The position numbers and the translations under genes were made by a program. Below, one piece after another: positions 1 to 40,936 of a stretch of 40,936 nt of DNA. The stretch lies in the IMG/VR virus record IMGVR_UViG_3300032320_002821, positions 1 through 40,936 of that record, one strand, 5' to 3'. Origin of the DNA: a virus. Its lineage: Duplodnaviria; Caudoviricetes. The notes beneath the pieces are model-generated. The model saw nothing but the letters and a program-made list of their open reading frames with translations. It searched no databases and had not been told where the DNA came from. How positions within the stretch are numbered: the first letter of the stretch is position 1; each line of letters starts with the position of its first letter.

Positions 1-2
1 AG

Positions 3-78
3 TGGAAGGGGCGGGAGTTGCACCCACATATTCACGCTTATAAGGCATGCGCTCTAACTACGATTCAGCCACCCTTCC
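3..78 (-). tRNA. trnI: tRNA-Ile (anticodon UAU)
   Basis: Reverse complement folds as a cloverleaf: acceptor GGAAGGG/CCCTTCC, anticodon arm CATGC-CTTATAA-GCGTG, T arm GTGGG-TGCAACT-CCCGC. CCA is not encoded. Confidence 0.9.
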
Positions 79-184
79 GTGGTGAAGCCTTCTTACGGAT
101 GCTTCCTCGTCCGTGCAACCGTAGGTTGCCTCTATGCGGTTGTTTTAGGTACCGCCAAACTGCATTAATAATATAACCATCTTG
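79..184 (-). ncRNA. candidate structured RNA or tRNA leader ending in a pseudoknot and ACCA
   Basis: Lies between a sigma70 promoter (191-218) and tRNA-Ile with no ORF. Hairpins GCGGT/ACCGC, GCAACC/GGTTGC and ACGGA/TCCGT; loop GAAGC is complementary to downstream GCTTC. Confidence 0.4.
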
Positions 185-190
185 ATTCAC

Positions 191-218
191 ATTGTAGCAC
201 CTCTTTTGGAGTTGTCAA
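191..218 (-). promoter_or_regulatory. sigma70-type promoter
   Basis: TTGACA-16 bp-TACAAT with TGn extended -10. Confidence 0.75.
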
Positions 219-361
219 GTCTCGGGGAAAGGAATCACGACCTGCAACATGCAGTCGTTGCACAGTTCGAATGCTTCCCAATCTTCACCACCGGGATAGT
301 CAATGCGAACCTTGGTCAGTTCTTCCTCAAACTCTTCGTTGCATCCGCAGCAAGTGTTCAC
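215..361 (-). CDS. small zinc-finger-like protein (48 aa; not in ORF track)
   Basis: GTG start overlaps the upstream TGA, with a GGAGG SD. MNTCCGCNEE...ELCNDCMLQ carries two CxxC pairs. Confidence 0.7.
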   Translation of the reverse strand: MNTCCGCNEEFEEELTKVRIDYPGGEDWEAFELCNDCMLQVVIPFPET

Positions 362-624
362 TTGCCGTCCTCCTTGAAGCAGTCCCAACCGCGAGACTCT
401 GCGAAGTGGAGCATGGTTCCATGCTTCACATATCCGCCCTCGTCCATAGCGGCATGCTCACAACACAGCCGCCTCGCCTCGTCGCGCTCGGCGCGGAGGG
501 TTGCGTTCTCGCGCTCCAGTTCACGGGCAAACTCTGCACGAACAATGAACTCCGACCGCAGACCGTCATCACTCCACCAGTTTGTTTCTGCTGCGTCGGT
601 GCGTGGTGTTTGGGTGTTGCTCAT
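358..624 (-). CDS. hypothetical early protein
   Basis: ATGA coupling with the upstream gene and GAGGAGG SD; TPRTDA N-terminus; ERDEARR..C...RGW motif shared with its neighbour. Confidence 0.8.
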   Translation of the reverse strand: MSNTQTPRTDAAETNWWSDDGLRSEFIVRAEFARELERENATLRAERDEARRLCCEHAAMDEGGYVKHGTMLHFAESRGWDCFKEDGK

Positions 625-914
625 TCGTCGTCCTCCTCAAGTAGGTAGCACCACCCACGGGCGGTAGCATGAAACTCTGGGGTGTCTCCATCACAACTCT
701 GTGTGACATTACGAGACAACATAAAGCAAACTTCCCGCCTCGCCTCGTCGCGCTCTTCACGGAGCCGTTCAATCTCCTTGATCGCGCAGTTGATGTAGTG
801 CGCTGCGGTCGCGGGGGAGTCGAAGTGTCCTCCGTCCTCAATGGTTGCGGCAATTTGCTGCAGTCGGGGGATGGGGTCGAAGTTGCTCATGTGTGCAGTT
901 AGAGGTGCGGGCAT
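621..914 (-). CDS. hypothetical early protein
   Basis: Leaderless promoter directly upstream; ERDEARR..C...RGW motif. Confidence 0.8.
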   Translation of the reverse strand: MPAPLTAHMSNFDPIPRLQQIAATIEDGGHFDSPATAAHYINCAIKEIERLREERDEARREVCFMLSRNVTQSCDGDTPEFHATARGWCYLLEEDDE

Positions 915-920
915 GGTTGC

Positions 921-949
921 ATTGTACCAGTTGGTGATGGGGTTGTCAA
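921..949 (-). promoter_or_regulatory. sigma70 early promoter, leaderless
   Basis: TTGACA-17-TACAAT-6 nt-ATG(914). Confidence 0.85.
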
Positions 950-960
950 GTGTCTTAGAA

Positions 961-968
961 TCTAAATA
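961..968 (+). promoter_or_regulatory. T4-type late promoter
   Basis: TCTAAATA 8 nt before the HNH ATG. Confidence 0.6.
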
Positions 969-976
969 TCTAAGAC

Positions 977-1363
977 ATGAAGAAATGCTCTACTTGCCAA
1001 TCGATCAAACCTCTCGCAGACTTTTACAAGAAAGGAAAGTCTGGTAGAACCAATAGTCTATGCAAGAAATGTTTTAACAAATTTTGCCAAGACAGATGGG
1101 TTCAGCGAAAGAAAGAGATGATTGAACTCCTTGGTGGAAAGTGTTGCAGGTGTGGTTACTCTAAGTGTTACGAGGCTTTAGAGTTTCACCACACAGATCC
1201 TGCAACCAAAAATTTTGATTGGAAAAAGGCGAGAGGGGTTTCTTATGACAAGATGGTTGCTGAGGTCAATAAATGTGACCTAGTTTGTGCCAACTGTCAT
1301 AGAGAAATACATTCAACGTTCCCGGTGGGAGTTGCACCCACACCACTCAATTTAGAAGATTGA
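977..1363 (+). CDS. HNH homing endonuclease-like protein
   Basis: N-terminal CxxC...CxxC, then CCRCGY...LEFHH.DP...KCDLVCANCHREIH HNH core. AT-rich and antisense to the tRNA cluster. Confidence 0.85.
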   Translation: MKKCSTCQSIKPLADFYKKGKSGRTNSLCKKCFNKFCQDRWVQRKKEMIELLGGKCCRCGYSKCYEALEFHHTDPATKNFDWKKARGVSYDKMVAEVNKCDLVCANCHREIHSTFPVGVAPTPLNLED

Positions 1364-1389
1364 TGCCCTGTCTATTAGGCTACGGGAAC
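1317..1389 (-). tRNA. trnR: tRNA-Arg (anticodon UCU)
   Basis: GTTCCCG/CGGGAAC acceptor; TCAAT-CTTCTAA-ATTGA anticodon arm; GTGGG-TGCAACT-CCCAC T arm. Confidence 0.9.
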
Positions 1390-1398
1390 TAGTCGAAA

Positions 1399-1471
1399 TA
1401 GCATCGGTGGGACTCGAACCCACACTTGATTGATTTTGAGTCAATTGACTCTGCCGTTGGTCTACGATGCC
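1399..1471 (-). tRNA. trnL: tRNA-Leu (anticodon CAA), short variable region
   Basis: GGCATCG/CGATGCT acceptor; ATTGA-CTCAAAA-TCAAT anticodon arm; GTGGG-TTCGAGT-CCCAC T arm. Confidence 0.9.
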
Positions 1472-1479
1472 ATGTGTTC

Positions 1480-1508
1480 ATTCTACTTCAGAAGTGGCCC
1501 CTTGTCAA
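1480..1508 (-). promoter_or_regulatory. sigma70 promoter for tRNA-Leu/Arg
   Basis: TTGACA-17-TAGAAT, 8 nt before the tRNA 5' end. Confidence 0.8.
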
Positions 1509-1755
1509 GTCCAAACTTGGCATGAAGTTCCTCATAGAACTCTCCGTTGGGTCGAACAACGGACTCATGCAGTCGGTTGCCATTGAGAGCAAGTTGGGCT
1601 GCGTCCACCGCGTCGAAGTAGGCGTCCATCAGTTCCTTCGGGGGATTGGCGTTGCCTTCCAACCAATGCTCCACGATGAGGTCTGCGACGATGTTGACGC
1701 GGTCGTACATCTGAAGGGCGAAGATTTGCGGATCGAAATGAAGTGGGTCTGTCAT
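1483..1755 (-). CDS. hypothetical protein (start corrected to MTDPLHF)
   Basis: The track start lies inside tRNA-Lys. The ATG at 1755 is 2 nt after the tRNA 3' end. Confidence 0.7.
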   Translation of the reverse strand: MTDPLHFDPQIFALQMYDRVNIVADLIVEHWLEGNANPPKELMDAYFDAVDAAQLALNGNRLHESVVRPNGEFYEELHAKFGLDKGPLLK

Positions 1756-1757
1756 AA

Positions 1758-1830
1758 TGGGTCCGGTGGGGTTCGAACCCACGACCAAGAAATTAAAAGT
1801 TTCCTGCGCTACCAACTGCGCTACGAACCC
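1758..1830 (-). tRNA. trnK: tRNA-Lys (anticodon UUU)
   Basis: GGGTTCG/CGGACCC acceptor; GGAAA-CTTTTAA-TTTCT anticodon arm; GTGGG-TTCGAAC-CCCAC T arm. Confidence 0.92.
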
Positions 1831-1839
1831 GTGATGCCC

Positions 1840-1868
1840 ATTGTAACCGATGGGCGCGGGATTTGCAA
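1840..1868 (-). promoter_or_regulatory. sigma70 promoter for tRNA-Lys
   Basis: TTGCAA-17-TACAAT. Confidence 0.8.
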
Positions 1869-1869
1869 G

Positions 1870-2229
1870 TCACTCCTCGTTTTCTTCCCCGCCGTCCAGT
1901 TCGCCGTCCGCGTACATCTGCTTCTCCTCGTCACAGGCGAAGTCCCGCGTCAGGCGGATCATGTCGTTGAGGAGCATCATGAACGCACCGCCGAACACAT
2001 GGCAGGTCGGCTCCTCACCTCGCTCCATGATCTCCTGCAAGTCGTTGTTCACATCGGCAACGATGTTGACGAGGATGAGGCGGATCGCCGGGTCGCAGTA
2101 CCAGTCCGGACGCTTGCTGACGAGGAGCATCAGACCGTGGATCTTCTGTTCGAAGGTCGGCTTGAACTTCTCGTCCTTGATGATGTTGGTCGGGTCGTTG
2201 AAGAAGTTTTCGAACTTGTTCTTGCTCAT
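1870..2229 (-). CDS. hypothetical protein
   Basis: ATGA-coupled to the upstream gene; GC3-rich codons. Confidence 0.8.
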   Translation of the reverse strand: MSKNKFENFFNDPTNIIKDEKFKPTFEQKIHGLMLLVSKRPDWYCDPAIRLILVNIVADVNNDLQEIMERGEEPTCHVFGGAFMMLLNDMIRLTRDFACDEEKQMYADGELDGGEENEE

Positions 2230-2462
2230 GTCATGCTTTCGTTGAGGGTCTTGCAGAGGTCGATCACGAACGCATACTCCTCGTCCGTGCAGCAGTTGGG
2301 GTCGGGGCAGGCGATCTTGAGGACGGAGAGGGCAATCGCCATCTTCGCCATCAGGTTGGAGTCCTCGTTCCAGTTCGGGTTGTCATCCACGAACTTGTAG
2401 ATCTCGTTGAGGAGGTCGCTCGTATCGGTGGTGGTCGGGGTCGTGGGGCGGTGCTTGCTCAT
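2226..2462 (-). CDS. hypothetical early protein
   Basis: Leaderless promoter 2469-2497. Confidence 0.8.
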   Translation of the reverse strand: MSKHRPTTPTTTDTSDLLNEIYKFVDDNPNWNEDSNLMAKMAIALSVLKIACPDPNCCTDEEYAFVIDLCKTLNESMT

Positions 2463-2767
2463 AGGGCTATTTTAGCAGATTCGGAGGCGGAATGCAAGAC
2501 CACGGCGTAGAAATGTTTGATTTGTTTCGTGAGGCGGATGAAGAGGTCGATCTGGTTCTTTGAGGTGTCCTCCGGAAACTCCACGATGTAGGTGAAGTTG
2601 TCGATGCCGAAGGTCGTGCTCACATCAAGCGTGAGCAGAATGCCCGTGTCGCCCGGGAACGCGAGAGCCAAGGCATGGAGGATGCTCCTCGTACACTTCT
2701 TGTGTCTGCGGGTTGTCCATCCACGGCTCGAGGTTCCGGGGAACGCGGCTAGTGCCTTAACGATCAT
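2459..2767 (-). CDS. hypothetical protein
   Basis: ATGA-coupled to 2764..2997 with a GAGGA SD. Confidence 0.7.
   Translation of the reverse strand: MIVKALAAFPGTSSRGWTTRRHKKCTRSILHALALAFPGDTGILLTLDVSTTFGIDNFTYIVEFPEDTSKNQIDLFIRLTKQIKHFYAVVLHSASESAKIAL
2469..2497 (-). promoter_or_regulatory. sigma70 early promoter, leaderless
   Basis: TTGCAT-17-TAAAAT-6-ATG(2462). Confidence 0.8.
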
Positions 2768-2997
2768 CCGAAGTCCTCCTCGTCAACGAAGTCCGGAATG
2801 TCCTTGTCGTTGTCATCGAAGCAGTACTCGTCATCATCAGCGTCGTACTCGCCAGCCATGCGCTTGGCTTCCTCCTCGCTGTAGCCCTCCGCGATCAGTT
2901 CCGCCACGAAGTCCTCGTCGTTGAAGGAGTCATCGTAGGGGATGAGGTCGAAGGGGCTGTCGGTGTCGATGTCGTTGGTGTCGGGTGAATTGCTCAT
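2764..2997 (-). CDS. highly acidic small early protein
   Basis: 30 D/E versus 3 K/R in 77 aa; leaderless promoter. Confidence 0.85.
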   Translation of the reverse strand: MSNSPDTNDIDTDSPFDLIPYDDSFNDEDFVAELIAEGYSEEEAKRMAGEYDADDDEYCFDDNDKDIPDFVDEEDFG

Positions 2998-3003
2998 GCG
3001 TGC

Positions 3004-3032
3004 ATTGTAACCGATGATCCGGGGGGATGCAA
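3004..3032 (-). promoter_or_regulatory. sigma70 early promoter, leaderless
   Basis: TTGCAT-17-TACAAT-6-ATG(2997). Confidence 0.85.
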
Positions 3033-3081
3033 GTCTATGCGAAGATTTTTTTTCTTATCGGACGCTCGAGGTCGTCCAGGA

Positions 3082-3139
3082 CTACTATCCGGCAGGTGGC
3101 GCAAAACATCCGGAGTCCCCCAAGGACTCCGGATAGTAG
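3082..3139. repeat. nested inverted-repeat element, copy 1
   Basis: CTACTATCCGG...ATCCGGAGTCC-cccaa-GGACTCCGGAT-AGTAG. Confidence 0.9.
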
Positions 3140-3336
3140 CTCAAAGAACATGACCCGCCCTAAAGAGGAACGGGTCAGAGGTTTGAAAGGCACAGCCATC
3201 CTTTCGTGCCGGAGCCAGTTGCACCTGGCGCCAGTTTCCAACCGAGTATCCGGTCAAGGTTGGGTGACTGTATTTGTTTAGTCTCCCTCCCTGCCCCCTT
3301 GCGGGGGCAGGGAGGGCGTCCCATGCCCTATGGGAC
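3140..3336 (-). ncRNA. candidate multi-hairpin RNA or structured 3' UTR
   Basis: About six consecutive stems, including a 14-bp stem with a GCAA tetraloop on the minus strand. No credible ORF. Confidence 0.35.
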
Positions 3337-3337
3337 T

Positions 3338-3712
3338 TTAGCACACCGCGCCGAACTTCGCAAAGTGTGCCGTGTACGCTCGCTCCACGACCTGCTCAAG
3401 CGGGGCAATCGGGCGATTGCCTTCCCGCACCGCAGTCTCCGCTGCCTTCGCGTAGAACGACAGGTTCTCGCTGTGGATCATGTCGATGAACTTCTTGCTG
3501 TCGCCGTACAGCACCTCCACGATGGCGAGGACGAGAGCCGCCTCCTCCTTCGTGAACCAAGACGGCGGGAAGGAGACTGCGATCTCGCACATGGCGAGGG
3601 TCGCGTTCGTCTCCTCGCTGTTGGCGCGGATGCGGTCGATCTGCTTGCCGCAGGAGGCGAGGGCGGCGACGAGGTCGGTGACTTCTGCGAGACGGTTCGG
3701 GGTGTTGCTCAT
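3338..3712 (-). CDS. hypothetical early protein
   Basis: Leaderless promoter 3719-3747. Confidence 0.85.
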   Translation of the reverse strand: MSNTPNRLAEVTDLVAALASCGKQIDRIRANSEETNATLAMCEIAVSFPPSWFTKEEAALVLAIVEVLYGDSKKFIDMIHSENLSFYAKAAETAVREGNRPIAPLEQVVERAYTAHFAKFGAVC

Positions 3713-3718
3713 GGGCGT

Positions 3719-3747
3719 ATTGTACCAGTTCGGGGAGCGGAATTCAA
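3719..3747 (-). promoter_or_regulatory. sigma70 early promoter, leaderless
   Basis: TTGAAT-17-TACAAT-6-ATG(3712). Confidence 0.85.
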
Positions 3748-3763
3748 CTCGGGCGAGAAGAAT

Positions 3764-4042
3764 TTAAAAGAATTCGCTGTACGAGAGAGCCTGCGATTCG
3801 TGGAAGGAGATCCAGTCCCGCTTCTCAAGGTCGTACATCACGACCATGCCAGCCGGAACGCTCCGGACATACTTCGGCAGTTTGTCGTTCGGGATGTATT
3901 CCTGATTCGTGGTCACGAACGCCTCGCGCTCGGTTCCGTCCTTCTTTCTGAACAGAACCTTGATGCGCTTGCCGGAGGAGAGGGAGAAACGGATCTCGTC
4001 GGAGATTTCCTTCGGAGTGAAGGTGGGGAGCAGGGGAGTCAT
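3764..4042 (-). CDS. WYL_2/DUF2693-like SH3 beta-barrel protein
   Basis: V.F.KKDG..R....T...IP...YDLEK..W.SF signature; AAGGA SD. Confidence 0.8.
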   Translation of the reverse strand: MTPLLPTFTPKEISDEIRFSLSSGKRIKVLFRKKDGTEREAFVTTNQEYIPNDKLPKYVRSVPAGMVVMYDLEKRDWISFHESQALSYSEFF

Positions 4043-4055
4043 GGTTGTCCTTTTG

Positions 4056-4301
4056 TTAGGCTTTGAGGCGGCGGTCGATGCAGATGGACAGGGCTTCGTC
4101 CAGTTCGCGGTAGTCCTTGATCGCGTTGGTGAAGGTGTCCGGGTCGATCTTCGTCCCGGTGTTGTTGTGCCGGATGCAGACCTGCTCCATGAGCAGCATG
4201 ATTCCGCAGAGGCGACCGTAGAGGTACGCGTAGCGCTGTCCGGGATCCTGAAAGGAGCAGATCTTGGTGACGGTCGGGGAGTCGGTGGTGGTGGTGCTCA
4301 T
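4056..4301 (-). CDS. hypothetical early protein
   Basis: Leaderless promoter 4308-4336. Confidence 0.85.
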   Translation of the reverse strand: MSTTTTDSPTVTKICSFQDPGQRYAYLYGRLCGIMLLMEQVCIRHNNTGTKIDPDTFTNAIKDYRELDEALSICIDRRLKA

Positions 4302-4307
4302 GGGTGT

Positions 4308-4336
4308 ATTGTATCAGGTGTTCGGGGCGAATGCAA
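4308..4336 (-). promoter_or_regulatory. sigma70 early promoter, leaderless
   Basis: TTGCAT-17-TACAAT-6-ATG(4301). Confidence 0.85.
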
Positions 4337-4375
4337 CTCGGGGCGAAAGATTTTTGAGGATTTTTGTGGGCCGGG

Positions 4376-4780
4376 TCACTTCGTGTATGACCCGCTCCCG
4401 TACTTGGCGTTCCAGTCCTGCGCGAGGGCTTCGACCCGGCTCATGAAAGCGGCGGGGCAGTCCATGCGGAGGGTCACGATGTTCCCGTCCTCGTGACCTG
4501 CGAGGATCGCATCCCCCATGAGCGGGATCCCGGCGATGATCGACGCACGGGTGTTCATCAGATTCTGCTTCATGGCTCCCTCCTCATCGACCCACAGGGC
4601 AACGGGGGCATCGGTGGAGGCGAGTCGAGCGAGGCACTCCACATAGTCGCAGTTAAGGAGGGAGTACATGTCGCGGAGCGGGTTGTCGCTGATCAGCGGC
4701 ACGACACGGATCGGCTGCTCCATGTTGGCGGGGATGAGGAGGGCGATGACGGGGGAGGCGTTGGAGGTGGTGCGGGGCAT
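4376..4780 (-). CDS. DUF3846-like protein
   Basis: L..MY.LL.C..VE...LWVDEEG....N.RAS....L.GD.IL.G pattern. Confidence 0.75.
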   Translation of the reverse strand: MPRTTSNASPVIALLIPANMEQPIRVVPLISDNPLRDMYSLLNCDYVECLARLASTDAPVALWVDEEGAMKQNLMNTRASIIAGIPLMGDAILAGHEDGNIVTLRMDCPAAFMSRVEALAQDWNAKYGSGSYTK

Positions 4781-4786
4781 GCGTAG

Positions 4787-4815
4787 ATTGTAACCGATGG
4801 GGCTCGAGAATTCAA
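4787..4815 (-). promoter_or_regulatory. sigma70 early promoter, leaderless
   Basis: TTGAAT-17-TACAAT-6-ATG(4780). Confidence 0.85.
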
Positions 4816-4864
4816 CCGGGGGGAACGGAATTTCTTAGAAATATTTGAGGGCGTCCGGGGGCGA

Positions 4865-4931
4865 CTACTATCCGGCCGCGTCCGATAAAACGGGGAGTCC
4901 GGGTGCCCCCGTGGGGGCACCCGGATAGTAG
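4865..4931. repeat. nested inverted-repeat element, copy 2
   Basis: CTACTATCCGG...TCCGGGTGCCCCC-gt-GGGGGCACCCGGA-TAGTAG. Confidence 0.9.
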
Positions 4932-4933
4932 CC

Positions 4934-5074
4934 CTACCCTCCTCGGGCTACCTCCCGCTTTCCCTCCCTCCTCAATGCTCGAGGATCGCGGGTCTTCTTG
5001 CCCCAGGTCTTGGGTCGGAGGCGGATTCCCTCGCGGAAAGCCTCATGCACGAATCGTCCGGGTCGGTGGTTCAT
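4934..5074 (-). CDS. small basic protein (46 aa; not in ORF track)
   Basis: ATG 1 nt after the upstream TGA; MNHRPGRFVHEAFREGIRLRPKTWGKKTRDPRALRREGKREVARGG fills the gap exactly. Confidence 0.6.
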   Translation of the reverse strand: MNHRPGRFVHEAFREGIRLRPKTWGKKTRDPRALRREGKREVARGG

Positions 5075-5075
5075 G

Positions 5076-5603
5076 TCAGTCCGCCTTTCCGCGAATGAGG
5101 ATCCAAATCAGCGCCTGCATCACGGCGGGCTGGTAGCCGTAGTCGGCAGCGACCATCCGCACCGCCTCCGCGATCTCCCGGTACTCGCGCTTATTCGGCG
5201 CGTCCTTGCCCAGTCCGGCAGCGCGGCACATCCACACATCCACGACCACGGCATTCATGTCGCCGCTGATGGCACGGGCGAAGGCGTTGGTCTTAAGCCC
5301 GTTCAGCCCGTCGAACCCCATCCGGACGCAACGGTCGGCGGCAACGACATGGGAGCGGAGTCCCTTCGGCGTGGTGCCCTGCGCGTACTGCTGCGCCTTC
5401 ACCTTATTGTGCGCCCAAGTGACGCGGGGCGAGAATGCGGAGACAACGCTGCACGCCACTTCGAGGTTCCATCCGGTGCTGTCGCGGAGCGACTGCGCGA
5501 ACCGGGAAGCCTCACCGTACCAACGCTCGGCAGCGTAGTAGTCGAAGAGGGTAGCGGACGAGAGGAGGGACGAGAAACGGGCGGCGTAGGTGGTGCTGTT
5601 CAT
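5076..5603 (-). CDS. conserved phage protein with HhH-GPD glycosylase-like motifs (start MNSTTY)
   Basis: WY...SAFSPR..W..N...GLKT..F...VVVDVWM.RAA...QA..W; leaderless promoter. Confidence 0.7.
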   Translation of the reverse strand: MNSTTYAARFSSLLSSATLFDYYAAERWYGEASRFAQSLRDSTGWNLEVACSVVSAFSPRVTWAHNKVKAQQYAQGTTPKGLRSHVVAADRCVRMGFDGLNGLKTNAFARAISGDMNAVVVDVWMCRAAGLGKDAPNKREYREIAEAVRMVAADYGYQPAVMQALIWILIRGKAD

Positions 5604-5609
5604 GCGTGT

Positions 5610-5638
5610 ATTGTAACCGATCCCGATGCGGAATGCAA
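5610..5638 (-). promoter_or_regulatory. sigma70 early promoter, leaderless
   Basis: TTGCAT-17-TACAAT-6-ATG(5603). Confidence 0.85.
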
Positions 5639-5700
5639 CCCGGTGCAAAAAAATTTCTTATATTCTCGTTATCGGGCTCGAGGCGTCCAGGTGCGGGGGA

Positions 5701-5763
5701 CTACTATCCGCCCAGGGCGCGACCAGTCCCATAGCATCCGGCAGCTCCGCTGCCGGATAGTAG
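5701..5763. repeat. nested inverted-repeat element, copy 3
   Basis: CTACTATCCG...ATCCGGCAGC-tcc-GCTGCCGGAT-AGTAG. Confidence 0.9.
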
Positions 5764-5796
5764 TAAAGCCCCCCGACCCAACGTAGGGCCGAGGGG

Positions 5797-5817
5797 GTTA
5801 CTGGCACCACCCAGTTA
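5797..5817. repeat. 21-nt exact direct repeat (second copy at 6756-6776)
   Basis: GTTACTGGCACCACCCAGTTA occurs twice. Confidence 0.95.
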
Positions 5818-6075
5818 GGTCTTGAGGGGCATACCCATGCCCTCCCGGAGTCCGGCGCGGTAGGCGTGAATCAGGTCGAGCAGTTCCCGCTTGCTGCGGT
5901 AGCCCGTGGTCACGGACTCGTTCCCTCCGGACGGGTGAATCCTCTGCAACTGCCAACCACCGTAGGCTCCTGCTAGAATGTACGATCCGGGCTGGTGGGC
6001 GACCGGGTTCGCTCCGACCATTTGGTTGAGGATGCGGACGGCGGAGTTGAGTTCGATCTTGGTGGTGCGCTTCAT
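5815..6075 (-). CDS. hypothetical early protein
   Basis: Leaderless promoter; GAYGGWQL...GY.SKREL motif. Confidence 0.85.
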   Translation of the reverse strand: MKRTTKIELNSAVRILNQMVGANPVAHQPGSYILAGAYGGWQLQRIHPSGGNESVTTGYRSKRELLDLIHAYRAGLREGMGMPLKT

Positions 6076-6081
6076 GACTTT

Positions 6082-6110
6082 ATTTTATCCTTTCTTGTCC
6101 GGGGATTCAA
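6082..6110 (-). promoter_or_regulatory. sigma70 early promoter, leaderless
   Basis: TTGAAT-17-TAAAAT-6-ATG(6075). Confidence 0.8.
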
Positions 6111-6155
6111 GGGGGCGGGAGAGATTTCTCTCAATCCCGCCCCCCTATCCGGGGG

Positions 6156-6545
6156 TCAGTCCTTCGGGGTCGCTCCGGGCTTGCGGCGGTTCTGATCGAA
6201 CTGGTCATCCCGGCTGTCGATCCAGTTCGCGGTGGCGAGCATCATGTACGCCATCGACCGCAGTTCCGAGGGGGAGAGTGCCATGCGGACGGCTTCCCCG
6301 TCCAGTCCCCGGAAGACCATCAGCGCACCGTGGTGGGGCAGGGCGTGGGTGCGAACCGAGTAGGGACCGACCGGAGCGATGAAGGCAGCGCCACGGTGGT
6401 ACTTGAACTGGACGCGGGTGTAGTTGCTGCGGTTGGCGATGGTGCAGTCACCGATGGTCAGGTTGCGCTCCGCGCTGCGGAGGTTGTCGATGATGCGGGA
6501 GGGGGAGAGGACGATGTCGATGGGGCTGTGGTAGGTGGTGCTCAT
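6156..6545 (-). CDS. hypothetical early protein (start MSTTYHS)
   Basis: Leaderless promoter 6552-6580 defines the start. Confidence 0.85.
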   Translation of the reverse strand: MSTTYHSPIDIVLSPSRIIDNLRSAERNLTIGDCTIANRSNYTRVQFKYHRGAAFIAPVGPYSVRTHALPHHGALMVFRGLDGEAVRMALSPSELRSMAYMMLATANWIDSRDDQFDQNRRKPGATPKD

Positions 6546-6551
6546 GCGCAC

Positions 6552-6580
6552 ATTGTAACCGATGGCGGGTGAGAATGCAA
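6552..6580 (-). promoter_or_regulatory. sigma70 early promoter, leaderless
   Basis: TTGCAT-17-TACAAT-6-ATG(6545). Confidence 0.85.
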
Positions 6581-6636
6581 GCGGGGGCAAAGAAATTTCT
6601 TTCTTTCTGGTTATCGGGCGGGGGCCTGGGCCTGGG

Positions 6637-6697
6637 CTACTATCCGGCTCGAGGACCATCCCATAACATCCGACGCCCTGTGGGCGTCGGATAGTAG
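6637..6697. repeat. nested inverted-repeat element, copy 4
   Basis: CTACTATCCG...ATCCGACGCCC-tgt-GGGCGTCGGAT-AGTAG. Confidence 0.9.
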
Positions 6698-6703
6698 TCC
6701 CCC

Positions 6704-6785
6704 CAAACAGCCTAGCCCCGAACGAATCGGGGCAGGGAACGAATCCTCTTCGGCTGTTACTGGCACCACCCAGTTATTTGGTGCC
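6704..6785 (-). ncRNA. candidate early small RNA
   Basis: Full promoter upstream but no ATG at +1. 5' hairpin GGCACCA/TGGTGCC, then an AACAGCC/GGCTGTT-closed junction carrying two GATTCGTTC hairpins. Confidence 0.6.
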
Positions 6786-6790
6786 CCGGT

Positions 6791-6819
6791 ATTATACCAG
6801 ATCGGGTGCGAGAATGCAA
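6791..6819 (-). promoter_or_regulatory. sigma70 promoter of the ncRNA candidate
   Basis: TTGCAT-17-TATAAT with TGG extended -10. Confidence 0.85.
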
Positions 6820-6821
6820 GT

Positions 6822-6865
6822 GGGGGAGAGAAACAATTAGAACTAATAGATTGTTTCTCTCCCCC
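6822..6865 (-). terminator. 16-bp hairpin after the WYL_2 gene, overlapping the next promoter's upstream region
   Basis: GGGGGAGAGAAACAAT...ATTGTTTCTCTCCCCC; no clear U tract. Confidence 0.5.
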
Positions 6866-6872
6866 CTTGGGG

Positions 6873-7226
6873 TTAGTGGTTGTTCTCGGGCGCGTCCGCC
6901 GGGATCACCACGGCGCGCAGATCCTCCACGCACAGGGAGCGGATGCCCCCGGCGATGTAGTCGAAGTAGACGAGCGGGGTCGCGTCGAAGTCCTTATCGG
7001 ACTTGCGGATCGCCTCCGCATCGGAGTGGTTGCCGAACGCACCCACGAGCGTGGGGTTCCGGGTGGCGAGCCGGGTCACGACCTTGCCGTCACCCTTGCG
7101 GTAGGTGAGTTCGACCCACCCGTTGGCGAGGAGGGACATCACCTCGTTCGTGCGGGTGAAGAGGTTCGCGGAGATGGGGAAGCCGATGCCGTTGCAGACG
7201 ATGCCGTTGCGGGTGGTGGTGCTCAT
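6873..7226 (-). CDS. WYL_2/DUF2693-like protein (start MSTTTRN)
   Basis: VELTYRKGDG...RLATRNP...YFD....IRS signature; leaderless promoter. Confidence 0.75.
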   Translation of the reverse strand: MSTTTRNGIVCNGIGFPISANLFTRTNEVMSLLANGWVELTYRKGDGKVVTRLATRNPTLVGAFGNHSDAEAIRKSDKDFDATPLVYFDYIAGGIRSLCVEDLRAVVIPADAPENNH

Positions 7227-7232
7227 GGAAGT

Positions 7233-7261
7233 ATTGTACCACAACGCGAGTGAGAATGCAA
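7233..7261 (-). promoter_or_regulatory. sigma70 early promoter, leaderless
   Basis: TTGCAT-17-TACAAT-6-ATG(7226). Confidence 0.85.
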
Positions 7262-7347
7262 GCCCTCTCAAAGAAATTTCTTAAAGTTTGTTATGGGACT
7301 CTCGAGCACCGCGAAAGAAATTTCTTTCAGAGGGCTTGCATTCTCAC
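7250..7347. repeat. 33-bp inverted repeat (32/33 identical) at the strand switch
   Basis: 7250-7282 versus the reverse complement of 7315-7347. Confidence 0.95.
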
Positions 7348-7364
7348 GGCAGGTGTGGTATCAT
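7336..7364 (+). promoter_or_regulatory. sigma70 early promoter, leaderless
   Basis: TTGCAT-17-TATCAT-6-ATG(7371). Confidence 0.85.
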
Positions 7365-7370
7365 GCACGC

Positions 7371-7697
7371 ATGCCCAACAGCACCACCCACAACCACGAA
7401 CACGAACACTTCCCCTGCCAGTGCCACCGCCCCGAGTACGCCTACGATGACCGCCCGTGCCCATCCTGCGAGGAGCAGCAGGAGCGGGAGCGCGAGGCGA
7501 AGCGCGAGGCCAAGCCCACGGGCTCCCGTGAGAACCGATGGGAGATCGCCGGGTACGGCGAGGAGCGCAAGGCGCAGGATGACGCGGAGCGCGATGCCGA
7601 CAACCAAGCGTTCAGCGATGCGGCTAGCCGGATGAGCCGCGAGGACTGGGACGCCGACAACGACTGGCTAGCGAGTGCGGGATGGGGCGAGATGTAA
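7371..7697 (+). CDS. hypothetical early protein (start MPNSTT)
   Basis: CxC...CxxC, a charged helix and a C-terminal LASAGWG. Confidence 0.85.
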   Translation: MPNSTTHNHEHEHFPCQCHRPEYAYDDRPCPSCEEQQEREREAKREAKPTGSRENRWEIAGYGEERKAQDDAERDADNQAFSDAASRMSREDWDADNDWLASAGWGEM

Positions 7698-7722
7698 AGC
7701 CCACCGCCTAACCCCAAGCCAC

Positions 7723-7753
7723 CCACCGCCCCCGAATGGGGGCGGTGGTGTTT
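7723..7753 (+). terminator. intrinsic terminator-like hairpin
   Basis: CCACCGCCCCC-gaat-GGGGGCGGTGG-TGTTT. Confidence 0.65.
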
Positions 7754-7775
7754 ATAGAAATTTCTTTCGACGCGC

Positions 7776-7804
7776 TTGCATATGGCTGGCCGTTGTGGTA
7801 TCAT
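7776..7804 (+). promoter_or_regulatory. sigma70 early promoter, leaderless
   Basis: TTGCAT-17-TATCAT-6-ATG(7811). Confidence 0.85.
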
Positions 7805-7810
7805 GTGGGC

Positions 7811-8026
7811 ATGTGCACCACCACTACCGTTTCTTCCCCCTCGCCCTCTTGCTGCGTCTGCGGCGCTGATCACGTGGATGACCGGGTTCGCCCCACGCCC
7901 GAGGGCGCCATGTGCGTCATGTGCGTTGAGGACATCAGGGCCGACATGTGCGCTGACGCGCATGAGCGTTCGATGGGTTACGAAGGGGACGATGACCCCT
8001 ACTGGGAGCAACACGCGGAGGGCTAA
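7811..8026 (+). CDS. small zinc-finger protein with acidic tail (start MCTTTT)
   Basis: CCVC...CVMC; leaderless promoter. Confidence 0.8.
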   Translation: MCTTTTVSSPSPSCCVCGADHVDDRVRPTPEGAMCVMCVEDIRADMCADAHERSMGYEGDDDPYWEQHAEG

Positions 8027-8040
8027 CCCTCCCAGCCCCC

Positions 8041-8075
8041 AATGCCTGCCCCGAAGGGGCAGGCATTGTTGTTTT
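8041..8075 (+). terminator. intrinsic terminator
   Basis: AATGCCTGCCCC-gaa-GGGGCAGGCATT-GTTGTTTT. Confidence 0.8.
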
Positions 8076-8419
8076 CAAATTTATTTGAAGGTCGATTTGA
8101 GCGTGTCCAAACAGTGATTTGGGTCCCATTTAGGAATCCTGTTATCGGACGAGCTAGCCCCCACCCTCTCCAATTTTCTCAAAAATTCTATAAATTTTTC
8201 AAAATACCTCATATGCCTTAAAAATTTTCCGGGCCCCATAGCCCTCCAAAACCCTTCTGTAGAGCCCTACGATTGACGGAGAGCGATTCTTTGTTTCTTT
8301 TAGGGTCCCAGAGCCTCCTTTAGGGTCTGGAGCCCCTTGAAGGCAAAAACGCCATATACAGAAAAAATTCTGGGCCCCGGAGAGGCCCAGAAAGTTTATC
8401 TAAAAATTTTAAAGCTTTA

Positions 8420-9085
8420 TTAACCGTGCTTCTTCTTCAGTGCCTGACCGATGGAGTGAATGAGATCACCCTTGTGTTCTTCTTCTTGTTCCATTACGTG
8501 ATCTTCGTACCAATCGCTTTCGAATGGGTCAGCTCCCCCTGATCTTTCCATGGCATCGTCATATGATTTCATTTCAAGTGCACTGTTTCCTTGGATGGCA
8601 TGTGGGTGAATTGCCTCTACGGCTGCGCTTACGGATGTGAAGGGAGCTTGCTTGTGAGTATTGAGAATTTCCCTTGCGTGTGCCTCGGATCTCTTTGCGT
8701 TTGGTGCTTGCGATCCGGGACCGGCGGTCAAGTGAGGGAACTTTGTGACGTGCTGGGCCACGATCTCGTCAACGATGGAGTTGTGTGCGGCCTGGGGGTC
8801 CAGTCCGGCGAGAGGTGCGTCGATCTCTCTTTGATAGCCACGCTCGTCTGCTGCTTCGGCTCTGGCGAACAATGCTCTGCCTCTCATCTCGGTTGGGCTT
8901 GTGTACGGGGATTGGCCTGTTCCGATCAGTGCGCTGAAGGCTTTGTCTCTTGCTCTGTTGATGACTTGGCGTCTTCCGGGGGTCATTCCACCGGGATAGG
9001 CTTCATTGAGCATTTGCTGAAGATTATTAACTCTCTCTTGGAGTTGTTCCGATAGATTCTTGTAGTAGTTTGTTAGATAGTCCAT
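8420..9085 (-). CDS. hypothetical late protein, possible internal head protein (start MDYLTNYY)
   Basis: TATAAATA-5-ATG; N-terminus shared with 9156..9662. Confidence 0.8.
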   Translation of the reverse strand: MDYLTNYYKNLSEQLQERVNNLQQMLNEAYPGGMTPGRRQVINRARDKAFSALIGTGQSPYTSPTEMRGRALFARAEAADERGYQREIDAPLAGLDPQAAHNSIVDEIVAQHVTKFPHLTAGPGSQAPNAKRSEAHAREILNTHKQAPFTSVSAAVEAIHPHAIQGNSALEMKSYDDAMERSGGADPFESDWYEDHVMEQEEEHKGDLIHSIGQALKKKHG

Positions 9086-9090
9086 GAGAA

Positions 9091-9098
9091 TATTTATA
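9091..9098 (-). promoter_or_regulatory. T4-type late promoter
   Basis: TATAAATA, 5 nt before the ATG. Confidence 0.8.
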
Positions 9099-9155
9099 AA
9101 AAAATTTCGGTCCAAAAAGGCCCGAAAAATTTATTGTGAGATTTTTAAGTTTTAT

Positions 9156-9662
9156 TTAGTATTGAGTTGATGGAGAGACAATTGTAGTTTCTGGAGAATT
9201 TTGTCCATATCTTCCTCGCATTACATCAACGGCAGTTCGCATTTGTGCTGGCAGTGCTCTACCCATTTCTGGATAATCTTTTACTGAACCAAACAAGGAA
9301 GCCGATGACCTCGGATTGACTCTTTCACCCATTGCATGTTGTGCAAAACTATATTCAATATCGTTTCCCGGAAATTTTACGTTAACATCATCAATGTCTG
9401 CCAAAACTCTCTGTACAGCTGCCACGTGTGCTGGGTTTTGGTGAATTGGGTGGGATTTGTCTGAAAGCGCAGACCTTAATTGTTCTACGTCTACTTTTCT
9501 TTTAAGACCTTGACCATAGGCACTAATCGGCGCACCAGAATCTCTAGCTTTGCTTGCTGTTAAAAATTTTCCTTCGGGGCTGTAAATTTGAGCTTCGAGT
9601 AGATTTATTTTTTCTTGAAGTTGTTCGCAAAGATTTTTGTAGTAGTTTGTCAGATAATGCAT
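9156..9662 (-). CDS. hypothetical late protein, possible internal head protein
   Basis: MHYLTNYYKNLCEQLQE leader; TATAAATA-5-ATG. Confidence 0.8.
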   Translation of the reverse strand: MHYLTNYYKNLCEQLQEKINLLEAQIYSPEGKFLTASKARDSGAPISAYGQGLKRKVDVEQLRSALSDKSHPIHQNPAHVAAVQRVLADIDDVNVKFPGNDIEYSFAQHAMGERVNPRSSASLFGSVKDYPEMGRALPAQMRTAVDVMRGRYGQNSPETTIVSPSTQY

Positions 9663-9667
9663 AAAAT

Positions 9668-9675
9668 TATTTATA
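9668..9675 (-). promoter_or_regulatory. T4-type late promoter
   Basis: TATAAATA, 5 nt before the ATG. Confidence 0.8.
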
Positions 9676-10045
9676 AAATTTGCACACCTTCGTCATTGGT
9701 GTAGTAAATTTTATAGAATGCTTCCTCGCACCACTTGGCACAGACGGGGCAGGGCTTTGAGTTCCTGAAGTGTCCGAATCGATTGAACCGAAAGTTCAAA
9801 AGAATCAATTTTTCACCGCGCATGTTCTTGGGAACTTTTCTCCATGCATCCAATTCAGAATGCATTTCTGCACAACGGTATCCCAAACGAAAAGAATCGG
9901 GGTGGGTCTTAAAAATATTTTGACCCACCGCGATTATCTTTCGCTTATGGATGACCAGCGATATGTGCTTCTTCTGCCTTTCCATTGCCATCGATAGAGG
10001 CTTGGCAATGGGAACAAAATTTTCAATCACATGCTGGATATTCAT
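9671..10045 (-). CDS. cytidine/dCMP deaminase-superfamily protein
   Basis: HSE and SKPCPVC zinc motifs. Confidence 0.8.
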   Translation of the reverse strand: MNIQHVIENFVPIAKPLSMAMERQKKHISLVIHKRKIIAVGQNIFKTHPDSFRLGYRCAEMHSELDAWRKVPKNMRGEKLILLNFRFNRFGHFRNSKPCPVCAKWCEEAFYKIYYTNDEGVQIL

Positions 10046-10046
10046 A

Positions 10047-10355
10047 TTACGTCGTCAGCTTCAGCTTGCTCAAGGGATCAACTCCCTTGGAAGGGGTCAC
10101 GATGCCCTTGTTGAGACTTGCATCATACTGGCTCTTGAGTTCTTCGAGAGGCTCGACAGTAAATGCAACAAATGACTTAGCGACTTCAACGCCCTTTGCT
10201 GCCTTTGTGTACATCATCCAAGGCATTAGACCAATCTGGCCCTGACCGACTGGAACAAGAATTGCAGCATCCTTTAGGATGTAGGAGGTGTCCTTTTCCT
10301 CAAATCGTGCGAGAATTTCTTCACCAGAGTTTAGTCTAAATACTTTTACGTTCAT
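10047..10355 (-). CDS. Sm-like fold protein typical of T4-like phages
   Basis: VKVFRL.SGEEI.A...IGL.PW...Y...F/L...I..P pattern; AAGGA SD. Confidence 0.65.
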   Translation of the reverse strand: MNVKVFRLNSGEEILARFEEKDTSYILKDAAILVPVGQGQIGLMPWMMYTKAAKGVEVAKSFVAFTVEPLEELKSQYDASLNKGIVTPSKGVDPLSKLKLTT

Positions 10356-10422
10356 TGTGGTTCCTTTTTAAATGGTAAGAGCAAGTATAATATCAATTTT
10401 TTTAATAGCAAGCATCATTTCC

Positions 10423-11226
10423 ATGAAATCATTTAAAAGTTTTTTACTAGAGCAAAATACTAACAATTATGTTACCTCTTTATACAGAGCTCTTATTTCT
10501 GCTGAACACAGAGGCGTTGTTAAAGATCCTACAAAGTTTGATAAAAAACTTTATATAAGAACAAAATATAAACCAAAAGATGACATATCCACTGCATATG
10601 GTCCAGGTCAAATTACGGGAACCACGATAGAAGATGCACGCAAACGGCGCCCTGAAAATTTTTCTAAAGACGATGATGAATTTTTAAATGCTTTTGTTCA
10701 ACAGGGCAAAAAAATGAAAGCTGCCAAGCCTGATGATAAAACCTACGGTTATGGATGTGAAGGTGATTTGTGTGATGAAAAATATCATGAACCGTATGAG
10801 CGCGCTGCGGTAGGAGTTTTGAAAACAAAATTACAAGATGCTAAAATTGATCCAACCCAAGAATTGACCGCAGACAATTTAACTAAAGCAATACGCAGAT
10901 GGCGTGGAGCTCCAGAAAATGATGAGACAACAAAATCTGGTAAAGTAGTAAAGGGTGACCCCGAATATTATAAAATTGTTAGAAAAAAATATGAAGAATA
11001 TTTTGCTTCAAAAAAACCAACGCCGACAGTAACAGCGGAACCAAAACCAGAACCAAGCACAAATACGGAAACTGCACCACCAAACAATGAGTATACAATT
11101 GCTCCCGGGGATACATTCTGGGATCTTGGTGGTGGAACTCCAGCTGGTGTAAAAAAACTCCAAGACTTAAATCCTGGAGTTAACCCAAATAAAATTAAAC
11201 CGGGTCAAAAAATCAAAAGAGGTTAA
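10423..11226 (+). CDS. lysozyme/transglycosylase-like protein with C-terminal LysM (start MKSFKSFLLE)
   Basis: AE...STAYGPGQIT motif; YTIAPGDTFWDL...LQDLNPGVNPNKIKPGQKI LysM after a P/T linker. Confidence 0.75.
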   Translation: MKSFKSFLLEQNTNNYVTSLYRALISAEHRGVVKDPTKFDKKLYIRTKYKPKDDISTAYGPGQITGTTIEDARKRRPENFSKDDDEFLNAFVQQGKKMKAAKPDDKTYGYGCEGDLCDEKYHEPYERAAVGVLKTKLQDAKIDPTQELTADNLTKAIRRWRGAPENDETTKSGKVVKGDPEYYKIVRKKYEEYFASKKPTPTVTAEPKPEPSTNTETAPPNNEYTIAPGDTFWDLGGGTPAGVKKLQDLNPGVNPNKIKPGQKIKRG

Positions 11227-11783
11227 AATGGTAGGGGTTCTTCAATAACTTCAGCAGTCTTTGATACCCACCACTCCGGTTCCTCGGAGTAATTCCACGC
11301 CGCAAACCGGGACTTCTCGTTAAGATAATAACTGCGGTAAGCAACAACGGCATTCTCATGTTGGTACTGCTCAGGCATTGCCTGTGCAAACTTAGTAAGT
11401 TTGGCCTTGGTAATGTTAACCGGAGGATCGTAAAGTTCATCAAGAAGCATGGACTCCATCTTATGCACCTTACCATATCGGCGGGTGTATTCCTTGCAGA
11501 GAGCATATGCATGCCGCCACAACCAAATGTAGTTTGCCCGAGTCTCACGTGCCCAAATTGTGCAAGGATGATTGATCATCGTAGCCTTGCAGATGTTCTT
11601 CTTGGTGCAGATGTACGACTTGAACTTGCGCTTGCCGGTATTGACGATCAATTCGTCACCATCAAGAACATGGTGAGCGGTTGAAAGCAATTGGCAAGAT
11701 TCAACAACCATTTTACACACATGTTTATCACACATCATACGAGCCGAAGTAGCTGCATCATTATCTAGTACAAATATGTTCAT
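11223..11783 (-). CDS. pyrimidine-dimer DNA glycosylase (DenV/Pyr_excise)-related protein
   Basis: MNIFVLD...CDKHV.KM..E..QLLST...NHPC..W...NY.WL...AYR.YY. Confidence 0.75.
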   Translation of the reverse strand: MNIFVLDNDAATSARMMCDKHVCKMVVESCQLLSTAHHVLDGDELIVNTGKRKFKSYICTKKNICKATMINHPCTIWARETRANYIWLWRHAYALCKEYTRRYGKVHKMESMLLDELYDPPVNITKAKLTKFAQAMPEQYQHENAVVAYRSYYLNEKSRFAAWNYSEEPEWWVSKTAEVIEEPLPF

Positions 11784-12277
11784 TGGTTACCTTTAGACTC
11801 GAGATAATACACTAGCTTTTTTAGTTCGTCAAGTGTTGCATCTCTTTTTATTCTATTTGCTCTGTCAGAAATTACACAAACATTTCCTTTTATATAACCT
11901 TTTGATGGAATCAATTTATCAAGACTTAAAGAATTATTATGAAAAGTATTTGTACCATTTTTAAGAGGTATTCCAAAAACAGGACAGTGTGTTGGTATTA
12001 AATCTTGTATAAATTTTTGATCTAAGTCAAATGGAAGATTTTGTTTTTTTGCTCTTTGTTTTGCCCCATGATACATTCTATATGCTGGGTCTTCCCTTCT
12101 TCTTTTTTCTCTTTGTGCGTGTGCTCGCAAATCGCTTGGAGTTTTTCTTTTTTGTGTTCGAAGATTAATACATTCTCGACAAGTGTTTCTTGTGTATTCT
12201 TTTTTATTTTTTGGGTGAGTCCAAGTTTGAAAACAATCTACCGATTTATTAATTTTACAATTTTTACATTTTTTCAT
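11780..12277 (-). CDS. HNH-type endonuclease (start MKKCKNC)
   Basis: CxxC pairs; CPVFG...SLDK..P.KGY..GNV.VIS..AN; TCTAAATA-5-ATG. Confidence 0.8.
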   Translation of the reverse strand: MKKCKNCKINKSVDCFQTWTHPKNKKEYTRNTCRECINLRTQKRKTPSDLRAHAQREKRRREDPAYRMYHGAKQRAKKQNLPFDLDQKFIQDLIPTHCPVFGIPLKNGTNTFHNNSLSLDKLIPSKGYIKGNVCVISDRANRIKRDATLDELKKLVYYLESKGNQ

Positions 12278-12335
12278 ATAATTATTTAGATAAACACATT
12301 TTTTTATATGCTTATCACACAAATAATACACGAAT

Positions 12336-12370
12336 AAAAAGAAACAACTCCCACACAATCTGGGAGTTGT
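12336..12370 (-). terminator. intrinsic terminator after guaC
   Basis: ACAACTCCCA...TGGGAGTTGT-TTCTTTTT, preceded by a second hairpin ACCAAAGAT/ATCTTTGGT. Confidence 0.75.
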
Positions 12371-12408
12371 CGGACCAAAGATGCTATCTTTGGTGGGGTT
12401 AAAGTTAT

Positions 12409-13443
12409 TTATATTTCGTGATTTTCAAATACGTTGTTTATGGTTCGGTTTACCTTGATCAGCGAACCGCGCTCATATAGTTGAGGCAAACTAAAAGCCC
12501 CGACATAAGAGCAAGCCGAGCGCAAGCCACCAAGAATTTCCTGTATCGTGTGTTGTACGGGTCCACGGTATGGTACTTCAACTGTTCTTCCTTCCGATGC
12601 TCTGTAATCGGAAAGTCCGCCATTGTACTTTTCATTTGCAGTTTTGCTGCTCATGCCGTAGTGCAACATTCGGAGCTCTCCATGCTCACCATGTTTGATC
12701 TCACCACCACATTCATCGTGACCCGCAAACACACCGCCTGCCATGACAAAGGCAGCACCGGCCACGAATGCTTTTGCAAAATCTCCAGGATGCACTATTC
12801 CGCCGTCAGCAACGATCCCAATACCTAACGCTTCGGCTGTTTCCACACACTCTAGCACCGCTGAGAGCTGGGGATACCCTACTCCCGCCACTCGCCGGGT
12901 CAGACACATCGACCCCGATCCGATTCCCACCTTTACCATGTCGGCGCCAGCCTCCGACAATGCCACGACCCCCTCGTGGGTAACGACATTCCCTGCAATC
13001 AAAATTGATTTCGGCCATTTCTCTCTCACTTTCTTTGTAAATTTATGAAACTCGGTCATGTAGCCATTTGCCACATCTACACAAACAAAAGTTGGATCCT
13101 TGATTTCCGAACTGTCAACAAACAACTTGCTATCGCTATCCAAACCAAGAGTCAAAGAAACATACTTTTCTTTCTCTGGATGTGCGCTGACAAAATTGGA
13201 ATAGTAATCCCCGCCTTTCTTTAGGCATGTTATGATCTTGAACTCAGATAGAGCAAGTGCCATCTTATGGGTTCCGACCGTTGACATGTTTGCTGCCATT
13301 ACGGGAACGCCGCTCCAATACGAACCACAGTTGAAAGTGGTACCAACCTCAAGGTTTACGTCTTTGCGTGATTTTACGTCACTGAGGTTTGGCTTGATAA
13401 GAACGTCAGAGTAATCAAATTTTGGCTCGTAGTTTTCAATCAT
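12409..13443 (-). CDS. guaC: GMP reductase (start MIENYE)
   Basis: DY.DVLI.P, AANM.TVGT, CVDVANGY, KVGIGSGSMCLTR, YGMSS, YRASEG, GGLRSACSYVGA; no CBS domains. Confidence 0.92.
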   Translation of the reverse strand: MIENYEPKFDYSDVLIKPNLSDVKSRKDVNLEVGTTFNCGSYWSGVPVMAANMSTVGTHKMALALSEFKIITCLKKGGDYYSNFVSAHPEKEKYVSLTLGLDSDSKLFVDSSEIKDPTFVCVDVANGYMTEFHKFTKKVREKWPKSILIAGNVVTHEGVVALSEAGADMVKVGIGSGSMCLTRRVAGVGYPQLSAVLECVETAEALGIGIVADGGIVHPGDFAKAFVAGAAFVMAGGVFAGHDECGGEIKHGEHGELRMLHYGMSSKTANEKYNGGLSDYRASEGRTVEVPYRGPVQHTIQEILGGLRSACSYVGAFSLPQLYERGSLIKVNRTINNVFENHEI

Positions 13444-13482
13444 GGCGGCATATAATAACACATCACCAAAAGCCGTCAAGAT

Positions 13483-13659
13483 TTATTTTGATTCTTCTAT
13501 GCGCTTGATGGCATCACGAAGGGCAAGCATCTTCTGAGCTAGTTCTTTAGCCGTAATCTTGTCCCGAAGATAGTCTTCATATTTCGAAAGTATAATTTTC
13601 GCTTCTCTGAAGAGCAACGCATGAAGATGATCAAGGCGTTTGGGATCATTTTCTGCCAT
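13483..13659 (-). CDS. hypothetical protein (58 aa; not in ORF track)
   Basis: MAENDPKRLDHLHALLFRE...IEESK; ATAAATA late promoter 6 nt upstream. Confidence 0.7.
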   Translation of the reverse strand: MAENDPKRLDHLHALLFREAKIILSKYEDYLRDKITAKELAQKMLALRDAIKRIEESK

Positions 13660-13668
13660 CAGATATAT

Positions 13669-14226
13669 TTATTCAATTGACTGACTGTCGTCTCTAATAA
13701 ATTTAAAAACTTTACTCATGTAAAAAGATTTCCAACTCTGAGAGTTGAGATCCCATACACCAACTCTGTCTCCAGCGAGAGGACGGAAAAAATTAAGTCT
13801 ATCTTCTCTTTGTTTTCCGCTCGGTATTGCAGAACCTTCCAGGGTGCATGTTAATTTGCGCGAAGAACCGTCATTTTTTATAAAAAATACAGTACAAACA
13901 CCCGACAAATTTTCTAAAATTACTTCTTGCGTAGAAATGTGATCTGTTTTAAACGCAGTATCTTTTTTTATTACTGTAACATCCATTATGTAATCTCTTG
14001 TCGGATCAAATACATTTATATCCAAATTTATTCTATTCAAATTTAAAAAATTTTCATAAGATCCATAAGTATTTGTTATAAACTGTCTATAGAGCCTATC
14101 TTTATACTGCAAAGATTCGTATGTTGCTTTTTGCAGATTTGAGCCTGTATACGGCAAAACAGCTTTTGATGCAAACAAATCTGTTTCATTTAATTCTTTT
14201 GAGAGTCTGGAGTTTAGATCTGCCAT
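13669..14226 (-). CDS. protein with C-terminal WYL_2/DUF2693-like domain
   Basis: GVCTVFFIKNDG..RKLTCTL...IP...VWDL....WKSF. Confidence 0.75.
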   Translation of the reverse strand: MADLNSRLSKELNETDLFASKAVLPYTGSNLQKATYESLQYKDRLYRQFITNTYGSYENFLNLNRINLDINVFDPTRDYIMDVTVIKKDTAFKTDHISTQEVILENLSGVCTVFFIKNDGSSRKLTCTLEGSAIPSGKQREDRLNFFRPLAGDRVGVWDLNSQSWKSFYMSKVFKFIRDDSQSIE

Positions 14227-14227
14227 T

Positions 14228-14512
14228 TTATATTTTAATAAAAATATTTTGGTTGTCGCTAGAAATATTTTTTATTTCTATATCTTTGTTTTTAAAAGCC
14301 AGAAGCAGTGCCGTAAAAAACATTGGATGCAGGTGAATATAAATTTCAGCAAAAGGCTCTCTTTGCTTTGATTGTATTTTAGACAATAGATTTTTTAAAA
14401 TTGCTGTATCTAATTTTTTTGTTGGCTGCAAAGAAAAAATTGTTTGGTTGCCTTTTGATGTTTCGGAAATCATATAATTATTTATTTGCATGCCAAAAGC
14501 ACTGTGATACAC
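14228..14512 (-). CDS. hypothetical protein (start uncertain)
   Basis: Open frame abutting the next gene. Confidence 0.6.
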   Translation of the reverse strand: MYHSAFGMQINNYMISETSKGNQTIFSLQPTKKLDTAILKNLLSKIQSKQREPFAEIYIHLHPMFFTALLLAFKNKDIEIKNISSDNQNIFIKI

Positions 14513-14534
14513 TCACAGAAATTTTAATTCTAAC

Positions 14535-14624
14535 AGGTAACTTAAGGTATCTATAGTACCTTTAAAATAAACTATAAAAAAGTATCTTAAGTATCTTTAA
14601 GAACCAATTATCTAAAGGTATCTT
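14535..14624. repeat. cluster of about six a(g/a)gtatctt-like short repeats
   Basis: Copies at 14535, 14545, 14554, 14580, 14589 and 14616. Confidence 0.55.
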
Positions 14625-14814
14625 TATGTGGTTTAAATCCACTTAAAAGATTATCTCTAAGATTTGCAGATGGTTTCATGTTTTGTGGAACATGAGTTGG
14701 AATATAATTTGTATTTTCCTGCATATACTGCAAAGGACTTGGTCTATTGCGATATTTTTGTTGAACTGAGCGGATTGCGTCTTCTAACGACGGGCCTTTT
14801 CTTCTATTAAACAT
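14608..14814 (-). CDS. hypothetical late protein
   Basis: TATAAATA(14820-14827)-5-ATG. Confidence 0.75.
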   Translation of the reverse strand: MFNRRKGPSLEDAIRSVQQKYRNRPSPLQYMQENTNYIPTHVPQNMKPSANLRDNLLSGFKPHKDTFR

Positions 14815-14871
14815 GAAAATATTTATAAAAACTATTCAGACAGCTAGTATAAATACAGGGGAGTTTTTATA

Positions 14872-16986
14872 ATGCCTAAAAAGGTTTGTTGTTGCAATTC
14901 TTGTAGAACTGGTTATCCGACTTCATGCTGCAAAGCACCAGCACGTGTTTGTGAAGATCAAGATGTTTCAATCACTGTTGATTTTTATGTTAAATTTTAT
15001 TGCAGACCAAATGGAGGAACATTGCAATGGAGATGTCAAAACGGCGCTACAGTACCATTAGACATCCAGACAGAAAAATGGCGTTTAAATTTTACTTACA
15101 GAATATCCAGATTTGATACGGTTCCACCACTACCGAGAATAGGAAATGATTTTTTAAACGCACTTAAACTAAATACTCTACAGCCGTTGGTAACTGCCTC
15201 AAGTTCTCAAACTTGGTTTGGTGGTTATGGTTATCTGGGGGGAGTTGTTCGCGGTGACTTGTATGATAGGCCACCCGAACAACAGCCAATCTATTCTCGG
15301 TGCCCAAAATGTGTTGATGAGTGTGATGTAAATAATCAATTAAAAAATTGTCAAAGAATCAGTTACATTGATAATCAGACACAAGAACGAGTCGATGCCT
15401 GCGCTATTTTTGATCCACCGGATGGTGGTTTTGGCGTTCCTGGCGTGTTTCAACTTGTTGAGTGTTCGGATTGTTGTTACTTTGGTAACGCGCCGAATAT
15501 ATATGAAAAATATAATTATGTACCATTAAATACAGAAGAATATCATGCATGTGATTTATGTAATGACGGCACTGTATTGAGTGATAGCATGGAAGGTTCT
15601 TTTAACTATGGTGTTTATCCTGCAACAGTATTTGATGAGCTTACCGGAGTATCATCCAAAGTTACAGATTTTGATCTTTCATTGAGAGATAATTCAACAT
15701 GGAATTTTGAATTTATTCCATTATTTGAAGGACAACAATCAAAATTAGATATTTCTTTGTTGAGTATGCATTGGGGATGCTCAACACAACGTGTTAATCA
15801 AGCTTACAACGTCGAATACCTTGCAACTTTTAATCCATTAACAAATAATTTTTTATTTAATTCCGATACAAGACCAGTTCCATTAAGAAGTTGGTTATCT
15901 TCTCCTTATACATTGACTGGATTAGCAAATCCAGGTTTATCTGGATTTATTGATATAATTGAAGATACTTATATAAAGCCAGAAACAACCGTAGAGGGTA
16001 TTGGTGTTGGTGATAATTTATTTTGTCCATGTGGTTCTTTTGAGTGCACCACAGAAAGTCTGTCACAATGTACAACTGAAGTTGTACCCTCACCAAGACC
16101 AAAAAGATTTATAAACTGTAATTGCGATTGTTTTAGGCCATATTCATGTTATAGTTTATTCCATTTAAATCCATCACCTTTTGATGGATTTAACAATTTA
16201 AATCCAAGCCAATCAGGTAGCAGACCACATCAAATAGATTTTGAAATAGGAATTGGTTACAGAGATACTTTACCATGTGGTGATCAAATTACCATGGATT
16301 TTTGGGAATCTCTTTACCGGTTAGATTTTTTGGCTAACACCCAAACCGAAGTTCCACGAGATTTGACAACTACAGATGGAAAACTTGTAAATAATCCAGA
16401 ATGGTATAATGGTATAGGAACTCCAGATTATGCATTTTATGGCCAGGGTATGAAAATGCATCTAGTATATACCAGAAACTCCATTCCTTATGAATCTTAT
16501 AATTTTGAAAATCATGAGAAGGGAACAAATTGTTTTGCAGCATCTTGGAGGCCAGATCCAAGCCTGCCCGGGGCACCTTTTATTGATATAAATAAACCGT
16601 ATCTAAATTATCCACCGGCACAGCATCCTTCATATTCAGAATACAATGGTGTTGTTTATGAAGGAGAATATGCGCTTTCTAAAGTTTCTGGATGGTATCC
16701 CGTTGTTTCGGGTTACGAAACAAATTATTTGGGTTTTACATCAGGTTCATTCAACCCTTTTAATGCATTTAGCCCAATTACACCACCCGTATCCGTTGAA
16801 GATTTTAACAGATGCTATCCATTTAGATTCCCACAAGGTGGATTGGGACAAACAACTTTTGCAATTTCAAATTTTCCGAGAATTATTGGCGACAACCCAG
16901 CAGCATTTCCCTTTTACATTAATCGTGGTACATTGGCATATAACTATAGTTATGGAGAGCTTACAGCTTTAGTTGAGGAATCTTAA
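14872..16986 (+). CDS. large cysteine-rich late protein
   Basis: 704 aa with about 31 Cys, N-terminus CCCNSC; TATAAATA at 14848 and GGGGAG SD. Confidence 0.85.
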   Translation: MPKKVCCCNSCRTGYPTSCCKAPARVCEDQDVSITVDFYVKFYCRPNGGTLQWRCQNGATVPLDIQTEKWRLNFTYRISRFDTVPPLPRIGNDFLNALKLNTLQPLVTASSSQTWFGGYGYLGGVVRGDLYDRPPEQQPIYSRCPKCVDECDVNNQLKNCQRISYIDNQTQERVDACAIFDPPDGGFGVPGVFQLVECSDCCYFGNAPNIYEKYNYVPLNTEEYHACDLCNDGTVLSDSMEGSFNYGVYPATVFDELTGVSSKVTDFDLSLRDNSTWNFEFIPLFEGQQSKLDISLLSMHWGCSTQRVNQAYNVEYLATFNPLTNNFLFNSDTRPVPLRSWLSSPYTLTGLANPGLSGFIDIIEDTYIKPETTVEGIGVGDNLFCPCGSFECTTESLSQCTTEVVPSPRPKRFINCNCDCFRPYSCYSLFHLNPSPFDGFNNLNPSQSGSRPHQIDFEIGIGYRDTLPCGDQITMDFWESLYRLDFLANTQTEVPRDLTTTDGKLVNNPEWYNGIGTPDYAFYGQGMKMHLVYTRNSIPYESYNFENHEKGTNCFAASWRPDPSLPGAPFIDINKPYLNYPPAQHPSYSEYNGVVYEGEYALSKVSGWYPVVSGYETNYLGFTSGSFNPFNAFSPITPPVSVEDFNRCYPFRFPQGGLGQTTFAISNFPRIIGDNPAAFPFYINRGTLAYNYSYGELTALVEES

Positions 16987-16990
16987 TATT

Positions 16991-17311
16991 ATGAATAGAG
17001 AATTAACTTTTATCTATAATGGTCAAAAAGGCAGAAGAAAATTGGTATGCACTTTAAATGAGGACGATACTCTTACAATTGTAAGAAACAGTTCAATAAG
17101 TGATTTTAAAGTATACCCACAAAATTTAAGCCAACTAAGCGAATCTCCCAGTAAAAAAGGTCTTGGAGAAATAGTTGCTTCTGCTACAAAATTATTTGGT
17201 GCAAAACCTTGCGCACCATGTGACCGTAGAAGAAAATATCTAAATGAAATAACCCCAAACTGGGCAGCAAAACAAATAGAGAAGCTTTACCGTGGCAAAG
17301 AAAAAGATTAA
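16991..17311 (+). CDS. small protein with GLG...KPCxxC.RR..LN motif
   Basis: ATG at 16991; KKGLGEIVASATKLFGAKPCAPCDRRRKYLN. Confidence 0.75.
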   Translation: MNRELTFIYNGQKGRRKLVCTLNEDDTLTIVRNSSISDFKVYPQNLSQLSESPSKKGLGEIVASATKLFGAKPCAPCDRRRKYLNEITPNWAAKQIEKLYRGKEKD

Positions 17312-17501
17312 AAACACAAAAAGAAAACCAAACGAAAATCCTTCGTATTATTTTGTTGGTCACGTTGACTCCGAAGGAAATGTAACTCCTCTGCTTTTTA
17401 CCGATTTAGAATTTAAAAAAGGAAAAGCAAGAGCAGCAAAAAACCCAGAAGACGTTCCATTTGATTATATTGTGTTTACACAAGCGCACAAAGATAAATA
17501 A
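17292..17501 (+). CDS. hypothetical protein
   Basis: Fills the gap in the operon; GTG start. Confidence 0.65.
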   Translation: MAKKKIKNTKRKPNENPSYYFVGHVDSEGNVTPLLFTDLEFKKGKARAAKNPEDVPFDYIVFTQAHKDK

Positions 17502-17507
17502 TTTATA

Positions 17508-17870
17508 ATGACCTGCATTCAAAAAATATTAAATTTTAACAACGAAATTCGTCTTCACCACTGGGGTACCCAATCATATGCCGCACACGTAGCCCTTGGA
17601 AAGGCATACGAAGGCATTGATGCTTTGTTGGATACATTTGCAGAGACTTACATGGGAGTAAAAGGAAAGCAAGAACTTAAGGATTTTCCTGAACTTAAGT
17701 TAAATGGTCCTTTTAAAATTGGAATCAATTCAGTATTGGATTCATTTGAGGATTATTTAAAGAGTGAATTACCAAAAGAAATCAAACCAGATCAAACAGC
17801 ACTGTTAAATATACGTGATGAGATGCTTGGTCTGATTCAACAAACCAAGTATCTCCTAACACTAAGTTAA
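17508..17870 (+). CDS. Dps/ferritin-like phage protein (DUF5856-like)
   Basis: HHW.T.SYA.H.ALG..YE.....LD.F.E.YMG...NIRDEM.....TKYLLTL. Confidence 0.8.
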   Translation: MTCIQKILNFNNEIRLHHWGTQSYAAHVALGKAYEGIDALLDTFAETYMGVKGKQELKDFPELKLNGPFKIGINSVLDSFEDYLKSELPKEIKPDQTALLNIRDEMLGLIQQTKYLLTLS

Positions 17871-17882
17871 GGAGTTACTAAA

Positions 17883-18248
17883 ATGAAAATCCCGGAGCTA
17901 GTTTACGAAATTCGAAACTTGGCTCGCAAAGAAGAAGATCCCGTCAAAAAGGATCTTTTTTATCAATGCGCCAAGTCTATGGAAATTCTTGGAAAAATTG
18001 CAAAGATTGCTGATCTTGCAGTCGCTGAACATAAGGCAGCGGAAAAACCTTCCATAGAAACAGATACCGAAATAAAATGGAATGTCGATGATGTAACTCT
18101 AAAAATGCTCGAAGAGTATATTGATGCACTTGTTCATTATGAATTTATGGAAAAGGATGATCGTTGGCCATATGGAAACGAAGATTTTACCAAATTTATA
18201 TCACAATATCTAAAATCTCAGAGAGTAAACGACTCAAGTATTGAGTAA
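17883..18248 (+). CDS. hypothetical protein
   Basis: TAAGGAG SD. Confidence 0.8.
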   Translation: MKIPELVYEIRNLARKEEDPVKKDLFYQCAKSMEILGKIAKIADLAVAEHKAAEKPSIETDTEIKWNVDDVTLKMLEEYIDALVHYEFMEKDDRWPYGNEDFTKFISQYLKSQRVNDSSIE

Positions 18249-18817
18249 ATTTTTGGTGGAATTGATCTATGACTCAAAACTGCCATATTTGATGGCATAA
18301 TTTTGAGAACATATTTGCTAAAATATGGACTTTTTCTATAAGTTCCGTATTTTCTGGTTTTTTCCATCAAAAAATGCGTGTAAATGTAACAATTTGCCCG
18401 TTTTGCGTAAAGTTTTTTGTCAATTTTAAGATTAAATTCATCAATTAATCTCAGAGCACGCTTTTCACAATCTCTTTCCATCGCTCTAACAAGCAAAAAG
18501 GCTCTTTTAAGAGTCTTTTTGTCATATTCTCTTCCATTAAACCAATTTTCTACGATCAATCCGGCTTTATCGGACTTTGTATAGACTCGGACTTGGTTTA
18601 TATATTGCAAAAAGTGTGCATACTCATGCACCAAAGTTTGCAAAAAATATTGGTTATCCCCGGCAATACGAATTACTTTTTCAATTTCGTTGAAATAACC
18701 TTCGCATCTACCATGCCCGGTATTCACATACTTCCCGCGCCCAATAATCAGGCGCATTCCGTATTCTGCAAGATGTTGTTTCACAAATCTTACAAACTGA
18801 TGGTGGGTCTTCGCCAT
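18218..18817 (-). CDS. zincin-like metallopeptidase domain protein (start MAKTHH)
   Basis: LVHEYAH HExxH plus downstream E; GAGGAG SD; CTAAATA upstream. Confidence 0.7.
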   Translation of the reverse strand: MAKTHHQFVRFVKQHLAEYGMRLIIGRGKYVNTGHGRCEGYFNEIEKVIRIAGDNQYFLQTLVHEYAHFLQYINQVRVYTKSDKAGLIVENWFNGREYDKKTLKRAFLLVRAMERDCEKRALRLIDEFNLKIDKKLYAKRANCYIYTHFLMEKTRKYGTYRKSPYFSKYVLKIMPSNMAVLSHRSIPPKIYSILESFTL

Positions 18818-18913
18818 AGGAGCCTCCTCAGTCAACATTATTTAGGGAATTACTTGACAGTCAAGATTTAGCTGATATAGTTATTACAACTTCTTATAAG
18901 AAAGGAAATTTTT

Positions 18914-19150
18914 ATGGAAATTACTACTGTTGATCGTCCTACTAAGATTCAGCGTGTGTTTGATTATATGCGCTCTGGCAGCACTCTTACCGCCGGTGAG
19001 GCTCGCAAGCGCTTCCGGGTGAGCAATATGCGTGCTACCATGCATGACCTCCGCGAGGCATTTGATCGCTTCGACATGAACTACACCGTAACCCGCGAGG
19101 TTCGAAACGGTCGTTCATACTACCGCGTTGTTCGTAACAGAACTCGCTGA
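18914..19150 (+). CDS. small winged-helix DNA-binding protein
   Basis: G..LT..EA..RF.V.N.RA...DLR...Y.V...Y pattern; TTGACA-16-TATAGT promoter and AAGGA SD. Confidence 0.75.
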   Translation: MEITTVDRPTKIQRVFDYMRSGSTLTAGEARKRFRVSNMRATMHDLREAFDRFDMNYTVTREVRNGRSYYRVVRNRTR

Positions 19151-19167
19151 GTTAGTTTAAAAACAAC

Positions 19168-19205
19168 AAAAAATAACCCCCATAATAAGTGGGGGTTATT
19201 TTTTT
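19168..19205. terminator. bidirectional intrinsic terminator
   Basis: AAAAATAACCCCC...GGGGGTTATTTTT between convergent genes. Confidence 0.85.
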
Positions 19206-20502
19206 ATACTATGGTTATTGCTACTGTAAAATTTGCCTGACCGCTAAAATTTACATAAAGTACTTTTGGACTTGTAGAGGTCTTTTGGTAAATGATCGCA
19301 GCTTGATCAAATCCGGGGCTTCCAATTTTATACAAATTTTGAGTTGTTAAAATATTTTTTTCTGGATCATTATAAACTTCAACGGCAAATTGCTTTAAAG
19401 ATGGATGGCTTAAATCCAATTTAAATCCATAATTTGCTAAAAATGTTATACTACTTGTTGGTTGGAGATTATTGTTTCCTGCTGCATTCGAGTACAAAGT
19501 GTATACATAAGAAACAGATGTTGTCGAATTCGGAAATGTTGGTGTTTGTTGCTCGGTCACGTAAAAATAAACCAAATTATCAAAGTACAAACTTAAATCA
19601 GCAGTTGCTGCATTTATAGAAGCATCTACCAATCTAGAACAATCTAAACATGGTACCCAATAGGATGAATAGCCAGCTGGTTCTTGTTGGCTTCTTAAAA
19701 AAGCTTGCAATCTATTTTGATTTTCAAAACATTCAAGTTCATTTCCTTCAGAATCATATACTACGTAACATCCCAATGTTTTTCTACTAAGATTTAAAAC
19801 ATCTGGGTCTGCATTGCCTCTTAAGTAAAAATCACACAAAGCAGCAGTAGATCCAAGATTTTCAGATACCAACACTGTATCAGTGTATAAAATTTCTTTA
19901 TTGTCTTTTAATTTTAATACTGAATTTACTTTTAATTTTCCTTGGTTTGAAGCGGAATTATATATTTGAATATATTCTTCTTGACCAAAACTACTTCCCA
20001 GGAAACCAGCATTTATAAATGACTTTTCTGGATTTGAAGTAAGATTATTTTGAATAAAATTAACATAAGTTATCCCCGTAAATCCTGTTGTGTATTGCGG
20101 TGGACTAACAAAGTAATCCTTACTATAATAAGAATAGTCTGTTGTATATGTAAAACCAGTAACTATGGACCCAATGATTAATGTTTCATTATTTGCTGTT
20201 TGGTTTTTCAAAAACGAACCACTTATATCTGTTCTTATATTTTTAATTTCATCATAATAATCACCGGATGATAAAGTATAGGTTGTCCCAGCAGGTGAAT
20301 TGGCAAAAAGTTTTTTTACATACGTTAAATCAGATATATTTTTTGTATTTGAATAATCTATAAAACAAGAGTTTCCAACTATTGAAATATTTGGAGAACC
20401 GTATAAAAAGCCTTTGGAAAAACAAGGATCCAGCGTGCTCCCATTTAAAGAAAGCCCATAATTTGAAATACTTTTTACAACATTTAACGTATATGAAAGC
20501 AT
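19204..20502 (-). CDS. putative structural protein
   Basis: 432 aa, S/T/N/Y-rich, co-transcribed from a late promoter. Confidence 0.7.
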   Translation of the reverse strand: MLSYTLNVVKSISNYGLSLNGSTLDPCFSKGFLYGSPNISIVGNSCFIDYSNTKNISDLTYVKKLFANSPAGTTYTLSSGDYYDEIKNIRTDISGSFLKNQTANNETLIIGSIVTGFTYTTDYSYYSKDYFVSPPQYTTGFTGITYVNFIQNNLTSNPEKSFINAGFLGSSFGQEEYIQIYNSASNQGKLKVNSVLKLKDNKEILYTDTVLVSENLGSTAALCDFYLRGNADPDVLNLSRKTLGCYVVYDSEGNELECFENQNRLQAFLRSQQEPAGYSSYWVPCLDCSRLVDASINAATADLSLYFDNLVYFYVTEQQTPTFPNSTTSVSYVYTLYSNAAGNNNLQPTSSITFLANYGFKLDLSHPSLKQFAVEVYNDPEKNILTTQNLYKIGSPGFDQAAIIYQKTSTSPKVLYVNFSGQANFTVAITIV

Positions 20503-20503
20503 T

Positions 20504-21445
20504 TTATGAAGCTAGATACGTAATTACTTGTGTTCCAGTATTAGAAATTGCGTAAATAGTATTTGTATTGATAACGTTTATATCTATGCTTTCACCTGGA
20601 TCCAAGGCATGGCCAAAGGATGATCCAATTAGCCCAGATGTATTGCCAACATAGACGAAGTCTGTGTTAGTTGATAGGGCCTTTACGGTGATTGAAGATG
20701 TTGTTGTGTATCCGGCAGAATCCATTCTAGAGGCAGAAACACTAGCTACAGTCAATCTTCCAGTTTTAAAGGTGGTTGGTCTTCCTACACCCAATACGCT
20801 CAAGTCAGTTCTCAAACCTACTACTTGTCCGTATATTGCAGTCATTCCAGACAAGATGTTTGTATCGTTTATATTGATCGGGTAACCATTAGAAACTCCC
20901 TGAACAGCAAGAGTTGCACCGACTGTGGCATTTATTGCCGCACCAATAACATTTACATTGATTGCATCACCAGAAAATCCTAAAGCGGTACCGGTGCGTG
21001 AAACCAAGGATGAAAAAGTCCAAGTTGAACCGTTTGGACCATAAACAGAAACATTATCGTTTAATCTGTTTAAATATCGGCCACCAGTTACCTCAACATA
21101 GCAGTTTGGCGATGTTTGGACATAAACTGGGGCGGCAGATAAACCTTGTACATTTACAGTACCGGCAACTGTCACTGCTTGTCCTCCAGCGACACCAATT
21201 ATTTGTATTGGGCCGGAGAAACCAGAAACTATAGCGGTTAATCCAGTTGCTACTGTGACCGGAAATGGAGAAGACGGAGTTACGGAAGTAAATGCTCCAG
21301 TAGGACCATATCCAAGCTTATAATATTGAATATAGGTTGTATATCCACCTGCAGCAAGTACGGGGTCTGCACCGATTGCAAATGTTGCACCGCTATTAAT
21401 TACTACGTAATCATTTCCGTAAAATGGGCTGGGAGGTCCTGGCAT
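20504..21445 (-). CDS. putative structural (fibre/decoration-like) protein
   Basis: G/T/S/V-rich; C-terminal VKALSTNTDFVYVG...G..L.PGES beta domain; CTAAATA at 21475 and AAGGA SD. Confidence 0.7.
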   Translation of the reverse strand: MPGPPSPFYGNDYVVINSGATFAIGADPVLAAGGYTTYIQYYKLGYGPTGAFTSVTPSSPFPVTVATGLTAIVSGFSGPIQIIGVAGGQAVTVAGTVNVQGLSAAPVYVQTSPNCYVEVTGGRYLNRLNDNVSVYGPNGSTWTFSSLVSRTGTALGFSGDAINVNVIGAAINATVGATLAVQGVSNGYPININDTNILSGMTAIYGQVVGLRTDLSVLGVGRPTTFKTGRLTVASVSASRMDSAGYTTTSSITVKALSTNTDFVYVGNTSGLIGSSFGHALDPGESIDINVINTNTIYAISNTGTQVITYLAS

Positions 21446-21527
21446 TTTTATCCTTTAAAAAGTTTCTTCAAGAATATTTAGACTCTTTTATTTATTGAAT
21501 TTGTTTATTTATGGGTTAAACTGGAGT

Positions 21528-21758
21528 ATGTACATAGATGAAACAGCAAAAGAAAAATTTTCTAACAAAGTCATAGAAAGAGTAAAAAAAACTCAAATGA
21601 CATTTATGGACTCTGTATTAGAACTTACAGAAGAAATGGGATTGGACCCCACGGCATCGGGCAAACTTCTCACAAAACCAATAATTGAAAAAATTCAACA
21701 GGAAGCCAAAGAATTACACCTACTAAAAGGAAAAATAAAGAAACTTCCGCTTGACTGA
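21528..21758 (+). CDS. gp33: late transcription coactivator gp33
   Basis: FS..VIE.V....FMD.V....EE..LD.....KLL.K.I.EKI..EA..L.LL; upstream of gp32; GGAG SD. Confidence 0.85.
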   Translation: MYIDETAKEKFSNKVIERVKKTQMTFMDSVLELTEEMGLDPTASGKLLTKPIIEKIQQEAKELHLLKGKIKKLPLD

Positions 21759-21822
21759 TCAAAACTGGGATACATATTGGTATAACTCATAGGCCGAGGT
21801 AGTTCCTCGGGGAAAGAAACAT

Positions 21823-22680
21823 ATGGCAAATTTTTCAGACTTTAAGAAGAAGAGTAAGAACTCAGTCGCATCCCTCACCGAACGTCTTGACAAGCTCACC
21901 TCAAAGGAGAGCTACAAGGACGAGCGCATTTGGAAGCCCGGTATCGATAAGGCTGGCAACGGTTACGCGGTAATCCGTTTCCTCCCGGAGATCGATGGCG
22001 AAGATAGCCCCTTTGTGGCAGTCTACAGCCACACCTTTAAGGGCAAGGGTGGTTGGTTCTACGAGAACTGCCCCACGACCATCGGTGAAAAGTGCCCGGT
22101 GTGTGCGGCAAACACCGAACTTTGGAATAGTGGTATTGAGGATGATAAGAACATTGCGCGCAATCGTAAGCGTAAGTTGACTTACATCTCTAATATTTTG
22201 GTTGTTGAAGATCCCGCTAACCCAGAGAACAAGGGTAAGAACTTCCTGTATCAGTATGGCACCAAGATCTTCCAGAAGATTCAAAGCCTTGCTCATCCTG
22301 AGTATCAGGATGAGGTTGCGGTTGATCCGTTCAACTTCTGGACTGGTGCTGATTTTAAGATCAAGATTCGCAACGTTGGTGGTTATGTAAATTATGATCG
22401 TAGCGAATTTGCATCTCCTGCCCCGCTGTTTGGAGGGGACGATAAGAAGCTAGAGGAGCTCTGGAAGAAGCAGTACTCTCTCAAGGAGTTTACTGACAAG
22501 AGCCAGTTCAAGAGCTACCAGGAGCTTCAGGAGCGCCTTAAGAAGGCAACTGGCGACGATATCCGTGCGCAATTCACCGAGTCCAAGAGCATTGAGGACG
22601 ATGTAAGTGAGACGCTGGTGTCGGAAGATGTAGAGGAAAAAGATCCTCTAAAGTACTTCTCCGAAATGGAGAATGATTGA
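21823..22680 (+). CDS. gp32: single-stranded DNA-binding protein gp32
   Basis: DKAGNGYAVIRFLP, ENCPTTIG..CPVC, DPFNFWTGADFKIKIR...NYD.SEF; acidic tail. Confidence 0.97.
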   Translation: MANFSDFKKKSKNSVASLTERLDKLTSKESYKDERIWKPGIDKAGNGYAVIRFLPEIDGEDSPFVAVYSHTFKGKGGWFYENCPTTIGEKCPVCAANTELWNSGIEDDKNIARNRKRKLTYISNILVVEDPANPENKGKNFLYQYGTKIFQKIQSLAHPEYQDEVAVDPFNFWTGADFKIKIRNVGGYVNYDRSEFASPAPLFGGDDKKLEELWKKQYSLKEFTDKSQFKSYQELQERLKKATGDDIRAQFTESKSIEDDVSETLVSEDVEEKDPLKYFSEMEND

Positions 22681-22681
22681 G

Positions 22682-22708
22682 AAAAGCCCCCGAAAGGGGG
22701 CTTTTTTT
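22682..22708. terminator. intrinsic terminator (probably bidirectional)
   Basis: AAAAGCCCCC-gaaa-GGGGGCTTTTTTT. Confidence 0.9.
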
Positions 22709-23129
22709 ATCCCCAACGAGGATAACTGCCAAAGCGTTCTCTTCTATTAATAAAAATTAAATTTGTTGGATCCGTCGTCGGTCGTTCTTCAAAATTATTT
22801 TTTGCTTGTGGGTTTGGTAACCATCCCTGCCCAGTTTCTCTTCCAACAGATTCCATATCTCTTTGGAGTGATGAAATTCTACTGTTTAGTTCTGTGTATT
22901 TTGTTTCTGCGTCAAACTTTACAGATAAATCTAAAGCCGATTTTGCATAATCTGGAGAAACAGATACCTCCAGTGGAATAGCCGTTGGGCGAATTGGCAA
23001 AGATTCAGGCAATTCAACTTTTAATTGTTGGGTCGTAACATTTTCCATGGATAATTCTGAAACAGATATTGCTTCAGAAAATGCTTTCTTTTCAGCAGTT
23101 ATATCAATAGAAAAATTATCTTCATTCAT
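22707..23129 (-). CDS. hypothetical protein at the position after the hub-assembly genes
   Basis: ATGA-coupled to the gp51-like frame. Confidence 0.75.
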   Translation of the reverse strand: MNEDNFSIDITAEKKAFSEAISVSELSMENVTTQQLKVELPESLPIRPTAIPLEVSVSPDYAKSALDLSVKFDAETKYTELNSRISSLQRDMESVGRETGQGWLPNPQAKNNFEERPTTDPTNLIFINRRERFGSYPRWG

Positions 23130-23332
23130 AAAATATTAGATCCTAGATTATAGTTTTGAGCCATCTCCATGTGTTTTTTTTGTTCTTGATATTCTATTAA
23201 AATTTTTATATAAATTTCTCTTTCCCACCAAATCATATTGTCGATATCAAATAACGACCAATTAAAATTATTTATTAATGTAAAATTTGTGGTAAAGTAG
23301 TCTTTTAGATCAAAAAACTTTACCGAAAGGTA
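23126..23332 (-). CDS. gp51-like baseplate hub assembly frame lacking its own start (68 aa, -1 frame of the upstream gene)
   Basis: DLKDYFTTNF.L.....WSL.DIDNMIWWEREIY matches the LxxYYxxNF...SLxEIENMIPWERxIY family. No ATG/GTG/TTG precedes the conserved part. Confidence 0.75.
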   Translation of the reverse strand, partial: YLSVKFFDLKDYFTTNFTLINNFNWSLFDIDNMIWWEREIYIKILIEYQEQKKHMEMAQNYNLGSNIL

Positions 23333-23982
23333 AAAAAAGTTAAAAGACCACTTACCTCCTTTTCTTCAGTATCTGTTTTTACTACGACCGTCAATTCAGG
23401 TTGCTTGGATAAAAAATCTTCAAATTTGCTTAAAACATTTAAAGGAAGATTATCCATCATTTCCTTTATCTCTTCGTTTACAAACTTGTTAACATAAAAA
23501 ACTTCACCATTAAAGGTAACTTTTTTTACACATGCTTTGACTAGTTGTTCTTTGTCTAATGAATTTAATTTCAACAAATCCTTTATCTTAGGTGTTTCCA
23601 AGGTAAGATAAAAGTTTGTATTGATTTGTATTGTATCGGAAACAAGATCATTTTTCCATCCTATTGATGGAATAAAAACATTAATTTTTTGATTATTGTA
23701 AATTAAATTCAGTTGTTCATCAACGCTTTTTGATCTTATTTGCAAAAATAAGTATTCTGCATCTGCCAAGCATAAGTTTAAAACATTGCAGTTTTTGGCA
23801 TTTGATTTTAACAATTCAACCATAGCGTTTAGCGCTAATTTTTTATTTTCCTCTTGAAGAACTATTGATAAGCCCTTAGCATCTTTTACGCGAAAAGGTG
23901 TAAAAGATACTTTTTCTTTTGAAAAAGGTAAAGTGGTTTCGTAGGTTGGTAAAATATTTTCTAATGAAGATAATAAGTTCAT
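23320..23982 (-). CDS. gp26: baseplate hub assembly protein gp26-like
   Basis: P.YE..LP.S...V.F.PF.VK..K.L...D.EYLFLQIRSKSV.E...P.L...GL..FF. Confidence 0.85.
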   Translation of the reverse strand: MNLLSSLENILPTYETTLPFSKEKVSFTPFRVKDAKGLSIVLQEENKKLALNAMVELLKSNAKNCNVLNLCLADAEYLFLQIRSKSVDEQLNLIYNNQKINVFIPSIGWKNDLVSDTIQINTNFYLTLETPKIKDLLKLNSLDKEQLVKACVKKVTFNGEVFYVNKFVNEEIKEMMDNLPLNVLSKFEDFLSKQPELTVVVKTDTEEKEVSGLLTFFTFR

Positions 23983-23985
23983 AAA

Positions 23986-24561
23986 TTATAATCCGTCTTT
24001 TACAGTAAAATCTCTAAAGAACATCAAAACAGAGTACACATTATACTCGTTTGTTTTCAACATATTCATTTCAAGTGGCAAGCATTCTATCGGATAAATC
24101 TCATAGAATGTATAGGTTATATTTGGATCCCCGTTGGGATTTAAAAGACTTACTTTCATTTGAGTTTGTGCAACTAAAGTATCGTAGTATTGAAGTTGAA
24201 AGGCATTGTTCAGTGACCCTCTTTGTCTTCCTCCAGAATATATTGCGTTGAACCATGAATCAAAAAATTTAGTTATAAAATTGTCGTTCGTTATAGGAAA
24301 AGACATCAAAACAGCTTGGGGAAACTTTTGAGATCGTGGAATAGTTCTACCCGGGCCATAACCAATTAAACCATCTGCCACTGCATCTATAGCTCTAACT
24401 CCCATAGTGACAGCAATAGGGTTGACATCATCTGCTGGAAGAGGTGGCAAACCTGGAGGTAAATTAATAAATTTTAAAGAAAATCTATTTGACCTTTGGA
24501 TACCATCATGTCTATCAAAAAAGTCTTTTATTGAGAGTATGGAGTTATTATTTGTGGGCAT
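23986..24561 (-). CDS. tail tube initiator gp54 / gp19-fold protein
   Basis: G.QRSNRF...FFD.W...Y....F.E.YP...M....Y.V.F; between gp4 and gp26. Confidence 0.7.
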   Translation of the reverse strand: MPTNNNSILSIKDFFDRHDGIQRSNRFSLKFINLPPGLPPLPADDVNPIAVTMGVRAIDAVADGLIGYGPGRTIPRSQKFPQAVLMSFPITNDNFITKFFDSWFNAIYSGGRQRGSLNNAFQLQYYDTLVAQTQMKVSLLNPNGDPNITYTFYEIYPIECLPLEMNMLKTNEYNVYSVLMFFRDFTVKDGL

Positions 24562-24973
24562 TGTTGAACAGGTCTTTTTCTGTTAAAATTTTAAAAGTAA
24601 TATTGTTTTTTTCGCAATATGTCTTTGCAGCGCTCCACTTTGATTGATTTATGATCCAGGTTACTTTTTCTTTTTTGGAGGCGTTTTCCTTTAATATTGT
24701 TTGTTTTTTTGGTTTAACCTCAATCATCCAAGTATGTATTCCAGAGTTATTTTGAAATTGTATCAAAAAATCAGGAAAGTAGTTGTGCATCTTATTGTCG
24801 AGTGGACTTAAATATGGGATGCTGATTTCTTCAGATGACCATTTTATTATATTTGGATTATCATCACAAAATTTACAAACATTTCGTTCCCAAAGTGATC
24901 TGCATACGATTTTTGAGGAATCTCCTATGTATTTTTTTGGGTTCTTTGGATTAAAAATACTTTTATAGGCCAT
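24548..24973 (-). CDS. gp4: head completion nuclease gp4
   Basis: YK..F.PKNP.KY.GD...I..RSLWE...WSSEE..IPY...YFPDF...IEVKP...KW..A...F..LTE. Confidence 0.92.
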   Translation of the reverse strand: MAYKSIFNPKNPKKYIGDSSKIVCRSLWERNVCKFCDDNPNIIKWSSEEISIPYLSPLDNKMHNYFPDFLIQFQNNSGIHTWMIEVKPKKQTILKENASKKEKVTWIINQSKWSAAKTYCEKNNITFKILTEKDLFNNAHK

Positions 24974-24978
24974 CAGAA

Positions 24979-25001
24979 TATTTAGAGAATTTGTCTAAAT
25001 A
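24979..25001. promoter_or_regulatory. divergent pair of late promoters
   Basis: TCTAAATA on the minus strand (24979-24986) and the plus strand (24994-25001). Confidence 0.8.
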
Positions 25002-25008
25002 ATATTAC

Positions 25009-25830
25009 ATGGCAAGGTTATCTTATTCATACCCAACAGGATTGGCTGCAGCAGAACAACCACTCTGGATGAATTTTTATGCTGCAACTTATTCTTTACG
25101 AAACTATGAAAGAACTCGCTCGGGAGTGGCAAATAGGGCTTTTGCACAGATCAAATTGCCCATGCCAAGAGAACCTGGATATTTAATCGCCCATGAGTTC
25201 GGTGAAAGCAATAACAACCCAGTTGGACCTCTATTAACACGTGCTGGTATCGCTAATGCTGGTGGTGCCGTACAGGGAGCCATTACTAATTTAGCTAGAA
25301 CATTACAACCGGCTACATTCTATTGGGAACGGCTATTTGCTACCTCAACTTATAGAAGATTTAGCAACATAGCTGAACTTTCTATGGTTTCCGAAGGAAG
25401 AAAAAAATATTTTTTCCAATATGCTTTAATTCCAAAAAATGAAGAAGAAACCGTCCAAATAGAAAATATTGTTGGAACTTTTAGAAAATCTTCATATCCA
25501 ACAGTAGCGAGCGGATTACCGGAACGTTCATACCCACAAAATTTGTGGACATTGCGAGTAACAAAAGGAAATGCTCCTGCTTTTGGTGGAGAGGATAATT
25601 TGACAGCAAATTGGCTGGGAGAACCACTTGTATGTGTTCTTGAAACAGTAAAAGTACAAAAAAATGATGAAAGTGATCCAGTAGTAAGATTTTTACCAAA
25701 TGGTGCTTCATCCATGACCTTACTGGGGCTGGTTTTTAGTGAGTTTGAAACAGGAACATATGTACCAGAAAGAAATGCACTCTGGTCAAAATCAGAAGTT
25801 TCAGAGTATTATTTTGGAAGATCGACATGA
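25009..25830 (+). CDS. gp48: baseplate tail-tube cap gp48-like
   Basis: YP...I.LPMP...R...F...LIPKN.EE...I..I...F...YP...CVL..V.V...L.L.F.E; synteny. Confidence 0.75.
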   Translation: MARLSYSYPTGLAAAEQPLWMNFYAATYSLRNYERTRSGVANRAFAQIKLPMPREPGYLIAHEFGESNNNPVGPLLTRAGIANAGGAVQGAITNLARTLQPATFYWERLFATSTYRRFSNIAELSMVSEGRKKYFFQYALIPKNEEETVQIENIVGTFRKSSYPTVASGLPERSYPQNLWTLRVTKGNAPAFGGEDNLTANWLGEPLVCVLETVKVQKNDESDPVVRFLPNGASSMTLLGLVFSEFETGTYVPERNALWSKSEVSEYYFGRST

Positions 25831-26663
25831 AATTTTTTATAAATTTACCAAAAACATCTTTTGCCAGTTCTATTGGCAATTTTGAAATTTCTAATTTTTT
25901 TACTTACTTGGATGTTGAAAATTTAAAATTTAGTAAAGCCTCTGTAAATATTGATAATAAAACTACTTTAATTGAAGCAGCATATTCAATATATGGTGAT
26001 CCCAATAATTTTTGGACATTTATTGCAGCAAATAATACGGTAAACCCTTTTGATTTATTAGAAGAAAATGTAACTAATTTTTTAAATATTCAAGAAAATA
26101 AAGTAAGCTTTTTATTATTTCCTGGTGCAACAGCTGTGACCGGTGGAGTAGCTTTTCCTGCAGGCAGTTTGATTTTTCCTTATATTGGAAATACCGGTGC
26201 ATGTTATTTTTACGGCTATACGGGAAATTATGATCTGTATGGTCGGTATGCGATAATAGAATCATCATCATTTTATGATGGTTATATGACAATTGGAAGA
26301 CAACATGGTGGAACTGGTGATTTTATAGTTGTTGGAGCAAGTGCAGAACGCGTATCTGTTGTAAAATATAATGCGGGTGGAACCTATGAGTGGGCTGGAA
26401 ACTATTATGCAAATAATAAAAAATATGCAAAAGATAAGATAACCTCCATAGTAAACCCGAAAGATGCAAAAATAATTTATAGAGAAGCAGTATCGTCAAA
26501 TGAAACTATTGATGATATTCTTCCAGAGTCTACTCCAATCTCGGGTGTTACTTTTGCTGTAACATCACAAGAAGCAAATGAAAATATATCCAAAAACATT
26601 AAAGCCTATTCTCCAAATGAATTGGGCACCGTTCAATCTTTGTTTATAACCGCTAAGTATTAA
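25827..26663 (+). CDS. gp53: baseplate wedge gp53-like
   Basis: FF..LP...AY.IYGDP..FW....AN...NP...E..EN...IK; synteny. Confidence 0.75.
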   Translation: MKFFINLPKTSFASSIGNFEISNFFTYLDVENLKFSKASVNIDNKTTLIEAAYSIYGDPNNFWTFIAANNTVNPFDLLEENVTNFLNIQENKVSFLLFPGATAVTGGVAFPAGSLIFPYIGNTGACYFYGYTGNYDLYGRYAIIESSSFYDGYMTIGRQHGGTGDFIVVGASAERVSVVKYNAGGTYEWAGNYYANNKKYAKDKITSIVNPKDAKIIYREAVSSNETIDDILPESTPISGVTFAVTSQEANENISKNIKAYSPNELGTVQSLFITAKY

Positions 26664-26667
26664 TGAT

Positions 26668-28704
26668 ATGGCCAATACACAACCGCAGTTTAATCCTGCT
26701 TATTCTACTATAAAATCAATCTATTTGAGTGCATCGTTGCCAGAATCGATAACGACTAACACTCCCGGCATTTTACAAATAAATTCGCAAAATACACAAT
26801 GCCGATTTGAAAAACTTGAAATTGTTGAAAATATAAATGAAGTTTTACCAGCTGGCGCGATAATGGTAAAAGATCTGAATGATATAGAAACTTATATTGC
26901 GGCAAATAAACTTAAACATGTAATTATTCAGTTTTTTGATGGCACCCGCTGGAACTGTGATATAACCAGCGTTTCTTACATGAATAATGCCGCATCAGAT
27001 ACGGAAGAAACATTAGTTGTAATAAATTTTACAAATTTATATTATACTTATTTTTCTAGCAGAGGAATAGTTGAGCTTTTAGGATACAAAAAGCCACAAA
27101 TTTTTTCAATAAATGAATTTGTTAATCAATTACGTACAGTAACATTTGGTGTTCCTGCGACGGCTTCTGGTGGATACCAAGATCCTGCTGTAAATTATTT
27201 CTTATACCGTCCTTTTGTTCCCTACAACAGTGGCGAAGAATCTGCACCAGACAATGCGATTGAGTTATTAAATTATATATCAACCTATGCAGTAAATAAA
27301 AACAAAAATCCTTATTTCCTTTTTTGGACATCTATAGACGGTGCAGTTAATTTTAAATATTTTGATAGAGATTTGACCAAAGATTCTTCTTATGCAAGGA
27401 TCAATCAAGATTATAGAAACATAGGAATATATGATGGTGATTCAGTTTTACAAAAACTAAGTGACGATAAAGTATACCGCAAAGCATATTTCTTTGCGAC
27501 AAATCCCGCATTTCAGTGGATTTCTAAAAACTACTATTATATCAGAAAAACACCAAAATATCTTGATACACTGTCAGGAATTTCGGGTACATGTGCTGGC
27601 AACCTTACGGATGAGCAATTATTAGAACAACAAAATAAAACAACAAAAAATCTGTCTTTCCATTTTATGGATGATGGACAGAAATATAATATTGATGTAA
27701 TCACAGTTGATGGAAGAGGAAAAAATGCACCCCCCGGAGGAGATCAGTTGTATGCTCCCAGTGAATGGGGATATTATGATGCACAAGTTCCAAGTAACAA
27801 TAAATCAATGACAAATTTGTTGGGAAACCAATACGGAACCCAACAACAATATAGCGCATTGTCCATGATGGGTTTAACGGGAATGATGCCATATTTGGAT
27901 AGCCCAGATATGTGGAGAAATATGTTTAATATTACTCCAACAAATCCAAACTATCCAGATAAACCAGATGCAAGTGTTGAAGATCCTGTTCCGGGGTCTT
28001 CAACCAATTTACAAAAAGTAATTGATATAAGATATCAATCATTCTTGTCTGATACTGGATTATCTGGAGGATCTGGAAATAGTTCCGGTGGATCTATTTC
28101 ATTTAATTCTCCCAATCACCTAGAATTGATGCGTCAAATTGAAGCTCAAAATTTTGTAATGTACTCTTTGTGTTGTATGGGTCAAAAAGAAGATTGTTTT
28201 TTCGCAGTATTGCAAAAATATGAGGTTGATTCAACATATTCCAATGGTCTTCCAGCGGGAGTTACGGCAGCAGCTGGCGGAAAGATGTACCGTTATAAAT
28301 GGAATAAAATTATTTTTGAACCACCGACAGGATCGGCTGCAGGTATGTGTGCCGGTATGGGTGCCGGTGCATGTGGTGCAGGATCAAGTGATTCCACTTA
28401 CGGCAACCAAATAGAAAAGTGGTATCTGGACCCAGGTATAAAATCAAGTGAAACTCAAGATAATACTTGGGCCATAAATCTAAATGAAAGAGGTTTAACC
28501 GGAAATTATTTACCACCGGGATGGGTTACTACCAATTTACCAACTCAATTTAAATTTAGACCGATAGGTTTGCCATCCAATATCACAGAACCAATTGACA
28601 GCGGTATAATAAGGCATTTTGTACGCTTGTGCATAGATCAAAGTTCTCCAAATGCTAAAGTGACGTACTTCTGGGCAGAAAATTTAGTGGATGGATCTTG
28701 CTAA
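26668..28704 (+). CDS. baseplate hub (gp27-like) N-terminal portion with extra domains
   Basis: I.ENI......G.I.VKD motif and PYFLFW.....VNFK; located after gp53. Confidence 0.55.
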   Translation: MANTQPQFNPAYSTIKSIYLSASLPESITTNTPGILQINSQNTQCRFEKLEIVENINEVLPAGAIMVKDLNDIETYIAANKLKHVIIQFFDGTRWNCDITSVSYMNNAASDTEETLVVINFTNLYYTYFSSRGIVELLGYKKPQIFSINEFVNQLRTVTFGVPATASGGYQDPAVNYFLYRPFVPYNSGEESAPDNAIELLNYISTYAVNKNKNPYFLFWTSIDGAVNFKYFDRDLTKDSSYARINQDYRNIGIYDGDSVLQKLSDDKVYRKAYFFATNPAFQWISKNYYYIRKTPKYLDTLSGISGTCAGNLTDEQLLEQQNKTTKNLSFHFMDDGQKYNIDVITVDGRGKNAPPGGDQLYAPSEWGYYDAQVPSNNKSMTNLLGNQYGTQQQYSALSMMGLTGMMPYLDSPDMWRNMFNITPTNPNYPDKPDASVEDPVPGSSTNLQKVIDIRYQSFLSDTGLSGGSGNSSGGSISFNSPNHLELMRQIEAQNFVMYSLCCMGQKEDCFFAVLQKYEVDSTYSNGLPAGVTAAAGGKMYRYKWNKIIFEPPTGSAAGMCAGMGAGACGAGSSDSTYGNQIEKWYLDPGIKSSETQDNTWAINLNERGLTGNYLPPGWVTTNLPTQFKFRPIGLPSNITEPIDSGIIRHFVRLCIDQSSPNAKVTYFWAENLVDGSC

Positions 28705-28713
28705 GGAAAAACC

Positions 28714-29484
28714 ATGGCATCAAATCAAATATACACATATGGAACAAACAATAGCCAATCGGCATTTTACTCAGTAAATAATAAAGACACATATGAATGT
28801 GCAAATAGCAATATTACAAGAGGAGTCTGTCTATCACCAGCTAGTTTGGATGAATGTTTTCAACAATATCCAAAAATTAAAGAAATAGCAACGGCGGTAG
28901 GATTTTATAATAGTCAAACAAATGGTTATATCTTGTGGACTGGTGGAACCGGAGCGCCCAGCACAAATTTAACAAATACTTTCATTCCTGTTGATTTATA
29001 TTTTGAAAAACCGACAACAGAATGTGAGCAAATTAATGGTATTCTAGGATCAGAGTGGCTTGGATGTTTGTGGGGAACCCCGTCCGCCCCATATAGCTGC
29101 ACCTGTCCAGAAATAGCCCCAAAATATGAAGCTTATATTAAACTCCGTTTGAACGACGCTTCATTTTGGAATACACCCGTAGAAGCTCCAGTTAAACGGG
29201 CAGAATTTATAGATGCTTTGCAGTATGGTAAAAAGCTAGATGTTACTGTTGCCGGTGACTTTAAATTAAGGCTTGGACAAGTTGTAAATATTCGTGTAGA
29301 TGGTATAAGTAAATATCCATATCTCCAGCAAAATCCGTATTTAAATGGTTTATATTATATTACTGGCATAAAGCATGTAGTTAGCAATTCTGGAACACAT
29401 GAAAGTGCACTATCATTGAGCCAAATAGCTGGAGATTTCTCTGGAGTTACTGGAAACGTAGCAAATATTCCATATTACTCATGA
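28714..29484 (+). CDS. baseplate hub (gp27/GpD-like) C-terminal portion
   Basis: LDVTVAGDFKLRLGQVVNI...LNGLYYITGIKH motif; own TAAGGA SD. Confidence 0.65.
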   Translation: MASNQIYTYGTNNSQSAFYSVNNKDTYECANSNITRGVCLSPASLDECFQQYPKIKEIATAVGFYNSQTNGYILWTGGTGAPSTNLTNTFIPVDLYFEKPTTECEQINGILGSEWLGCLWGTPSAPYSCTCPEIAPKYEAYIKLRLNDASFWNTPVEAPVKRAEFIDALQYGKKLDVTVAGDFKLRLGQVVNIRVDGISKYPYLQQNPYLNGLYYITGIKHVVSNSGTHESALSLSQIAGDFSGVTGNVANIPYYS

Positions 29485-29497
29485 TATAAATATTGTG

Positions 29498-29878
29498 ATG
29501 GCCACAAAAGATTTTTCAATTTTGCTTGAAAAAGTTAACACCAGAGCAGCTGCTAAAGATATTTCTTTGGTGACTGGGTATAATGCATATTCGCAATATA
29601 TAGAAAACGTATGTAAAACACAAAAAGGCGAATTAGTTGCTGATATAAATTTTGGATCAGATTATTTTAATTATATTTTTGCTGGTCAAGCTGATATTGG
29701 AAGTCTTGAAGCCGCTTTATCTGCATATATAGAAGCTTCAATAACATCAATTACCAATGTTGTAGTTAAAACAGAAAACATTACCGATACTGTATTTGAA
29801 TTTTTTATAACATATTCAATATCAGACGGTATCAATTCACAAAGCAATGCAAGCACTCTAATAGAGGTTGAAATATAA
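29498..29878 (+). CDS. gp25: baseplate wedge/sheath initiator gp25-like
   Basis: DI......A..Q.I.N...T..GE......FGS..IF; TATAAATA-5-ATG. Confidence 0.8.
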   Translation: MATKDFSILLEKVNTRAAAKDISLVTGYNAYSQYIENVCKTQKGELVADINFGSDYFNYIFAGQADIGSLEAALSAYIEASITSITNVVVKTENITDTVFEFFITYSISDGINSQSNASTLIEVEI

Positions 29879-30960
29879 TGACATACCAGTTACAAAATTT
29901 AAACGTGGCCTCTTTGGATTTTGATGATATCAAGAGTTCTTTGGTTAGTTTTTTACAAAATCAACCCGATTTGGCAGATATAGATTTTCAAAACAATGCT
30001 AGTACTGCAAATATGTTAATAAACATTTTAGCAACAGCAACCGCATATAATGGAATATATGCCCAATTTGGATTTGTAAATTCTTTTGCTACAACAACCA
30101 CTTTAATGGAAAGCATTCTGGGAATTGCTTCTAATAATTCAGTTCTTGTTGCTCCAACGCAAAGTGCAACATCATCTCGAACAGTTACGGCAGTTAATGC
30201 CACATTACAGGATTATTCGACATTTTTGGCCACGACTCCAGCAGGAAGCGATACTTTCTTTTTCAACATAACTGATGTTCCATCTGGAACCAGCAAAACA
30301 ACTATTTTGTATTCTGGCTCATCTGTGACCAGTTTTACAAATTATGATTATACAACACAATCATGTGAGCTGCCTTATACTGTAGATCCCCGAACTATTT
30401 CTTTTTATGAAACCACTACCGGAACCGGCGTTGTAACTAAATGGACAAGAGTTGATAAGGGTACTACTTCTACAGCAAATAACTCAAATACATTTACAGT
30501 AATTAATGGCCCACGGGGCTATATTGTAACAAATAACTTTTTAACTGCTAAAAAATTAAATACTTCCAGCACCGTTCTTATAAAGGCAGTTATTTCCAAT
30601 GGAAGTGTCGGAAATAATGCTTCGATCACATCCAGAAGCGATACATTATTTCCAGCATCTACTACACCATCTGGTGGTTACAATCTTTTGTCTGTAACGC
30701 AAGCAAGATATCGGCTTTTATTTAATGCAACCGGCCAAGATAGATGTGTAACAATAAACGACTATACAAATGCTATATTAAGTTCGGGTATAGCTGGAAC
30801 TGATGATGAAAGTCTTATCTGTGTCCAAAATGACTGCTGTATTCCGGGCAAAGTAAAAATTTATGTAACAGGACTATCTTCATCTGGACAAAATGCTCTG
30901 ATGTCTTATTTGGGTGCAAGATCCGTAGCAGGAATTAACTTGGCGTACGAACAATGCTAA
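29878..30960 (+). CDS. gp6: baseplate wedge gp6-like (short, 360 aa)
   Basis: LDFDDIK.SL..FL..Q....D.DF......LI.ILA; NG..GN; QDR.VT..DY; GKV.I. Confidence 0.85.
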   Translation: MTYQLQNLNVASLDFDDIKSSLVSFLQNQPDLADIDFQNNASTANMLINILATATAYNGIYAQFGFVNSFATTTTLMESILGIASNNSVLVAPTQSATSSRTVTAVNATLQDYSTFLATTPAGSDTFFFNITDVPSGTSKTTILYSGSSVTSFTNYDYTTQSCELPYTVDPRTISFYETTTGTGVVTKWTRVDKGTTSTANNSNTFTVINGPRGYIVTNNFLTAKKLNTSSTVLIKAVISNGSVGNNASITSRSDTLFPASTTPSGGYNLLSVTQARYRLLFNATGQDRCVTINDYTNAILSSGIAGTDDESLICVQNDCCIPGKVKIYVTGLSSSGQNALMSYLGARSVAGINLAYEQC

Positions 30961-31589
30961 CCATTTATAGCAATCAATCGACTAGTCTATACACCAAAAG
31001 CCAGTTATCTGGAAGTTTGGTAGATGTAGAACTCGGCAGCGATGCCAAAGATATTGACACGACAAAATGGTTTGGAGATCTTTTGACGGTAGATTCTCTG
31101 TTTCCGCAGTGGATTTTAAAAGAATATTCAAATAATCCGACCAATGTAACTTTTATACCATTAATTAAAAATTATTTTAGATGGTTGTTTAGTTTACAGT
31201 ATGGATATGGTGCTCAACTAAACTGGGAAAAAATTAGAGTTCCATTGTATGTGGACAGTATATTTTTGGAAGCGCTTGCTGATTTTTATTTTCCTGGAGC
31301 AGATTTTAGTCAAACTGCATTAAACAATATATTGCCAAATATACGAACTTTTTCAGTAAAAGTGGATGCAAACTATTTTAACATCAAAGGAACACCACAA
31401 GCTGTTAAATATTTAATATGTTCACTTTTGGGTTTTAATATAAATGATGTATATGTTGTATCTACGACTTATAGCAGTATGGAAATACAAATTAGGTCTT
31501 CTGAATATACCCGTCTTCAGACTTATGATTTATTTTTAAGAGAATATGCAATTCCAGCCGGAGTGGTCTTATCTTATAGGGTGATTTAA
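30954..31589 (+). CDS. baseplate wedge gp7-like / tail protein I-like (short)
   Basis: FP.WI..EY...F....YF.WL...KGT..AVKYL...L...PAG; follows gp6. Confidence 0.65.
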   Translation: MLTIYSNQSTSLYTKSQLSGSLVDVELGSDAKDIDTTKWFGDLLTVDSLFPQWILKEYSNNPTNVTFIPLIKNYFRWLFSLQYGYGAQLNWEKIRVPLYVDSIFLEALADFYFPGADFSQTALNNILPNIRTFSVKVDANYFNIKGTPQAVKYLICSLLGFNINDVYVVSTTYSSMEIQIRSSEYTRLQTYDLFLREYAIPAGVVLSYRVI

Positions 31590-31590
31590 T

Positions 31591-31989
31591 ATGATTGAAA
31601 AAATGATTATGTTTGCGGCATCTATTGCGTCCAGAGGTATTGGAAACAAAAAAACAGATATAGAAACAAAACAATTGAGAGTTGTTTCCTGTTTTGGTGG
31701 CGCTGGAGTTGAAACGGCTTGTCCATTTTTAAGAACTAGCAAACATGGTGACAGACATTTTTGTGGAAGGTGCGGGTGTGGAGATAAACAACACACCTGG
31801 CTCATCAAAAATGGAAGCGAGTATTCAAAATTGGATTATCCGGTTTTAAACTGTCCAGTCCACATGCCAGGATTCAGCAATTATGATCCAAATTATTCGG
31901 TTCCGGAAATCAAAGAACGCAAATCTCAAATAGAAGCTCTAGATCCCGAATTATTAAAAACCGTAGAAATTACTATAGGTGAAACTTAA
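31591..31989 (+). CDS. cysteine-rich hypothetical protein
   Basis: R...C...CP.L...C..CGC...CP pattern. Confidence 0.75.
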   Translation: MIEKMIMFAASIASRGIGNKKTDIETKQLRVVSCFGGAGVETACPFLRTSKHGDRHFCGRCGCGDKQHTWLIKNGSEYSKLDYPVLNCPVHMPGFSNYDPNYSVPEIKERKSQIEALDPELLKTVEITIGET

Positions 31990-32030
31990 AAACCTTGGTG
32001 GCATATTAATGTAAATGCATAAATATTTGC

Positions 32031-32861
32031 ATGGCCATTTCCACCAGACAAGAATTTATTGATTATACTTTTAGAAAACTGGGTGCTCCAGTAATTCAAA
32101 TAAACGTCGATCCGGAACAAGCAGAAGATCGATTGGATGAATCTTTGGAATATATGCAGGAAAGGCACTTTGATTTCAATCAAAGAGCACAATTTGTTAT
32201 TCCACTTGGACCAACAGCAGTAAGCAATCAATATTTGGATGTCAGTGCTTTTGGTTATGCAGTTGGTGCGCAGGGAGTAACCTCCGCATCTACAGGTGTT
32301 ACTGGTTTCTGGCCTGCTGCAGATGACATAGTTTCGATAACAAAGGTGTATAGCCCCAGTGACCAAGTTGGTGACTATATGTTTGATTTGCGATATCAAA
32401 TGACTTTATTTGATTTTTTTGGTTTATATTTTAACCAAGGCGGCTTGGCACAGGGACCGATGGCCACTTATATGGAAAGCATGCAATACATTTCATTGAT
32501 TAATGATGTATTCAATTACCCAGTATCGTATACATATACAAAAAGCACAAATAGGTTATTTTTGGAAACACAATGGTCTGATTTGGAAGCTGGCAATTAT
32601 GTTATGGTGGAAGCATATGTAAAAGTGGACCCGGACTATTATCCAAAAGCGTGGGATGACAGAGTTTTTAAACGTCATTACGCAGCTCTTTTGAAAAAAC
32701 AATGGGCACAAAATTTATTAAAATTTTCAGGGATGCCCTTGCCGGGCGGTGCTCAATTGAATGCACCTGCAATGATGCAAGAAGCTGTTAGAGAATTGTC
32801 AGAAATCGAACAAATGTTGACTAGAGCCTATGAAAACCCAGTTGATCCGATGATAGGATAA
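32031..32861 (+). CDS. gp13: neck protein gp13
   Basis: LGAPVIQINV..EQ.EDR.DE...HFD...K.QW..NL.KF.G..LPGG..LN. Confidence 0.95.
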   Translation: MAISTRQEFIDYTFRKLGAPVIQINVDPEQAEDRLDESLEYMQERHFDFNQRAQFVIPLGPTAVSNQYLDVSAFGYAVGAQGVTSASTGVTGFWPAADDIVSITKVYSPSDQVGDYMFDLRYQMTLFDFFGLYFNQGGLAQGPMATYMESMQYISLINDVFNYPVSYTYTKSTNRLFLETQWSDLEAGNYVMVEAYVKVDPDYYPKAWDDRVFKRHYAALLKKQWAQNLLKFSGMPLPGGAQLNAPAMMQEAVRELSEIEQMLTRAYENPVDPMIG

Positions 32862-32862
32862 T

Positions 32863-33540
32863 ATGGCTACAAATCCATACATCAATCTCACGAATTACCA
32901 GCCAGAACAAAATCTGATCGAGGATATCACAGTTGAATTGATTCAAGGGATTGGTCAGGATTGTTATTATGTGCCTCGAAAATATTTTAATATCGATCAA
33001 TTATTTGGTGAAGATCCGGCATCTTCATTTAGAAGATCATATGTAATAGAGATGTATATACAGTCTTTTAAGGGTTTTGATGGGACTGATGTTATCAGCC
33101 AATTTGGTCTTGAAATTAAAGACAAGATTAATCTTCTTATGGCTAGAAGAAGATTTAAGGAAGAGGTTACGGATATAGACAGGTCAATCACCAGACCACG
33201 TGAAGGAGATTTGATATACTTTCCGCTTTCAAAGTCTTTGTTTGAAATTAACTTTGTTGAACACGAAAACCCCTTTTATCCACTGGGAAAACTTTATTCC
33301 TATCAGATAACCGCCGAGCTCTTCACTTATAGCTACGAAAAAATTACCACAACCAATACCGATATCAACTCTCCATATACGATTACTACGGCTGGTTTGT
33401 GTGGCTCCACAATAATACCTAGAGCCAATAATCTGGGAACAACATACGGTATTAATGATATTTTGCAAACCGAAGGAAATTCATATGGATTTGATCCAAA
33501 CAATCCATTTGATGATTCGGGTTGCTCGGGAGGCATTTAA
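32863..33540 (+). CDS. gp14: neck protein gp14
   Basis: EQ.L.ED...E.I...G.D..Y.PR...FGED...FGL...RP.EGDLIYFP...LFEI.FVEHE.PFY.LGK. Confidence 0.95.
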   Translation: MATNPYINLTNYQPEQNLIEDITVELIQGIGQDCYYVPRKYFNIDQLFGEDPASSFRRSYVIEMYIQSFKGFDGTDVISQFGLEIKDKINLLMARRRFKEEVTDIDRSITRPREGDLIYFPLSKSLFEINFVEHENPFYPLGKLYSYQITAELFTYSYEKITTTNTDINSPYTITTAGLCGSTIIPRANNLGTTYGINDILQTEGNSYGFDPNNPFDDSGCSGGI

Positions 33541-34193
33541 TGTTTGGTTATTATTACAACCAAAATTTAAGAAAACTGGTAGTCGCTTTTGGGTCTTTGT
33601 TTAGTAATATTGAAATTACTCATACAGATCCAGATACATCACTGCCAACCAATATCAGAGTTCCTGTTCATTATTCTTCACAAGAAAAGTTTATTCAGCG
33701 TCTATTGCAACCATCATCGATAACTCCAGGGACACGCATTGAGCTGCAAGTTCCGATTATTAGTTTTAACATGAATAGTATTGCTGCAGATCCAGGTAGA
33801 CGCCTGAGCCGTTTTATACAAAATAATAATGTTGGGCAGGGCTGCGGTGGTTCCGGTAGTGGCATATCTAATCAGATACCAGTAAATGTATCTTTTAGTT
33901 TATTTGTCTACACAAGACACACTGACGATATGCTTCAGATAATAGAACAGATCATGCCTTATTTTGTCCCTGAACATGTTGTTACATTAGACATGAATGC
34001 TGTTCAATCTGACATGCAGATACCAATAATAATGGTATCAAACAATCTGACCGAAAGATATGAAGGTGATTTTTCTAGTAGACGTTTGAATGTAGCTTCA
34101 TTCCAGTTTTTGGCAAAATCATGGATATTTGGTGAAATTAAACCGGCTACGGGAATCACAGCATCGAATACGATTCCTATTATATTGGATTGA
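33540..34193 (+). CDS. gp15: tail sheath stabiliser/terminator gp15
   Basis: YYYN...RK.VVAFG.LF.NI...VP..Y...EKF...QI.EQI.PYF.P...YEGDF..RR. Confidence 0.92.
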   Translation: MFGYYYNQNLRKLVVAFGSLFSNIEITHTDPDTSLPTNIRVPVHYSSQEKFIQRLLQPSSITPGTRIELQVPIISFNMNSIAADPGRRLSRFIQNNNVGQGCGGSGSGISNQIPVNVSFSLFVYTRHTDDMLQIIEQIMPYFVPEHVVTLDMNAVQSDMQIPIIMVSNNLTERYEGDFSSRRLNVASFQFLAKSWIFGEIKPATGITASNTIPIILD

Positions 34194-34195
34194 AT

Positions 34196-34633
34196 ATGAA
34201 TATTAATAAAAATTTGGCAAAGTTGTTCGATGTTCCGGAACAACCTCAAACCAATAAACAATTGGCAGGCGGAACATACGATATAGCATCTTTTCAAAAA
34301 GATTATGCGATGGTACAATCAAATCTAAAAGATTTGATTGGTAATGGTAATGTTGCATTAGAAGCAGCTCTGAAGGTAGCCACAGAATCTGATTCACCCC
34401 GAGCATTTGAAGTTGTCGCAATACTGTTAAAAACAATGGCAGACCTTAATAACAATATGTTGGATATACATAAAAAAGCCAAAGATACAACTGGAACAAA
34501 GGTGGAAGTAAAACAGACAAATAATTCTGTTTTTGTTGGTTCAACAAAAGATTTGCAAAATCTCTTAAATAAAGATAGAAGTACGGAAAAGGATGTTGTG
34601 GAAGCGGAGATTATAGATGTTAAAAAACAATAA
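34196..34633 (+). CDS. gp16: terminase small subunit gp16
   Basis: DY......L..LI..G..AL......A.ES..PRAFEV...NN..FVGST.DLQ. Confidence 0.9.
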   Translation: MNINKNLAKLFDVPEQPQTNKQLAGGTYDIASFQKDYAMVQSNLKDLIGNGNVALEAALKVATESDSPRAFEVVAILLKTMADLNNNMLDIHKKAKDTTGTKVEVKQTNNSVFVGSTKDLQNLLNKDRSTEKDVVEAEIIDVKKQ

Positions 34634-36272
34634 AGAAGGCTACCGAAATAATTCAAAATTAAAACTTCCAGGGGTAGAGCTTCAATATACAGAAGAACAA
34701 TTAAAAGAATATGTAAAATGTGCAAAAGATCCGGTATATTTTTGTGAAAAATACATCAAGGTAAAAACACTGGATAAGGGAATCGTCCCCTTTAATTTAT
34801 ACCAATACCAAAAAAACTTCGTAAATGCAATCCACGACAATCGTTTTACGATTTCAAAATGGCCTCGTCAGTGCGGTAAGTCAACCTGTGTTACAAGTTA
34901 TATCTGTCACTATATTACATTTAACCAAAGCGTAAACGTAGCTATTCTTGCCAACAGACTAAAAACAGCCAAAGAAGAGCTTTTTTCCAAGCTTCAATTA
35001 GCTTATGAAAATTTACCACATTTTTTGCAACAAGGAGTTGTTGAGTGGAATAAGACAAGCTTTAAACTAGAAAATGGCTCCAGAGTAATGTGCGACGCAA
35101 CAAGCTCCTCGGCCATTCGCGGTGGTTCTTATAACCTCCTTCTATTGGACGAATATGCCTTCTTGCCAAGCCATGTAGCAGAAGAATTCTATACATCTAC
35201 CTATCCGACCATTTCTGCAGGTACGACAACAAAACTTATTATTGTTTCTACTCCAAATGGCATGAATCATTTTCATAAACTTTGGGTTGATGCCAAAAGA
35301 CCGGAAGGCCACAAATTAAAGAATAAATTCGTTCCCGTAGAAGTAACTTGGCGCGACACCCCAATTAGCCCAGGAAGTCCTAAACTACGTGACGATACTT
35401 GGGCTGCAGAGCAGATAGCCAACACAAGCGCAGACCAATTTGAACAGGAATATGGCTGCAGCTTCTTGGGATCCTCAAATACATTAATTTCCTCAAGTAA
35501 GTTGAATCTACTGGCTCCCGAGGAACCCATATCTGAAAATGCAGAAGGTTATAGAGTTTATGAAACCCCTCAAAAAGACAAAACATACTTTTTGCAAGCC
35601 GATGTCTCTCGGGGTCAAGGAATAGATTACTCTGCATTTACTGTAATTGAAGGTTCGCAAGCGCCATATAAAGTGGTCGCATCTTACAGAAATAACACTA
35701 TAAGCCCATTTAATTTTCCTACCGTAATATTAAATGCAGCAAAAGCATATAACAATGCTTATGTTTTAATTGAAACCAATGACCTTGGAGGTCAAGTATC
35801 AAATATTTTACATGTAGATCTTGAATATGAAAATGTTTTGATGACCAAGGTATTGGGTCGAAAGGGTCAGATTCTTTCGCAGGGATTTGGTGGTGTCGGA
35901 AAAAATGAAATGGGTATTCGTACCACGGCACAAACCAAAAAAATAGGTTGTGCTATATTGAAAAGATTAATAGAAGAAGATAAAATTTTATTAAATGACG
36001 AAAGAATAATTTCTGAATTAATGTCCTTTGTATCCAAATCCAATACGTATAAGGCCGACGATGGCCAGCACGATGATTTGGTCATGAGTTTGGTTTTCTT
36101 TGCATGGTTGACACGACAAGAATATTATGCCGATTTGGTTGAACAGGCTAAATTTAATTACGAAGAGGCTACTAAACCCGAAGATGATAATGTTTTATTT
36201 GTTCCAGATCCAAAGAATGATGACGACAATGATGAATTTGTGGCAGGGGGTGCAGTATGGTATCCTACATAA
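34617..36272 (+). CDS. gp17: terminase large subunit gp17
   Basis: PRQCGKST Walker A, LLLLDEYAF Walker B, STPNG, DVSRG.G.DYS and HDDLVM. Confidence 0.97.
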   Translation: MLKNNKEGYRNNSKLKLPGVELQYTEEQLKEYVKCAKDPVYFCEKYIKVKTLDKGIVPFNLYQYQKNFVNAIHDNRFTISKWPRQCGKSTCVTSYICHYITFNQSVNVAILANRLKTAKEELFSKLQLAYENLPHFLQQGVVEWNKTSFKLENGSRVMCDATSSSAIRGGSYNLLLLDEYAFLPSHVAEEFYTSTYPTISAGTTTKLIIVSTPNGMNHFHKLWVDAKRPEGHKLKNKFVPVEVTWRDTPISPGSPKLRDDTWAAEQIANTSADQFEQEYGCSFLGSSNTLISSSKLNLLAPEEPISENAEGYRVYETPQKDKTYFLQADVSRGQGIDYSAFTVIEGSQAPYKVVASYRNNTISPFNFPTVILNAAKAYNNAYVLIETNDLGGQVSNILHVDLEYENVLMTKVLGRKGQILSQGFGGVGKNEMGIRTTAQTKKIGCAILKRLIEEDKILLNDERIISELMSFVSKSNTYKADDGQHDDLVMSLVFFAWLTRQEYYADLVEQAKFNYEEATKPEDDNVLFVPDPKNDDDNDEFVAGGAVWYPT

Positions 36273-36306
36273 GAATACTAAATATTTGGAAGAAAAGGGA
36301 ACATAA

Positions 36307-37608
36307 ATGCCATCACTCAGCTCATTCGTAAGCTCAAACCAATATTCCACAGAAAGCACTACATTTCCATTAATTGCGGGAATGTTGATGGGTACTACGT
36401 ATAATCCCGGCATTACTTTTAATGGCACTTCTGGCGCTGTTGGAAACGATCCGGGTGGCATTTTTGGTTGGTTGGTATATTCAAGAAGCAATTTTTATAC
36501 ACCGGCAAAAGGAACTACTGCTGCCGAATATATCGTTTATACCACTCCACAGGAGCTGGTTGGTGACTTGAATAAGCTATCTGGGATTACTGCTTGTTTG
36601 ATTAGCAATCCAGGGCAAGGTGGTACATATGGGTTCTTTATCACTGCGGGAACCGAAGATAATATAATACAATTGAGCCCTCTACCTGCCGGAAAAGACT
36701 TTTTATATGCTATTTCATATCTAGCATATGGTGGTCGTTTGGTAATTAGCCCCAATACCTCCGGTTTTGACCAATATATAAGTGATTCTGAAACATACTT
36801 TGATGTTGTTATCGGTCAAGATGGAACGACATCCATGTGTCAGTGGCTTATAACCCAACCATATACTGCAGGAATATTTCCAACAGTACCAGCATCTGGT
36901 GTGACTGGTGCAGGTTACACCATGCAAAATTATGCAACATTATTCGGAAACAGTTCCTTGGTAAGTGGAACTACTGTTGCAAATAGAATTTTTAACGTAT
37001 GTGGGCTCAATACAATTAGTGATCTGGATACGACTTCTCTTCTTTCTGGTAGCAAAATAACATACACTCTGCCCGCAGTTTGTGATGTGGGTGGAGCATT
37101 TACCAGATCAAAAAATAGAAACGAAACTTATTTGACTGTAGCTGGAGTCGATAGATCAACCATCCTTAACGGTAATGTTATAAATCCAATTGATTGGAAC
37201 AGCACTATTAAATCTACATTACGCAACAACAAAGTAAATTTCTTTGTTAACTACAATCCTAAATTTTTAGGATCAGATATTGTTGGTGCCACTGCCACCG
37301 GTGCTTCTTTGACAAATTATGATAGAATCGGACCTTCACGCCTAAAATCTGCATTGGAAGAATCCATAACCTCGATTGCATTAAAATATCTTTTTGATAT
37401 CAACAATCCGCAAACACGAGCACAGGTAACGGCGGAAGTTCAAACGGCGATTGATCCATTTACTCCTTACATAGATACTGCAGCTACACAAATTATATGT
37501 GATTCGTCAAATAACGTGGATAATGCGTCTACACTGACTATTCAGGTTATTATCAAACCAATTTTGAGCATTGACTCCTTTGCAATCAATGTAACACTCA
37601 CACAATAA
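36307..37608 (+). CDS. gp18: tail sheath protein gp18-like (short, divergent)
   Basis: Between gp17 and gp19; YL.YGG.L, L..N.VN, DRI...RL...LF..N...TR and IICD.SNN...IKP..SI. Confidence 0.85.
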   Translation: MPSLSSFVSSNQYSTESTTFPLIAGMLMGTTYNPGITFNGTSGAVGNDPGGIFGWLVYSRSNFYTPAKGTTAAEYIVYTTPQELVGDLNKLSGITACLISNPGQGGTYGFFITAGTEDNIIQLSPLPAGKDFLYAISYLAYGGRLVISPNTSGFDQYISDSETYFDVVIGQDGTTSMCQWLITQPYTAGIFPTVPASGVTGAGYTMQNYATLFGNSSLVSGTTVANRIFNVCGLNTISDLDTTSLLSGSKITYTLPAVCDVGGAFTRSKNRNETYLTVAGVDRSTILNGNVINPIDWNSTIKSTLRNNKVNFFVNYNPKFLGSDIVGATATGASLTNYDRIGPSRLKSALEESITSIALKYLFDINNPQTRAQVTAEVQTAIDPFTPYIDTAATQIICDSSNNVDNASTLTIQVIIKPILSIDSFAINVTLTQ

Positions 37609-38153
37609 TGTCATCCTTTAACAATAGCATAATTTCATTTAAGGAAGGGTTTAATGGAGGAACGAGATCAAACCGTTTCGTAGTTATACCTTCTTGGCCA
37701 AGTCAAATAACAATTCCAAATGAAGATGCTAGATTTAAAATTGTATCAGCATCATTGCCAGCTACCCAAGTAAACACGATAAGTATACCCTATAGAGGAA
37801 GACAGATTACTTTTCCGGGAGATCGCCAGTATAGCACTTGGACTGTTGGCATTTATGATGACAATAACACAAACACTTTGTGGAAAGCTTTGCATAGGTG
37901 GGGTGAATTTATGGATGGTCATGTCACCCACACAGTTAGAAACGATAATTTTTCATATAGTCAACTTCAAACTACATGGACTGTAAGGCAATTGGATCAA
38001 AATGGTGGAATACTAAAAACTATTTACCTATATAAGTGCTGGCCATCGGTAGTAGGACAGATAAATTTAGATATGGGTGAAGTTGGTTTTGTTGGTTTTA
38101 GTGCTACACTCACATACGATTATATAAGAATCGAAGATAACTTTAACAGTTAA
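37608..38153 (+). CDS. gp19: tail tube protein gp19
   Basis: GG.R.NRF...ASLP......IPYRGR....GDR.Y..WT...QLD.....WP...F..T..YDY. Confidence 0.92.
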   Translation: MSSFNNSIISFKEGFNGGTRSNRFVVIPSWPSQITIPNEDARFKIVSASLPATQVNTISIPYRGRQITFPGDRQYSTWTVGIYDDNNTNTLWKALHRWGEFMDGHVTHTVRNDNFSYSQLQTTWTVRQLDQNGGILKTIYLYKCWPSVVGQINLDMGEVGFVGFSATLTYDYIRIEDNFNS

Positions 38154-38154
38154 T

Positions 38155-38676
38155 ATGCTAATAGAATTTAAAGACAATTTCTTTGGCGGAACGCGCTCAA
38201 ACCGATACAGAATATCTGGATCATTTCCAACTGGGGGTGGATTTACAGATTTTCACGTTAGAGCGACAACAATACCACAGGCTGCATCTCGCACCATAAG
38301 TTATGATTATTTTGGAAGAAAGTACCACTACCCAGGTGAAAAGGATTATGGCACCTGGTCATTCGTTGTCTGGGATGACACGGGAAACAATAACTTATGG
38401 GGAAGATTCCAAAAATGGCAGGATTTTATCAATAATCATGATACCAATATTTCTGCCGTAAACTCTAGAGACTATAAAGCAGACAACTGGACTATACAAC
38501 ACCTTGATTTGAATGGAAATGTTGACCCATTAAAGCAATGGACCTTAAACGGCTGTTGGCCTGCCGGAATACAGCCCATTAACCTAAACATGGGCAATCC
38601 AAACGTGTTAAATACTTTTAACGTGATAATCGTATTCGACTACATTCAAATTAAGGATATCACGGCAAACATATAA
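38155..38676 (+). CDS. second tail tube protein gp19-like
   Basis: GGTRSNRY...GR....PG..DY..W...HLD......CWP...F.V...FDY. Confidence 0.85.
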   Translation: MLIEFKDNFFGGTRSNRYRISGSFPTGGGFTDFHVRATTIPQAASRTISYDYFGRKYHYPGEKDYGTWSFVVWDDTGNNNLWGRFQKWQDFINNHDTNISAVNSRDYKADNWTIQHLDLNGNVDPLKQWTLNGCWPAGIQPINLNMGNPNVLNTFNVIIVFDYIQIKDITANI

Positions 38677-38684
38677 GGTGACAT

Positions 38685-40241
38685 ATGGAAATTGATTTAT
38701 TTGGCTTTCAGTTTGGTAAAAAGAATGAGACTCAAAAAGAAAAAGAGTCTCAAAGTATTCAATCGTTTACTGCACCAGAAGTTTATGATGGTACGGTAAC
38801 CGTTGAAGCTGGTGGATTTTTTGGAACGGTTCTCGATTATGCTGCTAGCATGCGAGACGAGCAAACTTCCGTAATTCAATATCGTAACATGTCAGTCTAT
38901 CCTGAATTGGATAATGCAATAGACGAGATTGTAAATGCATCAATAGTTCCAGGAACAGATCAACGTCCAGTTAAAATTGATCTATCTAACTGCCCAATTT
39001 CGGATAATATCAAAAATAAAATCTACAGAGAATTTGATAAAGTATTGCATCTGCTGGACTTTAATCATAAATCTTATGAAATTTTTAGAAGATGGTATAT
39101 CGATTCTAAGATTTATTATAATTTGGTAATCGATAAAGACCTTCCCATGGAAGGAATAAAAGAAATCATCCCAATCGATCCTCTGAAGATCAAAAAAGTA
39201 AGAAAATTAAAGAAAGAAATGGAAAAGGGGGCCAATGGAACTCCCGTCCAACTGGTAAAAGATATAGAAGAATTCTACGTCTATACAAATACAGACAAAG
39301 AATCATATATCATGACAGGACCACAGGGTCTTCATTTGTCACTTGATAGCGTTGTATATGTTCCATCAGGTTTAGTTGACTTGAATAGCAAGCGCGTATT
39401 GGGTTACCTTCACAAAGCAATTCGTCCACTGAACATGTTACGGCAAATGGAAGATGCTTTGTTGGTTTACCGTATTGCAAGAGCTCCAGAGCGAAGAGTG
39501 TTTTACGTTGACGTAGGTCAGCTACCGAAGCAAAAGGCCGAGCAATATATGCGTGATATGATGAGCCGTTTCCGTACCAGATTGATTTATAATCAGGATA
39601 CTGGAGAAATCAGAGACGAAAGAAAGTTTATGTCAGTTCTGGAAGATTACTGGCTACCTCGTAGAGAAGGTTCCAGAGGAACTGAAATTACAACACTTCC
39701 TGGCGCACAGTCACTTTCACAAATTGAAGATGCCGAGTATTTTAAGAAAAAGCTTTATGGAGCGTTGAATGTTCCTCTCAGCCGTCTGCAACCAGAAAGC
39801 AATGGGTTTAACATGGGTCGTTCTACAGAGATTACCCGAGAAGAAATAAAGTTCTATAAGTTTATAGAGAGATTGCGTTGGCAGTTCTCCAGACTGTTCA
39901 TGGATACCCTTAGAGTTCAGCTGTTGTTAAAGGGAGTCATGACCGATGACGATTGGAGAGAACTGAAGACGGATATTAAATTCGTATTCAATACAGACAA
40001 TTATTTCTGGGATCTCAAAGAAGCTGAAATCTTGGCAGAACGGCTTAAGATGCTTTCTTATGTTGAACCTTATATTGGAAAATATTTCTCCACAGATTAC
40101 GTCAAAACTCAAATTTTGAGATATTTGCCAGAAGAGCTAAAAGAATTAGAAAAACAAATGGCCACAGATCGACAACGAATTGCCCAAGAACAGGCAGCTC
40201 TTGCCGCTCAACAGGCCGCACAAGGACAGGTACAGGGATAA
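38685..40241 (+). CDS. gp20: portal protein gp20
   Basis: YLHKAI.P.N.LR..EDA...YRIARAPERRVFYVDVG.LPK.KAEQY; EDYWLPRREG.RGTEITTLPG. Confidence 0.97.
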   Translation: MEIDLFGFQFGKKNETQKEKESQSIQSFTAPEVYDGTVTVEAGGFFGTVLDYAASMRDEQTSVIQYRNMSVYPELDNAIDEIVNASIVPGTDQRPVKIDLSNCPISDNIKNKIYREFDKVLHLLDFNHKSYEIFRRWYIDSKIYYNLVIDKDLPMEGIKEIIPIDPLKIKKVRKLKKEMEKGANGTPVQLVKDIEEFYVYTNTDKESYIMTGPQGLHLSLDSVVYVPSGLVDLNSKRVLGYLHKAIRPLNMLRQMEDALLVYRIARAPERRVFYVDVGQLPKQKAEQYMRDMMSRFRTRLIYNQDTGEIRDERKFMSVLEDYWLPRREGSRGTEITTLPGAQSLSQIEDAEYFKKKLYGALNVPLSRLQPESNGFNMGRSTEITREEIKFYKFIERLRWQFSRLFMDTLRVQLLLKGVMTDDDWRELKTDIKFVFNTDNYFWDLKEAEILAERLKMLSYVEPYIGKYFSTDYVKTQILRYLPEELKELEKQMATDRQRIAQEQAALAAQQAAQGQVQG

Positions 40242-40242
40242 C

Positions 40243-40656
40243 ATGAACAAAGTAACCGACTTACTAATCAAGCATGGGATTGAAGGATTAATTTTGGAGG
40301 ATGATAATTCATTTAAACAAAATTTAATTCAAGCTCTTACCATGAAGCTTAATGAAAATTTTAAAGAATTAAAATTAGAGGTAAGTCAAAGTCTACTGCG
40401 TTCAACAAAAATTACTGGAGAATCAGAAAATTTAAATAAATTTGTTGAGTTTGTTGAAAATTTTAAACCAGGAAATTATACATTTAAAAATGCATCAAAT
40501 CTAAATATTTCCGATTCAGATATGGAATATATCAAAAAATTATTTGAATCGCTGAACCCAAAAAATCGAAATTTAATGGTTTCGGAGATATTTGAAGACA
40601 AAACAAAATTTGTACAAACTTTAGAGTTTGCCAAAAAAACAAAAAACCTACTATGA
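40243..40656 (+). CDS. prohead core protein (gp67/gp68-like; start MNKVTD)
   Basis: Between portal and protease; ESLN..N...M....F...LEFA. Confidence 0.65.
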   Translation: MNKVTDLLIKHGIEGLILEDDNSFKQNLIQALTMKLNENFKELKLEVSQSLLRSTKITGESENLNKFVEFVENFKPGNYTFKNASNLNISDSDMEYIKKLFESLNPKNRNLMVSEIFEDKTKFVQTLEFAKKTKNLL

Positions 40657-40814
40657 AAAACAATATCCGCCAAATGCTAAAGAATGTTATTGAAGAAAAT
40701 GCTGTAAACTTCAAGGACCAGACTTCCAAGGTTCTTTACGGTAAAGTTGGAGCACGCCTTCAAGAACAATATAAGACAGTTGCCAAGAAAATTTTCTCAA
40801 AGAAAGACGCCTAA
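40653..40814 (+). CDS. small prohead core protein (gp67-like, 53 aa; not in ORF track)
   Basis: MKNNIRQMLKNVIEENAVNFK...KVGARLQE.YK.VAK..F; coupled on both sides. Confidence 0.7.
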   Translation: MKNNIRQMLKNVIEENAVNFKDQTSKVLYGKVGARLQEQYKTVAKKIFSKKDA

Positions 40815-40936
40815 TGAAGCTTATCACCGAGTTAACAGAAGACATCAAATACATTAAGGAAAATGTAGGCTATGGAGAGAAGACATACTTCATTGAAGGT
40901 GTTTTCATGCAAGCCGAAACAAAAAACCGCAATGGG
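40814..40936 (+). CDS. gp21: prohead protease gp21 (partial, runs off the window)
   Basis: MKLITE...YFIEGVFMQAE.KNRNG. Confidence 0.92.
   Translation, partial: MKLITELTEDIKYIKENVGYGEKTYFIEGVFMQAETKNRNG

What the first reader, a model, noticed from the sequence alone, without database searches (positions are those of the whole stretch)
3082..6697. Four nested inverted-repeat elements with a covarying inner hairpin delimit early gene cassettes
Seen: four 58-67 bp elements (3082-3139, 4865-4931, 5701-5763, 6637-6697) share the layout CTACTATCCG - 15-25 nt spacer - (A)TCCG-N-loop-N'-CGGA(T) - AGTAG. The outer 10-bp arms are invariant. The inner stem differs in sequence in every copy (GAGTCC/GGACTC, GGTGCCCCC/GGGGGCACC, GCAGC/GCTGC, ACGCCC/GGGCGT) yet is always perfectly paired. 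The right-hand CGGAT can pair with either the inner or the outer arm, so two mutually exclusive folds exist. Related half-sites (TTATCGG, TCCCATA(A/G), CCGATAA) lie in and beside the elements and also at 7291 and 8141. Each element sits between a gene block's 3' end and the next promoter. Known context: T4-type phages carry promoter-early stem-loop (PeSL) cassettes linked to module shuffling, and integron attC sites are structure-conserved hairpins. Inference: these are structure-recognised sites for cassette recombination, for a phage protein, or for control of DNA entry or replication. I do not recognise this element.
Basis: partly seen in the sequence, partly recalled or inferred. Interest (0 to 1): 0.85.

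Follow-up and report, generated by a model that had tools for sequence, protein, structure and literature searches.

The report
Boxed DNA palindromes beside Xer half-sites
A group of lake-water T4-like phages carries, at fixed spots between its early gene units, short DNA palindromes flanked by a constant 9-letter word and often by a copy of one arm of the host's chromosome-resolution site, which likely serve as docking points for a still unidentified phage protein rather than as gene-shuffling sites.

Summary
The four elements are real. They belong to a family: 76 distinct copies in 25 records, plus 65 more in metagenomes, at about six fixed sites per genome, all with one polarity. The box R-CTACTATC-M is conserved as sequence; outer arms do not pair beyond it. 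The inner stem is a DNA-type palindrome (0-3 nt centre, almost no G-T, no RNA tetraloops), unlike the terminators beside it. Box variants switch genome-wide in several lineages. A lone box sits in a repeat array at the island's end. Gene shuffling is no higher at elements than at plain promoters; no recombinase was found. Best reading: docking sites for a phage protein on extrudable hairpins, likely opening DNA for replication (0.4). No Rfam or literature match beyond PeSLs. This scan noted the family, and Xer half-site fields, before on other DNA.

The parts
3082..3139 (.). Element E1 (orthologous site 4 of 6): promoter-side box 3082-3091, spacer, palindrome 3108-3134 overlapping the gene-side box 3130-3139
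4865..4931 (.). Element E2 (site 5): palindrome 4898-4925 with a 2-nt centre; starts 2 nt after the stop of a 46-aa ORF, with no separate terminator
5701..5763 (.). Element E3 (site 6 type): palindrome 5736-5758
6637..6697 (.). Element E4 (extra site 6 type copy): palindrome 6668-6692
3055..3063 (-). Motif B, identical to the XerC-side arm of the planctomycete dif-like site, beside E1
4880..4888 (+). Motif B inside the E2 spacer
5669..5677 (-). Motif B with one mismatch, beside E3
6611..6619 (-). Motif B with one mismatch, beside E4
7291..7299 (-). Motif B variant between the divergent early promoters
8142..8150 (-). Motif B at the right end of the GC-rich island
3004..3032 (-). sigma70-type early promoter after E1; ATG 6 nt after the -10 box (likely leaderless)
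   Evidence: family D1; sequence
4787..4815 (-). Early promoter after E2
5610..5638 (-). Early promoter after E3
6552..6580 (-). Early promoter after E4
3143..3177 (-). Intrinsic terminator (hairpin plus U tract) just before E1
5766..5799 (-). Hairpin with G-T pairs just before E3
6702..6778 (-). Conserved structured RNA-like unit ending just before E4
4934..5074 (-). Conserved 46-aa ORF whose stop abuts E2
   Evidence: sequence; family 5 (15 records)
1500..8000 (.). GC-rich (55-65%) early-gene island of a T4-like myophage; the rest of the window is 27-47% GC in most 500-base bins

Best explanation
Each element is a DNA site made of two head-to-head copies of a constant box and a variable but perfect palindrome, and it likely docks an unidentified phage-encoded protein on a hairpin that would extrude beside a strong early promoter, most likely to open or nick the DNA and start replication from the early island. 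Steps: (shown) fixed position between a unit's 3' end and the next promoter, one polarity, sequence-conserved box, DNA-type palindrome that begins inside the gene-side box, a lone box in a repeat array at the island's end, and host XerC-type half-sites at two preferred distances from the promoter. (Inferred) Polymerase leaving the promoter supercoils the DNA behind it negatively, while the upstream terminator keeps polymerase off the site, so the palindrome extrudes; the protein binds the box at the hairpin base. (Speculative) The opened or nicked site loads the phage helicase or starts T4-type recombination-dependent replication, the end array being the main origin; host XerC on lone arms would act as an architectural or roadblock factor, not as a recombinase.
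For: DNA-type stems: centre gap of 3 nt or less in 55 of 73 vs 4 of 46 neighbouring upstream hairpins; central UUCG/GNRA 0 of 73 vs 11 of 46; G-T pairs 4 of 921 vs 17 of 504 (Fisher p 3e-13, 1e-5, 2e-5, copies not independent). Independent set: gap of 3 or less in 53 of 65, G-T 0 of 752. Inner pairing 73-76 of 76 at positions 9-13, with three or four pair types at each. Palindrome on the gene side in 77 of 95, compact or both sides in 11, promoter side only in 0, none by the strict test in 7. Promoter-side position 9 is uniform within 20 of 22 records (shuffled mean 8.6, maximum 14 in 5000), and the CCG type falls at four separate places on a marker tree, as expected if a genome-encoded partner co-evolves. 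A lone box lies 348-458 bp beyond the last element in 15 records, with 2-7 motif B copies before it and 1-6 GGACRGGA near it. G004 keeps tandem boxes at the same slots, two of three without an inner palindrome. Paired boxes: 0 of 301 planctomycete genomes, 1 weak case among 53 matches in 185,579 genomes. Four of the distant phage loci examined carry clusters of canonical DnaA boxes in the promoter-upstream slot, and L455 has both motifs.
Against: No partner protein identified: no residue tracks the box type in 6 of 8 island families, and the 2 hits in 2302 columns (both in the VWA-like protein) are unconvincing; the 76-aa island protein gave only weak winged-helix-like matches (Z 5.5 or less). 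Nothing here tests replication. Six origins in 12 kb is unusual, and cumulative GC skew shows no clear switch at the array. 39 of 76 stems are followed by 5 or more T in 8 nt, as terminators are. G004 shows the palindrome can be lost. Perfect palindromes can be kept up by template switching without selection for structure (own knowledge). The box gives only two DnaA-trios where three are needed.
Confidence: 0.4

Rival explanations
1. Transcription control: the boxes are operators for a phage regulator that shuts off, activates or insulates six early units, and the palindrome is a second terminator or a roadblock.
For: Always between a 3' end and a promoter. Promoter-side box 51-124 nt from the -10 box in 64 of 99 elements. 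Motif B lies 54-56 nt (12) or 62-68 nt (25) from the -10 box in 39 measurable cases, about one helical turn apart. T tract after 39 of 76 stems. At site 5 the palindrome is the only hairpin after the gene. Paired motif B also sits at promoter-like sites in four planctomycete chromosomes.
Against: Loops and pairing are not RNA-like. Many early promoters and all rightward ones lack boxes. Phasing of the box to -10 is weak (R 0.16-0.27 at all periods tried). The lone box in the end array is not explained.
Confidence: 0.27
2. Cassette recombination sites (first reader; PeSL- or attC-like) that excise, insert or swap early gene blocks.
For: They border blocks in a hypervariable island; neighbours differ from the majority at 28 of 65 and 23 of 67 element junctions. 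PeSLs mediate such shuffling (PMC2839356, PMC4122927). Genome-wide box changes could come from exchange between elements. XerC-type arms lie beside many.
Against: Element-free promoter junctions vary as much or more (26 of 57, 29 of 53, rough gene calls). Sites are fixed and orthologous. None of the 15 of 60 joints and 8 replaced joints shown lies in an element. No PF00589, PF01797 or PF16684 in G001-G005 (records incomplete). Only 1 of 147 motif B sites has TTAT 6-8 nt away. Box-to-box length varies 46-84 nt.
Confidence: 0.1
3. DNA-handling signals during entry or nucleoid capture: polar boxes and XerC half-sites recruit or block host machines (SMC/Wadjet, FtsK) on the first-expressed DNA.
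For: One polarity towards the end array. Motif B is concentrated in the island (e.g. G001 13 in 14 kb vs 6 in 103 kb; G002 11 in 12.8 kb vs 5 in 113.5 kb). A Xer protein unloads SMC at non-dif sites in Bacillus (PMC11894783, passage). GGACRGGA is strand-biased in the island.
Against: T4-type terminase implies random ends (own knowledge; G001-G005 classed linear, no end repeats). No twofold depth over the island in the likely source run (not a valid copy-number test). GGACRGGAY showed no obvious strand bias in the listed sites of G042.
Confidence: 0.13
4. Ordinary PeSL spacers: tandem terminators with by-products of duplication and template switching, with no partner protein.
For: All parts of a PeSL are present. 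The palindrome is dispensable in G004.
Against: An 8-mer fixed in all boxed loci picked by gene rather than by box (18 of 18 DUF7178 loci at 63% or more, 16 of 16 AAA loci at 75% or more carry boxes, many being the same contigs). Concerted switches. Lone box in the array.
Confidence: 0.07

Closest known systems
PeSL promoter-early stem-loop cassettes of T4-type phages (PMC2839356, PMC4122927)
   Same: Terminator, AT-rich tract and sigma70-type promoter between ORFans of a hyperplastic region.
   Different: PeSLs as described have one GC-rich stem-loop. Here a second, DNA-type palindrome with inverted constant boxes is added, at fixed sites only, with Xer-type arms, and without excess shuffling.
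Chromosomal dif site, XerC/XerD (PMC3025954); IntA att site of Rhizobium etli (PMC4928290)
   Same: Motif B equals the arm before the 6-nt centre in the planctomycete dif-like site and matches the IntA arm.
   Different: Lone arms, many copies, no partner arm (1 of 147), no phage tyrosine recombinase found. The box itself is neither arm.
XerD/XDS unloading of SMC in Bacillus subtilis (PMC11894783, passage citing Karaboja 2021)
   Same: A Xer protein acting at sites other than dif, without recombination.
   Different: That is XerD on a chromosome terminus; here the arm is the XerC-side one on phage early DNA, and binding is untested.
Basal unwinding system: DnaA-box plus DnaA-trios (PMC8287927)
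   Same: The box strand holds two 3'-GAT-5' repeats after a GC-rich stretch; other phages have DnaA boxes in this slot.
   Different: Only two trios, no canonical DnaA box within 16 bp in this clade, and boxes come in inverted pairs.
Integron attC; rolling-circle double-strand origins; T5 injection-stop signal (recalled, not read)
   Same: Structure conserved while inner sequence varies; sequence box next to an extrudable hairpin.
   Different: No extrahelical bases, no integrase or Rep gene found, several genes per interval.

Membership tests
PeSL | sigma70-like early promoter with AT-rich upstream tract | tested here: met
   64 of 99 elements have a -10 box plus ATG within 200 nt
PeSL | Terminator-type stem-loop upstream of the promoter | tested here: met
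   upstream hairpins are RNA-like; E2 has only the inner palindrome
PeSL | Located in a hyperplastic region before ORFans | tested here: met
PeSL | Recombination between motifs, mini-circles | tested here: inconclusive
   junction variability equals that of plain promoters; only contigs were available
Intrinsic terminator (inner stem) | RNA-type stem-loop (stable tetraloops, G-U tolerated) | tested here: not met
   0 of 73 tetraloops, 4 of 921 G-T; 0 of 752 G-T
Intrinsic terminator (inner stem) | U tract after the stem | tested here: inconclusive
   5 or more T of 8 in 39 of 76, 3 or fewer in 29 of 76
dif / IMEX attP | XerC-side arm | tested here: met
   motif B equals the arm in the dif-like site of 96 of 151 planctomycete genomes; binding untested
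dif / IMEX attP | XerD-side arm 6-8 bp away | tested here: not met
   1 of 147 distinct sites has TTAT there
Integron attC | Cognate tyrosine integrase | tested here: inconclusive
   PF00589 0 of 5 records, 58-76% complete
Integron attC | Extrahelical bases in the folded strand; one site per gene cassette (recalled) | tested here: not met
   914 of 921 pairs are Watson-Crick; one to several genes between elements
DnaA basal unwinding system | At least three NAN trios | tested here: not met
   the box gives two; criterion from PMC8287927
DnaA basal unwinding system | DnaA box within 16 bp | tested here: not met
   none beside the window's boxes; canonical boxes seen only in L455 and distant phages
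REP/RAYT or IS200/605 ends | Y1 HUH transposase | tested here: inconclusive
   PF01797 0 of 5 incomplete records
Protelomerase site | Telomere resolvase gene | tested here: inconclusive
   PF16684 0 of 5 incomplete records
Rfam RNA families | Covariance-model match | tested here: not met
   window 1-12000: only tRNAs above threshold, no hit at E up to 1 on any element
Replication origin | Nascent-strand start or initiator binding | not testable with these tools
   GC skew uninformative

The most novel reading that the evidence does not exclude
A lytic T4-like phage of planctomycetes builds a 12-kb polar track of cruciform-docking sites for its own protein, interleaved with lone arms that capture the host's XerC and ending in an iteron-like array: an undescribed phage system that co-opts a chromosome-segregation recombinase, without recombination, to start replication or to shield incoming DNA from host SMC-type machines.
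Probability: 0.22. Interest if true: 0.88.

Novelty: new variant of a known kind. Interest (0 to 1): 0.63.

Why it matters
Origins and cis-signals of environmental T4-like phages are almost unknown. This gives a sharply defined, testable site (box variants, palindrome, array) in an abundant lake phage group. It links that site to lone arms of the host dif site, which hints at a non-recombinational use of Xer proteins by lytic phages. It also gives a host lead (Planctomycetota among five phyla tested) for a group with no cultured member found in the phage collection (best portal match 49%; no DNA match to E1).

Tried and rejected
Rfam: nothing on the elements. Cultured phages: no match to 3040-3200. 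Host REP-like element: 53 pattern matches in the bacterial and archaeal collection, 1 with a weak off-register palindrome; 0 of 301 and 0 of 4 planctomycete genomes. Motif B as a divergent DnaA box: absent as a cluster near dnaA in 15 loci, so dropped in favour of the dif arm. GGACRGGAY as a KOPS-like word: both strands in the listed host sites, list cut, inconclusive. Terminal repeat: depth 12-16 in the island vs 8.6-12 outside in the likely source run, confounded by GC and not a copy number. RNA: one RNA-library contig stops at 3140, another study's at 6701, and one runs through the E2 palindrome to 4890; contigs cannot show ends and the stops are at different places, so no weight. Partner search: families shared by boxed genomes and missing in G005 gave no obvious DNA-binding enzyme; Pfam on 93 G004 proteins and 30 island or window proteins, and PHROGs on 60 window proteins, showed no recombinase or Rep; the 76-aa island protein folded well (pLDDT 85) but had no clear match. 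A multi-copy insertion element in planctomycete G142 begins with the exact 10-nt box (19 of 21 hits fetched); four further homologous ends share only the last 5-7 letters and others none (L559 aside, at 94% identity). Its 518-aa protein has no family, a failed model (pLDDT 37) and no homologue in G000-G004: kept as a lead only. Host clue from the ferritin-like protein: none. Literature: no description of the element in searches; subscription papers and supplements were not seen, so cyanophage promoter-motif papers may bear on novelty.
Full report
Setting. The window is a 41-kb piece of a T4-like myophage: gp32, gp33, baseplate, neck, terminase, sheath, tube and portal genes; best cultured portal match 49%; the runs that hold it are mostly lake and freshwater metagenomes. 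Bases about 1500-8000 form a GC-rich island of small genes, many behind a repeated sigma70-type promoter with the ATG 6-7 nt after the -10 box.

Observation. Confirmed in full; details are in the observation check. The two folds share the variable stem and differ by 4-5 pairs.

Family. The exact pattern hit 9 loci in 5 viral contigs. Filtering for a stem gave 84 elements, 76 distinct, in 25 records including the window. A metagenome scan (also cut) gave 129 distinct matches, 73 with a palindrome, 65 of them new. Picking loci by gene instead of by box, all 18 DUF7178 loci at 63% identity or more and all 16 AAA-ATPase loci at 75% or more carry boxes. Many of these are contigs already found; L449, L452, L455, L467 and L476 are new. 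None of 6 and none of 7 more distant loci has a box pair.

Anatomy, in the direction of transcription: gene end; usually a terminator or structured RNA; R-CTACTATC-M; a palindrome whose 5' arm starts at the A, T or C of that box; a 4-46 nt spacer; the inverted box; often motif B; AT-rich tract; promoter. The base before the gene-side box is a purine in 76 of 76. Inner pairing is 73-76 of 76 at positions 9-13; outer pairing is 64, 47, 19, 23 and 14 of 76 at the same positions. So the outer repeat is a sequence word and the inner one a structure. Variants: compact forms, where both boxes flank the palindrome and one box has T changed to A at position 2; G004, with tandem boxes and mostly no palindrome; five site-2 copies with a tandem G-A mismatch.

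DNA, not RNA. Inner stems have centres of 0-3 nt in 55 of 73, no central UUCG or GNRA, and 4 G-T in 921 pairs. Upstream hairpins from the same loci have 4 of 46, 11 of 46 and 17 in 504. The independent set agrees (53 of 65; 0 of 752). Against this, 39 of 76 stems are followed by a T-rich tract. Copies are related, so the p values overstate the case.

Layout. Relatives have about six elements at orthologous junctions over about 10 kb, all in the left-transcribed arm and with one polarity. The window holds sites 4, 5, 6 and an extra site-6 copy, and lacks the left end. In 15 records a lone box follows the last element by 348-458 bp, inside an array of motif B, GGACRGGA repeats and AT-rich tracts; three other lone boxes are elements cut by contig ends. 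Rightward early promoters have no boxes in the records that cover them.

Not a shuffling hot spot. With rough gene calls in 22 records (13 partial or near-duplicate records left out), the neighbour differs from the majority at 28 of 65 and 23 of 67 element junctions, 26 of 57 and 29 of 53 plain-promoter junctions, and 26 of 93 and 33 of 101 operon junctions. The joints shown in strain contigs lie at promoters, gene starts and gene ends (45 further joints not shown). One strain has a 249-nt insertion at 5075, away from any element. No tyrosine recombinase, Y1 transposase or telomere resolvase rang in G001-G005, which are 58-76% complete.

A genome-encoded partner is likely. The promoter-side box variant is uniform within 20 of 22 records (shuffled mean 8.6; some records are close kin). 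The CCG type occurs at four places on a marker tree, three of them as sister to A-type genomes (deep nodes are weak). Ten-base homology is short for gene conversion (own knowledge), so co-evolution with a protein is the simpler reading. I did not find that protein.

The half-sites. Motif B is concentrated in the island of all five long records. It lies within 90 nt of 56 of 99 elements, 50 of them in one orientation, and 54-56 or 62-68 nt from the -10 box in 37 of 39 cases. The pattern GTCYBRTAA-N6-TTATG occurs, mostly once, in 96 of 151 genomes of the phylum of G006 (record title Gemmataceae, so Planctomycetota); the backwards control occurs in about 27 by my count of the table. Other phyla: 1 of 61, 4 of 61, 7 of 61 and, with a stricter pattern, 1 of 41 for the phyla of a Chloroflexi, an Acidimicrobiaceae, a Nitrosomonadales and a Trichormus record. 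In G145 the best site lies about 110 kb from the point opposite dnaA-dnaN, as dif should. Calling this arm XerC's rests on the dif layout (PMC3025954, passages; that study failed to predict a planctomycete dif) and on recall. The same arm is in the IntA att site (PMC4928290, passages). In the phage, 1 of 147 arms has TTAT 6-8 nt away, so these are half-sites. Four distant phage loci carry canonical DnaA boxes (consensus recalled) in the promoter-upstream slot, and L455 has both words: borrowing host chromosome words before early promoters recurs.

Mechanism. Shown: geometry, DNA-type palindrome, constant box, concerted change, end array, Xer-type arms. Inferred: extrusion driven by transcription from the adjacent promoter, and binding by a phage protein. 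Speculative: opening or nicking for replication (0.4). Rivals: transcription control (0.27), DNA entry or SMC handling (0.13; precedent PMC11894783, passage), cassette recombination (0.1), neutral PeSL by-product (0.07).

Known kinds. The whole spacer qualifies as a PeSL (PMC4122927, parts 1-2 of 3 read; PMC2839356 and PMC4503421, passages). The boxed palindrome is an added part that fails the tests for terminator-type stem, attC, full dif and DnaA unwinding module (PMC8287927, passages). No Rfam hit; no description found in searches, which miss most subscription papers. This scan noted the same family twice on other DNA and Xer half-site fields in two other phages. I reached the dif reading before seeing the latter. 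Verdict: real, new variant of the PeSL kind, function open; interest 0.63.

Noticed in passing
window 6702-6778 (-): Conserved structured RNA-like unit (small hairpin plus a three-way junction with TTCG loops) before site 6 in 12 aligned copies; 5 of 20 pairs show two-sided changes. No Rfam hit. In the window it has its own promoter at 6791-6818.
   Followed up: partly
window 79-206 (-): Non-coding stretch 5' of tRNA-Ile, 71-85% conserved in relatives, behind a promoter at 191-218; possible small RNA.
   Followed up: no
window 8420-9085 and 9156-9662 (-): Two unrelated late genes share an N-terminal peptide (family D8), repeated in relatives; resembles the capsid-targeting sequence of T4 internal proteins (recalled).
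   Followed up: no
window 9668-13994: Block inverted relative to the island end in L010, L011, L017, L026, L027, L030, L031, L034; same orientation as the window in L024.
   Followed up: no
L457, L458, L460, L461: Distant phages with 7-12 canonical DnaA boxes in head-to-head clusters upstream of early promoters.
   Followed up: partly
G198, G145, G215, G181 (L506-L517): Planctomycete chromosomes with paired direct XerC-type arms 20-22 bp apart at promoter-like sites, 10 of the 13 fetched; suggests a regulatory role for a Xer-type protein.
   Followed up: partly
L549 240-1796 (G142): Multi-copy insertion element without terminal inverted repeats, inserted after ..GT, with a 518-aa protein of no Pfam family; one end begins with the phage box word.
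   Followed up: partly
L533-L538: A dif-like site for Planctomycetota in 96 of 151 genomes, where an earlier prediction had failed (PMC3025954).
   Followed up: partly
window 8100-8420: Conserved AT-tract and GGGCCC repeat zone at the right end of the island (72-92% in relatives); function unknown.
   Followed up: no
window 3764-4042, 6873-7226, 13669-14226: Three paralogues of one PHROG family (phrog_1086), WYL_2-like by Pfam for the one tested; candidates for nucleic-acid binding.
   Followed up: no
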